Source: Leptolyngbyaceae cyanobacterium (GTDB taxonomy: Bacteria > Cyanobacteriota > Cyanobacteriia > Phormidesmidales > Phormidesmidaceae). Taken from it: a DNA stretch of 64,000 bases. A program made the position numbers and the translations under genes. Of this stretch, positions 1 through 64,000 are shown one piece after another. The stretch covers positions 18,255 through 82,254 of the forward strand of contig CBDHHL010000035.1 of the NCBI GenBank assembly GCA_965263355.1. The letters are read 5' to 3'. The stretch's first letter is position 1. Every line of letters begins with the position of its first letter. The notes under the pieces were generated by a model that was not told where the DNA came from, did no database searches, and saw nothing but the letters and a program-made list of their open reading frames with translations.

Positions 1-246
1 ATAAACGTCAAATCAGCATCTAACGCAGGAAGTTCAACATCAAGCGTTAATGCTGTCGGCGTTGATGCGGTTAAATCAACATCTAAAGCAGGCAATTCAA
101 CGTCTAGGGTTAATACTGTCGGCGTTGATATTGTTAAGCCAGCATCTAAAACAGGGAGTTCAATGTCTAGGGTCAATGGTGTTGCAACAACCGCCGCTGT
201 CACATCAACATCTAGCGCAGGGAGTTCAACATTAAGGGTCAATAGC
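1..246 (-). repeat. In-frame 63-66 bp tandem repeat encoding LTL(D/N)(V/I)ELP(A/V)LD units
   Basis: At least 4 units, anchored by (g/a)ttcaa at about 32, 95, 158 and 224. Confidence 0.8.
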
Positions 247-2222
247 GTCGTTGTCGTGATTGGACTAGTTACCACATCCGGCGTTGCCCCAACTTCGCCA
301 ATCAAACCAACGTTACATCCAAATAGAGTCTCAGTTAAATTTGACGAGATGCTAAACCCGTTCAAAAAGTAAGCTTCAATATTTCCATCGACAGTCACAT
401 CGACCCGCGATACCGGGTCAAAAGCAGTGAATAATTCTGTCGGGATTGCTCCAATAAATGAACGACCCAGACTTAACCCGTGCTGCCATTTTGCCGCCCA
501 TTCTGCTAGATCATTGCACTGGCGATCGCTCACAATCACGTCAGCATTAACCCGAATTGTCCCTTCCTTCCATTTATGGGCATTCCCAGAGATTGGCTGG
601 ACCGTAACTGACCCCGTAAATTCTTGATGCTCCTCTGTATAAATACTTTCCTGGTACTCAATATCTGGTGGCCTCGTTGAACCGTCACTGGCCTGCAAGG
701 TGAAGGTCAGGTCAGGATCTGGATTGTTCACCAGGGTCTCAGGATTGGCCCCCGTATAATTTTTGAAAATCACCCCCCTAGGCTGCTGAGTAACTTGCTC
801 AACACGCCACGCCTCAATCGCAGGATCTCCACTAACGTCCAGTACTCTAGTCCAGGTAGTCGTTTGAATTGAATAATCACGTTCTAAAAAGCGATTTAAT
901 TCATAGTTGGTAGGTGTTTTTTCGCCCCATTCCCAGAGGCACCATGGCCGACGTTCTGTGATAGTTCTTGAACTGACTACGCCTAAAATATTGTCGTAAG
1001 TGTAGGTCGTGGTCGTTTGACTGTTGTCAAGTAGTGTCAGGGCTAAATTATTTTCTTCCTCTCTGAATGCATCGCCACCGCTAAGCCCCCGTGCTTTACG
1101 AATCAGCTCAACCGTTTCAGTTAATCGTTTAGTGATTCCGTTATATCGATGGGTAATCGAACTATCTTCAGAATCTTGCAGGCCATTATTCGTATTATCG
1201 GCATCTGTCAGCAACGTCGGCACAACGCCAGAATTGTCCGTAGTGAGAACTCTAGGCTGTATCTGTAATTCAGCTTGGCGTTCTACATACGTGATAACTG
1301 TTTCCGGCGCGCCTCCCGAAGGGGTTATTGTTTTAGTCTCAGTGCTGGTCAAGGATGTGTAGCCAGGGCCAGGAACAGTGCGATCGATTACGCTAGGATT
1401 TTCAATCTCTTGAGCGAGGTCTGAACCGCCCGTTACTGTTAATTCTCCCGGCGGTCGTTCTTCAAGGTTGACTGGCCTCCACTCACTTTCGTCGCCCCCG
1501 TCACTAATGGTTAGACTAAAATCAGGAGTTGTTTTGAGTGTAAAGTCGGCTGGGGTGAGTCTTAATTCTTCATTGGAATCAAGCCAAGCAACATATTTTT
1601 GAGCCGATGCTATTTCCCCTATCTCACGCACTGTTGACCGGGTAGATTTTTTCTGGACAGCTGTGTTAACTGAATAACCACCCGAGATCGCATCTGACGA
1701 TGTTGGTATCCCTATTTGGGTTGCTATATTACGAATTAACGTTGTGGGGGGTGTGGCTATTCCCTGAGTGATTCCTGAGTAATTATTTTCTGGATAAATT
1801 TCCCCCTCTTGGTTTTGAAGGCTGCTTAAATCCCCTAAGTTCAACGTCAAAAAACGTGTATCTAAATCTAACGGCGTCACTTCCCTCAATATATAAAAAG
1901 GTGGCCAGAATCGCTCATAAGTTGAGCCTGTCCATATTTCTAAAATGACCCGATTACCAATAGCTAATAATGATGCCCCTGTGGGGGTGGATTGTGTATC
2001 TCTGTTGTCAAGCAACAACGAGATTTCCCCGCGATTCAGTGTCAAGTCAGCCGTCCATGTCAGCCATCCGTTAAGACTGTCCCCAGATCTCAGTTCTTCA
2101 AGATCGATGTCGATGCTACTCAGGACTGTGGAAACGTCGTGAGGCCCATCGATGACATTTCTGTCAGCGTCAAGGATTTCAATATTGCAACGCCAATCAC
2201 TAGCAGAAACATCTACAGTCAC
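1..2222 (-). CDS. Putative tail tip/hub protein (partial, runs off the left edge; absent from the ORF track)
   Basis: GTG at 2222 overlaps the TAG of the upstream gene. Translated by hand: MTVDVSASDWRCNIEILDAD... The same frame is open at 240-540 (VSDRQCNDLAEWAAKWQHG) and at 1-250. Lies downstream of tape measure. Not every codon was checked. Confidence 0.7.
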   Translation of the reverse strand, partial: MTVDVSASDWRCNIEILDADRNVIDGPHDVSTVLSSIDIDLEELRSGDSLNGWLTWTADLTLNRGEISLLLDNRDTQSTPTGASLLAIGNRVILEIWTGSTYERFWPPFYILREVTPLDLDTRFLTLNLGDLSSLQNQEGEIYPENNYSGITQGIATPPTTLIRNIATQIGIPTSSDAISGGYSVNTAVQKKSTRSTVREIGEIASAQKYVAWLDSNEELRLTPADFTLKTTPDFSLTISDGGDESEWRPVNLEERPPGELTVTGGSDLAQEIENPSVIDRTVPGPGYTSLTSTETKTITPSGGAPETVITYVERQAELQIQPRVLTTDNSGVVPTLLTDADNTNNGLQDSEDSSITHRYNGITKRLTETVELIRKARGLSGGDAFREEENNLALTLLDNSQTTTTYTYDNILGVVSSRTITERRPWCLWEWGEKTPTNYELNRFLERDYSIQTTTWTRVLDVSGDPAIEAWRVEQVTQQPRGVIFKNYTGANPETLVNNPDPDLTFTLQASDGSTRPPDIEYQESIYTEEHQEFTGSVTVQPISGNAHKWKEGTIRVNADVIVSDRQCNDLAEWAAKWQHGLSLGRSFIGAIPTELFTAFDPVSRVDVTVDGNIEAYFLNGFSISSNLTETLFGCNVGLIGEVGATPDVVTSPITTTTLLTLNVELPALDVDVTAAVVATPLTLDIELPVLDAGLTISTPTVLTLDVELPALDVDLTASTPTALTLDVELPALDADLTF

Positions 2223-3250
2223 TACGCACTGGCCCCCAGTTCTCGAAACGCAATATCCACAAGCACTTTAGTGTTATCCCCACTTTTTGGCGATACACTC
2301 AGTTTTTCATGCTGACCAACGTTGAAAGACCCGAAATAACGGGTTTGTCCATTACTGATATCTTCAACCCCTGTTGCAATTGCCCTGGTCCGTGGAGTTG
2401 GCTCAGAGATTTCACTCGTCAGGTCTGTGAGCGTAATATTGCCCCCCTGGTCTCGCCATCGGCTCAGTAGCGAACGTAACTCTTTTAGCTCAGTTAGGGT
2501 TAGTTCTGCTCCCTGAATCGACCATTCTTGTTTATAAGTCCCTAGCCGAACCCCAGTTATGTTGGGATTCTCCCTTAGAGAATAGTCAATATTGACTGAC
2601 TTGCTGGGGCCTCGAATATACGGGTTCGAGAGGATCGTAAAATCAACCTGGAATTCAGTGCTGTAAGCGATACGAATAGTCCCCGACAGCTGGGCTGTAA
2701 TCCCGTCGCTATCGATTGGGTTAATGCGCTCCAGGATGGCAAAATCAGCGCCCTCACCACTAGTCTCTTCGGTAGCGGTTGTACTGGCCCCCAGCCGAGA
2801 ACGCCATGGTCCATCCATGAGGAGATAACAAGGCGCTTCATAATAAGTAAGCGAGCGAGTAGCAACGGTAATGGGAGTGCCAGTAGCTGTACGGAAATTA
2901 ATATTTGTGATTTCCGCTGTGTCAAACCGCCACCATTCATCTCGAAACCGGAGTTCGCCCTTCTGGATTCCAATGCTTGCGCTACTATCGCCACGCTTTT
3001 GGAGCGTTCTTAAATAATTTAATAAGGCAGTCTTTTCAATACTGTCGGCCATCTGAAACGTATAGAGCCTAGCTTCTGCTGCATTTTCTTGTAGCGTCAG
3101 AATGCCGGTTTCGGTCAACTCTTCGTAACGCAGCTGACCAAGATCTTCATACGTGACTAACTCCTGAGCTGATCGACTGATGACCAGATCGGGAGTGCCT
3201 GCTAACTTTGCGGCAGGAGACCAGATTGTGAATTTACGTGTGACTGACAT
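2222..3250 (-). CDS. Putative distal tail protein
   Basis: 342-aa ORF directly downstream of tape measure; assignment is positional. Confidence 0.55.
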   Translation of the reverse strand: MSVTRKFTIWSPAAKLAGTPDLVISRSAQELVTYEDLGQLRYEELTETGILTLQENAAEARLYTFQMADSIEKTALLNYLRTLQKRGDSSASIGIQKGELRFRDEWWRFDTAEITNINFRTATGTPITVATRSLTYYEAPCYLLMDGPWRSRLGASTTATEETSGEGADFAILERINPIDSDGITAQLSGTIRIAYSTEFQVDFTILSNPYIRGPSKSVNIDYSLRENPNITGVRLGTYKQEWSIQGAELTLTELKELRSLLSRWRDQGGNITLTDLTSEISEPTPRTRAIATGVEDISNGQTRYFGSFNVGQHEKLSVSPKSGDNTKVLVDIAFRELGASA

Positions 3251-3315
3251 CAGGAAACGGCTTAGCCTGTCAGCATTCTAGCCTAAAGTTGCATAAGCAA
3301 CCGTTGTATATACAA

Positions 3316-6300
3316 CTACGACTTATATCTTGAGTGCCTTGCCAGTCGTGTTGTTGTCTTCTGCCCTAGCTTCCCGTCCTTGGTCAGTTGTACTAATTCG
3401 CCAAGTAGTCCAGTTTGTTGCATTAGTTCGCCCATGTCCAGTGCTTGGAGCTGAGCGCCCCCAGCGACAACAGACGGGATAGTAGCAGGCTGAATCAATG
3501 GTCTCCCCTGAGGGCCGTTAACTAATCCCTGGACATCATTGCGGTTCAAGACATAGCCCCCAGATCCTTGATATAGCCCGTCTGAAGTTACAGCATGGAT
3601 TGGCTGGCCAGTGGCTATCGCGTTCACTGCTGCGCTGCGGGTAGGCGCGCCAGGGACCAATATTTCCCCACTATGAATTAACGCGGGGCGGTAAGCGGGC
3701 AGAACGCCACCAGTATCTAGGCTAGGAATCTCAGAAGTCTGAGCCTGAGTTGAATTACCAAGAGCGTCAGACAGCGACTGATAAGCGGCCAGTCGTCGTT
3801 CTGCTTCGTTAGCGAGTTGAGTTTCAAGCGCCAACTGCTCCCGTGCGGAGCCAATCAGCTCTATATTTGTTTGTGCCAATGCCTGAGCAGAACTGAGTTC
3901 TTTGGCGGCAGACTGAACGCGAGCATCCCTGAGGCCAATTAATGTTTGCTCTGCTTCTATCCTGGCTGCATCAGAGATATCATCCTGTTGGTTGGCAAAC
4001 GTTTGGGCTCTTTGCCTCACTCCTTCATTGATATCGCCCAATTCTGTAGCCAGTTGTTGGGCTTCGGCAGCAACGCCACGGGCAAACTCAAAGGATTCTC
4101 GGGCTTGTTGGGCAGCTAACGCCTGACTGGCATCGTTGTTCAATTGCTGCACAACGGCTTCACGATTGCGCGCTTGTCCTATCGCTTGACGCTGTTCTGA
4201 AATTGCCTCATCTGTTCGACTGACGCCCTCGCGAGCAATTTCGGCCCCACGGGCATTCCCTGCAGCTTCGGCCTTGTCAGCCTCTAGCTCTAGAAGTGTC
4301 CGCTGGAATTGCAGCTCTCTTAGCCTGCTTTGTTCTCGCTGCGTTTCTCGTTGGGCTTCTAAGGTTCTAAGCTGATTCTGGAATTGTAGTTGGGCACGGG
4401 CAGCTGCCTGTTCAGCGGCTAGTGCTTGCGCACGGAGTTCAATTTCTTCTTTCTTTCGCTGAAGAATCTCATTGGCAATATCTGACTCTTGGGCATTGCG
4501 TCTAAAGCCCAAATTCTCTAACTCTTGCTCTAGCTGCTTCCTGCGTTCTGCGCTTAAGTTTTCATTATTGTTCAGCTCTTGACGTATCTCTAGCGCCCGT
4601 TCAGCGTCAGCTGTATCAGCGCCAGCCAATGACTGAGCTAGGCTATTGCGCTCACGGATAAGCACCAGTTGGGACTCAAATAAATCTTTTTGTTGGTTGA
4701 GCGAGGCGATAACCCGACTCTCAGCTTCCTCCCTTAGCCTCAGTCGTTCTTGTTGCAAACCCTGAAGTCGCTGCTCGTCTTCTATCTGGGTATCGATAGC
4801 GGCTACTGCTGAAGCACGGGCGGCTTCTTCTGCTGCTGCATTGGCCTCAGAAAGCTGAATTCGTAATTCAGATAATGCAATTTCGGCCTGCCGACGGCGA
4901 CGGGTGCCTTCTTCGTATACATCAACCCGTTGCTCTTGTAATTGAATTTCTTGTGCTATCCTTTCCCGTTCAGCATCAGACCTGAGCTGACCGATACGGG
5001 CTTGGATCTGTTGTTCTGTGATTTCAGCGTTTTTAGCACGTTCTGCCAGTAGTAGCTGCTCTTCCTGAAAAATTGTGCGACGGGCATTGAGGGCAATATC
5101 TCGAATGTCGTCTTGGGCTCGATCTATCTCAGCGATGCGAGCTTGCTCAATCTCGCGTTGCCCTTGGACCGCTAATGTTTTTAATTCAGCCTGAAGCGTC
5201 TGAGCTTGAGCTTTAGCCTGAGTGATAGCGGCATCGGATGCATTGCTACTGGTTAACTCCTCAACCAACGATCTCTGTGCTGTGATCTGCTCCTGTAGAG
5301 ACTGCTGTCTAAGCTGATTCAATCGTGTAATTTGTTCAGCTGTGGCCTGCTCCTCTTGGTCAATCTGGGCTTGAACTAATGAAATTTCACTATCAATAGC
5401 TGCTTTGCGTTCTGCAACTTGAGCTTCACGGATCTGTCGGGACGAGTCACGATTCAACGCTTCTCGTTCAGCCGTTAATTGCTTTTCTTGATTAAGGAGA
5501 TCATTTAGAGTCCTTTGAGAGCCTGCATCCTGAGCAAGCAGTTCTTTTTCTGTAGCGATCGCCTCTCTAGTTTGGGAGATCCGCTGTTCTAGCGCCTGTT
5601 GCCTTAATGCCGATGTGCGCCCAATAGCATCAGCGGTTCCTTTCTCTTCCTCTGAAAGACCAGCTTCAACCGCCGATAATTCCGTTTCGATGCTGGCTAA
5701 CTTTTCATCGCTAACCTGCTTTTGAATTTTTCGTACTTCATTCGCTAAGGCTAGTTTTTGCCCCAGCTCTAAACCAGGCGCTTCAATCGCTTTGTTCAGC
5801 CTGGAAATTGCATCTTCCCCAGACAATTCCCCAGCATCGAATAACTGATTGATGCCCTCTTGGAGTGTTTTGATGTTCTGAGAAACTTTTTCAAGGGTGC
5901 CGTTTGAACCATCGGCTAGATTCTTCAGTGCGCTGTCAGTGCGAGTAGCGACTTCTTCAAACGTGTCGGCAACGTCAGGGAGTTCTCTAGCCAATACTTT
6001 AAGATCATTCCCTACGTCTTGGAGACTGTCTGTGGATTCGTCTAACTTATCGTTCCATCCTTCAAGGGCTTCAATCTGAGAACGTATCGCCTTACGCTGC
6101 TTTTCAGTGACAGGGCTCAGTTCCCTAAGTGACTCGATTTGAGCTTCGTTTGCTGCGATCTGGTCCTCAGCTAATGTTCTTAGCTGTCTTCGAGCGGACT
6201 CAGATTTATCTCCAGCATTTTCAATCGAATCAATCAGCTTTTGTGAGCCTGCCGCCGCTACCTCTGTAGCATTGCCATAAGCTGCCAATGCATCATCAAC

Positions 6301-7578
6301 GTTCTGCAGCCCCCCAAAAACGAAATTAAACGCTGTCCCAAGCGCTTGGACTGTATCGACAAGTAATTCAACCTTATCAACCGCCCCAGCCAGTACTGAT
6401 TGAATCTGAGGGCCAAATATCTCAAGCAGTCGCCCTATCGCTTGGAACCCATCCAAAAGAAGGGCCAACACATATTCTGCTTCGTCACCCAAATCAGCCA
6501 ATGGGGACAATATCTTTCCAATTTCCTCGGCAATGTCGCTAATTGCCTCTAATGCGACCTGTATTTCAGCGACAATAGCCCCTTCGTTCTCGCTGACCAG
6601 GTTAAATATTTCAAGCAAGCCATTGGCAATTGGGTCCAACAGGTCTGCTGTGGACTCCCTAGCGATACGCTCTGTTAGAGATATAAAGTTACTGGATACA
6701 TTGCTGATAGAGTTAGCGGCTAAATTGGCCGCATCTTCAAACCCGCTCAACCGGTTGATGAGTTGATCAACCAGAACGCCTTGCTGCTGCCATCGCTGGA
6801 TCGTTTCACGGTCAATCGCCAACGCTCGGGCTAACTGGGAATCAGCCGTAATGTCGCCCGTGATTAAATCGCCAATCTCTTGATAAATTTGCGTTGTATC
6901 GCTCAGATTGTTGGCCGACAGTGCAGCCGTTAGGCTCGCCGCTAACTCAGTAGACGCTTCAATTGTGTTGCTAAATTGCTGGGTTTGGCCATTGAGCATC
7001 CCCACCTTACCGATCACGGCGTCAAATGCTGTCACGGTTTGTTGATCGGTAACGCCTGCGATGTTTTCGGTGCGTTTTTCTAGTTCTACAAGAGCCGCCC
7101 TTAGTTCTGGCTGCAGTGCCTTGATCGCTTCAACGCCTTCAACCAGATTGCCGCCAATTTCTACTCGGCTAGTCGCTGCAATATTGGCAGCATTCTTAAG
7201 CAGCTGTTGGTTAAGCTGTTCACTCAAACCAATGGTCTTTGAGTAGAAGGTTTGGGCTAACGAAAAAGCACCTTGTAGCGCAGACTGGACAGCCAAGAAT
7301 GAGGTAGCGATAGCAGTGATGGCCTGAGCTGTTGGCTTGCCTCCCTTAGCTGTTTCGTTATTAAACTTTTTCGCTTGCCCCGATAAACTGGCCAGCTCTG
7401 ACTCAAGTTTTTGGATCTTCCCAAGCAACTGATCTATTTGCTTGGTATCCCCACCAATTTGCCCGCTGTCTTTGGCCGCCTTGTTTAGCGATTCGAGCTG
7501 TGAGATTAATTCAGCAATTTTCTTTTGCTGCTTTGTGACAATCTCAATGATTAACTGCAGCTTGCGTTGAGCGACCAT
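3316..7578 (-). CDS. Tail tape measure protein
   Basis: 1420 aa, Ala/Gln/Glu-rich coiled coil; C-terminal LDTGG...ALIHSGEILVP motif typical of tape measure ends. Confidence 0.85.
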   Translation of the reverse strand: MVAQRKLQLIIEIVTKQQKKIAELISQLESLNKAAKDSGQIGGDTKQIDQLLGKIQKLESELASLSGQAKKFNNETAKGGKPTAQAITAIATSFLAVQSALQGAFSLAQTFYSKTIGLSEQLNQQLLKNAANIAATSRVEIGGNLVEGVEAIKALQPELRAALVELEKRTENIAGVTDQQTVTAFDAVIGKVGMLNGQTQQFSNTIEASTELAASLTAALSANNLSDTTQIYQEIGDLITGDITADSQLARALAIDRETIQRWQQQGVLVDQLINRLSGFEDAANLAANSISNVSSNFISLTERIARESTADLLDPIANGLLEIFNLVSENEGAIVAEIQVALEAISDIAEEIGKILSPLADLGDEAEYVLALLLDGFQAIGRLLEIFGPQIQSVLAGAVDKVELLVDTVQALGTAFNFVFGGLQNVDDALAAYGNATEVAAAGSQKLIDSIENAGDKSESARRQLRTLAEDQIAANEAQIESLRELSPVTEKQRKAIRSQIEALEGWNDKLDESTDSLQDVGNDLKVLARELPDVADTFEEVATRTDSALKNLADGSNGTLEKVSQNIKTLQEGINQLFDAGELSGEDAISRLNKAIEAPGLELGQKLALANEVRKIQKQVSDEKLASIETELSAVEAGLSEEEKGTADAIGRTSALRQQALEQRISQTREAIATEKELLAQDAGSQRTLNDLLNQEKQLTAEREALNRDSSRQIREAQVAERKAAIDSEISLVQAQIDQEEQATAEQITRLNQLRQQSLQEQITAQRSLVEELTSSNASDAAITQAKAQAQTLQAELKTLAVQGQREIEQARIAEIDRAQDDIRDIALNARRTIFQEEQLLLAERAKNAEITEQQIQARIGQLRSDAERERIAQEIQLQEQRVDVYEEGTRRRRQAEIALSELRIQLSEANAAAEEAARASAVAAIDTQIEDEQRLQGLQQERLRLREEAESRVIASLNQQKDLFESQLVLIRERNSLAQSLAGADTADAERALEIRQELNNNENLSAERRKQLEQELENLGFRRNAQESDIANEILQRKKEEIELRAQALAAEQAAARAQLQFQNQLRTLEAQRETQREQSRLRELQFQRTLLELEADKAEAAGNARGAEIAREGVSRTDEAISEQRQAIGQARNREAVVQQLNNDASQALAAQQARESFEFARGVAAEAQQLATELGDINEGVRQRAQTFANQQDDISDAARIEAEQTLIGLRDARVQSAAKELSSAQALAQTNIELIGSAREQLALETQLANEAERRLAAYQSLSDALGNSTQAQTSEIPSLDTGGVLPAYRPALIHSGEILVPGAPTRSAAVNAIATGQPIHAVTSDGLYQGSGGYVLNRNDVQGLVNGPQGRPLIQPATIPSVVAGGAQLQALDMGELMQQTGLLGELVQLTKDGKLGQKTTTRLARHSRYKS

Positions 7579-7735
7579 AGGAGCGATAAGTCAGGATGGC
7601 TCTATGGTAGCCTCTACCTATCTAACATCAAGCCCAAACATCATCGCTCCTTCAAAAGCCTCAGGGTCATAAGCGATCAGTTCGATGCCATCTTGCGGAC
7701 TGAGTTCTACCCTGTAAAGAGACAAGTCTGCGTTA

Positions 7736-7990
7736 TCAATCCTTATCTCTAAACTGATCCATCGCTAATAACCTCGCGGTTGTTTCCTCGACGAGCTGCA
7801 AACCGTATTCATTTAAGACGGCTTCAGCCCGCCATAGTTCAGTCGGCTCAGCCAGAAACCATAAGCCTCCAACATCAATGCCGCATTCAATTCCTCTTTG
7901 CTTCAGCTGGTCTAAAGCAGCGACGTCGTTTTTGTAATCGCCTGTTGCGTCGGCTTTATATTCAGTCATCAAGTTCAAATACGAATCCAT
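7736..7990 (-). CDS. Hypothetical protein
   Basis: 84-aa ORF co-oriented with neighbours. Confidence 0.5.
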   Translation of the reverse strand: MDSYLNLMTEYKADATGDYKNDVAALDQLKQRGIECGIDVGGLWFLAEPTELWRAEAVLNEYGLQLVEETTARLLAMDQFRDKD

Positions 7991-8054
7991 TCATTCCATT
8001 CTCCGCTATCAACATCGCAGGCAGTTTAACGCCATGCCTAGGGCGACTTGAAAA

Positions 8055-8240
8055 CTATTGAGGCACCGTTAATGCTGCCCAATGGGTTATTCCCATGTCA
8101 TCCAGACTTCGTTCTGTATTGGCATCTTCCCAGCGCCCGTCGGTGTAGCTGGCAAGAAAATAGCCATGGTCAGGCGAATACGCCAGCACTGGTGCCCATT
8201 CATTGGGCTTGTGGTCATCGTCAACACTAATCCAATTCAT
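8055..8240 (-). CDS. DUF551-like phage protein
   Basis: MNWISV...VL...W...ITHW pattern; start moved to the ATG at 8240, downstream of the predicted promoter. Confidence 0.7.
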   Translation of the reverse strand: MNWISVDDDHKPNEWAPVLAYSPDHGYFLASYTDGRWEDANTERSLDDMGITHWAALTVPQ

Positions 8241-8277
8241 AATCTCTACCGTATCTTTTCTCCTGGCTGACAATCCC

Positions 8278-8320
8278 AAAGTAGCGACCTATATTTTAGT
8301 TGTCAAGTAATTTCTTGACA
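8278..8320 (-). promoter_or_regulatory. Sigma70-type promoter with palindromic operator TGTCAAG-N6-CTTGACA
   Basis: TTGACA-17nt-TACTTT on the - strand; palindrome at 8301-8320. Confidence 0.7.
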
Positions 8321-8359
8321 AAAAAGAACCCCGCTAACCATACCCCGGTTAGCGGGGTT
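8321..8359 (-). terminator. Intrinsic terminator
   Basis: AACCCCGCTAACC/GGTTAGCGGGGTT stem followed by a U-tract on the - strand. Confidence 0.75.
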
Positions 8360-8376
8360 ACTAATGAGTAAGGCCA

Positions 8377-8736
8377 TCAAAACCCTTTGATGACATGAAA
8401 GCTACCAACCAAGAATTTCTCGCCTGTGCGAATGCATCGAGCGTAGCCTTCCTTAAGGTAGACTGCTGGAGTTTTCCCCAGAGTTACAATAAAATCCTCA
8501 GTGCATGGGCTCTGAGAAAAGCATTCGACACCTTCCATCCCCTCTAAAGCGGACTGGATAGTTTCAGTCTGTCGAATAACGCGAGGCATCCCGTCGTCGT
8601 CAGGACGTTCTGCGTCACTAACTTGAAATTCGATTTTATCGAATCTAGTTAGTACAACAGCCAAGCAATAGCGGGAAAAATCGCCAAATGTAGCCTGAGC
8701 AAGAATTTCAGCAGAACGACGAGTAACAACAGCCAT
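8377..8736 (-). CDS. Hypothetical protein
   Basis: 119-aa ORF between a promoter and a terminator unit. Confidence 0.65.
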   Translation of the reverse strand: MAVVTRRSAEILAQATFGDFSRYCLAVVLTRFDKIEFQVSDAERPDDDGMPRVIRQTETIQSALEGMEGVECFSQSPCTEDFIVTLGKTPAVYLKEGYARCIRTGEKFLVGSFHVIKGF

Positions 8737-8787
8737 AAGTCAAAAACCTCCGGAAGGGAAAACAAATCGGTTGCCCGACATGTCTTA

Positions 8788-8830
8788 ATACTAAGAGATC
8801 CCTTTTCAAATGTCAAGTGTTTTCTTGACA
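8788..8830 (-). promoter_or_regulatory. Sigma70-type promoter with palindromic operator
   Basis: TTGACA-17nt-TAGTAT; TGTCAAGTGTTTTCTTGACA at 8811-8830. Confidence 0.75.
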
Positions 8831-8870
8831 AAAAAGAACCCCGCTAACCGGGGTGTGGTTAGCGAGGTTT
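8831..8870 (-). terminator. Intrinsic terminator (copy of 8321-8359)
   Basis: AACCCCGCTAACC/GGTTAGCGAGGTT stem plus U-tract on the - strand. Confidence 0.7.
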
Positions 8871-9195
8871 AGATGGTGTTGGCTGCCTTAGATTGCCAAT
8901 AGCGGTACTTTTTAATAGCAGAATCAAAGCACTCTTTAAGAGTTCCGTTGACTTGATTTCGTAGGGGTTGCCATGATCTGTCTTTGGTGTAGTTTGTAAC
9001 CACTTCAAAGAAAACCTCATATCCTGGCTGACCAATCCAGTTAACTCCGTATCTTGTGCCGACAATCTCAATGCAGTTAGTGCCAACGGCCTTGAGTTGA
9101 AAGTTTTGATTTTCTGCAAGAGCCTTTAGTTCGGGCATTTGCTGCAAAAAAAGCAACTGGTTGGACTGACGAAAATCAGAAGGACGCATAATCAT
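8869..9195 (-). CDS. Hypothetical protein
   Basis: 108-aa ORF with AGGAG RBS upstream. Confidence 0.65.
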   Translation of the reverse strand: MIMRPSDFRQSNQLLFLQQMPELKALAENQNFQLKAVGTNCIEIVGTRYGVNWIGQPGYEVFFEVVTNYTKDRSWQPLRNQVNGTLKECFDSAIKKYRYWQSKAANTI

Positions 9196-9282
9196 TTCTC
9201 CTTTTTGTTATGCTGCTCAGGCTTTTTCGGCTATGTCCTTTTGGGTGAGCCGGTGCGTGCCCTGCTTGCTTTGTTACTAACA

Positions 9283-9325
9283 AGTATGCCTTTTTTATTT
9301 TCAGATGTCAAGTGTTTTCTTGACA
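9283..9325 (-). promoter_or_regulatory. Sigma70-type promoter with palindromic operator
   Basis: TTGACA-17nt-CATACT; palindrome at 9306-9325. Confidence 0.75.
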
Positions 9326-9330
9326 AAAAA

Positions 9331-9825
9331 TCAGACTAATAAATCCATCCTGTAATTTTCGGCTTCCCTCACAAAGTACGATAGTCCATGGCGCAAACAG
9401 AAAGAATAAGCAACGTCAGCAGCCATATCATTTAGCATGATGTCTCTTCCGCCCCAACGGATTGAATATCCTTTCTTATTTTTCTTCAGCTGGTAGCCAC
9501 TTACAAGATCTCTATTTTTCTTAAGCCCAGTCACAAGGACTAGGTACTCACATACAAATTCGTGCCATGTTTTTTCTTGTGCCGAATTGACAGACAGTAG
9601 GCTTTCTATGGCTTGCTGCCTTTTTGATTTCGGCTTGATGGTTGTTTCCTCCACTGAAACTATCGCTCCATACTTAGCCGCGATCGCCATGGCTTCTTTT
9701 TGGTCTTTAGCCTGGATAAACTCAATCGCATAGAAAAGATTTTCGGATTCTTCCCACGATCTATCGCCCACTAGCCCAAGCTGTCTAGGTGGGATTTGTG
9801 TTTTGACTTTAAATACTTTTGCCAT
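9331..9825 (-). CDS. Hypothetical protein
   Basis: 164-aa ORF with GAGG RBS. Confidence 0.65.
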   Translation of the reverse strand: MAKVFKVKTQIPPRQLGLVGDRSWEESENLFYAIEFIQAKDQKEAMAIAAKYGAIVSVEETTIKPKSKRQQAIESLLSVNSAQEKTWHEFVCEYLVLVTGLKKNRDLVSGYQLKKNKKGYSIRWGGRDIMLNDMAADVAYSFCLRHGLSYFVREAENYRMDLLV

Positions 9826-9849
9826 TGCTCGGCCTCAATTACACTTCAA

Positions 9850-9923
9850 ATGCTAAACGATAGCTTTTCAGGTGTCAAGTAATTTCTTGACTATTTGCAA
9901 AATGAATTTTGCTTTGCTATAGT
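9850..9923. promoter_or_regulatory. Divergent promoters sharing an operator
   Basis: - strand TTGACA-17-TAGCAT; + strand TTGCAA(9895)-17-TATAGT(9918); operator TGTCAAGTAATTTCTTGACT at 9873-9892. Confidence 0.7.
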
Positions 9924-9947
9924 CCAGATGTGAATATTAAGATTGAC

Positions 9948-10217
9948 ATGAAATTAAGCGAATTCATTGAGGCACTGCCAGACCTTTTGATTGAATGGAG
10001 GAAGTCAGAAGTCCCTGTCAAGGCGCAAGCCGCTAGAGCGTTGGGGTTAAATAGCAGGCAAGGGATTGATGAAAGGGAAAAGAAGCTCCCTAACGCTCAG
10101 CTTGGCTCTATATTGGAGTATGTAAAAATGCTCGAAAAAGAGTCCAATAATAGTCCAGCGGTAATCATACTGCCAATAAAAAGCTTGACAGAAAAGACTT
10201 CTGGCGATGTTGATTAG
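9948..10217 (+). CDS. XRE-like HTH transcriptional regulator (candidate repressor of the operator cassettes)
   Basis: LIEWRK...KAQAARALGLNSRQGIDEREK...LGSILEY HTH pattern. Confidence 0.6.
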   Translation: MKLSEFIEALPDLLIEWRKSEVPVKAQAARALGLNSRQGIDEREKKLPNAQLGSILEYVKMLEKESNNSPAVIILPIKSLTEKTSGDVD

Positions 10218-10269
10218 TTGCCCTGGACGCAGCTAGTCAAGAAAAGAAAGAAGAACATTAAGGAGAGAA

Positions 10270-10527
10270 ATGGAAATAAATTATTCTTTCAAGTTCCCAT
10301 CTAGTGAGGCGGTTGAGAACGTGAAGGCTCTGGCTGCAGAATTTCAGATTGAAATGCCTGAGGCTCTTGCTTATCAGTTCACTGGATTGCTCACAGCATT
10401 GGGGGACGAGCAAAGGCATGAGTCAATCGATCAAGAGGCATGGCTAAATGTTGCTATGCAAGCTGTTGCCAGAGATGGCCTGCTGGCGTTCCCAATGGTT
10501 GAAGAAGTCTACCTCAATGGTTTTTAG
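10270..10527 (+). CDS. Hypothetical protein
   Basis: 85 aa, strong AAGGAG RBS. Confidence 0.6.
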   Translation: MEINYSFKFPSSEAVENVKALAAEFQIEMPEALAYQFTGLLTALGDEQRHESIDQEAWLNVAMQAVARDGLLAFPMVEEVYLNGF

Positions 10528-10650
10528 CCATGGGATTAACGCAGTGTAAAAACTTGGCGGTTTGTCTTTTTATCCATACATATATACACACACAATTAAT
10601 TAGGTGTGTGCTAAATTAAAAGGGTAGTTGAGAAACGGAATTACTTAAAA

Positions 10651-10953
10651 ATGACTAACGACTTTTGGGAAGCAAAAATTGCAGAAAGACAATGGTTAGA
10701 GAAAGCTGCTGACGAGCAAAGATTGCTCAATTCAACTGACTGGGGTAGTGAGGGCTGCGAAAGTTTTTCACAGATTGTCAAAAATTGCATTGAGCGGGGG
10801 TCTGGAGCTACTCGCTTTAAGTCCTCTGTTTTTAAGGACTGTTCTTTCAGCGATGCAATCGATGAAGCGCTTGTCGAGCTAGGTTTGAGCGCTGACGAAA
10901 TTCAACTACCGAGTTTTAAGGACGCGAATGACGAATTCGTCATTCAGTTTTAA
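10651..10953 (+). CDS. Hypothetical protein
   Basis: 100-aa ORF. Confidence 0.6.
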   Translation: MTNDFWEAKIAERQWLEKAADEQRLLNSTDWGSEGCESFSQIVKNCIERGSGATRFKSSVFKDCSFSDAIDEALVELGLSADEIQLPSFKDANDEFVIQF

Positions 10954-10954
10954 T

Positions 10955-11143
10955 ATGACCACAAAACCCCGCAATCCCCGCAACGCCGGGGCAAAGCCAT
11001 TGGGAGGCGAGCCCAGGCAACGGACTAACATCATGCTGGACGTAGGGCTAAAGGCTGAAGCGGCAGACAAGGCAGCCGAGCTGGGATTAAGCCTTAGTCA
11101 GCTCATTAATGAGCTAATCAGCGAGTTTCTGAAAGCCACATAG
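10955..11143 (+). CDS. Ribbon-helix-helix DNA-binding protein
   Basis: RTNIMLD...KAAELGLSLSQLINELI RHH pattern. Confidence 0.7.
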   Translation: MTTKPRNPRNAGAKPLGGEPRQRTNIMLDVGLKAEAADKAAELGLSLSQLINELISEFLKAT

Positions 11144-11176
11144 TACGTTTGCTAAATTTGTAAATACCAAGGGAGA

Positions 11177-11563
11177 TTGATTATGCCTGTAAACTCTGGG
11201 ATTGGGTACGTAGCTGCTCACGACGAAGAAACTAAAGTCGAAAACGACGACTGCGTGATTTCTTGGGAAGGAGGTTTTGAAAGCAAAATACCTGAAAAGT
11301 ATATCGCTCTACTCTACTCAGACGAGCAAAGTATTTTCACTGAAAACCAGCATCCAAATCTTGAAGTTTTCGATAACGACAGTCTGTCAGACGCCGTTTT
11401 CTATCAAGAATTTATCGATTGGCTAGCGACCGATCTGAGCAACATTGATGTGCAGGTAAAAATGATTAAAGGCAATCATTTTGAGTACTATTACTGCGAG
11501 AGAGATTACTTTAATTCGTTTAATTGGCTTAAATACGCGGAAATGCATAAATCATTAAGTTGA
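11177..11563 (+). CDS. Hypothetical acidic protein
   Basis: 128 aa, GGAG RBS. Confidence 0.55.
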   Translation: MIMPVNSGIGYVAAHDEETKVENDDCVISWEGGFESKIPEKYIALLYSDEQSIFTENQHPNLEVFDNDSLSDAVFYQEFIDWLATDLSNIDVQVKMIKGNHFEYYYCERDYFNSFNWLKYAEMHKSLS

Positions 11564-11802
11564 CCCGCTGCCCAAAACCGTCGGGCCTAAAAGCTTGGCG
11601 GTTTTTGTTTCTCACAAATGTCTTCCCTAACCCACCAGCACCCACCCTCAGGCTTCTCTACGAACAGATAACCAGGCATCGACCATGGGGGAGGCTTCAC
11701 CGTGCCATATCTCGGCCTAGGTTTACTGTTGCGTTGTGGGCCTGGGGAGTCGGGGAGACGTACGCGGTTCATCGGCAATGCAAGAACTTTATGAATAATT
11801 AG

Positions 11803-11831
11803 TTGACGTTTCTAGATAGGGGCACTATAGT
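11803..11831 (+). promoter_or_regulatory. Sigma70-type promoter
   Basis: TTGACG-17nt-TATAGT upstream of 11862. Confidence 0.65.
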
Positions 11832-11861
11832 AGAGACACAGAACAAACGGAGTAAAAAACA

Positions 11862-12137
11862 ATGGCTAACGACAACACTATCCAAATCAAAACAACTGGC
11901 AAATATACACTTCGCCTAACTGACGTAGATGCTGGTCGTTTCTTTGGATGGGATGACGCTTTTGACCATCCGTTCGCTACTGTCTACGTTGACACACTGC
12001 CTGACACGAGTCAGGGTGATTTGCTTGTGGATACCGCAGAAAGTGGCGGAGCTGTCTATAAGGGGCTAATACTAGCCACAATTCCCGGATGTGAAAGCCC
12101 CAACACTTACCAACTACAAGTTGAATATCAACTCTAA
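11862..12137 (+). CDS. Hypothetical protein
   Basis: 91 aa, promoter and GGAG RBS. Confidence 0.65.
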   Translation: MANDNTIQIKTTGKYTLRLTDVDAGRFFGWDDAFDHPFATVYVDTLPDTSQGDLLVDTAESGGAVYKGLILATIPGCESPNTYQLQVEYQL

Positions 12138-12167
12138 CCACATGGGCGCATAGCGCCCTTTATTGTT

Positions 12168-12410
12168 ATGGAAATCAAAAAACTAGGTTACTCGTCAAAC
12201 CCTTGGCGGCTCGTCGCTAACGACGGCAGAGAGATATACATCCCAGAACTAATCACTATCCCCAAGCCGGGGAGGTTCGGGCGAACAGACAGATCACAGA
12301 CCATTGTCAATATGCCTGTTTGTGGCAAAACAAAAAAAGAATGCACAGAAAAAGCGTTAAGCCTGCTTTCTAAATTGGTTGATCTACATCTGAACAAACC
12401 CAATGACTAA
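12168..12410 (+). CDS. Hypothetical protein
   Basis: 80-aa ORF overlapping the next gene. Confidence 0.55.
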   Translation: MEIKKLGYSSNPWRLVANDGREIYIPELITIPKPGRFGRTDRSQTIVNMPVCGKTKKECTEKALSLLSKLVDLHLNKPND

Positions 12411-12636
12411 ACCCGCCAGAGGCAAACACCCCAACAGTAAAGCCAACCTAATTCATGAAGGAGTTGCCCCCCAACGACACAACGAGCCCAAATCCAAATT
12501 AGTGCGCTTTAAGCTAACCCCCACTGACTATGCCGCCGTTATGGCCTTACTCAACGACGCAAACATCGACAGCCCACGGGCGTTGTTTGAGGCGTTGAGT
12601 GATGGGGTAATCAGTCTTTCGCCCATCAGTAAATAG
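12403..12636 (+). CDS. Small putative DNA-binding protein (RHH-like)
   Basis: RGKHPNSKANL N-terminus, then a beta strand (LVRFKL) and two helices. Confidence 0.5.
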   Translation: MTKPARGKHPNSKANLIHEGVAPQRHNEPKSKLVRFKLTPTDYAAVMALLNDANIDSPRALFEALSDGVISLSPISK

Positions 12637-12708
12637 GCTAAAATAAAAGCACCGCCTGACTTTGGGAGCTGGGCGGTGCTTTTGATGTAACAATGGAAAT
12701 TACTACCT

Positions 12709-13284
12709 ATGAATATAACACAACTTGGATATCCGGTAGGTGAGGGCGGGACGGCCATAAGTAATGAGCTGATCCGACAGAAGAATCTTTCACTTAAAGC
12801 TCGGGGGATGATGGCCTACATTCTCTCTAAGCCGGACCTGCTGACAAAAACAAAGGGCGATGTCATTGACCACTTCGTCCAGTGCTCGCCTGCTGGAAAA
12901 GAGTCGTGCAAGAATGGGCTAAACGAACTAATCGCTGCAGGGCTCATCCCTGAATGGAGCAAACTTCCAAGCCCAACACTTGCCCAAAGGGGGAAGCCAG
13001 GGTTTGTTTATGTGCTAGAGGAAAGCAGAACAGGTCTTTATAAAATTGGCTCAAGCAAAAACCCAAAAAAGAGGGCGCAAGCGATAAACAATCAAAGGCG
13101 GGACAAGGTAACCTTGTTGGTCGCAATTCAGTGCGGCGATATGGGCGAACTAGAAAACTTGGCTCATGAGCAATTTAGCCAATATCGACAAGATGGTGAG
13201 TGGTTCCTGCTTCCCAAAAGTGAGGTTGTAGGGATAGAAAAAACGATACTTAATTTAGGAGCAGCCAAAGCGAACCTAAAATAA
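12709..13284 (+). CDS. HTH-like N-terminus plus GIY-YIG (T5orf172/MUG113-like) domain protein
   Basis: LSLKARGMMAYILS; GFVYVL...YKIGSSKNPKKR...LE...H..F...R..GEWF. Confidence 0.8.
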   Translation: MNITQLGYPVGEGGTAISNELIRQKNLSLKARGMMAYILSKPDLLTKTKGDVIDHFVQCSPAGKESCKNGLNELIAAGLIPEWSKLPSPTLAQRGKPGFVYVLEESRTGLYKIGSSKNPKKRAQAINNQRRDKVTLLVAIQCGDMGELENLAHEQFSQYRQDGEWFLLPKSEVVGIEKTILNLGAAKANLK

Positions 13285-13349
13285 AAAGCACCGTCAGGGG
13301 GGAAGCCAAACGGTGCTTTGTCAAGCAAATATCTTAAAGGAATAATAGC

Positions 13350-14305
13350 ATGGCTAAGGCTTATCGGCATTTTGATAGGACTAGTTTGATATGGGATTCA
13401 ACACTCCCTACTAGCGAAAAGTTTGTACTGCTAGCCATAAACAGCTTCGCTTCAGCTGATGGCAACGGCATATTTCCAAAGCAACAGTCATTAGCCGAGA
13501 TGACAAGTATGTCAAGACGGACCGTCAACAGGGTCATTGGGAACCTTGAAGGCAAATATCGAATTCTTACCCAAATCCATAACTACAAGGATGCTGCTCA
13601 TGGGGCGGTCGTCGCAATAGTACCTACATAGTCCATTGGGAGGTGCTTGAAACCCTTGCCCAGAGCAAAGGTGAAAATTTGGCGTATGGTATAGGACAAA
13701 ATGACGTGTCCCATGCGCCAGAGGATCACAACATAACTGTCCAATCTAAAGAATCTAATCTAACTGTCCATAAATACAGAACAGCGTTTTTTTCAAAAAC
13801 CGCAGAGTGTGGGGAAGCTTTGCTTAATTCTGACCAGGGGGAGCCAGAGGATAACTGCCCCACCCCACCCCCGAATGGCCGAAGCCCGAAAAAGCCGAAC
13901 AAGCCAAAGAAGCTGTTTGATGGAAGCTCAAGATTGAGTATTGACCACAATGGCTGGGTAGTGTTGCCTAGCGCTATTGATGTAGCGCCAAGATATCGAG
14001 AGCTGATAGGGCCAGTGGTGGCTCAGACGATGGTCTGGGTAAAAGTATGGTTCGTCGGCCATTACTCAGGCGAGCTTGAATTGACGCTGCATTACCAGGA
14101 TGATGGGATAATTTACGCCATCAGTGGCAAGGACTTCGATGTGATGGCCTACAGCGAGTTTCTAAGCAAAGATGGCCCAGTGCCTGTAAGGATGATGCGA
14201 GACGTGATGATGGACCGCACAGGCGGCTTCCAGGAGGAATTTAATGACGTGCTGAGCTATTACTTTGGGGAGGCTTGGGGAAGGGCTTTGCAGAGGATTG
14301 CTTGA
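13350..14305 (+). pseudogene. Winged-HTH (replication initiator-like) gene split by a -1 frameshift near 13602
   Basis: 13350-13631 has an HTH_36-like motif (EKFVLLAI...FPKQQSLAEMTSMSRRTVNRVI); the -1 frame continues GGRRNSTYIVHWEVLETL into ORF 13643-14305. Confidence 0.6.
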
Positions 14306-14311
14306 TGAGTA

Positions 14312-14947
14312 TTAAGCCCAACTCCCCCTCAAATATGCCTGTGCTGCCGTCGCCTTTACTGCCAAAGGCATCTGGCTAAATGCCTGTACAAATGCCGCCA
14401 AAGTTACAGGCATAGACTTAACCCCCACCTCCCAATCGTAGCCGCCTCGCATCTCTTCTCGTAATTGCTGGGCGATCGCAGCATCTACTTTCAGCTGGCC
14501 ATTGTTGATCGCAGCGCTCAGGTTCAGCAAAGCGCTCTCTAATACGTCGCCAGAAAGCTCAGTAACATGACTCCAATGGCGAATCTGGTAATACTGCCAC
14601 TCGCCAGCCATTGGCTTAGGGTGCCCTTGATAGCCTTTCAGCTTTGCTTGGCTGAACTGGCGACGGATGCCATCTTTGTAATGCAGAGTATTGCAATACA
14701 GTCGTTCTACTGGGTATAGCCCACCTTTTCGCATCTCTGGGTTAGTGAAGTTACTCCACCAGAGATCGAATACGGCTTTAGATAGCTCGTTGGGCAGCAA
14801 GATATCTGAGCTGTTAATCCCAATAACTTGATACTGGTAAGCCTGAGCGGGGAACTTTCGGGACTGCATGAATAGTGCTGTAGCCCACCCTGCATAAGAA
14901 GCGTAAAGGCTGCAGTGCCAGGAAATTTCATAGCTTAATCGTGGCAT
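14312..14947 (-). CDS. Hypothetical protein downstream of terminase
   Basis: 211 aa, start overlaps the terminase stop. Confidence 0.6.
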   Translation of the reverse strand: MPRLSYEISWHCSLYASYAGWATALFMQSRKFPAQAYQYQVIGINSSDILLPNELSKAVFDLWWSNFTNPEMRKGGLYPVERLYCNTLHYKDGIRRQFSQAKLKGYQGHPKPMAGEWQYYQIRHWSHVTELSGDVLESALLNLSAAINNGQLKVDAAIAQQLREEMRGGYDWEVGVKSMPVTLAAFVQAFSQMPLAVKATAAQAYLRGSWA

Positions 14948-16503
14948 CAGGACACTCCGAGTTCTTCAAAACGATCAGCTATTGACGACTGTTGGATACC
15001 AATAAGGCCAGCTGTTGTGAAGCCCATTAATTCGGTAATAGCCCATACCAACGCATCTAATCGGTTAGGCGATTTATCCCCAGGACTCCATTTGCAAAGC
15101 TCTTTTTCTAGGTCTGGGAAATGCCCGACATGATGGACACGGCCTGACTCATACAGCTGTTGAACAGGTTCAGCCCTAACTTGCTTTCCCCGTGTAGCCT
15201 GAACGTCCTTGTACCCTACTTGAGGGTTTATGTTTTTGACGGTATTTTCTACCATATCCCCCCCATAGTTACGCTCACCTGCGATAATGTCTGCCTGCAA
15301 AGATTGGTATCGTCCGATTGCTGCGCCTGCCCACTGATTGGGCTTGCCAAGTAGTGAGTCATCAGCCAAGACATAATAATGGCCATTGGCGGTTTTACCC
15401 ACAGCTACAATGCCAGCTTCAGTATTGATGCTGCCAGGGGGATCAACGCCTACAACAATGCGAACAAAATGAGACGGAGGAACAGCCTTTCGGTATGGCT
15501 CAATATCGTTTTCCATGCTCCATAAACCTCCGTCAGGTTTATCTTCGTGTTGGGATTCTTGCAAGAATGCACTTAGACCCCAATCATTAATCTGCTTCTC
15601 GGCAACTTCAATGCTTTGCCCCTGAGGCCAAGTAGCCTCTCCCTTGATGATGCGATACTGGTTTTTCTGTAATTTTTCGTCAAAGTGATGCTCTACTTCT
15701 AATCCATTCACTGCTGGTTCTTCAACGACCGAAGCGCCTAGCAGAAATCCTGCTCTACCATCTGCGACTTGAGCGATCGCGCTATCTTTGTGGATTTTAT
15801 TTTGCACAAATAACCCAGTAGCATAGGTCGCCCCAGCTGCAAGAATAGCTTTCGAGATAGTGTCTAGTTTTTTCTGAGTCCCTTTGGCAGTATCGTGCTC
15901 GCCATCGACATCGTCCAAGATGATTAAGTCTGGCCTAAACTGTTCCATTCGAGCACCACGAATCCGGCTGTTTAGACCAACACCAAGCACTCCAAACCCA
16001 TTGGCTGTCTGTAGTCGGTCAGCAGTCCATGAAATGCTAGCTTGATACTTATTCAGCGCACGAGGAACGCCCATCTGCTCTAGTAGTGCAGCAACTGCCT
16101 GTACGTGTAAATTAGCCTGATCCTGGGTGCCACAGACATACAAAACAAAGCGACGCTTTAGACTGCAAGCAAGATACGCGCAACCCTGCTCTGCAATTGT
16201 TGACTTAGCTCCGCCACGAGCCCAGATTTCAATCCTTGATTCAATAGGGGTATCTGGCTGCATTCGATCTAGCCAATCCCATACCGCTAAATGTCGTGTA
16301 CCAGTAGGGACAAGTACCCCTGGCAAACGACGTTGCAGAAAACTGTTAGGCGATTCACCTGGCCGGGGCTGGAGATCAAGAGATAGCTGATTGTAATTGC
16401 GAGAGTCTTCCCTTTCGACGCCCAGCGTTCGCGCTAAACCCTCCCACCATTCATCTATTTCACTTTGGCTAGGTCTTCTACGGGTTCGAGTCCTTGAGCC
16501 CAT
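14947..16503 (-). CDS. terL: Terminase large subunit
   Basis: Walker A RGGAKST, IRGAR...RPDLIILDD Walker B, nuclease motifs VVGVDP and SPNRLDALVWA. Confidence 0.92.
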   Translation of the reverse strand: MGSRTRTRRRPSQSEIDEWWEGLARTLGVEREDSRNYNQLSLDLQPRPGESPNSFLQRRLPGVLVPTGTRHLAVWDWLDRMQPDTPIESRIEIWARGGAKSTIAEQGCAYLACSLKRRFVLYVCGTQDQANLHVQAVAALLEQMGVPRALNKYQASISWTADRLQTANGFGVLGVGLNSRIRGARMEQFRPDLIILDDVDGEHDTAKGTQKKLDTISKAILAAGATYATGLFVQNKIHKDSAIAQVADGRAGFLLGASVVEEPAVNGLEVEHHFDEKLQKNQYRIIKGEATWPQGQSIEVAEKQINDWGLSAFLQESQHEDKPDGGLWSMENDIEPYRKAVPPSHFVRIVVGVDPPGSINTEAGIVAVGKTANGHYYVLADDSLLGKPNQWAGAAIGRYQSLQADIIAGERNYGGDMVENTVKNINPQVGYKDVQATRGKQVRAEPVQQLYESGRVHHVGHFPDLEKELCKWSPGDKSPNRLDALVWAITELMGFTTAGLIGIQQSSIADRFEELGVS

Positions 16504-16988
16504 CTCCGTTTCAGTGCCTCCATGAATGTATCCGGGGTAATGCGCGCCTGTACTGTCAATTCAACAATGTCGTCCGGACTCGGCTGAATATCGAACTTAA
16601 TAACCATGCTCACCCATTCAGCAAAAGTTGGTGGGTAAAGTTCTCGCTGAGTCTTCATTAAATTAGCCATGGCATTGGCGCAGCCTTCTTTAGACTTGCC
16701 CTCTAGCGCCGCTGCTTCATGATAAAGATCAGCGATCGCCCCTTCCAATGCGTCCGACAAGTTAACTTTGCGCCCCGATGCTTGGCTGATCTTCCGAGAC
16801 GTGGTTGCCTTTGTTAGCTCTACGCGGTCACGCTCTTCTTGCCATTTTTCTGCTGCCGCTTTTTGGGTGACCGAAGACTTAGACACCCCAAATTCTTTTG
16901 CAAGATCCCCATACGCTGGTTTTGGTTCTCTCTGCAAAAACGCAGATTTAATAGCGCTCCATACAGTGCTATCGATACGTTTTGGCAT
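16455..16988 (-). CDS. terS: Terminase small subunit
   Basis: N-terminal HTH (WSAIKSAF...YGDLAKEFGVSKSSV...EKW), immediately upstream of terL. Confidence 0.75.
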   Translation of the reverse strand: MPKRIDSTVWSAIKSAFLQREPKPAYGDLAKEFGVSKSSVTQKAAAEKWQEERDRVELTKATTSRKISQASGRKVNLSDALEGAIADLYHEAAALEGKSKEGCANAMANLMKTQRELYPPTFAEWVSMVIKFDIQPSPDDIVELTVQARITPDTFMEALKRRWAQGLEPVEDLAKVK

Positions 16989-17098
16989 TTGTAGGGGGCT
17001 TCAAATAAATAGCAGTATTTATATCATAGCCTCATTCCCTATTGCACATACCACAAAACCGCTTAGAATAGGCATAAATCCTGAGCGTCATCGTCCAA

Positions 17099-20000
17099 AT
17101 GGACACCTATTTCCCAGAGCCCATATATAGAGAAGATAGCCTTGTCAATCAAGCGACTGGGGTAGGTTTGTCGAAGTATGACCCTAGCCAGTCGTGGGAT
17201 ATATCTTGGCAAAATATACGAACTCTGAACCGATATCAACAATCGGCCCTCGCTTCAATCGGGCTGATGCATCGCATTGTTTATACCCTACCTAATGCCT
17301 GCTGCCGAAAGTGGGGAACGGTGACATTAGATGGGGGTTCTCAGGATGACATAGAGAGCATAAATAAAGCACTGATCAATATCCCTGTCATTGACTCAAG
17401 GCGACGACGCGGTGGGGGAGGGTTTCGATCTGCCATTCGTATGGCGTTGGGGCTAGCCTTTAAGACCGGCAATGGAGCTCTCATCCTGGATGCTGATGAC
17501 GGGAGACCTTTGTATGAACCGTTGGATTTAAATAATCTCAAAAAGATTAAGTCCCTTCGTGTAGCCAGCAAATGGCAAGTGGTGCCGTACTTTTTCCATA
17601 ATGATGGGCCTTCGTATAGCCATTATCAGGTGTTCGCCCAGGGGTTCTATACCCAGGGCGACGTTTTCAATATGTCGGGCACTATTATTCATCGGTCTCG
17701 TGTTTTCTGGTTCACGGGCATCGAAGAGGACGACGAGTTTATAGGCAATCGGTATAGCCTCCCCGGCACCGACCGCAGTATTTTAGACCTCGTTGTTGAA
17801 GCGTTCCTGGAGTATTACGGCGGCATCAAGGGGGCTGGGAGAATGATCCAGGACTTCGATGTGATTGTCCACAAGATCAAAGGCTTGGCTGAAATGCTCC
17901 AAGCTGATTGCGATGGGGCCACTAGTAACGCTAAGTCGATGGTGGCTAACAGCGCTGCGATGAATGCCAAAACACGGTCTGCTTTCCGGTCTTACGTGGC
18001 TGATATGGACCAAGAGGCAATTGAGCACGTCACTCGACAGGTAGGCGGCTATGATGGACTGCTGCAGACAATTAAAACGTATCTGTTGATCAATACCCCA
18101 TATCCCCCGGCTGTATTGTTTGGAGAGTTCAGTGCTGGGTTAGGGGCATCTGGCGAATCTCAAGAAGAGCACGCCCTATGGAACGATACAATTTCCCAGG
18201 AACACGAGGCTAAAATCAGCCCCAATATGGTTAGCCTAGACCCTGAGTTTACTGGCATCCTGGGCGTTGTCATGGCTCAACAAGAGGGGCCAACTAAAGG
18301 CGAGATTTTAGACAATGTTGGATGGAAGCCGAATAAGTTATTTGAACCAACAGCCCAGCAGCAGGCAGCTTTAGAAAAAGATAGGGCAGTAATTATCCAA
18401 ACGCTAGGTGCTATTGATAAACGTTTTGTTTCCAACGCAATTTTGAGTCATTACGGCGGGCAAGAGTACCAGGATACAATCACGCTAACCGAAGAGTACA
18501 AGGCAGCATTGGAAGCTGAGGCAAGATTGGAACAAGACCCGCCTGGAGACGAGCCAGAAAAGCCTGGACCAGGTGGCGATGATGCTGAATTGAGCCCTGC
18601 TGACGGGGGAACAGAAGACGATGTTGACTTGACTCAGTTTGCTGAATTTATTGACTTTGATAAAACTGACAGCTGGGGGACTGATGAGTTATTCCCCCAT
18701 TTGGATGCTAAGAAAAAATCCAAGTTACAGGTTGGCGATACCAAAACTAAAAACGGCAAAACTTACGTTTTCAATGAAAATCGAAGATGGGCATTAGAGC
18801 GAAAGGGCGGGAGTAAGCCTAAGGCTAAATCGAAGGCATCGAGCAAAGCCAAAAAGAAAGGGCCACAGCCTGGAGACACCAAGCAAAGTAAGTCTGGTAA
18901 GACGATGGTGTTTAACGGCGAGACTCGTCGTTGGCGGTTGCAAAAGCCTGAAGATGTCAGGCGGACTAAGGCTGAGTTAAAGAAAGCCGTTGAGGATAAA
19001 GGGACTAAGTTGACTCCCGATGAGGCGAGGGAGGTGATTGAAGAGAGTTCAACTGGGCGGACTGCTGCCCGAGAAAAAGCACCCGAAATTTCAGTTGAGG
19101 AATACAAGAAGCTTGATGCTGTTGATCAGCAATTAGCCGCCCCAGGGCAAGAAAAGCCGCCCAAAGATGCGCCGCTGTCTGCCAAGGAGTTCAACCCCTA
19201 CGCTAATCCTGACTTAACTCCGCAGGATTTTGTAAAAGTTTGGGCCGCCCGAGTGCGCATTGAAGCCCAGGACAATCCGGCAAAAGCAGAGGGGGCATCA
19301 GAACTTGATTTGATCGCCACAGATTTTTTCGGGAGTTCTGTCAAGAAGAAAGAAGACCCTAACGCATGGCGAAAATCGTTCGCAGAGTCCGGCCTTAAAA
19401 AGGCAGCTTATCGACGAGCGGTAGCATCCGCCATAGACGAGGGGTTTGTCCCTCCTGACGAGAACTGGATTAAAGTTAATTTAAGTAAAAAGCAGGCTTC
19501 TGCTTACGAGAGGAATAAAGCCCAACTAGAAAAAGACAGGGAAATAGTCAAAGCAGCTGACAAAGCGATTAAATACCCTTTAATGACACGCGATGAAGCC
19601 GAAGGATATAAGCCAACGTTGTCTAGGGCGGAAGCAGAGGCATATGCAAAGAACTCATTTTTGGGTGATCTCACAATGTATCACGGGAATTCTCAATCTG
19701 TAGTTGATTCTATCCGCAATGAGGGCTCTCAACCTGAGCTAAACAGAAAGGGTATTTATGGGCAAGGAACATACTTTGCGACATTAAAGCATACGGCAGA
19801 GACTTATGCAGGCAGCCTGGAAGAAAATTCTACTGCAGCGAATGGCTTGATTGCCGTTAAAACTAAAGTCAAAAACCCTTATATTACGACCATAAATGAG
19901 CTGGATAAAGTTTCAGCCTGGTTCTCTGGAGGGCCTTTCGGTGCAGAGCAATCAAATGGGATCAATAGTGCCGCACTAACAGAATATATGCGAGCCAAAG

Positions 20001-20281
20001 GTCATGACTCAATTTTTCTGAGAGACCATGGTTATTTGGTTTCTTTCGACGGAAGGCAGACAGTCGTTTATGAGCATGAAGATGTAGGAAAAACAACAAA
20101 AAAGGGGAAGGAGCTAGAGGCAAGACATGGAGCGGTTGAACTTCGAAACGGAGGCATGGAAACAGAGAGCAATGCTGTCTCGAAATTCTACAAAGACACC
20201 GCATATTCACAGTTAAAGACAACAGACACAAGAGACTACGGTAATCCCGAGGATGCGGACGATGAGGGGCTATTTTTCTAG
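17099..20281 (+). CDS. DUF1073-type portal protein with a long C-terminal extension including an ADP-ribosyltransferase-like domain
   Basis: Portal motifs (IIHRSRVFWF, PPAVLFGEFSAGLGASGE) in about aa 1-480; C-terminal YHG...GIYGQGTYFA...A.TYA...KNPY...GHDSI. Confidence 0.8.
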   Translation: MDTYFPEPIYREDSLVNQATGVGLSKYDPSQSWDISWQNIRTLNRYQQSALASIGLMHRIVYTLPNACCRKWGTVTLDGGSQDDIESINKALINIPVIDSRRRRGGGGFRSAIRMALGLAFKTGNGALILDADDGRPLYEPLDLNNLKKIKSLRVASKWQVVPYFFHNDGPSYSHYQVFAQGFYTQGDVFNMSGTIIHRSRVFWFTGIEEDDEFIGNRYSLPGTDRSILDLVVEAFLEYYGGIKGAGRMIQDFDVIVHKIKGLAEMLQADCDGATSNAKSMVANSAAMNAKTRSAFRSYVADMDQEAIEHVTRQVGGYDGLLQTIKTYLLINTPYPPAVLFGEFSAGLGASGESQEEHALWNDTISQEHEAKISPNMVSLDPEFTGILGVVMAQQEGPTKGEILDNVGWKPNKLFEPTAQQQAALEKDRAVIIQTLGAIDKRFVSNAILSHYGGQEYQDTITLTEEYKAALEAEARLEQDPPGDEPEKPGPGGDDAELSPADGGTEDDVDLTQFAEFIDFDKTDSWGTDELFPHLDAKKKSKLQVGDTKTKNGKTYVFNENRRWALERKGGSKPKAKSKASSKAKKKGPQPGDTKQSKSGKTMVFNGETRRWRLQKPEDVRRTKAELKKAVEDKGTKLTPDEAREVIEESSTGRTAAREKAPEISVEEYKKLDAVDQQLAAPGQEKPPKDAPLSAKEFNPYANPDLTPQDFVKVWAARVRIEAQDNPAKAEGASELDLIATDFFGSSVKKKEDPNAWRKSFAESGLKKAAYRRAVASAIDEGFVPPDENWIKVNLSKKQASAYERNKAQLEKDREIVKAADKAIKYPLMTRDEAEGYKPTLSRAEAEAYAKNSFLGDLTMYHGNSQSVVDSIRNEGSQPELNRKGIYGQGTYFATLKHTAETYAGSLEENSTAANGLIAVKTKVKNPYITTINELDKVSAWFSGGPFGAEQSNGINSAALTEYMRAKGHDSIFLRDHGYLVSFDGRQTVVYEHEDVGKTTKKGKELEARHGAVELRNGGMETESNAVSKFYKDTAYSQLKTTDTRDYGNPEDADDEGLFF

Positions 20282-20473
20282 ATGAGTGAAATAAATTGGC
20301 TAGGTTGTAATTCTTGCAAGCACAAAAACAAGGGGGAATCCAAGTGTTCTGCCTTCCCTGAAGGCATTCCTTTCCCAATTGCTAACGGGAGCTTGGCCCA
20401 TACATCAAAAATGTTTGGCCAAAAAAGCGGCATTGTGTTCGAGCGGCTAAACGTCAAACCCTCGTCCAATTAA
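20282..20473 (+). CDS. Small Cys-rich protein (candidate partner/immunity for the portal ART domain)
   Basis: CxxCKH...CxAFPEGIP...H...GIVFE; starts at the base after the portal stop. Confidence 0.7.
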   Translation: MSEINWLGCNSCKHKNKGESKCSAFPEGIPFPIANGSLAHTSKMFGQKSGIVFERLNVKPSSN

Positions 20474-20499
20474 AACAAGTAATAACTCAATGGCCTGAT

Positions 20500-23445
20500 A
20501 TGACAACCACAGCGCTCGCCCCAAAACGAAGAACTGACAACCGCCCTTGCGAAGGCAGCTGGAGTGGAACATTGGGTAGCTGCGTGAGATCGAAGGCTCG
20601 CAAAAAAGGCCCCAATCTACGGGACGAAGCAACCCGAAAAAAGGCAATCGTCGACTTTATTGATAGTCATTGGGACGAGACGACCGCCCGTGAATGGATT
20701 CAGGATACTAACGAAGGCAGGGGAAAGCCTAAAACCATCCTAAAATGGCTAGACGAAGACTTTCAGGCAACAAAAGAACTAGAGGATTTAGTCAAGAAAG
20801 ATCCAAGCATGGCTGAAAGTGCTATGGGCGCTGATATAGCAGAAATCCAGCAAGAGATTAAAGACAGAAAAGAAAACATCGAATTATATAGAAAATACAT
20901 CAAGTTAGCGCCTCACCTAACTGATGATGACATCGACGAATTCGCTTACAAAGCTGAGGATGAAGACGAAAAATACAGAAAAAAGCCTCGCACTGATGAT
21001 GCTACTCCTGTCAAGCGCATTTTGAAATGGCAAGGCTTTGAGATTGGGATACAGTACCTGCCCTTTGAGAAACGTCATGGCCGTGTTTTACCTGCTGCTT
21101 ATGGTCACTTCCGTCGTACCCGTGGAGCTGATGGGATGGCTGTTGATGTGTACGTGGGGACCAACCTGGCTAGCCCTCTGGTGTTCGTAGTGGATCAGGT
21201 GATCGATGGGGCATTTGATGAGGAAAAGATGATTATCGGCGTTAATGATGCAGCTGAAGCACGCATGATTTATGGACAGGCCATGCCTAAAGAGTTTTTT
21301 GGTGGGATGCGTGAAATCCCATTGGCTGAGCTAGAAGAATATCGAGTGCCCATGCTGACTAAATCTGACGCTAAACCCCGACGACGCAAGAAAGGCTGTA
21401 ACGATGACTGTGAGTGCGAACCATGCCAAAAGGCTAGGAAGGATGCGTTGGATGCGATGTTAAAGGATCACATAGATGTGTTGACAATGAAACTAGACGC
21501 CAAAACCGGCACGCCCTGCAATAACCAACGGGGGTGGGTAGGGACTAAGCCAGGGTGTAAGCGCGCTAAGCCTGGGACAGCCACCAGGGTGCGCAGAATT
21601 GAGCGTAAACGGATGGGCAAGAACCCCGAGCCTCCGAAAGCTCGTACCATCACTGCTGCCGAGAAAGCAGAGCGCAGGGGACAGCTAAGCCTATTCCCAG
21701 CCGACAAGCCTCAGCCAGTACGCAGCCAGAAGAAAAAGGCACCGAGAGGGAAAGACCTGGCATTTGAATCGGCCTACAAAAAAATACCCAAGTCAGAGGA
21801 AGGCGGGGAATCATTGGACCCGAACGCGCCTCAATCATTTGGGGACTGGGTGGCAGAGGGTAAAAATGCTCAGCATGAACGGATAAGAAATAACCCTGAT
21901 GACCGCAGTAAGTGGTATCGAAACGCTGACGATTTCTTTATCTCAGAACTAAAAGGTTACGACACCAATAAAAACGGGAAAGTCACCAAGGTAGAGATTT
22001 TTGGTTTAAAGCCGATGCCTCTGAAGTCGGCATACCGGTTGGCCACAGAAAAGTACAACCAAAAGTACGGCAGCTCCCAGAAGAACGCAGCTAAGCGGAT
22101 GAGCCAGGGTGGAGCCACGCTGAAGATAAAAGAACCTCCTGCAGAAATAATCGAAGCTGCCAAAAAGAAAGCTGCTGCGGGGGAACGCAAAAACCTAACC
22201 AACGAATTCAACCAAAAGATTAAGGCGGTTCGCGCTATCGAAGACCCCGACGAGCGAGCCCGTCAAGCTCGTGAGTTAGCCATGGAGGCAGAAAAACTAG
22301 AGTCTCGCTGGGGTCGCGACCAGGGGTTAAGCAGCATCCGCAAAAAGGCCGCTAACTTATCCCGTGAGATGTTCCGGCGCACCGAAGCCCCACAGCCTAA
22401 GCGGGCCAATACGCCTGTTCGGCTAAGCAAAAAACAGGGCGAATCAACTCTATTCCGTGGGCCTAATGGCAGCTACTTTAGTATCGACTCTCGTGAATGG
22501 GACGCAGCGGTCGACGCACTAGCTAAGGTTGATGCGAAGAAAGCCGGGACACCTTGTAATGCCCAGAGGGGCTGGGTGGGGATGAAAAAGCCCGAGGGGA
22601 AAGGCTGTAAACGAGCAAAAAAAGGCACTGCAAAACGGGTAAAAGAAGTTAGGGGGAAGCGTACAAGCAAGAAAAATGCTCAGCCAAAGAAGATCGCTCA
22701 GCCGACCGACGTATTGACTCCAGAAATTAAAAAGCGACTTCTTGCGCACAAAAACAGGCCAATGGTGTCGCTAGAAGATATTTCAGCGAAAAGGAAAGAA
22801 GGTGAATCTATCGCCGCTGAAGTCAGAAGTGCGCTAAAAGGGAAAGCCGACCCTGGGCTTTGGCTAAAGAATGGGTTATTTGAAATTGCAGACATAAAAG
22901 ACTTTGGAGTTAAAGACGAAGATATTAGCTCAACTGAGTCCGTCGATAAGTTCTACAAAAATCTTGCTCGACAGATCCATCCAGACAGGGGTGGGAGTGA
23001 TGAGCAAATGGCTAACTTGAATGACCTAAGGCGTCAGCTGAAGTCTATTTCCAGACTCAGCTCCGAGACTAAGAAGCCACAGCCAAAACGGAAAGCTAAG
23101 GCCAAGAAAAAACGCAGTGATGCACAAGGCACCCTTATCTCAACCCTCCCTCGCCGCAATGGCAAGGTGAAATATCGTGGCCAGTGGTGGACGATTGATA
23201 AGGACGTTCCTGCTACTCAGAAGGGCAAAAAGCGTCAGGTTCTTGCCAAGAAAGGGGATCGGGTGATGCTCGTAGCCTTTGGGGATGACAGTTATCGACA
23301 TAATTACAGCCCTGAAGCCAAAGCAAATTACCTGACCCGATCTGCAGGCATCCGAGATAAGGATGGAAACCTGACCAAGAATGACCCATGGAGTCCTAAT
23401 TATTGGTCTCGTAAAGTGTTATGGCCTAAGGGGGACGCTGCATGA
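20500..23445 (+). CDS. Lys/Arg-rich multidomain (polyvalent) head-cluster protein: PPase-like domain, J-domain-like segment, viral C-terminal domain
   Basis: YGHF..T.GADG.AVDVYVG...FDEEK.IIG (PPase-like); FYKNLARQIHPDRGGSDEQMANLN (HPD motif); VAFG...NYLTRS...SPNYWSRKVLW. Confidence 0.75.
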   Translation: MTTTALAPKRRTDNRPCEGSWSGTLGSCVRSKARKKGPNLRDEATRKKAIVDFIDSHWDETTAREWIQDTNEGRGKPKTILKWLDEDFQATKELEDLVKKDPSMAESAMGADIAEIQQEIKDRKENIELYRKYIKLAPHLTDDDIDEFAYKAEDEDEKYRKKPRTDDATPVKRILKWQGFEIGIQYLPFEKRHGRVLPAAYGHFRRTRGADGMAVDVYVGTNLASPLVFVVDQVIDGAFDEEKMIIGVNDAAEARMIYGQAMPKEFFGGMREIPLAELEEYRVPMLTKSDAKPRRRKKGCNDDCECEPCQKARKDALDAMLKDHIDVLTMKLDAKTGTPCNNQRGWVGTKPGCKRAKPGTATRVRRIERKRMGKNPEPPKARTITAAEKAERRGQLSLFPADKPQPVRSQKKKAPRGKDLAFESAYKKIPKSEEGGESLDPNAPQSFGDWVAEGKNAQHERIRNNPDDRSKWYRNADDFFISELKGYDTNKNGKVTKVEIFGLKPMPLKSAYRLATEKYNQKYGSSQKNAAKRMSQGGATLKIKEPPAEIIEAAKKKAAAGERKNLTNEFNQKIKAVRAIEDPDERARQARELAMEAEKLESRWGRDQGLSSIRKKAANLSREMFRRTEAPQPKRANTPVRLSKKQGESTLFRGPNGSYFSIDSREWDAAVDALAKVDAKKAGTPCNAQRGWVGMKKPEGKGCKRAKKGTAKRVKEVRGKRTSKKNAQPKKIAQPTDVLTPEIKKRLLAHKNRPMVSLEDISAKRKEGESIAAEVRSALKGKADPGLWLKNGLFEIADIKDFGVKDEDISSTESVDKFYKNLARQIHPDRGGSDEQMANLNDLRRQLKSISRLSSETKKPQPKRKAKAKKKRSDAQGTLISTLPRRNGKVKYRGQWWTIDKDVPATQKGKKRQVLAKKGDRVMLVAFGDDSYRHNYSPEAKANYLTRSAGIRDKDGNLTKNDPWSPNYWSRKVLWPKGDAA

Positions 23446-23864
23446 ACTTCCAGCATCTAACCGGCCCCTACTTCGACAGCATTTGCCAATCTGCTGGGCT
23501 GCGCAATACTCGACTGAGAACAGTCCAGGGACAAGAGGTTAGGCCATCGCCACTGCTCAGTCACTTAGGGCAAGTAGGGAGCACTGATATTGGGTTCCAG
23601 CTAGAAGATACGGAATTGCTGGATACATGGGAGTCGTCAATCCCTCAGCAAACTCTAAGAAAATGCCTGGGTTCCAACTGGCAAACGAAGATCGGCCCTG
23701 ATCAGCTATGGCAAATCAATGACGGGAATGGTTGGAGGTTATATCGAACCTTTGGGCAGCCCCAATACAGTAACGCAGACGCTGGAGACCGAGTAAAATT
23801 AGTTTTTAAGGCTGATGTGAACAAGGACAACACCCTAGGCTTTGAAGCCCCATACGTACCATAA
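23442..23864 (+). CDS. Hypothetical virion morphogenesis protein
   Basis: 140 aa, ATGA overlap within the structural operon. Confidence 0.55.
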   Translation: MNFQHLTGPYFDSICQSAGLRNTRLRTVQGQEVRPSPLLSHLGQVGSTDIGFQLEDTELLDTWESSIPQQTLRKCLGSNWQTKIGPDQLWQINDGNGWRLYRTFGQPQYSNADAGDRVKLVFKADVNKDNTLGFEAPYVP

Positions 23865-23870
23865 CTAATC

Positions 23871-24806
23871 ATGCTTTTAACTGAAACCGACCAGCCATAT
23901 ATCGACTACCTAGCCGAGGTTTATATAGAGCATCAGGATGCTACTCCTTGCAATGCTGATCGAGGGTGGGTAGGGACCACCAAGAAAAGCGGTGGTCGTG
24001 GATGCAAACGCAAAAAGGGGACGGCTGCTAGAGTCGCTAGAGTCAAAGCAAAGCGAGCAGCTAAGTCCAAAAACAAAGCGGTTAGCCCCGACGACCGAGT
24101 GGCAAGGGCAAAGCTCAAAAAGAACGTCAAATTGTCTCCACGCGAACAAGTTGACAAAGCTGTCATAAATTCTTTTGAAGCAACAAAAGGGAAATCCAAA
24201 AAAGATTTAACTGTAAAATTCTTGGCAGACCAAGTTGAATCAGGTGGCTTCGCTAAAGAAGCCGGGAGTCGGTCCAATCAATTTAGTGCAGCGATGGGGT
24301 TGGCACGCGTTGCCGGGAATCAACAGGAGTTACTGGATGAGCTAGACAAGAGGGGGAAAGCCCGAGTCAAGAAAAAACCACAGAAGCTATCTCAGCGTGA
24401 AATCATAAAGCGAGCAAATTCAGGAGAGTATTTATCTAATGGGCAGCCTGAAGGGAGCAACACATTAAAAGACAGGGTTGGGAATGCTTCCAAATACAGT
24501 AAAGGTAAGCCAATCAAGACACAGGAGCAATTTAGCTCAGTAGCAAAGAGCGCTATATCCGATTTAGCAAAACACAGTGGGAGTGACCTTGTAGAAATTG
24601 CGGCGCTTAGAGAATCGATAGGAAATCGCGTAAGCGAAAGTGATTTCACAAAGTTCATGAGAGGCATCCATTCTAGCGGCAGTCATCGACTAGTTGGGGG
24701 AGCTGCAGAGCCTTCTAGCCGATACTCCAGAAACCAATTGATATCTAAAGGAGTTGAATCTACGCTAGGCGGACAGCGGTTTTATATAAAAGAAGAAACT
24801 CTCTAG
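23871..24806 (+). CDS. Basic head-cluster protein with a TPCN-RGWVG-GCKR tag
   Basis: HQD|ATPCNADRGWVG...GCKRKK shared with the 981-aa protein. Confidence 0.7.
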   Translation: MLLTETDQPYIDYLAEVYIEHQDATPCNADRGWVGTTKKSGGRGCKRKKGTAARVARVKAKRAAKSKNKAVSPDDRVARAKLKKNVKLSPREQVDKAVINSFEATKGKSKKDLTVKFLADQVESGGFAKEAGSRSNQFSAAMGLARVAGNQQELLDELDKRGKARVKKKPQKLSQREIIKRANSGEYLSNGQPEGSNTLKDRVGNASKYSKGKPIKTQEQFSSVAKSAISDLAKHSGSDLVEIAALRESIGNRVSESDFTKFMRGIHSSGSHRLVGGAAEPSSRYSRNQLISKGVESTLGGQRFYIKEETL

Positions 24807-24815
24807 CCCCGTACC

Positions 24816-25253
24816 ATGATCACCAACCTCAATTCCACCATCTCAGACCTCCGCACCATCGCCACCGATGCCTGGATCACTCAGGCTTTGCAGGATGCCT
24901 TGCCCGACATCAGCGACGCCTCAGCTGTGCGTTACGATGCCATCAGTCGCACCACAGAGTACAGCGCCAACTATAGCGGCAGACTGAAGCCCTCAGGGCA
25001 GAGTAGAGCAGGCGTAGGAAGTGACCCTGGCTATGCTCTGGATACAGGCAGGATGGTAGCCGATTTAGTTGAGCCAGCGATAGACGGCAAAAGTCTAACC
25101 ATTGGTAGCGACCAGGCGTATGCAAGCTACCAAGAGACGTTATTGGCTAGAAAGTTTGAGTCTGGAGAATCACAATATCCTAGCTTTTTTGACGATGAGG
25201 GTTATGCCGACGTCGTTGAACTTGCTATATTTTCGTTGTTTGAGGAGTTTTAG
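24816..25253 (+). CDS. Putative neck/tail-completion protein (HK97 gp10-like)
   Basis: LDTGRM...IGSDQAYASYQE pattern. Confidence 0.55.
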   Translation: MITNLNSTISDLRTIATDAWITQALQDALPDISDASAVRYDAISRTTEYSANYSGRLKPSGQSRAGVGSDPGYALDTGRMVADLVEPAIDGKSLTIGSDQAYASYQETLLARKFESGESQYPSFFDDEGYADVVELAIFSLFEEF

Positions 25254-25586
25254 CTATCTATCGACCAGGGAACTCAGGGAGATCGCAACACAGCACGCAT
25301 TCTTCCCCCGATCTTGTCTCGGCCACTATCTTGAAACAGCGCTCAAGATAGGCCGACTCTTTGATGACAGCGCCAGACATTCGTCTCAGTATTTTCAGCT
25401 GATCATCAGAAAGGTTGGCTGCTGGGACGAACAATTCCAACCCGCCAGTGGCTACTATCAAAAGATTGCCACTCAGGTAATACCACTCATGTACAACATG
25501 AGGATAGCCCGACTCTTGTATCATCCTTGCCATGTTTTCTTGACCTATGAAATTGCTATATTTTCGTTGCTTAAGAAGATCTGGTT

Positions 25587-26030
25587 CTAAACCCCACCCT
25601 CAACCTCACTAGTGTTGGTGCCTGGTGGCAGCCTAAACTCTACCTCAACTCTGCGCTGCCCTCGCTCGCGCCTAACCGTGCCAACGCTCCATGTACGGCC
25701 ATCTTGATGCACTACGTAGGGGTTGACTACTGCCCCTTCCTCTGCTGCCCTGGTGAACGTAACTCGCCCAACTGCTTTGCCATCCTGGGCGATGCGGACG
25801 ACCTGGAATGATGCGATAGGCTGGGTTGATGGGGGCTCTGCTTCCCTGGCTGGGGGCTTACTGCCACTTGCTGCGATAGTTGGCTGTGGTTCGCTGATGC
25901 TGCATATGCTTTCCAGGTTAATTAGTTCCCCCTGGTCTGTGATCATGTAGCAGAAAGGGTTAGCGATCGCAGGGGTGCCAACGCCAAGGGCTAAAGCAAC
26001 AGGCAAAAAATATTTAATCATATGAGGCAC
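25587..26030 (-). CDS. Secreted moron-like protein
   Basis: Signal peptide followed by CYMITDQGELINLESIC, a motif common in cyanobacterial exported proteins; antisense to the structural operon. Confidence 0.65.
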   Translation of the reverse strand: MPHMIKYFLPVALALGVGTPAIANPFCYMITDQGELINLESICSISEPQPTIAASGSKPPAREAEPPSTQPIASFQVVRIAQDGKAVGRVTFTRAAEEGAVVNPYVVHQDGRTWSVGTVRRERGQRRVEVEFRLPPGTNTSEVEGGV

Positions 26031-26270
26031 CTCATAAGAACACTATAGCTATACTTCAGTGCCCTCAGCCTACACTCAGGACTACCGTCCGCTACCTCGA
26101 TGACGCAGTTTCATAGATTCACCTTGATTCAGCCCTACTCTATACAGGGCTTAAAGCAAGACTCAGCAGGCTTTATAGAAGCTTCGCGTGCGCATGAAGA
26201 GAGTATGAGTAGTCAGCTATAGCTTTTTGTGGCAATGAGTATCATTAGGTAGCAATCACAGAGACCCACC

Positions 26271-26705
26271 ATGGCCACTATTTCTGAAATCTTGACGGGT
26301 GACGACGGCTTGATCACGTATTTGGACAATGCCCCTGAGATTGTGGGGATTTACCGTCGACTGCAAGTAAGGCCATGGAATTTCGATAGTAACAGCACTA
26401 CTCAGTCAACTGGTTTCAGGCTGCGTGACTTTAAGTCTGACAACACTAGTAATCAAGCCATGATGACGCGAACTGTGGCGTTAGGCAGAGTGTTCGAGAT
26501 GACTAGCAATATCAATGCCACATTGGAAGCAGGAGCCTACCTAGAAGAGCTGTGCAAGCTCCTACATAAGGCTGCTGAATGCGTTGTTCATGTAAGCGAG
26601 ATAGACCAAGTTTCGGGCAGCACTTTTGCCAAGCAAAACACCTCTAACCACAAATGGTATATGGTGATTTTTGTTCAGTTTGACTTAACATACTGGTATT
26701 CTTGA
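26271..26705 (+). CDS. Putative tail terminator protein
   Basis: 144 aa, just upstream of the tail tube; positional. Confidence 0.45.
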   Translation: MATISEILTGDDGLITYLDNAPEIVGIYRRLQVRPWNFDSNSTTQSTGFRLRDFKSDNTSNQAMMTRTVALGRVFEMTSNINATLEAGAYLEELCKLLHKAAECVVHVSEIDQVSGSTFAKQNTSNHKWYMVIFVQFDLTYWYS

Positions 26706-26718
26706 CGATTCAGGACTC

Positions 26719-27036
26719 ATGAAACTAACTACTACCGCATCAACATCGACTGAAGTTACGATTGACATTCAAGAAAAGTACTCCATTCAAAATGGGATGC
26801 CTTGCATTGACTTTGTTGTCAGCGGGCACCTGGTCGCTCGGCAAGAAATTCATCAACAACCTGTTGGGCAGGCATTCAGAATTATTAACAAGCTTTACAC
26901 CTTGCCAGAACCCATTCCTTACACTGATGCCACTGCCATGGACGTGTCTGGCATTAACCCTGATGTGTCTGCATTCCAAGGTTTTGTTGGAGCTGTCGTA
27001 CCCACGGCCCCAAAGAAAAACAACAAACCTGCGTAA
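26719..27036 (+). CDS. Hypothetical structural-region protein
   Basis: 105 aa with AGGA RBS. Confidence 0.55.
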   Translation: MKLTTTASTSTEVTIDIQEKYSIQNGMPCIDFVVSGHLVARQEIHQQPVGQAFRIINKLYTLPEPIPYTDATAMDVSGINPDVSAFQGFVGAVVPTAPKKNNKPA

Positions 27037-27115
27037 TGTCGGAATCCCCGACATTTATTGATATTTACAGCATGGCTAGCCTAGCGTAGAGGCGTCCTGA
27101 CCCGTCTTTACGCAC

Positions 27116-27910
27116 ATGGCTCTTGTAAAATCTTTAACCGATAAGGCCCGTAAGTCGGTAGCCACGGTTGCAATTAAACAGAATTCAACCGGCAACATTC
27201 TGATGACCCCAATCGCAGCAACAGGGACATTGGATACCGGCATCAATATTGCAGAATTGTCAGAATCCAACTGCCGAGGTGAGCAAGTTCGAGCAGCCAT
27301 CTTTAAGTCAGAAGAGAAGCCAAAACTACAGCTAGAGTACGGCATTATCACCCCCTTAATGAATTCGTTGAAGCTTGACCGAACAATGGGTGTTGTTACC
27401 GGGGGAAACACAGAGTATTACAAAGTGAAATTTCGGCTCCCTGCTGTTGGGAACTCATTACCTGCAAACTCTGCTGGAGTGTTTGGTAATGGACTAGCTG
27501 GGGGGGATGTTAGCACAACAGTTGGCGTTTCTGCATTTGGCAAGAATGAATACGGACTAAGTGAGGCTGTCACCATCGCAGCTACAGCAGCCCCCACTGA
27601 CACAACCACTATTGCCATTGGTGCAGATGGGGCGCTAACGTTCTCCGATGACCTTCAGAACGCCGACATCAACTTACTGATCCCTTACACAGGTGTTGAT
27701 TTCGCTGAAACTGGTGCTGTTGGCTACGGTGAATTGTCCGCACGAGTTAAGGTGATCAACCTTGATTTAACCGTAACTGAATGGGTGTTCCCAAAAGTGC
27801 AAGTTGATCCATCGGGGTCTATTCCGTTTGGTGGAGACAGCCAAACATTTGAATTCTTTGTTAATGGCGACTATACCTATCGCTCATATGCGCTAACTAA
27901 CGATTGTTAA
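27116..27910 (+). CDS. Putative major tail tube protein
   Basis: 264 aa, Gly/Thr/Ala-rich beta protein ending WVFPKVQV...IPFG...FEF. Confidence 0.6.
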   Translation: MALVKSLTDKARKSVATVAIKQNSTGNILMTPIAATGTLDTGINIAELSESNCRGEQVRAAIFKSEEKPKLQLEYGIITPLMNSLKLDRTMGVVTGGNTEYYKVKFRLPAVGNSLPANSAGVFGNGLAGGDVSTTVGVSAFGKNEYGLSEAVTIAATAAPTDTTTIAIGADGALTFSDDLQNADINLLIPYTGVDFAETGAVGYGELSARVKVINLDLTVTEWVFPKVQVDPSGSIPFGGDSQTFEFFVNGDYTYRSYALTNDC

Positions 27911-28569
27911 TCACTATTGCTGATCAATATTGCTGGCTGGGTAAAGCCTCAGCCTGTCAAATAGAAATCCTTGACGTTCTACTGAGAGAGCTTGAGGTTA
28001 AATGGCTGACCCATGGGCACGATACCAGGGCAATGCTTGAGCAGCCTTACTCTCAATTGGTGGGTAAGGTTTTGGCGATCATCCCCTCGGAGGCAGGGCT
28101 AGAGATCTCTATTGACCTACTCAGGAAAGATCTAATCGCATTTGAAGAGTTATTTTTTCGCTCAAGATCTGGACAAAGCCTGATAGCTGAGCATCACAAA
28201 TTCGAACCCAAGCTAAAACGACTTGAAGCAAAACCAGGTGAACCCGTCACCGCGCAGCATCTTCCTTTCCCAACGTCTGGCAATGCAGCTGACGACCAGC
28301 TGGCTGGTCTCTTAACCTCATTTGGGCCAGATACAAGCTTATGGGCTTGGCATAATTTAAGCCTGGATAGGATTGACAGAGTTCTTTACTCACTTAAAGA
28401 ACTGAACATTCCTGAGAATGATCGAATCGCAGCCTACGTAGCGCAACTTGCCATAGAGAAAGACCCCAGTATTCTTAGTATAGAAGATGCTGAGCGAGCA
28501 TTTGCTGACATGGAATCGTTTATCAGTACTGGCGAACTAAAGAATGGCTGGAAAAGTTCTCGGGGTTAA
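27904..28569 (+). CDS. Putative tail assembly chaperone
   Basis: Helical 221-aa ORF directly after the tail tube; positional. Confidence 0.45.
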   Translation: MLITIADQYCWLGKASACQIEILDVLLRELEVKWLTHGHDTRAMLEQPYSQLVGKVLAIIPSEAGLEISIDLLRKDLIAFEELFFRSRSGQSLIAEHHKFEPKLKRLEAKPGEPVTAQHLPFPTSGNAADDQLAGLLTSFGPDTSLWAWHNLSLDRIDRVLYSLKELNIPENDRIAAYVAQLAIEKDPSILSIEDAERAFADMESFISTGELKNGWKSSRG

Positions 28570-28817
28570 ACAAAAAAATCATTGATCGAACAACGCAAAA
28601 CCTTGGACCAAAGCACAAGTTCTCTTGCATACAGCCCACGATTCCCAGATTCCACTGCACTCACCTGAGGCCGACTCAGATGAACCGCCCTACCTAATTC
28701 CCCCTGGGTGAGCCTTACTCTTTTCCTCAATTGCTCAATTTTTTTACCCATTCTCTGATCGATTGAATTATCAGATGTCGGAATACCCGACATTAATTGA
28801 TGTATAGGGGCTTCCAT
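28566..28817 (-). CDS. XRE-family HTH regulator
   Basis: IEQLRKRVRLTQGELGRAVHLSRPQVSAVESGNR. Confidence 0.85.
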   Translation of the reverse strand: MEAPIHQLMSGIPTSDNSIDQRMGKKIEQLRKRVRLTQGELGRAVHLSRPQVSAVESGNRGLYARELVLWSKVLRCSINDFFV

Positions 28818-28853
28818 GGCTAGGCTAACGGCAGTAACAATCTCTCAGGAACT

Positions 28854-30398
28854 GTGGCTGTACGGCTAATCGAAGCAATTGCAAATATTGAACAATTTGA
28901 GCGGCTAGATAGTGGCACTCTCAAGGTAACCGCGATCGCCCGTACACCCGGCATTCTAACCTACTTTGATAGCAACGGTCCTCGACGTGAGTTAGTGACA
29001 GCCAACTTCCTTCGCTCTCCTGACCAGTCGGGATTCCCCATCGCAGGCCAGCTAGCGGACCTTCCCGTCACTCTTGAGCACCCTCCTTCTCTACTCCGTA
29101 AGGACGACAGTAAAACCAAGCAATACAGCGTAGGCAAGACTAGCCCCAAAGTGAAGGTGTATAAGGACGGGCGAATCCAGGTGGAGATGGAGGTTGAGCG
29201 AGAAGACGCTATCACGGCCATTGAGTCTGGAGAGAAGCAAGGGGTCAGCCTTGGATATCTTTGCAATATTTCCCAAAATGCGGGCACCTACAAGGGTGAG
29301 CGCTACGATGCTGAACAGTGCGCACCGTTTGAGGCGGATCATCTGGCTATTGTGGCCAAGCCTCGTGCGAAAGGTGCACTAATACAAAGTTTTGAACGCA
29401 CCGACGACACAACAGATATAGCGGTTGCGTATTTTGAAGAATTCGAGCCTAGCTCGGATGTTGTTGACTCTCCCAGGAGCGATTCTATGGGCACCAATAC
29501 CGCCGCGACTGTGGCGATCAGCGACATTGCAAAACCAGCAATGCCTGAAACATTCCAAATTGACATCAACGGGAAACCATTTCATGTTGATTCGGCCATG
29601 TATGAAGCCTTGAATGCTGAGCGTTCAGACATGGCTGAATACAAGAAAGACATGGGCAAGAAAAAGCATAAAGGCAAAAAACCTTCTTCTATGAATGACG
29701 ATTTCATGGGGGATGACGACGAAGATGACAACGAGTATGAAGACGGTGATTATGCTAAGAAAATGCGCAAGGACGCAGCTGAGCAGATTTCAGCCGTACT
29801 GGCCCGTTGCGATGCAGATACATTAACGGACGCTCTCTATAACCTCAATGTTCTTGTTGGCAGGTTTGACAGCGCAGATACTGTAGCTGATGTCGTCGAG
29901 GCTATCGACACTTTGCAAGGCAGAGTGGACGCACTGGACCATGAAGACAGCAGCAACGACGACAGTCGTTTTGATGATGGCGATGTCAAGGCACTGCTCG
30001 AAAAGCTAGACGCTGCAGACCCAGCATCAGCTTTGCTTGCACTAGAAGGGAAAGAGTTTATTGTCAGCTACGGTCACTTGCTCCCCCCAGGATACAAATT
30101 GGATGGACAGACGCTGCATGAGCTGCAGTTAGAGGCCATCAAGCATACAGAGCCAGGGCTGGAGTTAAAAACAGACTCAGCTAAATCTATCTCTGGTGCA
30201 TTCAGTGTTGTTGCCCATCGACATAAACGAGTTGATTCATCAACCCAGCTAGACAAGGCGCTCCATCTGGACATGGGCATGGTCCACAGCAACGCTGGCC
30301 CAAATGGGAACCGCCGAACCAACACCAGCATGATCAAAAAGCCGTCTGAATCTCTTTTCGCTCTATCTAAAGCTGTTCGCCGTTCTGGGAGCAAGTAA
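28854..30398 (+). CDS. DUF2213-type prohead protease/scaffold
   Basis: IARTPGILTY, PVTLEHP, GVSLGY, DHLAIVAKPRA motifs; acidic scaffold C-terminus rich in R/K-x-D sites. Confidence 0.85.
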   Translation: MAVRLIEAIANIEQFERLDSGTLKVTAIARTPGILTYFDSNGPRRELVTANFLRSPDQSGFPIAGQLADLPVTLEHPPSLLRKDDSKTKQYSVGKTSPKVKVYKDGRIQVEMEVEREDAITAIESGEKQGVSLGYLCNISQNAGTYKGERYDAEQCAPFEADHLAIVAKPRAKGALIQSFERTDDTTDIAVAYFEEFEPSSDVVDSPRSDSMGTNTAATVAISDIAKPAMPETFQIDINGKPFHVDSAMYEALNAERSDMAEYKKDMGKKKHKGKKPSSMNDDFMGDDDEDDNEYEDGDYAKKMRKDAAEQISAVLARCDADTLTDALYNLNVLVGRFDSADTVADVVEAIDTLQGRVDALDHEDSSNDDSRFDDGDVKALLEKLDAADPASALLALEGKEFIVSYGHLLPPGYKLDGQTLHELQLEAIKHTEPGLELKTDSAKSISGAFSVVAHRHKRVDSSTQLDKALHLDMGMVHSNAGPNGNRRTNTSMIKKPSESLFALSKAVRRSGSK

Positions 30399-30401
30399 AC
30401 T

Positions 30402-31286
30402 ATGGTTTATTCCGAATACAACGCACTTAATACTCAAAGGTCCGTCGTTGCCCCTGATCAATACGCACCTGGACAAGCGCTTAATGATCAGCTATCTGTA
30501 GCATTCCTCAACGCTGGGACATCTACTCAACAGACGGTATTGATCGACAATGGCACGGCCACCGCTAGCACTGACTATGTGTTTAATATCGGCGGCAAGA
30601 CTATTACGGTCAATTACGTCGTAGCTGATGGCGATCCATTTAATGAGGTCAACCCTGGCACTGCTATTAGCGATGCAATCTTACAGAACCTAATTGTTAG
30701 TAAGCTCCAGCAAAATCAAACAGATTTCACGGTAGCTGCTACCGGAAGTGACCAAGTTACGCTGACAGCCGTTCCATACAGCGTCAATAAAACAGTCACT
30801 GTCTCAGGCGGCGGGGCAGGGTTCGCTGTAACGACCAATACAGCAGCGAACTCATCTAGCCATATCCCCTTTGGAGTTGTTGTTGTCGACTCTGGGGCTG
30901 ATGACGATGGAAAACTGGGCGCTCTTCCTTCGGCAACAGGCCAGCGGGTTCTAGGCGTTAGCCGACGAGGCAATGGTCGTAGCCGATATAGCTATGAAGA
31001 AGCACAAGCATTAGGCGTATCCCAAGACGGAGTATTCCCTGGCACTGATGGTTCTGCTATGAAGCAAGGCTCTATCGTTGCTCGCGCTGAAGCTGCATTT
31101 GCAGGGACGGAAGCGACCGTTTATTTCCGTCATACCGCGAATGGTGCTTTAACTGACCTTGGCTATGTTGCGCCTGCGACTGGTACTGGGTTAGACGCAT
31201 TATCAACCGCTGTTGCTGTAGATGGACCATCCGTCACACTGCAGGATGGCAGCTTAGTTGTTCCACTCACTGTCAATCTGCCTTAA
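30402..31286 (+). CDS. Capsid decoration/cement protein
   Basis: Between protease and capsid; IPFGVVV...LGVS...MKQGSIV motif. Confidence 0.65.
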   Translation: MVYSEYNALNTQRSVVAPDQYAPGQALNDQLSVAFLNAGTSTQQTVLIDNGTATASTDYVFNIGGKTITVNYVVADGDPFNEVNPGTAISDAILQNLIVSKLQQNQTDFTVAATGSDQVTLTAVPYSVNKTVTVSGGGAGFAVTTNTAANSSSHIPFGVVVVDSGADDDGKLGALPSATGQRVLGVSRRGNGRSRYSYEEAQALGVSQDGVFPGTDGSAMKQGSIVARAEAAFAGTEATVYFRHTANGALTDLGYVAPATGTGLDALSTAVAVDGPSVTLQDGSLVVPLTVNLP

Positions 31287-31305
31287 TTCGGAGGTTCTGA
31301 AAATC

Positions 31306-32340
31306 GTGATTAATTATCAAGACACAGCACAATATGCAATTGCTGTTGCAGCCGAATTACAACGGTTGGACAGCGAAAATGCAATGCCTGTCGTATCTGG
31401 TGCTCGACTAGATGCAGTCTCAGCAGGCCACTTGCAAGAATATCTCACCCATTATTCTCCTGAATTAATTCGAGAAGAGTATCCAGAGTACAAATATGCA
31501 GCTGGGCTTGTCCCGCTTGACTCTCGGGAGTATGTTGGTGTTCAACAAATCAAAAAGACCCGTATCACGCGGATTGGTAAGTGGAGCCGATCTAGTGATG
31601 GTAACGTCTCCAAGGCTGCAATCGATATCGGGATGGATGAGGTTGATTACGGCTCTGCTTCATTCGACGCTCACATCACGTTTACTGTTGACGAGCTAGA
31701 CGCCATTGACTTTGCTCGTCGTCATCGCAGTATGGGCGTCATTGTAGATACCGTCTCTGAGAAGGTGAGAGCAGCCCAGGAAAGCTATCAAGAGCTAATC
31801 AACCGGATCATGGCGTTTGGCAGCACACGTCAAGGCGTTTACGGGCTGCATACTCACCCTGGAGTTACCAAGGTTAAAGCCCCATACAAGATGGGCATTA
31901 ATCAAACGGCAGACAACAACATCGCTATTTTTGCGGCGATGCTTCGCATTGCTTCTCGCATCTCAGGGCAGCGTTCCAAGCCAGATGTCGGCCTAATTCC
32001 TGATCAATTAGCTATTGATTTGAGCCAACAGGAGAAGAACACGAGTGCTGGCATCAGCACCCTTAAGTACTTCCTAGAGAGCGCTCAAGGGGTACGGATG
32101 AATTTGGATTCTACTCCTGAAATGGACACTGCTGGCCCTGGAAGCACTACCGCAATTCACTTCTATCGCCTTGATCCTGCGCGGCTGCAAGGCTGTGTTC
32201 CTAAAAGGATGAGGCAGGTGACTGATCCTGTTTATACCAATGGCGCTTGGCGCACTGACTTCCATTGCGCAATCAGCGGGGCTCATTTGGTGCGGCCCTA
32301 CGACCATGTAATGTTTTACGACGTTTACGATCTTAACTAA
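31306..32340 (+). CDS. Major capsid protein (DUF2184-like, HK97 fold)
   Basis: GGAGG RBS before GTG 31306; RLD|A propeptide; NRIMAFG...GVYGLHTHP motif. Confidence 0.8.
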   Translation: MINYQDTAQYAIAVAAELQRLDSENAMPVVSGARLDAVSAGHLQEYLTHYSPELIREEYPEYKYAAGLVPLDSREYVGVQQIKKTRITRIGKWSRSSDGNVSKAAIDIGMDEVDYGSASFDAHITFTVDELDAIDFARRHRSMGVIVDTVSEKVRAAQESYQELINRIMAFGSTRQGVYGLHTHPGVTKVKAPYKMGINQTADNNIAIFAAMLRIASRISGQRSKPDVGLIPDQLAIDLSQQEKNTSAGISTLKYFLESAQGVRMNLDSTPEMDTAGPGSTTAIHFYRLDPARLQGCVPKRMRQVTDPVYTNGAWRTDFHCAISGAHLVRPYDHVMFYDVYDLN

Positions 32341-32972
32341 TGTCTGAGACTAAAACGGCTACGGCTAAAACAAAGGCTGCGACAAGGCAGGCTGCCGACT
32401 ATCAAGGCAAGCGTGTTGTTGTCTGGAACCCTGAGGCTGATTATCGCCTTGGCGACCAAGCTCCTCTAAAGGGCTATGAAATGGTACGGCAATATGTGTT
32501 CTGCTATGTTGATGCCGTCGCGACAGCAAAAGCGAAAGAGACAGCCAAAAGGACATTAGCCCACGACAAACTAGTCGCTCTGGGTGACGATGTCCCTCAT
32601 CAGCCTGTGTTCAAAGAGTTAATTCTAACGCCAGGGCTTAACTGGGTTGAAGCTCAGGCTTGGGACAAGGCAACCCATGTATCGGCAGAACGATATCAAG
32701 CAGAGATTGAAGACAATAATCCCAAGGCGGTTGATGAGATTAGCCGCCTACTTCAATCACGAGCGATCCTGGTTTTTGAACCCAATGAGCGAGTTCAAGA
32801 GACTCGGCAATTCACTGGGAATTTCGAAGATTATGACGCTCAAGAATTGAAGCGTTTAATGGCTCAGGTTGATGATATCGGTGCATTGCAGCAATACGCC
32901 AAAGACACCAACGATTACGCATTAACCCAGGTTATTCAAGAACGAATCAACGCGTTGAATACAGGTTACTGA
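32340..32972 (+). CDS. Hypothetical protein after the capsid gene
   Basis: 210 aa, coupled start. Confidence 0.6.
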   Translation: MSETKTATAKTKAATRQAADYQGKRVVVWNPEADYRLGDQAPLKGYEMVRQYVFCYVDAVATAKAKETAKRTLAHDKLVALGDDVPHQPVFKELILTPGLNWVEAQAWDKATHVSAERYQAEIEDNNPKAVDEISRLLQSRAILVFEPNERVQETRQFTGNFEDYDAQELKRLMAQVDDIGALQQYAKDTNDYALTQVIQERINALNTGY

Positions 32973-33385
32973 TGGACTTTGCGACATTTGCAGCTGACCC
33001 AATAATTATCGCCGCGCAGTTAGATTGCAATCAAGACGCGGTGGAACAAATTATTGACGAGGTATCTTGCCTGCTTCCCAAAAGTCGGTTCGCTACCCTT
33101 TGTACAGACTGCAATCGTCGAGATCTTGCCATCAAATACCTAACAGCGCATCGGCTAACTCTACTCAAGCAATCAGGCATCTTGGACGGAGAAGCGAAAG
33201 GCATAATCCCTGGTCAGATAACCAGTATTAGCGCTAGCCAGGGTAGCCAGTCTCTGAGCTTTTCTCAAGTTTCTCAAGAGGCTACAGGAGGGTGGATCTC
33301 CGAGGGACAGACCCCCACCTATTGGTGGGGTTTATTTATGAGTATGGCGCAGTCCAGGAAAGTAGCTATCGGGTTTACTGCGTAG
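32972..33385 (+). CDS. Head-tail adaptor (DUF4054-like)
   Basis: LAIKYLTAHRL...GQITS...SLSF...TYWWGLF. Confidence 0.65.
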   Translation: MDFATFAADPIIIAAQLDCNQDAVEQIIDEVSCLLPKSRFATLCTDCNRRDLAIKYLTAHRLTLLKQSGILDGEAKGIIPGQITSISASQGSQSLSFSQVSQEATGGWISEGQTPTYWWGLFMSMAQSRKVAIGFTA

Positions 33386-33387
33386 CC

Positions 33388-33777
33388 ATGAGTGCAAATA
33401 GATCATCCTCAAGTTCAAAAACAATAGAACAAACTATTGACACGAACCTGACCGTAATTGGGGAGTGGGTAATCCAAAGCAATGGCCTTGCTGTTGAAGT
33501 TGTCAACAAAGGAGGGACCGCTTTCAATGCATTTGAGATTCGCTTAAAAGCGACCGAAGCGTCCACATTCCGGCTCGCCTACAACCAGGCAACAGACTGG
33601 ACCAATCCAGCTACAGGAAGCCTGATTTCTATTGGAAACACAACCAGCCCAACTACTCTAGCAGCAGGCGAGGGGATTAATTTCGCTTTGTTTAGATTGC
33701 TGGATTATAAATTTTATTCCATTCAATTTCTCGCCTCTGTTGCGAGCGGCAGCACAGTAGCGGAGGTATCGGCATGA
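33388..33777 (+). CDS. Putative virion beta-sandwich protein
   Basis: ATG 33388 follows the upstream stop; structural operon. Confidence 0.5.
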   Translation: MSANRSSSSSKTIEQTIDTNLTVIGEWVIQSNGLAVEVVNKGGTAFNAFEIRLKATEASTFRLAYNQATDWTNPATGSLISIGNTTSPTTLAAGEGINFALFRLLDYKFYSIQFLASVASGSTVAEVSA

Positions 33778-34415
33778 CTTTTGTTCACCAGCCTGCGCCA
33801 TCGGCCCCAACCAGCAAGGTTCATCTGTATATGCCTGCTAACTCGCTTACTCCTCCTGCTAGCCCGTTTGAAATACGATTTAATCCAGCGTCTCTAGACC
33901 CAGCCGACGCGAAGCTGTCTTTCGTTAGAACGCCCTACGTGTTTGCTAGTGGGACCATTCAAAGACGCAGCAACGCTTTTATAAAAGGGAACAAAATTCA
34001 GTTATTAGATAACTCTGACCAAGTAATTGCGGAAGGGAGCAATACAGCTGGCCAGAACGTTAGGTTGGCTGCGGGGGCCATCTACGAGATGCGGTATGAT
34101 TTGGCATTCCAAAATTTTGGCGATTCTGAGTATATCGATATTGGAATCATGGACCGAGATAAATTTGATGCTCACGTCACGAATGATGACCCAGCTCCTC
34201 ACTCAGATGCACTAGAAAACTATCAGAGTGACGGGACTGGCCAAACAGACAACAACAACTCACTCCGTAGCACTACTGGCGCGGGGAGAATCGACCTATC
34301 CGAAAGCACAACAGATAAGGTTGTTTGCCTAGGTGCCTACAATGCCAATGCCACTGATGTTAAAGAAGTGGCCTGGTGGCACACGTATTGGTGGATTTGG
34401 GAGGTTGCGCTATGA
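33774..34415 (+). CDS. Putative virion protein
   Basis: 213 aa, ATGA overlap. Confidence 0.55.
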   Translation: MTFVHQPAPSAPTSKVHLYMPANSLTPPASPFEIRFNPASLDPADAKLSFVRTPYVFASGTIQRRSNAFIKGNKIQLLDNSDQVIAEGSNTAGQNVRLAAGAIYEMRYDLAFQNFGDSEYIDIGIMDRDKFDAHVTNDDPAPHSDALENYQSDGTGQTDNNNSLRSTTGAGRIDLSESTTDKVVCLGAYNANATDVKEVAWWHTYWWIWEVAL

Positions 34416-34471
34416 AATGAAATGCCAAAAAGCTAGAATTTAGTTGATGAAGTTATAGAGGGAAATCAATC

Positions 34472-34843
34472 ATGCCTTTTCTTAGTGATGATGTTTTAGA
34501 TGGAGGTTTAGACGTGCTTGACACAGCCACGACCACACTCCATATCTGCTCTCAGGAGCCAACAACTTTAGCTGAAGCAAACTCCACCTATACTTTAGGA
34601 AATAAAACCTCGCTTAGTATAGGGGCACCAGCGGATCGTACTGGGGGCGGGCGAGAAGTGACTATTGCCTCATTTTCAGATGGCAGCGTCACTGCGGATG
34701 GAACAGCGACTCATTACGCAATAATTGACGCGACACGACTGCTGGCCACAAATAGTCTTAGCGCATCTCAAGCGGTCATCAATGGCAACACTTTTAGTCT
34801 AGCTGCTTTTACTATTGGGATTCCTGACGCAGTGAGTGCATAA
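34472..34843 (+). CDS. Small phage structural protein
   Basis: DDVLDGGLD...LHICSQEPTT...GTATHYAI pattern seen in phage virion proteins. Confidence 0.6.
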   Translation: MPFLSDDVLDGGLDVLDTATTTLHICSQEPTTLAEANSTYTLGNKTSLSIGAPADRTGGGREVTIASFSDGSVTADGTATHYAIIDATRLLATNSLSASQAVINGNTFSLAAFTIGIPDAVSA

Positions 34844-34848
34844 GCATT

Positions 34849-35853
34849 ATGCTATCGCCTTTACGTTATTTCTTTTTCTTCCAAGCAACAACAGCGGCGA
34901 GCCTGATCGCCGTTGGCTTGGTGACGACAGCACCAGAACTGGGAGATCCAGGAATAACTCAAAATCACTCGCTAACTGCTAACGGCTTGACTGCTGGAGC
35001 AGCAACGCTAGGCATCCCAGCAGCACTAGGGGAAGGGTCTGCCGTTGGCTTGCTGATCGGTGCCCCAACCTTAGCGACGGTAACACTGACCCAGATGCAT
35101 GTGTTGTCCGCTACAGGATTAATCGCTGTCGCGCCTGAATTGAGTGTCGCAACAATCCCAGAGCCTGATAGCGCCAACGGCCTGATCTCTGGCGACCCAT
35201 TGTTAAGCCTGCCCACTTTGGCTCAAAACCACAGTGTTATCTCTACTGGGTTGGCTGCCTCTGCGCCCACCATAGGCAGCCCAGTATTATCCAGTTCTGT
35301 CAATACAGGCAATAAAATAGTTGTTGGGGCACCGATCCTTGGCTCTCCTGTTTTTGCCCAGCAGCAATCATTAACTGCTACAGGGTTAACTATTGGGGCT
35401 CCCGCTATAGGTAGCCCAGCGCAAAATGCGGGGATCTCTTTTGTTTGCGCCCCAGATATAGTCATAGAGAAAGAATTACAAGGATCTGTGATCAGCCCTA
35501 GCGCAGATCTGAGGCTAAAAATAACACTCACTCGCAATCCTGGCGACATTGACCCAGGAACATCGCGAGCAACGGATTACACTAACTGTATCCCAGAATT
35601 CGCAGTGTATCGGCATGGAGGCACCACTGCGATTTCGACCCTGACCTTAGCCAACAATGGGATCAGTCGTGCAACAAATACAGCGAGTTGCCAGGTTTTT
35701 GTAGTGCTTTGGCCCCAAGCATCAGTGGTCACCTATAAAGGGAGGATGGATATGTTGTATCGATTCACGGTAACCACGGCAGATGGGGCAATTGTCTCTG
35801 GTAATAATAGCGATCCAGCATATTCAGGTAGATTTAGTATAGCGAGGTATTAG
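34849..35853 (+). CDS. Putative fibre/virion protein with GL-x-x-GAP-x-(L/I)G-x-P repeats
   Basis: About 8 imperfect repeats in the N-terminal 200 aa. Confidence 0.6.
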   Translation: MLSPLRYFFFFQATTAASLIAVGLVTTAPELGDPGITQNHSLTANGLTAGAATLGIPAALGEGSAVGLLIGAPTLATVTLTQMHVLSATGLIAVAPELSVATIPEPDSANGLISGDPLLSLPTLAQNHSVISTGLAASAPTIGSPVLSSSVNTGNKIVVGAPILGSPVFAQQQSLTATGLTIGAPAIGSPAQNAGISFVCAPDIVIEKELQGSVISPSADLRLKITLTRNPGDIDPGTSRATDYTNCIPEFAVYRHGGTTAISTLTLANNGISRATNTASCQVFVVLWPQASVVTYKGRMDMLYRFTVTTADGAIVSGNNSDPAYSGRFSIARY

Positions 35854-35854
35854 C

Positions 35855-36466
35855 ATGGCAATCGTTCCATACACCAGCACGAACCAAGCTGGAGCAACAA
35901 TATTTTTCCAGAGGCATTCTCAGTCTGGCGAAGGAGATGACGCAGCCGACGCCGTTATTGGCGTTGTTGGGATCGTAGATAGCACAGGCAGTGAGATTGG
36001 CTCGAGCAACCCTTTGCCAATCTCACTGCCCTCTCAGCGGGTTTTCAAGGCTGCCTTAACCCTGGATACGTCTCCATATGCCAGTGGCGACACATTGGCT
36101 GATTTACTAGAGATCACAAATGCCGTGCGGACCGCTGGCGGAACTGGGACCATTACATCAGTAACAATCAATGACTTGGACGGCCAAGCGCAAGGACTAG
36201 ATTTAATATTTTTCGATCAATCTGTGACCTTAAGCGCCAACAATAACACCTGGAACACCGCTATGGTTAACGTCCTGCATTCAGTAGCAGTAGAGGCTGC
36301 TGACTACAAAACATATGGCTCTGACTCTTCGGCAACTATCGGAGGATTAAGTCTAGCCATACAACCCAATAGTGGAACATCAATCTATATCGGCGCGATT
36401 AGCAGAGGTACCGGTACCTATACCGTAAATGGATTGGAAATAGTTATCGGAATCCTGAGAGACTAA
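35855..36466 (+). CDS. Putative virion protein
   Basis: 203 aa, beta-rich. Confidence 0.55.
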   Translation: MAIVPYTSTNQAGATIFFQRHSQSGEGDDAADAVIGVVGIVDSTGSEIGSSNPLPISLPSQRVFKAALTLDTSPYASGDTLADLLEITNAVRTAGGTGTITSVTINDLDGQAQGLDLIFFDQSVTLSANNNTWNTAMVNVLHSVAVEAADYKTYGSDSSATIGGLSLAIQPNSGTSIYIGAISRGTGTYTVNGLEIVIGILRD

Positions 36467-36470
36467 AAAA

Positions 36471-38171
36471 GTGAATAGAACCGCTCGGCTAGCAAAAAAG
36501 AAAAAGACAACAGCTCCGGCGATACCGGCCACTCGCTACATTGCACCTGCTGCGTGGTTAGAGGCAGATCGCAATCCTGACACCTCAAGGTGGCGAGATC
36601 TTAGTGGAAATAATAACCACGGAGACACTGTAGGCAGCCCGTCCCTTGGTCTAATTAATGGCAGACCAGCTTACCAAGGCAATGGCTCTAATATTGGCTA
36701 TACTTTGCCTCAACTCATTTCAGGTGCGCAGGACCACTTAGTGACAATTGTTGTTAGATCTATCAGCAATCCTACGTCTTTAATAGCAATCGCTGGACAG
36801 TATAGAGTGGGTCAAAGCGGTCGTTACTTGCTGTTATTCACCACTGATTCAGGTGGTGTTATCTTTTCAACAGGCTTTGAAGGCCAATTTACTAATCCAG
36901 GAGCCGCTGCTGACACAAGCCCTCATGTATTTTCAGTCCGTAAAGTAGGCAACCAGTACGAGCACTGGCGAGACGGGGTACTTGTCGCAAGCAATAGCAC
37001 ATCTGACAGTATTCTGTCAACATCATTTCTGCTGTTTCATGGCAGAGATTCAGGGGACAGTAACGCATTTTGGTACAATGGCTTGGTCGGCGCATTTTCC
37101 GCCTTTATCGGAACGGCTACCGATGGTCAACTACTAACTGAACACTATCGGATGGCCATTAAATATGGCATTGAACTAGACGAAAGCTTCATTCTATTGT
37201 CGGCACCAAAGCAAGCTCTTTCTAATTCAGAGATTATATTTAGAACACTTGGTACGGGGGGGGCTGAAGCCGTAACAAGACTCCGAAGTTTAATTATTTC
37301 CAGCTTGTGGAGTGGATCTGGGCTGCCCTCTAATGGGATTAATGGAACGTCTACAGGGGTTTCGGACCCTCTGGCAACACATAGTTTAAGCCCGTCAAAT
37401 CTTTTGCGCGTAGACCAGGTTACTGTTGAGCTAAGAAATAACAACAACATTCTTAGGGATACCTTAAACCCTTATGTCTGGTACCCGACCAGTGGGACCA
37501 GCAACAATAGATTTGTAATGGTGGCTGTAGGGCACAGCGATGACGATTCTGTTTTAGGCCCTATTGGCTTAGGTTACGGCGAATTAATCAGAGATTTAGT
37601 AGAAGATGGCTATACAGTGGCCAATATCTACATGCCTTTCGGTGCAGATCCTGCCCAACACAATGCCCTGCCTGACCCAACAGCAGATGAAAATTACTTA
37701 AGATACTTTGTTGAAACACCTATTCGGTTAATCAACGAATTTACAAGTTTTTCTGCCTATTTCATGGCAGGGAAATCTGGGGGCGGGATGGTTACAACTT
37801 TAACTACGGCCATTGAAACTAGAATATCTCGGTCTGCCGATGTTGCTGGCTCATTCCCGTTGGCAACACACGTTCCTGGGCGAGACTTTGAGCAATATCT
37901 CCCAGGAATTCGTGATTTAGTTGATTTTGGTGACTTGTATTTAATGGCAGCATCAGGAAGGTCTCACCTCCATGCCTATAACACCCAAGATAGTTGCTGT
38001 TTTACCCAAGCACAGCGCGATACATTCCCCACATTTGATTGGGTCCCATTGGTCCAAAGCAGGGCTACTGAACTCAATGGAGTTTATACACTTGAAATTA
38101 ACAGTTCTACACTGCACGAAATTAGTGCGATTACTCGCGCTAATATAATTAGTTTATTTTCTGAGGTCTAG
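36471..38171 (+). CDS. LamG/concanavalin-like plus alpha/beta-hydrolase protein
   Basis: WRDLSGNNNH and WRDGVLV LamG-like motifs; GKSGGG nucleophile elbow; candidate Asp (QDSCCF) and His (TLHEI). Confidence 0.7.
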   Translation: MNRTARLAKKKKTTAPAIPATRYIAPAAWLEADRNPDTSRWRDLSGNNNHGDTVGSPSLGLINGRPAYQGNGSNIGYTLPQLISGAQDHLVTIVVRSISNPTSLIAIAGQYRVGQSGRYLLLFTTDSGGVIFSTGFEGQFTNPGAAADTSPHVFSVRKVGNQYEHWRDGVLVASNSTSDSILSTSFLLFHGRDSGDSNAFWYNGLVGAFSAFIGTATDGQLLTEHYRMAIKYGIELDESFILLSAPKQALSNSEIIFRTLGTGGAEAVTRLRSLIISSLWSGSGLPSNGINGTSTGVSDPLATHSLSPSNLLRVDQVTVELRNNNNILRDTLNPYVWYPTSGTSNNRFVMVAVGHSDDDSVLGPIGLGYGELIRDLVEDGYTVANIYMPFGADPAQHNALPDPTADENYLRYFVETPIRLINEFTSFSAYFMAGKSGGGMVTTLTTAIETRISRSADVAGSFPLATHVPGRDFEQYLPGIRDLVDFGDLYLMAASGRSHLHAYNTQDSCCFTQAQRDTFPTFDWVPLVQSRATELNGVYTLEINSSTLHEISAITRANIISLFSEV

Positions 38172-38353
38172 TGTTCTTGTCAGGACTCAATGTGAATTGC
38201 ACTACATTGAGTGATTCAAATGATTTCAAAACAATATGAACACAAAGTGCAGCCAAGAACAAATTGAACGGATACGACTGGGCCTTGCTCATGGACTATT
38301 AGCGCTCCCACGCGGGCCGATTGGTGGAAGCAGGATTAGGTATTTTTGATGAT

Positions 38354-39466
38354 ATGGAATTAAATCAAGTTATTCAAGGCGATTGCTTGGAAGTGATGAA
38401 CGGCATCCCTGATAGCAGCATTGATCTAATAGCAACTGACCCGCCTTTTTTTAAGGTAAAAGGGGGCGGTTCTAAAGGCAAATTCGAATGGTGGGATCGC
38501 GCCTGGGATAATTCAGCAGAATTCTTGAGATGGATTGACCAGCTAGCCGCACAATGGCAACGCATCTTAAAGCCTAATGGCAGCCTGTATTGTTTCGCGA
38601 GCACAAAAATGTCAGCACGAGTTGAGGCGTTGTTGAGTGATCGTTTTAATGTGCTGAACAATATTCGATGGCGAAAGGAACAAGGAAGACATAAAGCATC
38701 ATGCAAAGAAATTCTTAGAGGCTATTTCCCTGCATCGGAATCAATTATCTTTTGTGAACATTACGGCGCAGATAACGCAGCTAAAGGCGAAGCAGGTTAT
38801 CAGGCAAAGTGTGATGAGTTAAGAGGATTTGTTTTTGAACCGTTGCGAGCATATCTAGATGGAGAGAGGACCAAAGCCAAAATTGCACATAGACGAATAA
38901 TACATATTCTTGGGATGCGGGGGCATGACTCGCATTTTTTTAGCCCTATTCAATGGAAGTTACCTCTAGAAGACCAATACAAAACCCTCCAAGACTCATT
39001 CCCCGGTTACTTTCAACGCCCATACGAAGAACTACGTCAGCAATACGAAGAACTACGTCAGCAATACGAAGAACTGCGTAGACCGTTTATCGTATCGTCA
39101 GACGTACCCTACACCGATATATGGGACTTTCCGACAGTGCAAGGCTACCCAGGTAAGCATCCATGCGAGAAGCCATTGGCCATGATGGCGCACATCATAA
39201 ACGCTAGCTCTAAGCCTAATTCAGTAGTTCTAGATTGCTTTTGCGGTTCCGGCAATACTCTAGTAGCGGCCAAAAAGCATGGACGACATTTTATCGGGAT
39301 TGATATTGATCCTCATTGGGCAGATGTAGCCCGTGGCAAAGTCGGCAAAGAACAAAGCTTTGTATCACAGCAGGCTAGATTAGACTGGCTAAAACAACAG
39401 ACCGCAACGACTGAGGAAGCCCCCAAAAAGCAGCAGCTAAACTTATTGGATTTACTTGCAAGCTAG
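38354..39466 (+). CDS. Beta-class N4-C/N6-A DNA methyltransferase
   Basis: DLIATDPPF...HPCEKP...VLDCFCGSG motif order. Confidence 0.9.
   Translation: MELNQVIQGDCLEVMNGIPDSSIDLIATDPPFFKVKGGGSKGKFEWWDRAWDNSAEFLRWIDQLAAQWQRILKPNGSLYCFASTKMSARVEALLSDRFNVLNNIRWRKEQGRHKASCKEILRGYFPASESIIFCEHYGADNAAKGEAGYQAKCDELRGFVFEPLRAYLDGERTKAKIAHRRIIHILGMRGHDSHFFSPIQWKLPLEDQYKTLQDSFPGYFQRPYEELRQQYEELRQQYEELRRPFIVSSDVPYTDIWDFPTVQGYPGKHPCEKPLAMMAHIINASSKPNSVVLDCFCGSGNTLVAAKKHGRHFIGIDIDPHWADVARGKVGKEQSFVSQQARLDWLKQQTATTEEAPKKQQLNLLDLLAS
39022..39078 (+). repeat. 21-bp in-frame tandem repeat (YEELRQQ, about 3 copies)
   Basis: atacgaagaactacgtcagca twice plus a partial third copy. Confidence 0.85.
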
Positions 39467-39628
39467 GGCTCAACCATCAATCAGGGGATTAGTGTCTTGA
39501 CCACATCGACAATATCTAAATAATCTATCAACCACGTCAAACCAATAACGACGAGGGCAGAAAGCGTAACCAAGCTTAAAATTTAACTAGCAGCCAAAAT
39601 GTGGAAGCAGGATTAGATATTTCTAATA

Positions 39629-40717
39629 ATGATGCATAGAATCCCAGAGCTACTTAAGCGGAACAGCCTGATAGGGGCTGCTATTGTTGGGCCAGACGGA
39701 AAGTTCTGGGATGTAAATGAGACTCTGTGTGAAATACTGGGTTATCAACGAGAAACGTTGCTGCGCCTAACGTTCCAGCAGATCAGCCATCCTGAAGATC
39801 TAACGCCTCAGGTCAACCCATTCCGCAGCGTAATCAATGGAGAACTTAAATCTTTCACGCTGAAAAAGCGCTACAAGCATGGACAAACAGCAGAATGGAT
39901 CTCTTGCACGTTGCACTGCGAAGGATTCCATTCTGAGTCTGGAGAATTCCTTTATTTCTTTTCCCAAGTCAGTAAGCTTGGCGACAAAGAGCTGACAGAG
40001 GTTGAAACACAAAGGCTTTCAGAAATAAAATACGCAATCAACAACAACGGATTTGCCCTGCATTATCAGCCGATAGTTGACCTGAAAACCGATGAGACCG
40101 TTGGTTATGAGGCGTTGTCACGATGGGCAAAAGACAATGAATTAATCTTCCCAGGGGATTTCTTGCCTTTACTGAGAAAGGCAAACAGTGAACACTTACT
40201 GTGCTACTGGGTAATTGAGCAAACCCAGGCAGATTCAATCAAGATTGGCCAGTGGATCAGCTTTAATATCAGCCCATTCACTCTAGCTAGAGCAGATTGG
40301 CACGATCAAAAGCTGCCTGTTAGAGGGCATATGGAGATATTGGAGACTGAGGCTGTTTCTGAGGAGATTCAGAGCCGGATTCAGTCAGCTAGGCGGACAG
40401 GCGTAAAGATCGCCCTGGACGATTTTGGCACCGGATACTGCAGCTACGATAGATTGCTGAAAGGCCAAGTTGACCTAGTAAAGCTCGATAGATCTATTAT
40501 TAGTGGCCTGCCTGCTCGCGAATCCAGAGTAATGGTTGACGCAATTGTGGCGCTATCGCAAAAACTCAGCATCAAAGTTATCGCTGAAGGCGTGGAAACC
40601 CAGCAACAGGCCGACATGTTGAAAGCAATCGGCTGTGACATGGCGCAGGGCTATTTGTTCGGTCGGCCTGCGCCACTACCCGCGATCACTCGCTCTTCGT
40701 CGGGGGCCATTCACTAG
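39629..40717 (+). CDS. PAS-EAL c-di-GMP phosphodiesterase
   Basis: PAS (VNETLCEILGY...ISHPEDL); EAL motifs YQPIV, GYEAL, FNISP, EILE, DDFGTGY, KLDRS, AEGVE, QGY. Confidence 0.9.
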   Translation: MMHRIPELLKRNSLIGAAIVGPDGKFWDVNETLCEILGYQRETLLRLTFQQISHPEDLTPQVNPFRSVINGELKSFTLKKRYKHGQTAEWISCTLHCEGFHSESGEFLYFFSQVSKLGDKELTEVETQRLSEIKYAINNNGFALHYQPIVDLKTDETVGYEALSRWAKDNELIFPGDFLPLLRKANSEHLLCYWVIEQTQADSIKIGQWISFNISPFTLARADWHDQKLPVRGHMEILETEAVSEEIQSRIQSARRTGVKIALDDFGTGYCSYDRLLKGQVDLVKLDRSIISGLPARESRVMVDAIVALSQKLSIKVIAEGVETQQQADMLKAIGCDMAQGYLFGRPAPLPAITRSSSGAIH

Positions 40718-41209
40718 GTTGGTGATATCTGCCCCATCTTTGTGACTGTATGTTCTTTTGTCCAGCCGGTGCAATCGGTCAATCATCCAATTGATCGCCC
40801 TGCTTGTTGGCTCTAGCACTCTCAATAACAACTGAGCAATCTCAACAAGCCCATCAACCCGTTCCATGGTCCTGTGCAGTGTTCTAGCATCTCCTCCAGT
40901 GGCCGCTACAGCCTGTTCTACTTTGATGCCCCATTCCCTGTATTCGTCGTAGCCAGCTATTAGTGCCGCCATCGTCGAGTCACTTTCCGAGACTTTCTTT
41001 ATTAAAGTCTCCATCCTGGCTTCCAAGTCTCGGAGTCTAGCAGCATTCCGCTCGTCAGCTTGTCCAGAGAGTCGAAACGCTTCTCCTATACTGCTTGTGA
41101 CCGATTTGTCGATCATTGCCTGGAGATCAGCGCGAGTAAGTCTCCGTCCAGTGCCTGTCCCGCTTGTCGGTAACCCTGAACTGTCTGGGATAGTGGCCAT
41201 AGATAGCAC
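40676..41209 (-). CDS. Coiled-coil hypothetical protein
   Basis: 177 aa, helical. Confidence 0.55.
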   Translation of the reverse strand: MLSMATIPDSSGLPTSGTGTGRRLTRADLQAMIDKSVTSSIGEAFRLSGQADERNAARLRDLEARMETLIKKVSESDSTMAALIAGYDEYREWGIKVEQAVAATGGDARTLHRTMERVDGLVEIAQLLLRVLEPTSRAINWMIDRLHRLDKRTYSHKDGADITNLVNGPRRRASDRG

Positions 41210-41244
41210 TGAGGAGAAAGATTCTTTTATAGGTTAGCCTATTA

Positions 41245-42264
41245 GTGAGTATTCTATTCCTGAAAATGAACTCGCCAAAACTTGAAATAACGGAACCCGG
41301 ATACCAGCCAGCTTTGATTTCCGTAAAGGATCGCTGGGGAGAATACAATATCCTGGGAATTGGCAGAAAAGATAATGATTATATGCCAATGGTCGTTTTC
41401 CGCGACCCACCACAGGCATTGTCTCGATCCCAAGTCACTGTAACAGGAGTGGAAGGCGCTGACGGACTAGTGCTGTGGGTTCGAGACGGAGGACCGAAAT
41501 TTCAGGGAGAAATTAATACTCCGATAAAATGGGGCGTTATCAACGGCCAGCCAGAGATCGGCGCTGATAACGCGTGGAAGAAAAGCGCTTATGGGACCTG
41601 GATAAACCAGGAGGCACTGTCCCCCTACGGCTGGACTGTATTTAGAGTTAGCGATCTCTTAACGTTTGGCAGAGAACTAAAATATCCAATGCTGGCTGGT
41701 TATTCAATTCGCCACACCATTGAAGAAACGGGCGGCACTGGACACAATGCCGGGACCGTTTCATACTCAGCCGCCGAAGTGTGGCGACAGGAATCAAGGC
41801 GGGCCAAAACCGAAGGCACTATGTTGCTAACAGTGCCTAGCAGCAAGAAAAGCTTGGCTGTGATCCAAGAGATTGACTCCACTGCAGAATTAATCCTAGG
41901 AGCGTCGCCAGGGGAATTACAAGACGCAGAAGGGTCGATTAGCCTGCAGGACCAATTTTTGTTTGAGCAAGAAATAAAATTAAATGAAATGGTCTCTGAA
42001 GCCATGGTTTATGACCGCTCGTTTGTGGGGAATTTCACCACGATCTCAGGTCAAGAAATTTCGCTAAACCTAAGGCGGCGCATCATCAATAATGAGCCGC
42101 CGGTTTTATTCGCATGGCTCGCATTAAACGTCAATGCCACCGAGGCAAGCGCGCCGCAAAGTGACTGGAAAGCTGAAGCTGTTAAGTTCGCCAACCAACA
42201 CCCATGGATCGCGGCATTGGTTGGAATCGCTATAGCAATTATCTTTTCCCTTCTATCTAAATGA
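41245..42264 (+). CDS. Hypothetical protein with a C-terminal transmembrane helix
   Basis: 339 aa; WIAALVGIAIAIIFSLL at the C-terminus. Confidence 0.65.
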   Translation: MSILFLKMNSPKLEITEPGYQPALISVKDRWGEYNILGIGRKDNDYMPMVVFRDPPQALSRSQVTVTGVEGADGLVLWVRDGGPKFQGEINTPIKWGVINGQPEIGADNAWKKSAYGTWINQEALSPYGWTVFRVSDLLTFGRELKYPMLAGYSIRHTIEETGGTGHNAGTVSYSAAEVWRQESRRAKTEGTMLLTVPSSKKSLAVIQEIDSTAELILGASPGELQDAEGSISLQDQFLFEQEIKLNEMVSEAMVYDRSFVGNFTTISGQEISLNLRRRIINNEPPVLFAWLALNVNATEASAPQSDWKAEAVKFANQHPWIAALVGIAIAIIFSLLSK

Positions 42265-42275
42265 TGGCAAAAACC

Positions 42276-42479
42276 TCAATCACCATTGTTTTTTAACGCG
42301 TCAAACAGGTTACTGACTGCTAATGCAGATAGCTCTATCCTGTTCGTCACCCGACCGTCCGTCGTCTCTATTAGCCTTCCCTGAGAAGTCTCAGGGTCTA
42401 GGTAAAGTGTGATTATCTGCTCGACTGATTGTGAGTCTACGGACTCACGATAACTATGTCGAGATATAATTTCTATCAT
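42276..42479 (-). CDS. Hypothetical protein downstream of the CRISPR array
   Basis: 67-aa ORF. Confidence 0.45.
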   Translation of the reverse strand: MIEIISRHSYRESVDSQSVEQIITLYLDPETSQGRLIETTDGRVTNRIELSALAVSNLFDALKNNGD

Positions 42480-42557
42480 TTTGGAAGAATGGGCTCATTT
42501 ACACAACTAGTATCCCAAGCTAGCTGAGAGTAATAACTAGAGTCCATGTCTTCTTTG

Positions 42558-42886
42558 GTTTCAGCCCCTTGAAACGGATTGAAGCCTTGGCAGCGTATAG
42601 CACCATGCCCCGCAAATCAGGGAACGTTACAGTTTCAGTCCCTTGGTAGGGGTTGAAGCCTTGGCAGCTATCTGCATCATTACTTACTGCATTACTGCGA
42701 TGATGTTTCAGTCCCTTGGTAGGGGTTGAAGCTTTGGCAGCTCAGGACCGCATAGACCAGCTCAAGCCAATAACAGGTTTCAGTCCCTTGGTAGGGATTA
42801 AAGCTTTGGCAGCTTGGCTCATGGCTAATAGTTCGTTTCCACCAGGTGCGTTTCAGTCCCTTGGTAGGGATTAAAGCTTTGGCAGC
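42558..42886 (-). CRISPR. CRISPR array, 5 x 37-nt repeats, 4 spacers of 35-37 nt; consensus GCTGCCAAAGCTTTAATCCCTACCAAGGGACTGAAAC
   Basis: Repeats at 42558-42594 (most degenerate), 42632-42668, 42705-42741, 42777-42813 and 42850-42886; internal TCCCT/AGGGA hairpin; 3' GAAAC; divergence increases leftward, implying - strand orientation. Confidence 0.96.
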
Positions 42887-43018
42887 GTAAACAGCTGCAT
42901 CCCTTTAGCCGCAAGGCTTTTATGAGCGATTCTGGCAAAGCTCAGAAAATGGCAATTTTGCCAAAGCTTTAATCCCTGTTTTTCAAGGTTCTTCTTTTGG
43001 CCTCGCTTAGCTTTGCCA
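42887..43018 (-). promoter_or_regulatory. CRISPR leader with inverted motifs and a 19-nt anti-repeat
   Basis: tggcaaagctcag (42933) / cttagctttgcca (43006) inverted pair; 42959-42977 is an inverted copy of repeat nt 3-21. Confidence 0.65.
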
Positions 43019-43208
43019 AAAAAAGTTGAGACTGTTCGCCATAGATCCGGCGAATCTATAAGGGCCTTACGGACTCCTTTTGCTCCTATCTTGCCTTTCG
43101 GCTGGTGTTTATCGGTTTCCCGACAAAAGATACCCATAGCCCCCTAGAGAACCTTAGCGCTGAAGCCATCCAACAACGTTTCCGCTGCCTTGTCGCCCAA
43201 ACTGCGAT
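43019..43208 (-). ncRNA. Candidate tracrRNA/scaffold RNA (about 190 nt)
   Basis: Upstream TTGGCG-17-TAATAT promoter; GNRA hairpins; CAGTCTC complementary to repeat GGGACTG; ends in a U-run. Confidence 0.6.
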
Positions 43209-43214
43209 GTCCTT

Positions 43215-43243
43215 ATATTAGCGTGTTATATTTTGTACGCCAA
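43215..43243 (-). promoter_or_regulatory. Promoter for tracr/array transcript
   Basis: -35 TTGGCG (43238-43243), 17 nt, -10 TAATAT (43215-43220). Confidence 0.55.
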
Positions 43244-43259
43244 GTATTTTTTAATATAA

Positions 43260-43460
43260 ATGGGAAAAGAGAATAGAGAAGGCAGGATTTACGCGCGCAT
43301 CAAGCAAAGCCGTAAACAAAAGCTAGAGCAGTATTGTAGACTTTGGGATATATCGATAGCAGACCTATTGGAACGCTTTATTGATATGCTGCCAGAGCTG
43401 CCGCAAAACGACGTACAAAATAATGAAGACGATCAAGGTAAAAGTCCAGCCGACTCCTGA
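43260..43460 (+). CDS. Ribbon-helix-helix regulator upstream of the effector
   Basis: RIYARI...KQKLEQYC...SIADLLERFIDML. Confidence 0.7.
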   Translation: MGKENREGRIYARIKQSRKQKLEQYCRLWDISIADLLERFIDMLPELPQNDVQNNEDDQGKSPADS

Positions 43461-45144
43461 AACACTGATTAAATACGAGAAAATTTGCAGAGAGCTTGAA
43501 TGGTTGTGGAACTATGTGAGGGCCGTAGCCTTACATAATCACTGCCTTGAATGGTATGCGTGGGCCGAGGGGAAAGGCGCTGACTTGTCAGGCTGCATTA
43601 GAACGCCGTTACGCTTTTCAAAGAGTGGCGGTTGGAATGGAGCGACTTGTCAGATTGCTAAAGGGGGTCCGTATTTTAAGAAGTCAGATAAAGCTCCTTT
43701 AATCCACTATGACGATGGCAAAACGAAACAAGGCTATGAATTAGTAGCTGGGGATAAGCCATATGAGCCAATAAAGCCAGAGCGTCATAGATATCGCGAA
43801 GTCTCTTATTCAAGTAAAGGCAACTCAATGACCCGTTCCAGTAAAAGCACCTCAATAACCCGCGAGCTAAAAGGAAAAGGTTGGGGCCTAGACAATATGG
43901 CGTTACTAAATGCGTCACGAAGTTCTCAGGGTCTTGATGAATTAACTTGCCATAGCGATTTTGTTGGAGGGCTACTAGCTGACTTTGAAGTTGCTTGGAA
44001 GGCTTATTTAGACGGGAAACTGCCCGCCAGAAAGCAGCCAAAGTATAAGGACGGCAAGCAGTGTAAAATTAGCACGTTGAACAATAATCAAAAAGCCATC
44101 CCGTTCAAAAAAGGACAATTCGACGGTCAAGGCTTAGTTTTAGAACCGTGCGATCGCAGCTATTCAAAAAGACTCGAAGGCTATGTAATAAAGACTTACA
44201 AACTGATATTAAAACCGAGTGGCTTCTATCTATGCCTAACTACTCAAAGTGAAGCGGAAGAAGAAAATAGATTAGAACTTAAACGACAAAAAAGAGTTTT
44301 AACCGCTATCAAGAAAAAAGTTATTGATGGCATTAAAGGGGAAAAGGAGCAAGCCAAGGCGTTAGCTAACAGTGAAGACTATCAAACGGCATTAGCCAAG
44401 AAAAAGTCAATAGAAAATGAGCTGCCATACTTGCTAATAGAAGACTCAAAATGCGCTAAACGAACCGGGCATATGGCGGGCATTGACCCTGGCGTTAAGG
44501 CAATTGTAGCGACTGACGAAGGTCATTTATTTAATCCTAACGAAAGCAGACAACGAATACACAATCATATTGAAAAGCTGCAATCCAAGCTTGATATTAT
44601 GATTGAGAAAAATGATAAGCGGCTAGGACAAAAATGGAAGGGAGGGCAGCGGCGAGCCTCCAATAACGAGCAAAAACTTAGGGGCAAAATATCCAGACTT
44701 CATGAGCGAGCCGTTAATAGTTCAAATGCTTTCAATCATAAATTATCAACCAGGTTAGCCAGAACTTATGATGTCATTGCTTGGGAGGCTACGGCGTTAA
44801 CTAACATGGGGAGGCAGACAACGCCTAAATTAGCTGAAGATGGAAGTTATTACGAGCAAAACGGCAGAACAGCTAAGGCAGGATTGAACAGATCCTTGAA
44901 AATAGCCTGTATGGGCGACCTTAGAACTAAAACAAAATCTAAATTAGAGGAAGCCGGGAAATTATACATAGAGACGGAGGCTAGATACTCATCACAACGC
45001 TGTCATTGTTGCGGGGGAAAAGGCATCAGGCCAGCCCAAGATACGTTTATTTGCGTAAATGAGAGCTGTAGCCTATTTGAACAGAAGCAAAATGCAGATG
45101 TTAACGCCGCAAGGAACCACAAGAAAAGAGGAATTACAGAATAA
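43423..45144 (+). CDS. cas12: Compact type V CRISPR effector (Cas12/TnpB superfamily), 573 aa, RuvC intact
   Basis: MKTIKVKVQPT N-terminus; RuvC-I AGIDPG, RuvC-II IAWE, Zn finger SQRCHCCG...FICVNESC, RuvC-III NADVNAARN; adjacent array. Confidence 0.85.
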   Translation: MKTIKVKVQPTPETLIKYEKICRELEWLWNYVRAVALHNHCLEWYAWAEGKGADLSGCIRTPLRFSKSGGWNGATCQIAKGGPYFKKSDKAPLIHYDDGKTKQGYELVAGDKPYEPIKPERHRYREVSYSSKGNSMTRSSKSTSITRELKGKGWGLDNMALLNASRSSQGLDELTCHSDFVGGLLADFEVAWKAYLDGKLPARKQPKYKDGKQCKISTLNNNQKAIPFKKGQFDGQGLVLEPCDRSYSKRLEGYVIKTYKLILKPSGFYLCLTTQSEAEEENRLELKRQKRVLTAIKKKVIDGIKGEKEQAKALANSEDYQTALAKKKSIENELPYLLIEDSKCAKRTGHMAGIDPGVKAIVATDEGHLFNPNESRQRIHNHIEKLQSKLDIMIEKNDKRLGQKWKGGQRRASNNEQKLRGKISRLHERAVNSSNAFNHKLSTRLARTYDVIAWEATALTNMGRQTTPKLAEDGSYYEQNGRTAKAGLNRSLKIACMGDLRTKTKSKLEEAGKLYIETEARYSSQRCHCCGGKGIRPAQDTFICVNESCSLFEQKQNADVNAARNHKKRGITE

Positions 45145-45347
45145 TGCAAGCCTCAATCACCATCTCCATACGCTCAAAAACCCTGGCTAAAGCTCAACAG
45201 CTAAACATCCCGGTTGAAGTGATTTTGAGCGAGGAGCTATCAAGGGTGGCCGACAGGCTCCTGCTGCCTTTGATTCAGGAATACGGAATGAACTGCGATA
45301 GAACCGATTACGTCCCAAGCTGGATAGAGCAATCGGCCCAGCCATAA
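45144..45347 (+). CDS. Small RHH/antitoxin-like protein
   Basis: SITISI...AKAQQLNIPV..IL.EEL; TAATG coupling to the effector. Confidence 0.5.
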   Translation: MQASITISIRSKTLAKAQQLNIPVEVILSEELSRVADRLLLPLIQEYGMNCDRTDYVPSWIEQSAQP

Positions 45348-45519
45348 GATGGATGCCGATTTTCAGTTGCCAGCAGCTGCATTCACTAACTCACGAATGG
45401 CGAGAAAGATCTAACCATTATGCCGTCTTAGTTGTGCATTATTTCCTAAGCCAGGGCTAAACCCTTGGCGTACAACAATGATGATATCATGCTTTGTGGT
45501 GTGTTAAGCAGGTTTAACG

Positions 45520-46980
45520 TTGACCGCAAACAGTAGTTTCGACCCATCTCAGGCCATTGGGTATTATCGTGTTTCGACGCAACGGCAGGAGCAAGAGGGC
45601 CATAGTCCCGAGCGTTATTTAGAGCGTCTTGAAGCGGTCGGCATTGCTCCTACTGATATTTATTCTGATGCTGAATCCGGCGGCATATTCGAACGCAAGG
45701 ATTTACAAAAAGCATTAGCCAGGTTGAAAAATCCTAATAAGAAATACTTTGTAGTCCCGTATCACTCCAGGGGTCATCGAGATATTGGAGTATGGGTAAA
45801 AATCAGGGATGCACTTTTAGAAAATGACTGCCAATTAATCGAGCTGGACAAAGGGATCAAGCCTATCGATCTGACCAGTGCAGCCGGGAACCTGCAAGCT
45901 AACCTGGATGCCACATTTGCACAGCATCAACGAGACCAAGCACGGGAGCACAGTGTAAAAGGGCACGCATTCAGGCGTAGTCAAAACAGGATAGTTAATC
46001 CGCCATTTGGCTATAAAAAGGACAGCGATCAGCGGCTAGTAATTAATGATGACATTTTCCCTGGTTCTGACGGAAAGACTTATCGGGAAATCGCTATCGA
46101 AATGATCGATACGTTAATTGAGCTTGGAGGGTATCGGGCCACTATTCGGGCAATGTGCGGTCGTTATGGCGAAAAGCATCCTGAGAGATGGGGAGTCGCT
46201 AAAAACTTCCCTGTCAGTACTAAGGGATTTATGAGGTGGGTCCAGTCTCCCGTGATTCGTGGTTATCTGGTTGATTCCCCTGGCAAGCCTAATGAGCTAG
46301 TCAGGAAGGGAGGCCATGAGGCGATTATGGATCCTGACCGATGGCGAGCTGTGCAAGTAACTGTCGAAAATATTGCCTCTGCCCCTAATCCGATGAACGA
46401 TGGGAAGCCCAGAAGCAGAAAGCCATTGGCTGGCAAGATTAAATGCGGCTTATGCGGTGGTCGGCATAATAACAGCACAGTCCATAGGCAGGGGAAAACG
46501 TATTCATATCTGGTTTGCCGTGGAGGAGCAGAATCAACCATTAACAGTCGAGTGAAAAGACAGTGCCCTTATAAAAATTCAATTAAAACGGATCAATTCT
46601 TCAAGGAAGTGATTTCACAAGTTTGCGCTAGGGCGCTCGAAATTGCTCAAGAATTTGCTGAGCCGAACACTGAAGTGAACCCAGAAATAATAAAACTCAG
46701 AAACCAGATACAACAGCTACAGGCAATGGCGGATCCGGAATTGAGTGGAGTGATCCAGGTTAAGCAGCAGCAACTATCAAAGCTAGAGCAAGCCACTGGG
46801 CAAGACGTAGATCCAAACGACGTTGACATTTACGAAACGGTTGCTGCTGATCCTGAATTCTGGGAAGAACTAGCCCCCAGTGAACTAAGGATAATTCTTG
46901 ACTCACTAATCAAGCAGGTTGTTGTTCATGGGAAACAACTTTCGCCACAACAACGGGTAAAGGTTCAATTTTACCGTTAG
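45520..46980 (+). CDS. Large serine recombinase (phage integrase)
   Basis: GYYRVST catalytic Ser, D..SG, SRGHR, PFGY recombinase domain, Zn ribbon CGLCG...YLVC, coiled coil. Confidence 0.9.
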   Translation: MTANSSFDPSQAIGYYRVSTQRQEQEGHSPERYLERLEAVGIAPTDIYSDAESGGIFERKDLQKALARLKNPNKKYFVVPYHSRGHRDIGVWVKIRDALLENDCQLIELDKGIKPIDLTSAAGNLQANLDATFAQHQRDQAREHSVKGHAFRRSQNRIVNPPFGYKKDSDQRLVINDDIFPGSDGKTYREIAIEMIDTLIELGGYRATIRAMCGRYGEKHPERWGVAKNFPVSTKGFMRWVQSPVIRGYLVDSPGKPNELVRKGGHEAIMDPDRWRAVQVTVENIASAPNPMNDGKPRSRKPLAGKIKCGLCGGRHNNSTVHRQGKTYSYLVCRGGAESTINSRVKRQCPYKNSIKTDQFFKEVISQVCARALEIAQEFAEPNTEVNPEIIKLRNQIQQLQAMADPELSGVIQVKQQQLSKLEQATGQDVDPNDVDIYETVAADPEFWEELAPSELRIILDSLIKQVVVHGKQLSPQQRVKVQFYR

Positions 46981-47037
46981 GGTATTTTTTCTCGTAATAC
47001 TGTTTGGCGCGTTGCGTGAAGATCTCTTTAGCACTTG

Positions 47038-47295
47038 TCACCGTCTTCCTCCCAGCTTAAAACAGCGTTCTAAATGCTCCTCAGTCCCCAGCTTTGCAGC
47101 TGCCCGCCACTGCTCCGTGCGTCGCCGATCTTGCAGGGATATCCAGTAGACGACCATCGTCGTTATCCCAACAGCCAACAGAGCGAATGGCAAGATAATT
47201 ATCCCGAATATTATTTCCGGCCATGACGCCCCATCAGGCTCAGGCTCAGGGCGAGGATATTGTAAATTCATTTTGTTTTGATTCCAGACTGTCAT
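47038..47295 (-). CDS. Small membrane protein
   Basis: Hydrophobic segment IIFGIIILPFALLAVGITTMVVYWI. Confidence 0.5.
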   Translation of the reverse strand: MTVWNQNKMNLQYPRPEPEPDGASWPEIIFGIIILPFALLAVGITTMVVYWISLQDRRRTEQWRAAAKLGTEEHLERCFKLGGRR

Positions 47296-47549
47296 GCTGC
47301 CTCCCGCCGTCGCTGGACAAATTGATTGTTTCGGCCTCGCGCATCTTTAGTGATTGCCCCCCTTTGGCCATACCAAAACATGAGCTGGGCTGTCGATTGA
47401 GCCCCTACTCTATTAACAGCTAGCTTGATGTGAGAGCGAATCACAACAGGGGTTATTCCTAGTTTGCTCGCAATTTTTTTGTTATGCATTCCCTGAGCCA
47501 TCATTGAAACAATGCTGTGCTGTCTTGGCGTTAGTTCAAGTGGATTCAT
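47292..47549 (-). CDS. LuxR-type HTH protein
   Basis: LTPRQ...MAQGMHNKKIASKLGIT...H; ATG 47549 overlaps the upstream stop. Confidence 0.8.
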   Translation of the reverse strand: MNPLELTPRQHSIVSMMAQGMHNKKIASKLGITPVVIRSHIKLAVNRVGAQSTAQLMFWYGQRGAITKDARGRNNQFVQRRREAA

Positions 47550-48511
47550 GCTGTCAATACCTCCCAAATATCCAGTTGTTTTTTGCTTGTAGTTTTTCGA
47601 CCGTCTACGTAGGCCTCGCCGTCCACAGGCAAGCAAGCTGGAGACAGCCAGAGTGTTTCTAGTTCTCGATTGTTGTTGTTCTTTCCTGCATATCCTTTGC
47701 CACATTTCCAGCGCACTTTACGCCAGTCTCCAGGCATCTCATGTTCGCCTTCATAGCCGCACAACACGATCCTTAGGCTAGGGTTTTTCCCGTTCTCCGT
47801 GGCCCATTCTCGAACTTTTTCGCTCACTTCAGTTTCTACTGAGTAAAGATCTGCTCTTAAATCCTGACGATAGGGTGGGTCTAACAAAATCGCTGTAAGC
47901 CCTAATTTATGGGTAGGAGATGAGCCTAAAACCCGTTGCCAGTCCCCACAACAAACACGAACACGCCGCAGCCTGTCAGCCAGTGCATGAAGATACTCAA
48001 GCAAGTCCCCCTGTCCAGGGTCACCTAAATGAGGTCTTTTGCGATGGACTCCCTGTCCAGGGTCACCTAAATGAGGCCGCTTCAATGCAGCGACCTCATT
48101 TAGGTGGCACCAACCCGAGCCAATCCAGCAGCACAGCCCCCACACCCACCAGCCAGCAACCTTGACATCGTAAAAGTCAGGATCTCTTAGCATCTTTTCC
48201 CTGAAGTCAGCACGAGAGATCAGCCAATTATGCCGAGCATGCAAGTCAGCTTCATTCACTGGCTGATCGCACCAATGGGAAACGCTATCAGGGTCATGCT
48301 GCAATGCACGCCAAAAATTGGCGACATAACAATCTAAGTCGTTGACTGTTTCAGTATGTTGCAACGGATCGTACCCTTCCCGTAACAACACAGTGGCCAG
48401 ACTGCCCGCGAACGGTTCTACATAGTTTGGGACGTCCCCAAACGCTTGCCAGATCAAATGGGCGGCTCGACTTTTCCCGCCAAACCAAGGGAAAGGTGCT
48501 TTAAGCTTCAT
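47546..48511 (-). CDS. D12-class (Dam-like) N6-adenine DNA methyltransferase
   Basis: FPWFGGKS, YVEPFAGS, VNDLD, LDPPY; internal KRPHLGDPGQG duplication. Confidence 0.88.
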   Translation of the reverse strand: MKLKAPFPWFGGKSRAAHLIWQAFGDVPNYVEPFAGSLATVLLREGYDPLQHTETVNDLDCYVANFWRALQHDPDSVSHWCDQPVNEADLHARHNWLISRADFREKMLRDPDFYDVKVAGWWVWGLCCWIGSGWCHLNEVAALKRPHLGDPGQGVHRKRPHLGDPGQGDLLEYLHALADRLRRVRVCCGDWQRVLGSSPTHKLGLTAILLDPPYRQDLRADLYSVETEVSEKVREWATENGKNPSLRIVLCGYEGEHEMPGDWRKVRWKCGKGYAGKNNNNRELETLWLSPACLPVDGEAYVDGRKTTSKKQLDIWEVLTA

Positions 48512-48690
48512 GCCTCACCCTCCACAACCGCTACATAGCCTTGCTTCAGTAAAGCCTGGAATCTCTGAAAGTCAGTTAACCCAACCGCCCACGCGTGCTT
48601 ATTTAGCGGCTGCCATGACTCGGTTGGAGTATCACGAAAAACTGGATATGCCCTGTCTGCCGTGCTTTTTTGCCAAGTTATTTGCTTCAT
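48508..48690 (-). CDS. Hypothetical protein
   Basis: 60 aa, ATGA-coupled at both ends. Confidence 0.55.
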   Translation of the reverse strand: MKQITWQKSTADRAYPVFRDTPTESWQPLNKHAWAVGLTDFQRFQALLKQGYVAVVEGEA

Positions 48691-49262
48691 AGCTCAGGTT
48701 GAACATCGACACGATTAATGCTGTCTTTTGTGGTGAAACCTTCAGGGAATCGTTTTTTAAGCTTGTCGATATTAGCTTCCTGAATGTTGTCAAGCAGGAG
48801 ACCTATCTTGGTCGCAATAGCCGCCTGATACCAGGCCACATCGCCAAGCTCTTTCCTCCACTTAATACGGCCTTCTAACCCTTGCGCATTTTCAAAAGCC
48901 ATATTCAATGGCAATTCTTGAAGCAATTCAGCCAGCTCTGACGATTCGCCCAGCAGTCCAATGACATTCCATAAAATCATGGTGTTTTGATCTGTCAGCT
49001 GCAACGACTGTGTTGTTTTTTCGTTCTCAAAAATATCAGTCAAATCATCAAGAAGCTTTTCCCCGTCATCCAAAAAGTCGGCGGTATCGTAACTTTGATG
49101 CCTATGCAAAATATTCTTTTTGAGTTTTTCGGTCAGCTCTCCTAGCCGCGCATGCATCGCCAATACAGTATTCAGTATGCTGATTTCTGAGTTGCTTAAC
49201 GGCTGCTCAGGTCCATCAATCAATGTTCTCGCCGCTAGTTTCTGGTATTCGTTGCTATCCAT
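48687..49262 (-). CDS. MazG-like nucleotide pyrophosphohydrolase
   Basis: EYQKLAART, GLLGESSEL, KELGDVAWY, NIDKLKKRFPEGF. Confidence 0.85.
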   Translation of the reverse strand: MDSNEYQKLAARTLIDGPEQPLSNSEISILNTVLAMHARLGELTEKLKKNILHRHQSYDTADFLDDGEKLLDDLTDIFENEKTTQSLQLTDQNTMILWNVIGLLGESSELAELLQELPLNMAFENAQGLEGRIKWRKELGDVAWYQAAIATKIGLLLDNIQEANIDKLKKRFPEGFTTKDSINRVDVQPEL

Positions 49263-49274
49263 GGGTCTCTCCTT

Positions 49275-49652
49275 TTACGACAAATCCAAACTCATTTGTA
49301 CAGTTGTTTCAACATGGGCAGCTCCACACTGCTGCAGCGCCTGAATTTCAGCCATCACTTGCTTAGGCGTAACAAAGCGCTCGCCTCCGTTCTTTTTGGT
49401 GCCTACCCAGTCAGAACAGAACTTTTCAATATCAAAATTCTCTAGCCCATCCTCACCAACTCGCTCAACCATAAGGGCAAAGCGGATAAAGTGAGCCGTG
49501 TTAATCACGCCTTGGTCCCACCAACGGATTAAGTCATACTGGCTTACTTTGATCGGCGCTCGGCTGTATTTCAGCTCGACTTTTTCACTCAGATCTTCAT
49601 GAGTCAGTTGCCCTGGCACGGTGTCGGGCGATGTGGTTAATGTTATCGTCAT
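49275..49652 (-). CDS. Hypothetical protein
   Basis: 125 aa, coupled. Confidence 0.6.
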   Translation of the reverse strand: MTITLTTSPDTVPGQLTHEDLSEKVELKYSRAPIKVSQYDLIRWWDQGVINTAHFIRFALMVERVGEDGLENFDIEKFCSDWVGTKKNGGERFVTPKQVMAEIQALQQCGAAHVETTVQMSLDLS

Positions 49653-50065
49653 GCTATTTTCTCCAACAAATTTAACTGTCCTGTTCTCTCTGCCTTAACC
49701 TGTCGCTTCCGAAATCTCGAACTAGTCGAGTTGTCATACTCCAAATGACACACAGAGCACAACGCCTTGAGGTTGGCGCGATTGCAATTAGCGGGATTAT
49801 GGTTGAGATGAGCCACGGTAAGAACAAAACGGGTGGGCTTTTGAATCTTCATGAGTCCAAACTCTTCCGCATCTTCCCACTCTTCTGTGGGCCAACACTC
49901 CTCAAGTACGCCATTCCAGTTAATGCGTTGCATCATGCCCTGTAATGACTCTCCAGGCTTACGACATGGCCTACCACACTCCTCGCAGCGCCAGTTAGCC
50001 TGTTGCTTGACTCCGTGCGCTATTTCCTCCCAGTTGTCGGGGTATAAGCTCCTGTCCCAAGTCAT
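49649..50065 (-). CDS. HNH-family protein
   Basis: YPDNW...CEECG...LTVAHLNHNPANC...NLKALCSVCHL. Confidence 0.8.
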   Translation of the reverse strand: MTWDRSLYPDNWEEIAHGVKQQANWRCEECGRPCRKPGESLQGMMQRINWNGVLEECWPTEEWEDAEEFGLMKIQKPTRFVLTVAHLNHNPANCNRANLKALCSVCHLEYDNSTSSRFRKRQVKAERTGQLNLLEKIA

Positions 50066-50262
50066 CTAAGCCACCTCACGCTCATAGTCGGCAGGACCCA
50101 TAAGATCTCGTTCTCACTCTTTCTCAATTTCGGCCAATGCCATCGCCACAGCTTGGGCTCAAAGAACTGATAGCGAGTGCCCGTAATCCAATGTTCGTCA
50201 AATGTTTCTCGTTTCATAATTCCTCGTCATTTCACTAACTTCTTTGAATTTGAATAGATCCT

Positions 50263-50808
50263 TTAGTCTTGAAACACCTCAATAACTTTTCCATCTTCAT
50301 TTCCTAATAAAAAGCCAACAGTTATTAATTGCACTTTGGGCCTATAAACTGAGCGACCATTCCTTTTTACTTTTCGCCACCCCCACAGCTCCAATGTGGT
50401 GTTACCTGCAGACAACCACAATGCACAAGTCTCTGAATTTTCTTTGAGCTTATTAATATGTGGATTCCAGTCAGTAGCACACGCCTGTAATGCTCTGATT
50501 TTAGTATTCTTGAAACCCTCAAAATAAGAACTTAAATTGCCAAAAATTTCGCCAGGATTATAATCACACTCAATAGCAATTGCATCAAAAATCCCAAACA
50601 TATCTTTCTTGCATCCACTGTGATGATTGAAGCTTTCAACATCAGCAACTATCAAGCGCTTTCCCTGATGCCGTGCGATTGCCTTGACTGTTCGCATGGT
50701 TTTTATCCTCGTGTTCCCCATCTTACTGAACGACTGCAATGGGGCAACGCGATTAGATTTTAACTCTTTTAATTTAGGATATTTGTTAATATTTAATGTA
50801 GCTGACAT
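50263..50808 (-). CDS. Putative PD-(D/E)xK nuclease-like protein
   Basis: KDMFGIFDAIAI...ALQAC...LELWGWRK. Confidence 0.55.
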   Translation of the reverse strand: MSATLNINKYPKLKELKSNRVAPLQSFSKMGNTRIKTMRTVKAIARHQGKRLIVADVESFNHHSGCKKDMFGIFDAIAIECDYNPGEIFGNLSSYFEGFKNTKIRALQACATDWNPHINKLKENSETCALWLSAGNTTLELWGWRKVKRNGRSVYRPKVQLITVGFLLGNEDGKVIEVFQD

Positions 50809-51356
50809 TAACTTACCTCCAGCAAATTTAACTGCTGTTCTTGCGCACTTCGTGAATCAGTTCGTCTATCTTTTTTCTCAAGCACGGCTAAACATTTAAC
50901 AGGGCACTTAAACAAACGATTAGACTCATTCCTGACTGCTGCCATCGCATCTAACCCGGCACCTTCTGTTAGTTCGATAACGTGTTTTTGTAAAAGCTCT
51001 TCAGTTGTTTTGCTGGCAACTTCACACGCCTTAAATCGTGCTTCAATCTGTTTAATTCGATTACGTTTATGGCTATCTTGAGCGATTTTTAACTGTTCGG
51101 CTAACCAATCTAAGTACGGACCCATCACTATCAAAACCGTGTCGCCCGTCATTGGCCAGAAACTAAATGGCTCTACTTTGCAACGGGGCATCTGTTGGCT
51201 AGTGGTGATGTCTACTAGATCCACATAAGCTTGGTGGTCTTCTTTATTGATCATGCGATCAACAACGCGATATGGGCGTTCATGACTGGAATCCCCACGG
51301 ATGCATATCAACTCATCAATGCGCGGAAGGTTGTTTTTGTCTGTACTAAAAAACAT
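50808..51356 (-). CDS. Hypothetical protein
   Basis: 182 aa with AGGAG RBS. Confidence 0.6.
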   Translation of the reverse strand: MFFSTDKNNLPRIDELICIRGDSSHERPYRVVDRMINKEDHQAYVDLVDITTSQQMPRCKVEPFSFWPMTGDTVLIVMGPYLDWLAEQLKIAQDSHKRNRIKQIEARFKACEVASKTTEELLQKHVIELTEGAGLDAMAAVRNESNRLFKCPVKCLAVLEKKDRRTDSRSAQEQQLNLLEVS

Positions 51357-51377
51357 CAGAAGCTCCTTGAGTATTAA

Positions 51378-51670
51378 GTGGCCGGGGGTGGCCAGGGGTG
51401 GATCACGGGTGGCCAGGGGTGGCCAAAAACTTGAAAGTACTGAGATTAAAGGGCTGTAGCCAGGGTGGCCAGGGTGGCCAGGGGTCCGGGGTAAAAAAGC
51501 AAAGTAGCAGGATTTGATTTTTTTTTTGACTAAAAACGCTCGAAAATTTCATCTTTGTCTGAAGCTAATCTTTTACCCTGGCCACCCTGGCCACCCTGGC
51601 CACCCCCGGCCTGCGGTCGTTCTAGCGATATAGACTTTTCGGCCACCAGGTGGCCACCCTGGCCACCTGG
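51378..51670. repeat. Inverted clusters of GGTGGCCAGG iterons; putative replication origin
   Basis: About 6 copies on + at 51378-51482 and about 6 inverted copies at 51576-51670, flanking an A/T-rich tract, at the end of the SF3 helicase gene. Confidence 0.7.
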
Positions 51671-53356
51671 CTTTATTTCGGTTCGATGCTCTTTTGTGGG
51701 CTCCCACTGAGAAAAAAGTTCTAGGCTGCCTTCTTGGCATGATTGCTTTCTGCAGATAAGGTTATTTCGACTTAGCCCTGTTGCAGGATCTTCGTCTTGT
51801 TCAAAGACTCCAGAAATTGCTTGAATCCAAGACCATTTAGCTGGCAATCTTTTTAGTTTGCCGTCGTTGCCCCTTTCTTCAGTCTCACCCGGCTTCGCTC
51901 GTCGTCTAGGTGTGTAGTGTTTTGGGATAATGGTTTTCAAGTGGCTAATAAACTTTGGTTGCCCTTTTGGGGTAAGCGAATGAGCCTTGCAGTAGGCCGT
52001 GTACCAATCGTGGATAAGCCCTGGATGGACAATCGGCTCAGCGGCTTTACTGCCAAAAGGAATAGGAATTAAGCATCTATCAACAAAGCTCGCAACACTG
52101 TCACCATGGGTTTTAGATTCGTGCATTGATGTAGCGATACGGTCTGAGTAATCCCATGGTTTTTTAATGACTTGATTGCGCTCTTTTTTGTCCATCGACA
52201 ATGCCCACGCTATAATTCCTGCCCTGTTTTCTTCTAATTGATTTTCTAAATTAGGGATCTCTGAACTTTCCGTTCTGCGTTGAGTTAATAATGGAATTAC
52301 TCGTCGATCCCAGCCCCCAGCCGAGTTTTCCAGCTGAAGGTATTCAACTGAAGCGATCGCAAATCGTACGTCCCACTGGATGCTATAAGCTGCCGACGAG
52401 AACAACGCTCGGCCTGACATGGGGCCATTATCAACAAGTTCGTAAAATGCTTCTAACCCTTTTTGGTACCCTTGAATGTCTGGAATCACGTAAAGGCTTG
52501 CGCCTTGTAGATTTTGATGACGTTTGTCAGCGTCAATAAATTCACTAAATGAATTACCAGACCTGGCGCTGTCTTCGCCGAAAAGTTTCTGAAGCAATCG
52601 AATCATTACTCCTTTACCTGATCCAGATGGCCCAACAATATGAATGAACTTCCCCCATGGAGCAGTGGGATCTAAGATCATGCTGATAGCAGCGCGCACT
52701 ATCAGCACCATGTCTTCACCGTAGCTACTAAGAAGAAAATCCATGAAGACCTGAGGGCATTGAGCGTCAGGGTCGTAATCACATGAAATAGCACTAGTTA
52801 AATAATGATCTGGTGAATGCTGGGTAGTTGCGCCCGTACGCATGTCAACAGTGCAATTCTTAAATGCCCGTAAATGCTTATTGCTTGGGAGTGATTTTGA
52901 TAGCTTCGTCAAAATACTTCTCGCGTACTTCAACCCGCTGCTAGCCGCTGAAATAGACCCACAATATCTTTTGTATCGAGCATTCTTAGGCCCTATCCAC
53001 TTGAATGTCTTGTCTGTAGTTAGAGTGATAGCCTTAAGAACATCCTGATCAGGTACAGCCGACCAGTACCCGTGGTCTCTGTTGTACTGATAGAACGCAT
53101 CATTTAAGACTGTATAACTCCCTTTCCCGAAACAGCATCGATACAAATGCATATCCATTGTTATAGACGGCTTTAACTCATGCTCACTTTCGCTAACTTG
53201 CTTTTTTTCTTTTTCTTGTCGTTTTAGTCGTTGATATCGCGAGGCAAATTCTTTGGCCTCGCGATCAATTGGCTTGAATTGAGTAGCGTTAAGCCCAGAA
53301 ATCTTCTGAAGCTCAGCCATATACATCTGCAATTCAGCCGTACTAATTTTTTTCAT
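51530..53356 (-). CDS. D5/P4-type SF3 helicase
   Basis: AFKNCTVDM...HSPDHYLT (D5_N-like), Walker A GPSGSGKG, GWDRR. Confidence 0.85.
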   Translation of the reverse strand: MKKISTAELQMYMAELQKISGLNATQFKPIDREAKEFASRYQRLKRQEKEKKQVSESEHELKPSITMDMHLYRCCFGKGSYTVLNDAFYQYNRDHGYWSAVPDQDVLKAITLTTDKTFKWIGPKNARYKRYCGSISAASSGLKYARSILTKLSKSLPSNKHLRAFKNCTVDMRTGATTQHSPDHYLTSAISCDYDPDAQCPQVFMDFLLSSYGEDMVLIVRAAISMILDPTAPWGKFIHIVGPSGSGKGVMIRLLQKLFGEDSARSGNSFSEFIDADKRHQNLQGASLYVIPDIQGYQKGLEAFYELVDNGPMSGRALFSSAAYSIQWDVRFAIASVEYLQLENSAGGWDRRVIPLLTQRRTESSEIPNLENQLEENRAGIIAWALSMDKKERNQVIKKPWDYSDRIATSMHESKTHGDSVASFVDRCLIPIPFGSKAAEPIVHPGLIHDWYTAYCKAHSLTPKGQPKFISHLKTIIPKHYTPRRRAKPGETEERGNDGKLKRLPAKWSWIQAISGVFEQDEDPATGLSRNNLICRKQSCQEGSLELFSQWEPTKEHRTEIKPGGQGGHLVAEKSISLERPQAGGGQGGQGGQGKRLASDKDEIFERF

Positions 53357-54114
53357 GCAGCAGCATCTCCCATAAGATATGCGTGCTTAGCTGCTACTCG
53401 GATACACTCAGCTCGAAGACGGGAAGGATAATTTGCAAATCGCTTTGACCATTCCCACAAAAACTGATCTGGCCACATAGCTGTATTTAATAAATCCTGA
53501 TATTCTTCAGCAGTGTGACCCAGCTTGAAATATTCACACAATCCACCCTTTGGAAACCCTTCTAATTCAGGGACTAATTGAATTTTGCCGTTGCAGTGAT
53601 GAGCACCTTTAATTAAAGCTGAAGCTACTTTAGGGTTTTTCCAGCCATCGCTATCAAATAATATGATTAGTTTGTTGTCAGGTTGAAGGGCTTTAGAAGT
53701 GTGGGACACCCCCGCCAAGCACCCTGTCGGAGTGCGGCCATGCAGTGTTCCAGCCCAAGCGTCTTTAGCACCTTCTGTGATGACTAAGCATCCCTTAGGT
53801 AACATTGCTTCCGCACGGGCCTTAATGGGAGTCAAATATTTAGCTGGTTTGCTACCACGCATTGGTGGATTGTCGCACCTGATTTGAGCAAAGGTTCTAG
53901 TAAATGGAAATTTCAACCCAGACGAAGATATGTATTGATTGTTCTCCGCGTCCCAAACCTTGAATCCCTCTTTAAGGGATTGCATCTTAGTAAGAGATTT
54001 AACCCCGGCTTGCTCCATTTCCCAAATGTGGTCAGGGCTAAATCCTTCTTCTAGTAGATGAGTGTAGTGCTCTGTCACTAGCTCGGTGTCTAGCGTTTGG
54101 GCGATTTTAGTCAT
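53353..54114 (-). CDS. DUF3854-like TOPRIM primase
   Basis: KYLTP, VITEGAKDA, ILFDSD...NPKV, KGG. Confidence 0.8.
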   Translation of the reverse strand: MTKIAQTLDTELVTEHYTHLLEEGFSPDHIWEMEQAGVKSLTKMQSLKEGFKVWDAENNQYISSSGLKFPFTRTFAQIRCDNPPMRGSKPAKYLTPIKARAEAMLPKGCLVITEGAKDAWAGTLHGRTPTGCLAGVSHTSKALQPDNKLIILFDSDGWKNPKVASALIKGAHHCNGKIQLVPELEGFPKGGLCEYFKLGHTAEEYQDLLNTAMWPDQFLWEWSKRFANYPSRLRAECIRVAAKHAYLMGDAAA

Positions 54115-54144
54115 GTAACTACTCCTTAACGAGTTTCAGGAAAA

Positions 54145-56091
54145 CTATTCAGCAATAAACAGCCGATGGGATGGCCGAGTCATTGCTACATACAAAAGTT
54201 GATTGCGCTCATATACCCTTTGAAACTTCTCTGTCCCAGGTAGCTGAACCGTATTTACTTTCTTGTTTGTCAAAATATTCGCAGCATCGACAAATACGTT
54301 ACGGAAAGTAGAGCCCTGACTTTTATGAACTGTAAGGCTATAGGCATAATCAACGTAGGCAAACTGAGCGCGATTTTCATGCCACTCGCGCCATAATTGC
54401 TTCTGGCCATTAACAGCCTTTTGCTTCAATTCTTTTTGAGTACGATCAAATTCTTTGCAGCAATCCTCATGTAATACAGGGATTAACTTAGATGCCCCAT
54501 CCTCAAAACGAATAATATCTAAAAACCAAACCTTCCAGCGTCCTTCCATCCCAACGGACACCCCATTGACTTCCATCTCAGCAGAAGTACTCAAAATAGT
54601 TGTATGACCACCCCCAAATGGGCTAAGAATAGAATAATGGTCTGTAGCTATTAGTCTGTCCCCTTCAACAAAACGAGGCGCACCTGTGCCACGGATAACA
54701 GTTCTAATCATTTTATTTAGCGACGCCACACGCTTGTTGGTATAGGCTAGAACCCTGCAATAATTAGGATCTTCTAGATAATTCTCTGAACGAAACAGTT
54801 TAATGATTGTTTCGTTCCAACTATCTTGAGTTAGAACGAATAACCCCTCAGATCCATCTTCTGTGTATTCAGATTCAAAGAATGGTTCGCCTCTGCGTCC
54901 AAGGTTGCTACGGATGTTGTCAGCCATTGCAGCGATTGAACCTCGATAGCGCATGACCTCTGATAGATGACTGCTGTCATTAATTTCCAAAAAGGCTTTA
55001 GACATTGCTTCATTTACTGGCGGCAATTGTGCTGGGTCACCCATAAATAAAATGCGGGTGAACATGTTTGCCTCTTCAGCCAAATATCCCCAAAGCTCCT
55101 CGTTGACCATTGAGGTTTCATCCACGACAACCAAGTCATAGTCTTGGATCACAGACTCTTCTGAATATGACTTCTTGAATCGCTGCCTACCTGTCTCATA
55201 TTCAATAACAGGTTTCAACCCAAGTAATTTGGCACAGGTGATGCATTCCACGTCTAATCGCCATCGATTCACCATGCCTCTTAGAACATTGGCAGCTTTA
55301 TTGGTAGGCGCTGTAAATACAATTCGCCCTTTATATCCTTCTGCTCTTAAATCTCTTAGCCACGCCTGGACTAAGCTGGTTTTCCCGGAGCCCGCATAAC
55401 CTGTAAGCAGGTACATAATCGACTCACCATAGGCAAACTTTTTGAGGTTGCTAAGAGCATTTAACTGGCCATCATTGGCATAAATACCAGGCAGCATTTC
55501 GTAAGGCTCACTGTCTTTATCAGCAAGTCTTTTAGTCTCTAAATAATCATTCGCCAGACTGTCAACCTGTTTAGGCCCAAAAATATCATCAGCTAGATGA
55601 TCTATTTCATCTAGCCATTCTTGGCTCTCATTGATTTGATCTAAATATCCTGATTCAATAGCATACGCAATATGACCGCATTCATTCCCATTGCTGTAAG
55701 CTTCACAGGTGCAGCTAAGCACACCTTCTCCAATTAGCTCTAACGTATACGGGCCAGTCCCTTTAGATTCATTCCATACTTGGTTGCCATCAATGCGATA
55801 ACAATTAATCCATCTTTTAGGCAGAATTATCTCAGGATCAGCTTTGCGTAATTGTCGCCAATATTTCCGGCATATCCTCCATGCATGAAATTCTTGCTTA
55901 GGGGTCAGCCCTCCGTACTGCTTGATAGCCTGTGCTAAGCTATTCCCATACTCTGTGTCAACGCCATTAAATCCAATGCCATCTATAGTGTGAGCGCCAT
56001 CACAGCTATTAGACAGAAATAAAATTGCAGACTTGATAAGCTTTGATTGAATATCTTCTTTGGTTTTTGGTTGCGATTCTTTCAGATACAT
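54145..56091 (-). CDS. Dda/RecD-like SF1B helicase with SWIM-type Zn finger
   Basis: GYAGSGKT, APTNKA, VVDETSM, GDPAQL, TVHKSQGS, YVAMTR; SCTC...CGHI. Confidence 0.9.
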   Translation of the reverse strand: MYLKESQPKTKEDIQSKLIKSAILFLSNSCDGAHTIDGIGFNGVDTEYGNSLAQAIKQYGGLTPKQEFHAWRICRKYWRQLRKADPEIILPKRWINCYRIDGNQVWNESKGTGPYTLELIGEGVLSCTCEAYSNGNECGHIAYAIESGYLDQINESQEWLDEIDHLADDIFGPKQVDSLANDYLETKRLADKDSEPYEMLPGIYANDGQLNALSNLKKFAYGESIMYLLTGYAGSGKTSLVQAWLRDLRAEGYKGRIVFTAPTNKAANVLRGMVNRWRLDVECITCAKLLGLKPVIEYETGRQRFKKSYSEESVIQDYDLVVVDETSMVNEELWGYLAEEANMFTRILFMGDPAQLPPVNEAMSKAFLEINDSSHLSEVMRYRGSIAAMADNIRSNLGRRGEPFFESEYTEDGSEGLFVLTQDSWNETIIKLFRSENYLEDPNYCRVLAYTNKRVASLNKMIRTVIRGTGAPRFVEGDRLIATDHYSILSPFGGGHTTILSTSAEMEVNGVSVGMEGRWKVWFLDIIRFEDGASKLIPVLHEDCCKEFDRTQKELKQKAVNGQKQLWREWHENRAQFAYVDYAYSLTVHKSQGSTFRNVFVDAANILTNKKVNTVQLPGTEKFQRVYERNQLLYVAMTRPSHRLFIAE

Positions 56092-56155
56092 GGCTTACTA
56101 GGGTTAACTATCGTTTGAAGGGGAGTTGTTGCGGCTCCCCCTTTTTATTGAGGGA

Positions 56156-57175
56156 TTACAATGGGATATCAGCCATAGCAACGGATTTGGTGGCAATCGT
56201 CTGGACGCCAGCCCCAACTAGTTGTTTTTGCTCTACAACCTCACCCTGAACCTGCTTCGGTTGGGCAGCAGACACTAACTTCTCTGCCTTAGGCTCACGG
56301 GAAAAGAACCCGCAATTTACGCGAATCCCGCCGCCAACTTCCTCCTTGGAGGATATATTGAATGTCAGTGGCTTATTGGCTTCCAGTGTTTTGGTGTAAA
56401 TTTTGGTATTCCTGAGAAGCACCTGTTCCAAGCGCTTCCCTTTACTCATCACAGGACCAATGCCTTCAAGATGGATTAACCAACTGCGGCCATATTCAGG
56501 GTGTGGATCATTCTCTTCGATGTCGTATACCCGATATTCGCCACACTCAAGATCATTAAGTGGCGTCCAATTTCCACCAGATGGGGGAGCCTTCAGTAAT
56601 TCAGATACTTTATCTATCTGACCTTTGGAGAACCAAGATTTTACTTTAGCTTTTTGATGGCCGATAGATGTTTCAAGTATGAATGGGACCTCAAAAGACT
56701 CATCAACAACATCAAAATATCCATCGAAATTAATCACCAAAGCTTTGATATCATTGCCATTTTCGTCTTTGGTCTCGCGCTCTTCTACGCCAACCTCGCC
56801 AACTGCTTCCCCGCATGTGATTTCAGAACCCTTGATTTGCAACATGTAAAAGTCATTGCAAATTCGCATTGTAGGGATGCCATTCTCTCCCTTGAAAATT
56901 GCAGGCCCATACACTTGCTCGATGATGCCTTCGCCGTCACACTTGACGACTAAGGCATCGTCAGACTGAGCCTCAACACACCCAGGTTTAACAGAGTCTA
57001 AAAAATAAATGTACGTTTCAATAGCCTTGAACACTTCTGGCGCATCATCAGAGCCGATCCCAACTTCGATTAGGTGAGTTATCGTTTGCTCTAGCTCCTG
57101 ACGAGTAACTGTTGAGTACCCCTTGGGGTACTCGTTGTCTTGAAGAAAAGAAAAGCTGTCAACATCGAATTTCAT
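56156..57175 (-). CDS. Putative single-stranded DNA-binding protein
   Basis: Acidic, beta-rich, ends ADIPL (like the SSB DDIPF tail); directly upstream of helicase/primase. Confidence 0.45.
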   Translation of the reverse strand: MKFDVDSFSFLQDNEYPKGYSTVTRQELEQTITHLIEVGIGSDDAPEVFKAIETYIYFLDSVKPGCVEAQSDDALVVKCDGEGIIEQVYGPAIFKGENGIPTMRICNDFYMLQIKGSEITCGEAVGEVGVEERETKDENGNDIKALVINFDGYFDVVDESFEVPFILETSIGHQKAKVKSWFSKGQIDKVSELLKAPPSGGNWTPLNDLECGEYRVYDIEENDPHPEYGRSWLIHLEGIGPVMSKGKRLEQVLLRNTKIYTKTLEANKPLTFNISSKEEVGGGIRVNCGFFSREPKAEKLVSAAQPKQVQGEVVEQKQLVGAGVQTIATKSVAMADIPL

Positions 57176-57258
57176 TGGTTTTAATCCTCATTAATTTTGT
57201 GATAATTTCTCCGGGTTTAACGCCACGCCAGAACCGGGCGAATTAATCTCATTGCCAG

Positions 57259-57927
57259 TCAGAAATCCTCCTGAAAGCAGACACTTATTAACTGTCTCCC
57301 AATCCATTCCGTGTATGCGGGAGGAATGGATTGTGCTAGCTCTGCCTGAGTCATCCATGGGATGTCCATAGCCTTTCTAGCTTCGGCAACCTTGAAGTTG
57401 TGCCCTGCAACGGTTACATAGCCCCCGACTGATAGTCGGCTCATCCCTCGATGACTACCTGTGCTCCCATCAACTGGCACAATTGGAGGACTCATCAACC
57501 AAGGATTTATTTCGAAATAACGATCTCGAATGACTTGCAATCCAAACATATTCCCCCGCAAAACAAGGGGATTGATTAAATGTTTTTTTGCGCCTGACAC
57601 GTTTTCAATTACGTACGGCTTCCCAGTGGCTTTTAATTTGTCTCTAACAGAATCAATAAGTTTGGGGGCAGTTGATTTACTGAGACTTTTTGTAACACTG
57701 TAGCTCTGGCATGGCGGGCTAGCGTGAATTACATCAAACTCAGCTATATCAAGAGTTTCTAGCGCTTCAAGCCAATCCATCTGATAAAACTCGAAGGGGT
57801 AGTGTGGCTGAGGCTCGTGATCTATGCCGACAACCTCAAACCCTGCTTTGTGATAGCCCATCGCTGCGCCACCGGCGCAACAGAATAGGTCCAAAAGTTT
57901 TCCACATTGCGTCGGTGGGTGGTTCAT
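57259..57927 (-). CDS. C5-cytosine DNA methyltransferase (short form)
   Basis: LDLFCCAGG, ASPPCQ, IENV. Confidence 0.85.
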   Translation of the reverse strand: MNHPPTQCGKLLDLFCCAGGAAMGYHKAGFEVVGIDHEPQPHYPFEFYQMDWLEALETLDIAEFDVIHASPPCQSYSVTKSLSKSTAPKLIDSVRDKLKATGKPYVIENVSGAKKHLINPLVLRGNMFGLQVIRDRYFEINPWLMSPPIVPVDGSTGSHRGMSRLSVGGYVTVAGHNFKVAEARKAMDIPWMTQAELAQSIPPAYTEWIGRQLISVCFQEDF

Positions 57928-58184
57928 CAGAAACCCTCCACCAGTTCAATGCCAAACTCTTTGTACACCCGAAATACAGCCTTTCGGTAGAGCTCGACAT
58001 TACTGCTACCAACCATCCTGTTCAGCCCGAAACATACAGGCACTCTGTGCGCACTGCGCGCAAACTCTCGGCGCAATACGCCAAGTTCGGGGAGTCGCAT
58101 AATGTTGCGGTTGGCTTCATTCAGTCGCTCGTCGAGCGAGCGGTGTTGCAGCTCAATTGGCTGCAGATCATGGATTATTTTCAT
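57927..58184 (-). CDS. Hypothetical protein
   Basis: 85 aa, coupled. Confidence 0.5.
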   Translation of the reverse strand: MKIIHDLQPIELQHRSLDERLNEANRNIMRLPELGVLRREFARSAHRVPVCFGLNRMVGSSNVELYRKAVFRVYKEFGIELVEGF

Positions 58185-58561
58185 GACTCCTCTGACGTAC
58201 TTAAAACAACTACAGCCTTGGGCTCAACTTTCTTTTTCCAGTCCAACGCAATCGTCAGGCTGGGCACCCGTCTCATGTTGTCGTCCACCAGCACTTTTGC
58301 CTGAACCAATGCGTCCAGAATCGAGCCAGCTACGTTGTCAGCATCGCCTTGGCGGTTATGCTTGCCTGTCAAGCTGATGGTTACTTCGGCCCGCTCTAGC
58401 GGAGTCCCCCGATACTGGCTGGAGATATCCGCTATCGCCAAGCGCTTCCACTCGTTATATCGATGGGGGTGGTAGGTGCCATTGGCAGTTGTTCTTGCCC
58501 TGGCCTTGGGGACGATTGGGCCAAGTAGTTCAAAGGTGTAGACGCTCACGGCTTCTCCCAA
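58181..58561 (-). CDS. rusA: RusA-family Holliday junction resolvase
   Basis: VPKARAR...GDADN...ILDAL...DD. Confidence 0.8.
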   Translation of the reverse strand: MGEAVSVYTFELLGPIVPKARARTTANGTYHPHRYNEWKRLAIADISSQYRGTPLERAEVTISLTGKHNRQGDADNVAGSILDALVQAKVLVDDNMRRVPSLTIALDWKKKVEPKAVVVLSTSEES

Positions 58562-58749
58562 AAGTGAAATGCTTTAGTCGAACCTTTCTGCACTACCCCA
58601 TCAACCGAGTAGATTGTCCCCTGGCCCAAATAATTCCAGGCCTCGTAGACGTCGTTAATGCTTTGGTCGCACGCGTCATAGCTCACCAGCTGGCCGTTAA
58701 TCAGTGCGGTGCACTTAGACGTTTTTTCGTCACTTAGCTTTATTCTCAT
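58546..58749 (-). CDS. Hypothetical protein
   Basis: 67 aa, coupled. Confidence 0.5.
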   Translation of the reverse strand: MRIKLSDEKTSKCTALINGQLVSYDACDQSINDVYEAWNYLGQGTIYSVDGVVQKGSTKAFHFWEKP

Positions 58750-59153
58750 TCTTCTTCAATCCCCAAAAACTCCAAGAGACCAGGCCCGACAACCGCTAAC
58801 CCATACCCCAAGGACAAGTCCTCAGAGTCCTTAGGTAGCCAAGCAAGCTGACGCCTATCTGGGAACCGCTTAATCACTTCAGACCTTTCAGCCGCAAAGC
58901 GCCATGGAGCTGGGCATTCTGGCGGTTCTCCAGGTGACCCTAGGCAAAGCCAAAAGCCATCCAAGGAAAATATCTTAAATGCCTCAAAATCCCCTGACTC
59001 ATCCAGTTGGGTAGACAGGATATATCGCCAGTCTGCGAGTGCGTCGCAGCAGTCGACGTATCCGTAGTAGATGTCGCGTAGGGCACTTACCCCACACGTA
59101 CTTTCTGTAAATTTGCGATAAACTGCGTACAAATATTCTGCGGGGTTTATCAT
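58746..59153 (-). CDS. Hypothetical protein
   Basis: 135 aa. Confidence 0.55.
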   Translation of the reverse strand: MINPAEYLYAVYRKFTESTCGVSALRDIYYGYVDCCDALADWRYILSTQLDESGDFEAFKIFSLDGFWLCLGSPGEPPECPAPWRFAAERSEVIKRFPDRRQLAWLPKDSEDLSLGYGLAVVGPGLLEFLGIEEE

Positions 59154-59213
59154 GACTAGAGTCCACTATCTTGTTAAACGACGGCTGAAGGCTTCAGTGG
59201 CTTCAGCCGTTTT

Positions 59214-59393
59214 TCATGCTGCTTCCCTTTCTTTGTGCGCCTCTTTCCGAAGGGCGAGCAACAATAGTTGACCGCCAATCCGCCCAAGCGATTCCCTGGA
59301 GCGAATCTGTGCCTTGTGAAGCTTCAGTTTGTCTAAAACGTCACTTGGAATCCAGAGCGCTTCTAATCTTTCCCCTGTAGTTAAAGTAGGCAT
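59214..59393 (-). CDS. Small Cro-position regulator (59 aa, below the ORF-track cutoff)
   Basis: MPTLTTGERLEALWIPSDVLDKLK...EREAA*; first gene behind the TTGCGT-17-TATAAT promoter; followed by a hairpin at about 59179-59212. Confidence 0.55.
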   Translation of the reverse strand: MPTLTTGERLEALWIPSDVLDKLKLHKAQIRSRESLGRIGGQLLLLALRKEAHKEREAA

Positions 59394-59417
59394 TTTCTTT
59401 GTGTCGCTACTTATCGA

Positions 59418-59446
59418 ATTATATAACCTCAGTTACGAAAACGCAA
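59418..59446 (-). promoter_or_regulatory. Leftward promoter of the replication operon
   Basis: TTGCGT-17nt-TATAAT. Confidence 0.7.
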
Positions 59447-59556
59447 ACGAGATTTGTTTTTTGATCCTGAATTCGTTAGTTTATGTCACGTCCAAAATTG
59501 CTGAAACCTTTCAATATTGAGGCTTTCAAAAATACAATTAGCGGAGCAAGATAGCG

Positions 59557-59982
59557 ATGGTTTGTATTGTGGATACTAAAGGGAAAACGTATAAAGGGAA
59601 GCGGTACTTTGGACAGTCAATTAATGATTTCAAGCAAAACCCTTCGTTGTGGCCGGGTTCGCTCGTTTCGTACTTTGAATCAATCCCCATAAAGGAACGG
59701 CAGCGAGGACTAACTGTATCAATGCTTTTGGACTGGCTCGCTCAAGAAACGGGCATAGAGGAGCTGTCAGAAGGTTCCAGTAAGCACAAAAGCTACGTAA
59801 CTTTATTGGGCCGCTATATAAGGTGGAGCTACAACCCAGCGGAAACAGGAGCACAGGATGTACTCCTGTTGTCAGCAATTGCGCACTGCGGAATTATCCG
59901 TGATGCTCAGGGCTTGCCACTGAACGACGTGAAGACGTTAGCGAGGTTGATGAATGGGGATTACGATGACGCAGTACTGTAG
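59557..59982 (+). CDS. Putative phage repressor (divergent from the Cro-position gene)
   Basis: 141 aa with GGAG RBS between two outward-facing promoters; no canonical HTH recognised. Confidence 0.45.
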   Translation: MVCIVDTKGKTYKGKRYFGQSINDFKQNPSLWPGSLVSYFESIPIKERQRGLTVSMLLDWLAQETGIEELSEGSSKHKSYVTLLGRYIRWSYNPAETGAQDVLLLSAIAHCGIIRDAQGLPLNDVKTLARLMNGDYDDAVL

Positions 59983-60145
59983 CTAGAGCCTCCGCGTCCC
60001 ACACAGCACATAGTCCTTTAGAATTCCGCAGGGTTAAGCAAGTTTGATCGCTTAACTCTGCGGAATTGATTTGATCTGGATTAGATAGATATTCATCTAA
60101 TCGCCTTCTATCGTCCCTATCATCCGTATTTATATAAGTGTTCAC
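59894..60145 (-). CDS. Hypothetical protein downstream of a CRP box
   Basis: 83 aa, GTG start, overlaps the 3' end of the putative repressor antisense. Confidence 0.4.
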   Translation of the reverse strand: MNTYINTDDRDDRRRLDEYLSNPDQINSAELSDQTCLTLRNSKGLCAVWDAEALATVLRHRNPHSSTSLTSSRRSVASPEHHG

Positions 60146-60223
60146 AATTGATTCTCAGGGGTTCACAGTTACTAGAATCACATGTTCGACTCAAGCGCAT
60201 TATGACCAGATAACCACAAAACA

Positions 60224-60239
60224 TGTGATTTACGTCACA
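60224..60239. promoter_or_regulatory. CRP-family binding site
   Basis: TGTGA-TTTACG-TCACA with A/T flanks. Confidence 0.65.
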
Positions 60240-60305
60240 TTCTCTAGCTGATTTACTCCGACGAAGGATAGACGTGACTCAATACATTTCTTTTCCGTAA
60301 CTCAC

Positions 60306-60334
60306 TTGCGTTTTTGAATCTGGCCTTATATACT
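60306..60334 (+). promoter_or_regulatory. Rightward early promoter
   Basis: TTGCGT-17nt-TATACT. Confidence 0.7.
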
Positions 60335-60512
60335 TATATAAGAACACAAGATCAGCTATGGCCAACATCACCGCACCTACTACGGCGGAAGAAATGGCCC
60401 GCTAAGCGCCAGCCACTATTCTTGCGCACCAGGTGTGCGTAGTGTGGCATTGCTGCAACTGCGGCTAGGCACTGAATTCGATCTCGACTGCTGTGCAGAA
60501 CTCTAGGAAGCT

Positions 60513-60845
60513 ATGAGGTACCGCATCCATACCCACAGGCAGGCTGCCTCTACCCTGTGGGAAGTCCCTGAGTACAGGCAGCATCGTTACAGCCATTTAC
60601 CAGGCCGCAACGCTGGGAAGCCAGGAGAGAGATTCCTGTGCTGGTCCCACTGCGAAAGGAAGATCAGCCTGATCAGGCTCACTCGCTGCAATGCCAAGTC
60701 TGCGGGGACGACGGTCAAGAGCCTAATGAAGGCGTATCCGTCTGAGTGGTATGTGGTTGGTATCAAAGGGGTGTGGGTGGTGTTCCCCGATGCGATTCGG
60801 TATGGGAGCGATTTACCGGAGTTTAGTTATGTAGGAGTAGCATGA
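60513..60845 (+). CDS. Hypothetical protein
   Basis: 110 aa. Confidence 0.5.
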   Translation: MRYRIHTHRQAASTLWEVPEYRQHRYSHLPGRNAGKPGERFLCWSHCERKISLIRLTRCNAKSAGTTVKSLMKAYPSEWYVVGIKGVWVVFPDAIRYGSDLPEFSYVGVA

Positions 60846-60920
60846 CGCTTTGCCCTGGTCATCGTTGACTTGCCTATGCGGCCAGGGCTTTTCTGTTGTT
60901 GTTTTTTTTGGAGAAAGATT

Positions 60921-61214
60921 GTGGAGTTTGATGTTCAAGCGTTTAAGGACGCAGTACTGCAGCGATGCAGAAAAGAGATGCCTGATACTCCGAGTGACGC
61001 GGAGGTTAGGCTGAGCATGCCTTCTAGCGACGATCCTCGCTTATGGGTAGACATTGTTAGTAACGAGTTCTACGAGAATACTGCTGCGAAGTATCAGAAA
61101 GAATTCCCAGGCGACGAGCCAATGGGTGAGCCTGTTTTTGCTCAATACATCCTAGTGAGTAATGAACTTCTGCAGGAAAAGTGCCCTGAGTTTTATGAGG
61201 CATATGGCCAATGA
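60921..61214 (+). CDS. Hypothetical protein
   Basis: GGAG RBS before GTG 60921. Confidence 0.55.
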   Translation: MEFDVQAFKDAVLQRCRKEMPDTPSDAEVRLSMPSSDDPRLWVDIVSNEFYENTAAKYQKEFPGDEPMGEPVFAQYILVSNELLQEKCPEFYEAYGQ

Positions 61215-61643
61215 ATAATCCAGTGTTCCAGCGAAACTCCCTCGGGTTTTGGTGCTGGAAAACAGCGTTGGTGCAGTCGGATACGTTGTTCCCCAGTAAA
61301 GAGGAAGCCAGAGAGGACTATCGGAGCTGGGCTGCAGTTTATAAAAATGATGAGGATTTGTTTTAACCATGCACACCCTATTGTCCATAGGTCAGCTGTT
61401 GTTAATGATCGCCGTTGCCCTCAGCGGTTGGGTGATCATTTGGAGGTTTGCGAATGCTTAGATCAAGAGGAATCCCGTTATCTGTCAATAACGAGGAGTG
61501 GGTGTACGGGACGCCCAAGAAATTTATACCAGGGTGGCCTTTGAGCCCTGTTGATACATGGGACTGGTGGAACAACTTTTATTCAAACAGAAAGAAGCAT
61601 CAGGGCAAGCGAGCCAGACGACGAAACCGATGGAGGAAACGCA

Positions 61644-61754
61644 ATGTTTGAAGTTTTAATTTTAGTAGCCACTGTCGCCCTCGCCGTACCGTTAATTATT
61701 GGGGCATTGTACGTGGTGCTTTGGCCAAGATGTGACTTTGATGGGAGGCAGTGA
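61644..61754 (+). CDS. Small single-pass membrane peptide
   Basis: GGAGG RBS; MFEVLILVATVALAVPLIIGALYVVLW. Confidence 0.5.
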   Translation: MFEVLILVATVALAVPLIIGALYVVLWPRCDFDGRQ

Positions 61755-61999
61755 CGGTGATTGATGCACTAAATCTTTCGAAGATTAACGCCTTACCTCA
61801 GCCGCTGACGGCGCAGATCAGAGGTAACGAATGGCCAATATTCGATATTGAAGTGTCATCGGCGTTGGCCCGGATCGACGTAATGAACCAGCTAGAGTGT
61901 ATTTCCTTTAGCGAAATAAGTGTGATTGTTGATGCTGATGGACAGGAACATGATCCTGATACGTTTTGGAGTGATTTTGATGGGAGGGAACGGAGATGA
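61751..61999 (+). CDS. Hypothetical protein
   Basis: 82 aa, GTGA-coupled. Confidence 0.55.
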   Translation: MTVIDALNLSKINALPQPLTAQIRGNEWPIFDIEVSSALARIDVMNQLECISFSEISVIVDADGQEHDPDTFWSDFDGRERR

Positions 62000-62358
62000 A
62001 AACAATATCTGACGAATTTCAACACGCCCATACGTTAAGTACTGAAGCCGAGTGTGATTTGAACTTAGCCCTACCTGGTGGCCCCGTCCTTAGTGGCGAT
62101 AGCTTAGCTTTTGCCGCCGCAAAATATATCAGACAGTTGATCAAAGAGCGAGTAGATCTGTTCGATAAGCCTCTTGATTGGCTTGAAAAATACGAAGATT
62201 ATCTAAGCACGGATGGCAGCTTAAGCCCTACAGAGTTTGGGGAGCTTTTGCAAGAAAAAGAAGCTCTGGAATATATGGAGGAATGGACTCCTGAGGAACA
62301 AAAGCGGCTTGAAGAAATAGACAGAATCCTAAACCCCGACGAGCCGCCGACTTACTAA
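61996..62358 (+). CDS. Hypothetical acidic protein
   Basis: 120 aa, ATGA-coupled. Confidence 0.6.
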   Translation: MKTISDEFQHAHTLSTEAECDLNLALPGGPVLSGDSLAFAAAKYIRQLIKERVDLFDKPLDWLEKYEDYLSTDGSLSPTEFGELLQEKEALEYMEEWTPEEQKRLEEIDRILNPDEPPTY

Positions 62359-62598
62359 CCCTTCACCCCAGCACAGTGCAGTCACCACAGACAGCGTGGC
62401 CGTCCGGGCAGTGCGGACCTGGGGCATCCCCTGAAAAGGGAGAATTGACAACGGAGAACAATATGCAAAACAAACCAATTACACCCCCAACCAATGGGGT
62501 GGTAGATAAGCCTGAAACAGGGTATCAGCGAGGTGAGCTACTTGGGCTCAGGGTTCAGCTATGCCTCCCGCTGCTGCCTAAAATTCAACGGGGGCAGT

Positions 62599-62802
62599 AT
62601 GGCAAAAACTCTTAGCTCTGAGCAGTGGAAGAAGCAGGTGGCCCAGACTATGGCCCAGAACATAGGGCCAACTGGAGACCAACAGACACTGGACCAATCG
62701 ATAAACGTATACGCATTGCTGGTCCAACTGCCAGCAAACACACTAGAAGAACGCGGCAGAGTGGTCCGGCAAGCAATGAACGATTACCCACAACTATTCT
62801 GA
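62599..62802 (+). CDS. Hypothetical protein
   Basis: MAKTLSSEQW..., RBS-like GGGG. Confidence 0.5.
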   Translation: MAKTLSSEQWKKQVAQTMAQNIGPTGDQQTLDQSINVYALLVQLPANTLEERGRVVRQAMNDYPQLF

Positions 62803-62805
62803 ACT

Positions 62806-63090
62806 ATGGAACAACAATCAAGCACACCTAGGGTTCTCCAATGGCCCTACAAATACAAGGGGACAAACGTAGACCTGAGCTTTGACCCTGTTACGGGAGA
62901 GTCTTTTCTTCCAAGAGTCGGCTGGGTTTCTGCTGATGTATTGAGGTCTCTCGGATACATCCAGCAATCGATCACCAAGCCACTGCCTACGTCGGCTCCC
63001 CTCTCATTTGGCGACCCTAACAAATATGAGGGCCGTTGGAGGACAACTCGAACTCGCGGGTCAAAAGAGGGGACGGGGAAGTTTATTTAA
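62806..63090 (+). CDS. Hypothetical protein
   Basis: 94 aa. Confidence 0.5.
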   Translation: MEQQSSTPRVLQWPYKYKGTNVDLSFDPVTGESFLPRVGWVSADVLRSLGYIQQSITKPLPTSAPLSFGDPNKYEGRWRTTRTRGSKEGTGKFI

Positions 63091-63102
63091 GGGTAGGAGA
63101 AA

Positions 63103-63885
63103 ATGAAGGGAAGGCCATGGGGCTCGACTATAGGGGCTCCAGCAAAAAGTCAGGCACATTTCAGTATTGACAAAACTCTAAAAGAGTGGGCATGCGAAAC
63201 TGATATGCCGATGAGCAGATTTCTTGAATTAGCGCTTCATTCGGCTAAGGCAAGATTAACCAGTCTGCTGGGAGACGATTTAAGATTCGCTGTCCTTAGA
63301 CCACTCTCGTTGGTTGAGTATGGCACGGTAAATCTCGCTTATGATGGCTACTATGCGTTTGCTGAACATGCACACTGCACATTTGCAGCGCCATACAGCA
63401 CTCAAGCTGAATCTGATTTTGTGCTTTTTGGGAGAGTGCAAAGCAGGAGAGTTGTAGACATCGAATATAGCAAAGCTATTCCTAAAGGCTCCCCAGAGGA
63501 TGCTGTTCCAGACTCGCGAAAAAAAATGATCAAGCTTTATGCGAGCGGTCTTTCTTACAGCCAAATTGCCATCAGGCTTGGCCTGGACCAAGGGTTTGTT
63601 AACTCTACTTTCTGTGAATTGAGAAAACAGTTTTTTCTCAATTCATCGTATGAAGTTTGCAAGCTTTTTGGCTATGAATGCGAAAAGGTTCGACAAACCC
63701 TGAGGATCACTGAAACAGAAGAAAACAGAATACTCAAAATGCATCATGAGGGCTGCAAAAGAGAATTCATTTGCAAACAACTGAATATCACGCACTCTCA
63801 ATACAGTGCAGCAAAAGCCAGAATCTTTAGACGCTATAACGTGACCAGCCTTAAAAAGGCATGGGCAAAGATTTCAGCTGCTTAG
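63103..63885 (+). CDS. Regulator with tandem LuxR/sigma4-like HTH domains
   Basis: LYASGLSYSQIAIRLGL and ITETEENRILKM..EG....ICKQLNI; AGGAG RBS. Confidence 0.7.
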   Translation: MKGRPWGSTIGAPAKSQAHFSIDKTLKEWACETDMPMSRFLELALHSAKARLTSLLGDDLRFAVLRPLSLVEYGTVNLAYDGYYAFAEHAHCTFAAPYSTQAESDFVLFGRVQSRRVVDIEYSKAIPKGSPEDAVPDSRKKMIKLYASGLSYSQIAIRLGLDQGFVNSTFCELRKQFFLNSSYEVCKLFGYECEKVRQTLRITETEENRILKMHHEGCKREFICKQLNITHSQYSAAKARIFRRYNVTSLKKAWAKISAA

Positions 63886-64000
63886 CTAGCCACAAGACTA
63901 GTTTCCAAAATACCCCGGTGGAGAGTTGACAGCTGGCCACCGGGTACCCACCACAAAGGAAGGATAAATCGATGATACGACTATTATGCGTGACCATGCT

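Follow-up and report, generated by a model that had tools for sequence, protein, structure and literature searches.

A Cas12p (type V-P) locus with an inverted upstream guide module, probably a complete CRISPR-Cas system of a temperate phage

Cas12p, also termed 'Cas12 hacker', is the effector of type V-P CRISPR-Cas, for which biochemistry and the cryo-EM structures 9jfs and 9jg3 have been presented (Wang et al., bioRxiv 10.1101/2025.01.20.633832). In the main text of that preprint the family is described from twelve metagenomic proteins, eleven of which are more than 70% identical, with hosts unknown; the supplements may also treat host range or the present subclade. The same text describes a GTN PAM, a two-helix PAM-interacting (PI) domain like that of Cas12k, and a tracrRNA whose stems 1-4 and 6 resemble omega-RNA (10.1101/2025.01.20.633832). 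Several other systems share features with the locus analysed here. Type V-U2 (C2c8) likewise places a compact TnpB-derived effector beside a small array, is frequent in cyanobacteria and comes without cas1/2; a V-U2 system has already been reported in cyanophage CL131 (PMC6293099). IS200/IS605 TnpB (ISDra2, ISFba1) has the same WED-RuvC-zinc-finger core and, like most relatives of the locus, a scaffold RNA directly after the gene. Cas12k (type V-K CAST) is also cyanobacterial, and its long tracrRNA, with a pseudoknot to the repeat 3' end, is encoded on the strand of the short array, directly upstream of it.

The locus occupies positions 42558-45144 of a 64,000-nt stretch of DNA, hereafter the window, and is most probably a complete type V-P (Cas12p) CRISPR-Cas module on a temperate, probably cyanobacterial phage. 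The sequence-only reading had recognized a compact type V CRISPR-Cas system on a phage genome, which is borne out by the terminase, portal and head genes together with the array and the RuvC-intact effector. It had also suggested an uncharacterised V-U/V-F-like branch, and this gave way to a full-length match: the effector is a member of the Cas12p (type V-P) family, which is already known. By phmmer against the PDB, Cas12p chain 9jfs_A was matched with an E-value of 9.9e-107 and 361 bits over query residues 1-57 and 49-570, and the family profile matched chain 9jfs at E 1.2e-248. Foldseek with the effector model retrieved 9jg3_A (E 2.8e-43, TM 0.75/0.74, 36% identity), the next fold after Cas12p being ISFba1 TnpB (E 5.8e-12, TM 0.40). 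D355, E455 and D559 are equivalent to the published D378, E478 and D582 at a constant offset of 23, and the PAM-contact residues D197, N261, Q262 and K332 of published Cas12p align with D157, N222, Q223 and K287.

Besides full-length sequence and fold, the RuvC triad, the zinc finger, the PAM-contact residues and the two-helix PI segment, the locus has in common with the solved Cas12p (9jfs/9jg3) the thioredoxin-contact cysteine, 37-nt repeats ending AAAC and a GUUU at tracrRNA positions 7-10, and with the published system its phage-borne location and the absence of adaptation genes. In contrast to the solved Cas12p, to which it is only 34-36% identical, the window protein lacks about 43 REC/TB residues (chain 186-228) and the C-terminal tail. 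Furthermore, the tracrRNA-array module is located upstream and inverted instead of downstream, one tracrRNA stem is much enlarged, and additional small ORFs flank the gene on both sides.

The cas12p gene (43423..45144, + strand) is uninterrupted along its full length and lies in an ORF spanning 43381-45144 (587 aa), whose ATG at 43423 gives 573 aa with the N-terminus MKTIKVKV; this N-terminus is conserved among relatives, with M1 nearly invariant and K2, K5 and K7 invariant. The 573-aa nuclease had been read as carrying all three RuvC acidic residues and a zinc finger, and both are present as D355 (GIDPG), E455 (IAWE) and D559 (NADVNAA), and as the CxxC..CxxC cysteines C527, C530, C544 and C549, each of these residues being kept in 22 of the 23 aligned relatives. 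The family member P0023 has lost both triad and zinc finger, demonstrating that decay does happen in the Cas12p family. In the AlphaFold model of the effector (mean pLDDT 81.5), helices 277-301 and 307-340 precede RuvC-I, so that the long Lys/Glu helical segment noticed by eye corresponds to the two-helix PAM-interacting domain of Cas12p.

Repeat search of the window returned a 38-nt unit in five copies (42558-42595, 42632-42669, 42705-42742, 42777-42814 and 42850-42887) with start-to-start spacings of 74, 73, 72 and 73 nt, identities of 84-100% to the reference copy, and four unique spacers of 34-36 nt. Five copies at such regular spacing are far beyond chance expectation, and the array (42558..42887, - strand) is missing from the Tandem Repeats Finder output, as expected from its unique spacers. 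The working repeat is probably 37 nt, ending in GAAAC, which closes all five repeats on the - strand. The - strand end ..GGGACTGAAAC recurs in the repeats at 16 of 17 loci with homologues, which confirms the orientation already assigned from the sequence, and the window repeat is of the type found beside homologues (..AATCCCTnnnnAGGGAyTGAAAC). Given this orientation, the most degenerate copy (42558-42595, 84%) is the last, terminal repeat. The segment 42888..42944 (-), which separates the first repeat from the tracrRNA terminator, is a putative leader; by-eye comparison revealed in it a GCGGCTAAAG element resembling the ..AAGCGGCTGAAA ahead of relatives' arrays. The linkage of arrays to homologues was consistent in the first round, in which an array lay at most ~520 nt downstream of the gene at 16 of 17 loci; in the second round an array followed the gene at three of nine loci.

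A conserved structured tracrRNA of ~264 nt is predicted at 42945..43208 (- strand), in the interval separating the array from the small upstream ORF, with a putative 5' end at 43208. Its 5' hairpin AUCGCAGUUUGGGCGA holds the GUUU at 43202-43199 (positions 7-10), the structured stems extend to 43034, an AAGAACC motif begins at 42993, and a terminator-like hairpin (42963-42950) is followed by a U tract. The anti-repeat at 42977-42959 is 19 nt long and 100% complementary to repeats 4 and 5, the leader-proximal ones. A covariance model built from 14 homologous sequences, with the window left out, matched the window at 43208-43034 (-) with 39 bits and E 6.4e-10, the next match reaching 13.7 bits. 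The same model matched 23 of 26 homologous loci, and the 27 tracrRNA matches of relatives scored 21-127 bits, 24 of them at least 63 bits. Compensatory changes were found in 15 of 23 consensus pairs, and one stem of the window tracrRNA carries a ~59-nt longer insertion (77 vs 18 unaligned positions). The repeat:anti-repeat duplex was calculated at -39.1 kcal/mol; shuffled sequences averaged -22.9, and none of 100 shuffles equalled the native value. In 7 of 12 loci the tracrRNA region had its own repeat as the best pairing partner, which none of 10000 permutations matched. The GUUU at tracrRNA positions 7-10 and the AAAC of the repeat ends fit the published R:AR-1 pseudoknot. No Rfam family reached the gathering score in the window, and 42400-43300 gave sub-threshold rows only. 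The tracrRNA had been overlooked in the sequence-only reading.

In most of the loci listed, the tracrRNA motif is preceded by a conserved TTGACA-17-TAATAT/TATTAT element, L077 and L093 being without a clear TTGACA. The putative promoter of the window (43215..43243, -) consists of a -35 TTGGCG (43243-43238), a 17-nt spacer and a -10 TAATAT (43220-43215); with 8 of 12 consensus positions it falls under the promoter-scan threshold and is therefore assigned by homology alone. The tracrRNA of relatives starts ~20-35 nt past the stop codon in most loci and ~215 nt past it in L077, in the order gene, tracrRNA, array on one strand. In the window, by contrast, the guide module is upstream and inverted, so that the promoter serving the small ORF and cas12p stands back to back with that of the tracrRNA.

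The library models come closest to another type, as V_cas_c2c8 (NCBIfam, E 1.2e-50) and Cas12u2 (PADLOC, E 1.8e-55) were the best for the effector and the c2c8 model was matched by 23 of 23 relatives with a best E-value of 2e-58, which would favour type V-U2 (C2c8) or the other uncharacterised V-U/V-F-like types of the earlier proposal. This assignment is nevertheless highly improbable. The c2c8 score of 173 bits stays under the family cut-off of 350, the best stretch covers only residues 355-546 of the 587-aa ORF (profile 255-452 of 457), namely the RuvC/zinc-finger half, whereas the full-length match is with Cas12p; furthermore, the CL131 effector aligns with just 37% of the query, at 32% identity. 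The tracrRNA of the window is clear, while for the V-U2 system of vB_AphaS-CL131 the authors found none (PMC6293099). The Pfam domains OrfB_IS605 and Cas12f1-like_TNB in the effector, an NCBIfam guided_TnpB score of 119 bits over the cut-off of 100 (a broad subfamily and the only TnpB model passed), and 'transposase' as a frequent annotation of relatives would instead suit a TnpB of the ordinary IS200/IS605 type that has its own omega-RNA and neighbours an unrelated array by chance. We regard this as extremely unlikely, because IS200_TnpB reached just 53.6 bits of a required 425, no TnpA was found by PADLOC and Pfam scans of the window ORFs, and array and tracrRNA accompany the gene in nearly all relatives, with the anti-repeat covarying with the repeat. 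Different from IS200/IS605 TnpB, the guide is split into a tracrRNA and a crRNA array, the REC lobe is larger and there is no transposon. The next ORF does overlap the effector stop by one base (45144-45347), as had been pointed out, but the argument drawn from it against a TnpB-like RNA proved irrelevant: the sole match of the window to the predicted scaffold RNA lies upstream on the opposite strand. The window holds no second copy of gene or RNA. Cas12k is nuclease-dead and works with TnsB/TnsC/TniQ, whereas the RuvC of the window protein is intact, Tn7-like domains were not detected in the 6 + 37 ORFs scanned with Pfam, and Foldseek related the effector to Cas12k weakly (E 1.9e-4, TM 0.29). 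The cyanophage tnpB of a further preprint (10.64898/2026.02.14.705889) is an ordinary IS-type tnpB and not relevant to the cas12p locus.

Two small ORFs flank cas12p on the + strand. The upstream one (43260..43460, 66 aa) is divergent from the tracrRNA and array and overlaps the cas12p start by 38 nt. It had been read as a ribbon-helix-helix (RHH) gene divergent from the array; its presence and direction hold, but the RHH fold was left unconfirmed, with no Pfam match even at E <= 10 bar a meaningless one to Vezatin, no Foldseek match, and two helices in a single-sequence AlphaFold model. It is possibly a small DNA-binding regulator. The downstream ORF (45144..45347, 67 aa) bears a weak, non-significant likeness to the CcdA antitoxin (Pfam E 0.21). 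Neither ORF is conserved beside homologues, as tblastn gave no match at E < 0.1 across 24 homologous loci.

The small ORF, cas12p and the 67-aa ORF are enclosed by the two arms of a 17-nt inverted repeat, the left arm (43233..43249) being complementary at 15 of 17 positions to the right arm (45459..45475). The left arm overlaps the -35 element of the putative tracrRNA promoter; the right arm is located 45 nt upstream of a serine recombinase gene (45520-46980). A match of 15/17 is by our estimate close to chance level for a 4.5-kb region. As a weaker possibility, the inverted-repeat-flanked cas12p cassette might be flipped by the adjacent serine recombinase, coupling or uncoupling the gene and the guide module. 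Related strains from three sequencing runs show the same tracrRNA-to-small-ORF junction and different spacers between the same repeats, and one contig of run X1 is without 45453-45510. No strand-changing joints or inversion isomer were seen in the contigs of the three runs, which are too short to exclude one.

The window is phage throughout, with genes for terminase, portal, head protease, major head protein, a D5-like primase, helicase, methyltransferases and a serine integrase, and the large serine recombinase (45520-46980) is the sole recombinase found. Consistent with the early statement that cas1, cas2, cas4 and tnpA are missing, none of the 85 ORFs of at least 70 aa in the window matched a PADLOC Cas1, Cas2 or Cas4 model, and Pfam scans of 6 + 37 ORFs detected no transposase, Cas1/2/4 or Tn7 domain. 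On indirect evidence the host is likely a cyanobacterium. The major head protein does not name the host: the only relatives it has among phages are distant (~25% identity; Rhizobium, Planktothrix and Aphanizomenon phages), and five cyanobacterial genomes gave no match to it. Homologues of Cas12p were found in Nostocales chromosomes and in cultured Cylindrospermopsis phages, where they are annotated 'transposase'; the chromosomal copies lie amid housekeeping genes and have long arrays. At 90% identity the near-full-length matches comprise 39 clusters; at 50% identity, 34 representatives reach E <= 1e-30.

On the model of published Cas12p, the tracrRNA (from ~43208) and the pre-crRNA would be held together by a long repeat:anti-repeat duplex, in which 42993-42959 pairs with repeat positions 3-34, and a four-base pseudoknot would join tracrRNA G7-U10 (GUUU) to the AAAC of the repeat 3' end. 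Cas12p would then bind the dual RNA, recognize a 5'-GTN PAM and unwind the target, both strands of which RuvC would cut, and host thioredoxin would switch the nuclease on by binding the N-terminal REC/TB region near C76. Activity, thioredoxin dependence and PAM of the window Cas12p are in this way carried over by analogy from a relative of only 34-36% identity. As cas1 and cas2 are absent, the four spacers represent a fixed or slowly changing guide set, and their most likely targets would be rival phages or further mobile elements found in the same host. Searched with blastn at E <= 1, the whole array gave no match to phage sequences, and a single 28-nt match to plasmids fell on the repeat, with no spacer match. 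In five homologue-carrying cyanobacterial genomes the matches were confined to repeat-like ones in other arrays and to short ones of E 0.1 or worse; against the homologous loci and the window itself nothing exceeded chance matches of 12-18 nt, and no self-target was found.

The system might instead be decaying or repurposed, with no DNA cleavage and perhaps DNA binding only, for instance to regulate genes of the phage or the host. The inverted guide module, the enlarged tracrRNA stem and the degenerate last repeat may be taken as signs of decay, as may the short array (4 spacers vs 10-25 or more in many relatives), the tracrRNA score (39 bits vs 63-127 bits in 24 of 27 matches), the sub-threshold promoter and the failure to find a spacer target in any of the sets searched, and P0023 offers a precedent. 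We nevertheless consider decay unlikely, since the full-length open frame retains every catalytic, zinc-finger and PAM-contact residue as well as the thioredoxin-contact cysteine, the anti-repeat is perfectly complementary to the two leader-proximal repeats, and the related strains preserve the junction with other spacers between the same repeats. A thioredoxin-independent variant, in which the short REC/TB region works without the host cofactor, has a somewhat better claim, though it too seems doubtful. Five of the 14 published thioredoxin-pocket positions differ (L51K, W102G, F105A, I110C and V113T), in addition to the missing ~43 REC/TB residues. On the other side, C76 and I78, the equivalents of C127 and I129, as well as W44 and Y45 are invariant in 23 of 23 relatives, and W47 is kept in 22. 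In addition, a complex model of residues 1-215 with THIO1_NOSS1 scored 0.83 versus 0.00 for the best control, past a mark that 116 of 157 solved complexes and 2 of 215 mismatched pairs also reach. The runs agreed in at least 96% of contacts with a partner pLDDT of at least 90, and the modelled interface centres on C76 and the thioredoxin active site, C76 contacting thioredoxin residues 32-35. As the like complex 9jfs has already been solved, this pass may reflect that likeness, so the model demonstrates resemblance and not binding.

A complete Cas12p module remains the preferred reading, and the gathered loci widen the Cas12p family beyond the published twelve and place it in filamentous cyanobacteria and their phages, in which the conserved promoter-tracrRNA unit can sit on either side of cas12p. 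The window locus by itself is an ordinary member of a known family, and its divergent protein, shorter at 573 aa, adds a variant with which others can be compared. Natural hosts are now at hand for testing thioredoxin dependence. In heterocyst-forming cyanobacteria, photosynthetic electron flow reduces thioredoxin. It is conceivable, if rather improbable, that thioredoxin gating is ancestral to all Cas12p, including the short-REC phage copy of the window and the chromosomal copies of heterocyst formers, and that RNA-guided DNA cutting is tied to light and redox state; if true, photosynthesis would switch both the immunity that Cas12p gives the host and the phage nuclease aimed at rival elements.

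The idea that Cas12p arrays share the repeat of host arrays, and hence borrow host Cas1-Cas2, was unsupported, as in both of the two genomes tested the repeat matched essentially its own array only. One of the two gave a single weak extra repeat match (69% identity, E 2.5e-4) ~16 kb off on the same contig. The window repeat partly resembles other cyanobacterial repeats.

The 573-aa effector encoded at 43423-45144 (+ strand; its ORF opens at 43381, but the conserved start is the ATG at 43423) belongs among the TnpB/Cas12 proteins by its domain content, as Pfam detects OrfB_IS605 and Cas12f1-like_TNB, the top NCBIfam model is V_cas_c2c8 (173 bits, cut-off 350, C-terminal half only), the broad NCBIfam subfamily guided_TnpB scores 119 bits against a cut-off of 100, and the top PADLOC model is Cas12u2 (E 1.8e-55). 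Matches to the solved structures 9jfs and 9jg3 were decisive in identifying it as Cas12p. Residues 1-570 matched PDB chain 9jfs_A ('Cas12p') at E 9.9e-107 in a sequence search, and a profile of 23 relatives reached E 1.2e-248 against the same chain. The AlphaFold model of the effector (pLDDT 81.5) retrieved 9jg3_A and 9jfs_A ('Cas12p-TrxA-guide RNA-target DNA complex') at E 2.8e-43 and 2.6e-39 with TM 0.70-0.75, followed by the fold of ISFba1 TnpB at E 5.8e-12.

The general claim of the sequence-only reading, a phage-borne compact type V system, is right, and its description of an array of five repeats and four spacers beside a 573-aa protein is borne out. Its suggestion of an uncharacterised branch has to be given up, since Cas12p is already known and structurally solved, and it overlooked the tracrRNA that the system uses. 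What is new is modest: a divergent, shorter Cas12p, an inverted layout of the guide module, a mapped promoter-tracrRNA unit, and evidence for filamentous cyanobacteria, with their phages, as the family's natural home.

The array occupies 42558-42887, with five copies of a 38-nt unit spaced 72-74 nt apart and four unique spacers. It is absent from the Tandem Repeats Finder list of the window, a program by which CRISPR arrays are usually missed. A 66-aa ORF (43260-43460, +) lies at the 5' side of cas12p and a 67-aa ORF (45144-45347, +) overlaps its stop codon by one base, in agreement with the overlap noted earlier. The absence of cas1, cas2, cas4 and tnpA that had been remarked by eye also held, as none of the 85 window ORFs of at least 70 aa matched Cas1, Cas2 or Cas4 models in PADLOC, and Pfam scans of 6 + 37 window ORFs found no transposase or Tn7 domains. 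Further downstream, a large serine recombinase gene (45520-46980; Pfam Resolvase and Zn_ribbon_recom) has XisF as its top NCBIfam model, with 259 bits against a cut-off of 375.

The entire 64-kb window is phage-like in character, encoding terminase, portal, head protease and major head protein in addition to a D5-type primase, an SF1 helicase, three DNA methyltransferases, MazG and HNH. The closest named relatives of its integrase come from Leptothoe sp. (68%) and a cyanobacterium (64%), and the major head protein was uninformative on the host. Three other genes deserve mention. A PAS-EAL protein just upstream of the CRISPR region (39629-40717; EAL domain E 9e-57) is likely a c-di-GMP phosphodiesterase, the 1060-aa portal protein (17099-20281) carries a weak C-terminal PARP-like match below the cut-off (E 7.7e-4), and the adjacent gene for a 981-aa minor head protein (20500-23445) encodes an 'InPase' domain (E 4e-20).

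Wang et al. describe Cas12p under the name 'Cas12 hacker'; their preprint reports twelve proteins of 500-700 aa, all from metagenome-assembled genomes and of phage origin with hosts not determined, a GTN PAM, and the catalytic residues D378/E478/D582 (bioRxiv 10.1101/2025.01.20.633832). This triad maps to D355/E455/D559 in the window copy with a constant offset of 23, and the PAM contacts D197/N261/Q262/K332 map to D157/N222/Q223/K287. The window copy lacks an equivalent of about 43 residues of the solved protein (chain 186-228). According to the same preprint, host thioredoxin activates Cas12p by binding a TB/REC pocket and forming a transient disulfide with C127 (10.1101/2025.01.20.633832). 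The equivalents of C127 and I129 in the window copy are C76 and I78, both invariant in 23/23 relatives. The pocket residues W44 and Y45 are kept in all 23 and W47 in 22; L51, W102, F105, I110 and V113 of the solved Cas12p give way to K, G, A, C and T in the window copy. A complex model of residues 1-215 with the Nostoc thioredoxin THIO1_NOSS1 scored 0.83 versus 0.00 for the best of three controls, a mark that 116 out of 157 solved complexes attained, as did 2 out of 215 mismatched pairs; the runs shared 96% or more of their contacts, the partner pLDDT was at least 90, and C76 was set against thioredoxin residues 32-35. Because a like complex is already solved, the model is to be taken as showing likeness rather than binding.

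The published guide consists of a 185-nt tracrRNA and a 37-nt repeat, folded into six stems plus a pseudoknot between the repeat AAAC and tracrRNA G7-U10 (10.1101/2025.01.20.633832). The homologous loci have a conserved stretch separating the gene from its array, and most of them contain a TTGACA-17-TAATAT-type promoter followed by the RNA motif ACCGCAGTTTGGGCGG, which begins ~20-35 nt 3' of the stop codon in most loci; the exceptions are L077 and L093, which lack a clear TTGACA, and the motif of L077 lies ~215 nt past the stop. The stems 3' of this motif show compensatory changes at 15 of 23 consensus pairs. The window holds one copy of the motif (- strand, 43208), in which CCGC/GCGG has undergone a compensatory change to TCGC/GCGA. 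A covariance model trained on 14 homologous 5' modules, with the window excluded, matched 43208-43034 (-) with a score of 39 bits (E 6.4e-10), ahead of a runner-up at 13.7 bits. It also matched 23 of 26 homologous loci, 14 of these sequences being in the training set and nine (L002, L004, L081, L086, L087, L090, L094, L095 and L100) outside it.

The 3' half of the tracrRNA bears a conserved CAGAACC-type motif (AAGAACC from 42993 in the window) and then the anti-repeat, assigned as such since in the repeat search the 19-nt stretch 42959-42977 showed 100% complementarity with repeats 4 and 5. A terminator-like hairpin lies at 42963-42950 on the - strand. The predicted tracrRNA:repeat duplex of the window has an energy of -39.1 kcal/mol versus -22.9 kcal/mol for shuffled repeats, with none of 100 shuffles as good, and 7 of 14 regions (the window plus 13 loci) outdid at least 99 of their own 100 shuffles. 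In 7 of 12 loci, the repeat whose variable 5' 24 nt paired best with the tracrRNA region was that of the locus itself (mean -21.8 versus -16.1 kcal/mol; 0/10000 permutations as good). The tracrRNA GUUU at positions 7-10 and the AAAC ending every repeat fit the pseudoknot as the preprint gives it (10.1101/2025.01.20.633832). No Rfam family reached its gathering score for the window tracrRNA.

In relatives, gene, tracrRNA and array follow one another on one strand, whereas in the window the tracrRNA and array precede the gene and are read from the other strand, so that the tracrRNA promoter and a + strand promoter-like site (43190-43219) for the 66-aa ORF stand back to back. The inverted position is a recurring option, as three homologous loci carry an extra upstream tracrRNA on the opposite strand besides the downstream copy (L085 878-998, L088 2409-2529 and L093 603-718, all -), so that two guide modules serve a single effector gene. 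A second array adjoins the extra tracrRNA in L085 and L088; none was detected beside that of L093.

A 17-nt inverted repeat (43233-43249 and 45459-45475, 15/17 complementary) exactly brackets the 66-aa ORF, cas12p and the 67-aa ORF. Judged from the arrangement, inverting the 43233-45475 segment would restore the gene-tracrRNA-array order, and the serine recombinase gene adjoins, its start lying 45 nt beyond the right arm. The left arm overlaps the tracrRNA -35. The repeat could be a recombination scar, a shared operator or a product of chance, and by estimate such a match is roughly what chance would give in a 4.5-kb region. No strand-changing joint was found in the short contigs of three sequencing runs, one contig of which (from run X1) lacks 45453-45510.

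Linkage of homologues to arrays, which the sequence-only reading had proposed to check, was found in 16 of 17 first-round loci, where an array read from the gene's own strand lies 281-513 nt past the stop, with repeats ending in ..TGAAAC or ..TTAAAC. The sequence of the lone exception, L081, stops 345 nt past the gene. Among nine second-round loci, three have such arrays, three contigs stop too early, L105 is ambiguous, and L089 and L100 have no classical array. The loci include duplicate contigs (L088 = L092, L084 = L101).

A word-indexed search returned 50 proteins, 39 of them with E <= 5e-85 and 34-94% identity and several on 65-76-kb contigs, and an exhaustive search of 50%-identity representatives gave 34 at E <= 1e-30. 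Named sources comprise Scytonema, Sphaerospermopsis, Nostoc, Cuspidothrix, Nostocaceae and other cyanobacteria, and full-length homologues labelled 'transposase' occur in two cultured Cylindrospermopsis phages, RM-2018a and Cr-LKS4 (34% identity, 99% coverage). In four cyanobacterial genomes (L001, L003, L004 and L066), Cas12p and its tracrRNA sit amid ordinary or housekeeping genes, including those for UPRTase, ArgJ, IF-3, acetolactate synthase small subunit, G6PD/OpcA, asparagine synthase, a response regulator and a glycosyltransferase. Phage genes and cas1/2/4 are absent within 6 kb in these genomes, and the arrays reach 20-25 or more spacers. The family is thus not only phage-borne, and there is evidence that filamentous cyanobacteria and their phages are its natural home. 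Cyanobacteria and cyanophages are mentioned nowhere in the preprint text, from which the final version and supplements may differ (10.1101/2025.01.20.633832).

None of the four spacers had a target among phages, plasmids, five cyanobacterial genomes, the homologous loci or the window. Contigs of the three runs (X1-X3), which belong to one study, represent related strains at roughly 90-99% identity to the window, in which the junction from tracrRNA to 66-aa ORF is unchanged. Other spacers lie between the same repeats in these contigs (42704-42887), e.g. a 34-nt alternative in X1 and X2, so the array varies within the population; one run variant also has a 31-nt insertion at 43573-43583 inside cas12p, at the point where the TB region differs in length. 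It follows that several related strains of the phage, differing in their arrays, coexist. In both genomes examined for this, the repeat of the genome's own Cas12p array had essentially no match outside that array. Repeats of other CRISPR arrays in three Nostocales genomes (G002, G004 and G005) and a stretch of Picosynechococcus plasmid NZ_CP016482.1 share 82-93% identity with the half of the window repeat (42777-42814) that starts GTTTCAGTCCC..GGGATTA on the + strand and forms the 3' half when read on the - strand; by this identity it belongs to a shared repeat type.

Some relatives show unusual arrangements. Phage Cr-LKS4 (L089, OQ625504.1), whose homologue has 668 aa, carries upstream, at 2771-3500, two tandem units ~364 nt apart (231 nt aligned, 94%), each equipped with a separate TTGACA promoter and with a 5' module like that of the tracrRNA (model matches 3009-3123 and 3371-3488); by sequence they resemble an array of whole guide RNAs, and L100 has a similar tandem tracrRNA-like arrangement. 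The Cas12p homologue P0023 (534 aa, 246-kb contig) carries K/H/E in place of the catalytic triad and no longer has the zinc finger, and may be nuclease-dead. In Nostoc paludosum (L002), a gene for a Cas3-like helicase (1754-3889; DEAD and Cas3-like_C_2) lies ~2 kb upstream of the Cas12p gene, possibly as part of a class 1 system next to it. At 8924-12662, a 64.5-kb IMG/VR contig (L082/L090) contains a second array of at least 25 repeats on the opposite strand and a second, TnpB-like effector of 587 aa (HTH_OrfB_IS605, OrfB_IS605 and TNB) convergent with the Cas12p locus, so that a single viral contig holds two type V-like systems in tail-to-tail arrangement.

Follow-up and report, generated by a model that had tools for sequence, protein, structure and literature searches.

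The window, by which we mean the whole 64,000-nucleotide stretch of DNA that was analysed, carries a CRISPR array, a cas12p gene and, between effector and array, a tracrRNA whose predicted direction of transcription is towards the array (Table 1). As the array lies on the minus strand and cas12p on the plus strand, the RNA and the array are directed away from the gene. The last repeat of the array is degenerate, and related strains carry other spacers in the same array, indicating spacer turnover. Family scans took in 8 and 20 of the 40 window ORFs of at least 150 aa. Terminase, portal, head protease, major head protein, primase and integrase were recognised among the 20 ORFs scanned, which defines a phage setting, and neither cas1/cas2 nor the Tns genes (tnsB/tnsC/tniQ) were recognised in the scans of 8 and 20 ORFs. 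No thioredoxin-motif gene was found within the window. Named cyanobacterial genomes contain relatives, as do two cultured cyanophages, and to judge from these the phage host is probably a cyanobacterium.

Two small ORFs flank cas12p, one overlapping its start and a second on the other side at 45144-45347 (+). Neither has a significant Pfam match; by eye, we take the products of 43260-43460 and 45144-45347 to resemble ribbon-helix-helix regulators. A comparable small ORF lies between the divergent RNA and the effector of L020, one of the homologous loci described below. A near-identical 17-nt box is present at 43233-43249, around the -35 element of the tracrRNA, and at 45459-45475, before the integrase, and is possibly a shared operator. 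The phage also encodes a PAS-EAL protein (39629-40717, +) and three DNA methyltransferases (38321-39466, +; 47546-48511, -; 57259-57927, -).

Table 1. Features of the Cas12p locus in window coordinates.
Feature	Position	Strand	Detail
CRISPR array	42558..42886	-	5 repeats of 37 nt ending TGAAAC, 4 spacers of 35-37 nt
Distal anti-repeat	42959..42977	-	19/19 complementary to 5' half of repeats 1 and 2
U-run and hairpin	42995..43024	-	U-run is the 5' arm; 43021-43015 pairs with 43001-42995
Proximal anti-repeat (R:AR-2)	43028..43034	-	7 bp, repeat positions -11 to -5
Cas12p tracrRNA core, 181 nt	43028..43208	-	covariance model match 43031-43207
Stem 5	43054-43049/43040-43035	-	6/6 pairs change on both sides
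Stem 4	43060..43079	-	GNRA loop 43070-43067; 4/4 outer pairs covary
Stem 3	43166-43163 with 43085-43082	-	100% paired in 17 homologues
Lineage-specific stem-3 insert, 77 nt	43086..43162	-	model alignment [77] vs [18] in Cas12p-1
Stem 2	43172..43189	-	6/6 pairs change on both sides, 17 homologues; probability 0.98-0.99
Stem 1	43193..43207	-	loop GUUU 43202-43199, nt 7-10
Sigma-70-type promoter, predicted	43215..43243	-	-35 43243-43238, 17-nt spacer, -10 43220-43215
66-aa ORF	43260..43460	+	upstream of, and overlapping, cas12p
cas12p, 573 aa	43423..45144	+	ATG at 43423; PDB and fold match
Serine integrase of host phage	45520..46980	+	family scan; context, outside the RNA

In the PDB, the 573-aa protein matched Cas12p (9JFS) with an E value of 4e-106, the next match being at 9e-10. 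The predicted model of the effector (pLDDT 86.5) was matched by Foldseek to 9JG3 and 9JFS (TM 0.75/0.69, E 6e-44), with the next match at E 1e-11. The profile libraries returned C2c8/Cas12u2 and Cas12f as best matches, that to C2c8/Cas12u2 lying below cut-off and over the RuvC part only; the PDB search settles the family as Cas12p. Cas12p is described in the accessible text of a preprint as the 'Cas12 hacker' (type V-P, PDB 9JFS and 9JG3; bioRxiv 10.1101/2025.01.20.633832, hereafter the Cas12p preprint), a 2026 Nature Microbiology version of which is cited in the accessible part of PMC13728456; the same text counts twelve proteins in the family and leaves their host open. The window effector shares 37% identity with Cas12p-1 (tblastn). 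The protein of locus L003 is residue-for-residue identical to that of 9JFS over 1-613, and a quick tree of 54 rows groups the window with L003 in a 41-row clade (SH-aLRT 93). Within this clade it belongs to a 16-row branch whose proteins are shorter and whose support is weak.

The RuvC triad is kept (D355/E455/D559, corresponding to D378/E478/D582 in Cas12p-1), as are the PAM residues (D157/N222/Q223/K287 for D197/N261/Q262/K332), the zinc finger and the thioredoxin pocket residues W44, Y45, W47, L55, I59, L63, C76 and I78. A segment of about 45 aa with W102/F105 and the C-terminal tail are absent, and the L51 position is K; mutations of W102, F105 and L51 weakened thioredoxin binding in Cas12p-1, according to the Cas12p preprint. 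A complex model of the effector with a cyanobacterial thioredoxin scored 0.83 and the best of 3 controls 0.00, the mark for this score being reached by 116/157 solved pairs vs 2/215 mismatched pairs. Contact agreement between runs was at least 96%, the pLDDT of the partner at least 92, and in the model C76 lies at the active site. A similar complex has already been solved, and the score therefore shows likeness and not binding. No effector relative was found on plasmids at E 1e-20, none in viral contigs scanned with the single protein, and a profile scan with the short subclade added no new viral loci.

In order to evaluate the RNA as a member of a family, homologous loci were compared. Rfam gave no match in the window, and the 197-nt stretch taken alone had a fold z of -2.02 (7/200 shuffles as good). 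Three scans yielded 44 loci, several of which are the same contig or near-identical. An RNA-start motif was present at 25/27 loci with a near full-length effector relative, the two exceptions being contigs that end inside the gene, and at 0/17 loci with a RuvC-level match. In most loci the RNA follows the stop codon and precedes an array on the same strand; L002, L006/L100 and L020 have an additional second copy that is divergent like that of the window. The exact 22-nt motif was found 0 times in viral contigs. A degenerate motif scan gave 60 loci, those with an effector or array being real and L100 alone being new; the other loci, with neither adjoining, were rejected as chance matches, and the 13-nt motif alone with 2 mismatches stood at chance level.

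Seventeen copies, with the window left out, were aligned by plain MAFFT (alignment A3), from which a covariance model was built; A3 was used and not A4, because the latter includes 2 chance matches and is model-fitted. In A3, both partners change in 21/29 pairs and pairing holds in 95.2% of cells, vs 31-48% when partners are slid. The model, which had not seen the window, matched 43031-43207(-) at 39.9 bits (E 7e-9, filters off), and its next-best match reached 9.5 bits (E 0.49). Run on 75 sources from which duplicates were excluded, it yielded 25 matches, of which 23 are family copies and 2 are chance matches (E 0.035-0.048). Counted from an invariant A, the L003 copy carries the expected letters at 9/9 of the positions named in the accessible text of the Cas12p preprint (7G-10U, 42U, 43U, 64G, 77C, 78G, 79A), and its nt 118 falls six bases into the anti-repeat. 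A43208 aligns with this invariant A, which is nt 1 of the published numbering as reproduced on L003. Together, the numbering fit and the model match indicate that the window RNA is the orthologue of the solved tracrRNA, with a predicted +1 at 43208. The homologue covariance that the original prediction had proposed as a check is borne out, and its analogy with Cas12f and Cas12k was right in kind, although the PDB and fold matches and the identity of L003 place the family in Cas12p.

The promoter motif that it had read as TTGGCG-17-TAATAT is present on the minus strand where it was placed, and so are its four hairpin sequences, its anti-repeat and its U-run. Scoring 8/12, the predicted promoter is under the scanner cut-off and hence unlisted. 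Homologous copies have TTGAC (16/20) and a TAnnnT box (18/20) at the promoter position, and a natural variant has a -35 box one base nearer consensus. This predicted promoter would serve the tracrRNA and probably the array as well.

Stem 1, missed by the original prediction together with its pseudoknot loop, has U-A as outer pair in the window and C-G in 20/23 rows, and a pair probability of 0.02 in the naked RNA. Folded alone, the window RNA reaches -59.9 kcal/mol, against -53.6 kcal/mol if the conserved helices are imposed; as the naked RNA prefers another structure, the conserved fold would depend on protein or crRNA. Of four hairpins proposed earlier, the first (43174-43187) is stem 2, with a pair probability of 0.98-0.99. 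Stems 3 and 4 and the GNRA loop had also been overlooked. By analogy with the solved homologue, in which loop nt 77-79 touch stem 3 according to the accessible text of the Cas12p preprint, the GNRA loop of stem 4 is predicted to dock on stem 3. The fourth proposed hairpin (43041-43059) has the sequence but not the register: the true stem is at 43035-43054. Stem 5 has 89.7% of its cells paired in 21 homologues (0/500 shuffles as good) and a pair probability of 0.61-0.95. The rejected register has 60.7%, which is shuffle level (231/500), and a pair probability of 0.00; its four outer pairs (ATAG with CTAT) are formally possible in 15-20/21 rows, do not covary and compete with stem 5.

The insert in stem 3 forms a hairpin at 43153-43138 and a stem, 43132-43127/43092-43087, that closes the hairpins 43125-43110 and 43102-43093. 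One variant haplotype, found in contigs from three runs and two samples of one study, has 9 changes within the RNA, 8 of them in the insert. Six of these 8 keep pairing or better it, one by improving a G-U pair; another falls in a loop, and the last of the 8 breaks a terminal pair. The ninth turns GUAA into GUGA in the loop of stem 4, which is still GNRA. The two remaining hairpins of the original prediction lie in this lineage-specific insert. The 43110-43125 hairpin is supported, as 5 variant changes all keep its pairing and one is compensatory. That at 43093-43102 folds with probability 1.0, but its sequence is invariant. Stem 3 is likewise expanded in L001 (4876-5025), the closest locus with context (48% identity). 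The RNA of L039 (4536-4699) is rearranged and scores just 22.7 bits.

In 16 cassettes the register in which the bases 3' of stem 5 pair with the repeat is constant, the paired segment directly preceding the four terminal repeat bases. The mean run is 7.25 bp with the cognate repeat vs 3.28 with swapped ones, and 7.0 vs 2.85 bp after collapse to 9 distinct repeat ends (p 4e-5; 50,000 permutations, with kinship ignored and the L039 start set by hand); it is merely 3 and 4 bp in 2/16 cassettes. In the window, the anti-repeat proposed earlier at 43034-43028 does pair with the repeat over 7 bp with one G-U, and co-folding with the repeat end reproduced this pairing. The covariance model and the cognate pairing both support the proposal of a scaffold RNA with a short split anti-repeat. 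The U-run reported behind it consists of seven T at 43024-43018, but no terminator is called there and it is not canonical. A comparable pairing of the U-run arm was seen in 9/15 cassettes including the window, by a loose pattern and with a poorer arm in 2.

The loop GUUU of stem 1 is predicted to form a pseudoknot with the repeat-terminal AAAC (R:AR-1), a duplex that is visible in the cryo-EM structure of the homologue according to the accessible text of the Cas12p preprint. GUUU stands opposite terminal AAAC in 16/16 array cassettes. In cyanophage CrV-01T (MH636380.1), the loop reads GUUC in 10/10 distinct copies examined, the arrays that follow terminate in GAAC, and the second duplex also carries a matching change. 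On these sequences, the exchange of GUUU:AAAC for GUUC:GAAC reads as a compensatory change across the pseudoknot. L002 (4895-5417, +, and 37-895, -) has two tracrRNA-array cassettes flanking one effector, and L006 with L100 likewise; the cassettes of L002 and of L006/L100 have different repeats, each with its own matching anti-repeat.

With the RNA family, five stems, 77-nt insert, 7-bp anti-repeat, effector family and intact triad established, we read the interval as a Cas12p (type V-P) tracrRNA homologue and the likely scaffold for the divergently encoded 573-aa Cas12p, with a probability of about 0.9. Transcription would start at A43208, and tracrRNA, leader and array would probably be transcribed together as a single precursor. 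The tracrRNA would hold each repeat twice, by the loop GUUU on the terminal AAAC and by 43034-43028 on the next seven bases. The GNRA loop of stem 4 would contact stem 3, and the 77-nt insert would form a peripheral domain jutting from it. Host thioredoxin would activate Cas12p, which could then cut spacer-matching DNA beside a GTN PAM; the targets would most likely be competing phages or elements of a cyanobacterial host. Host Cas1-Cas2 may provide the spacers in trans.

A longer RNA of about 260 nt, reaching to about 42950 and holding a three-part anti-repeat of which the 19-nt match would drive pre-crRNA processing, is a plausible variant to which we give somewhat less than even credence. 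The distal segment could pair in trans if it belongs to the tracrRNA, or in cis if leader and repeat form a stem. The match of the distal anti-repeat is 19/19, shuffled leaders reaching at most 8, and a terminator-like hairpin (42963-42950) lies right behind it with none at the U-run; L007, L008 and L036 have contiguous anti-repeats of about 30 nt. In 10 distinct cassettes, the window left out, the leader segment pairs its own repeat better (-17.9 vs -12.2 kcal/mol, p 2e-5), but this test is partly circular because the segment overlaps a leader motif with a core common to several repeats and the L001 segment was placed by hand. Other loci reach just 5-11 exact bases, and in the solved complex the ordered part amounts to only 118 nt for the tracrRNA and 10 nt for the repeat, according to the accessible text of the Cas12p preprint. 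This longer RNA is compatible with the tracrRNA reading and shifts its 3' boundary.

We regard as rather doubtful the idea that the window represents a second Cas12p subtype, which would have lost the REC/thioredoxin-pocket segment and the tail and gained a multi-hairpin RNA domain in stem 3, so that RNA would replace protein, and in which a 4 + 7 + 19 bp anti-repeat, spanning a 50-nt loop-out, would clamp the whole repeat for processing. Two short effectors do go with an expanded stem 3, those of the window (77 nt) and of L001 (about 42 nt), but in L020, where the effector match is also short (537 codons), the stem-3 interior is 18 nt.

The window's 4 spacers have no protospacer in the window, the homologous loci, phages or plasmids; the single plasmid match was to the repeat and not to a spacer (E 0.3). 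The comparison within the window and the homologous loci covered 189 distinct spacers. Among the spacer matches in homologous loci a GTN flank was present in 1/4, the others being TTG, ATA and TGG. An L006 spacer (5437-5475) matches a sequence on the contig that carries it, namely the second tracrRNA gene there, with a single mismatch (position 4). L002 spacer 2 and L014 spacers 4 and 10 match cas12p genes of sister phages or their flanks with 0-2 mismatches. As far as these sequence matches go, such spacers against Cas12p systems suggest phage-versus-phage targeting. L005 spacer 9 and a possible guide at L124 (the record 56880 copy) are a 7-nt tandem repeat that is also present in the cyanobacterial locus L037; they could aim at host chromosomal repeats.

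It is very improbable that the interval is a silent relic or a mere array leader in a system that has decayed or works independently of the RNA. The weak consensus of the promoter, the modest fold z, the degenerate last repeat and the lack of protospacers among the sequences searched would fit such a relic, but the changes of the close variant preserve pairs, spacers turn over among strains, the RuvC triad is intact and every family-invariant RNA motif is retained. That the RNA serves as guide scaffold to V-U2 (C2c8), Cas12f or Cas12k, or to a regulator that does not cut, as the best library profiles (C2c8/Cas12u2 and Cas12f) might suggest, is least probable and largely refuted by the PDB search, the L003 identity and the fold comparison: the C2c8 profile NF038192 gives 173 bits against a cut-off of 350 and covers the RuvC part alone, the Cas12f profile NF049972 gives 12.5 vs 450 bits with fold matches at TM 0.41 or less, Cas12k and Cas12f structures are matched at E 2e-8 or worse, the V-U2 protein of cyanophage CL131 lies outside the clade in the quick tree and its genome has no RNA-model match, and the triad is intact with no tnsB/tnsC/tniQ recognised in the 8 and 20 ORFs scanned.

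The window shares with Cas12p a phage origin, an effector of 500-700 aa and an adjacent array with a 37-nt repeat ending in AAAC; the pseudoknot loop at nt 7-10 (AAAC:UUUG), stems 1-5, the positions of the GNRA-stem 3 contact and a short second duplex; and the RuvC triad, the PAM residues and the thioredoxin-contact cysteine. Unlike Cas12p-1, its effector has 573 and not 622 aa, being without the REC/TB segment of about 45 aa and the C-terminal tail; its RNA core would have 180 ordered nt, against 118, owing to the stem-3 insert; its cassette is upstream and divergent, whereas that of Cas12p-1 is downstream of the gene; and it has a perfect distal anti-repeat. Cas12k (V-K) systems likewise have a long tracrRNA before an array of 37-nt repeats, with a split anti-repeat and a pseudoknot; in the accessible sources they also have a joint precursor, as in Anabaena (PMC9938897, accessible part), and a GTN PAM, both of which are predicted for the window. 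In contrast to them, the window effector has an intact triad, no Tn7 genes were recognised in the ORFs scanned and neither Rfam nor any model-level comparison gave an RNA match.

According to the accessible text of the Cas12p preprint, the Cas12p guide is similar to TnpB omegaRNA in its stems 1-4 and 6, and the TranC model, as given in the accessible part of its source (bioRxiv 10.64898/2026.03.27.714800), derives split tracr/crRNA from a right-end RNA. Unlike these, the window has a separate promoter and RNA gene and a true multi-spacer array, and its RNA does not overlap the 3' end of the protein. The V-U2 (C2c8) system of cyanophage CL131, a minimal TnpB-like effector with an array according to the accessible part of PMC6293099, is similar in being a cyanophage-borne pair of this kind, but its RuvC part alone aligns (37% of the query) and CL131 has no RNA-model match. 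A literature search, with most subscription papers outside its scope, returned no description of the window locus, the insert or the CrV copies; the supplement of the Cas12p preprint (family alignment, RNA-seq, a divergent 'hacker-2') may already cover the window's subclade.

The mechanism of Cas12p as such is already described. The window RNA is a real tracrRNA of a divergent, shorter phage Cas12p, and what is specific to it is the expanded stem 3, the divergent layout and, possibly, a third anti-repeat. It offers a boundary-defined guide design for a smaller Cas12p with 37% identity to the sole solved member. With its insert and its lack of the pocket segment, the locus provides natural variants that bear on which RNA parts are dispensable and on whether thioredoxin dependence is family-wide, and the relatives in named cyanobacteria and two cultured cyanophages make the native role testable.

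The dispersed copies in CrV-01T are possibly more interesting than the window tracrRNA itself. The RNA model finds 12 of them, 10 distinct (L114-L117, L124-L137), and every copy has a separate -10-like box and a GUUC loop. Mini-arrays whose repeats end in GAAC follow some of the copies; others have no array in the stretch read. The phage has one cas12p-like gene, annotated 'transposase', with no adjoining array. Cr-LKS4 has 7 matching places. In CrV-01T record 49691 (L129), the anti-repeat, a short loop, a repeat remnant and GAAC are fused in one piece, which, by its sequence, resembles a natural single guide.
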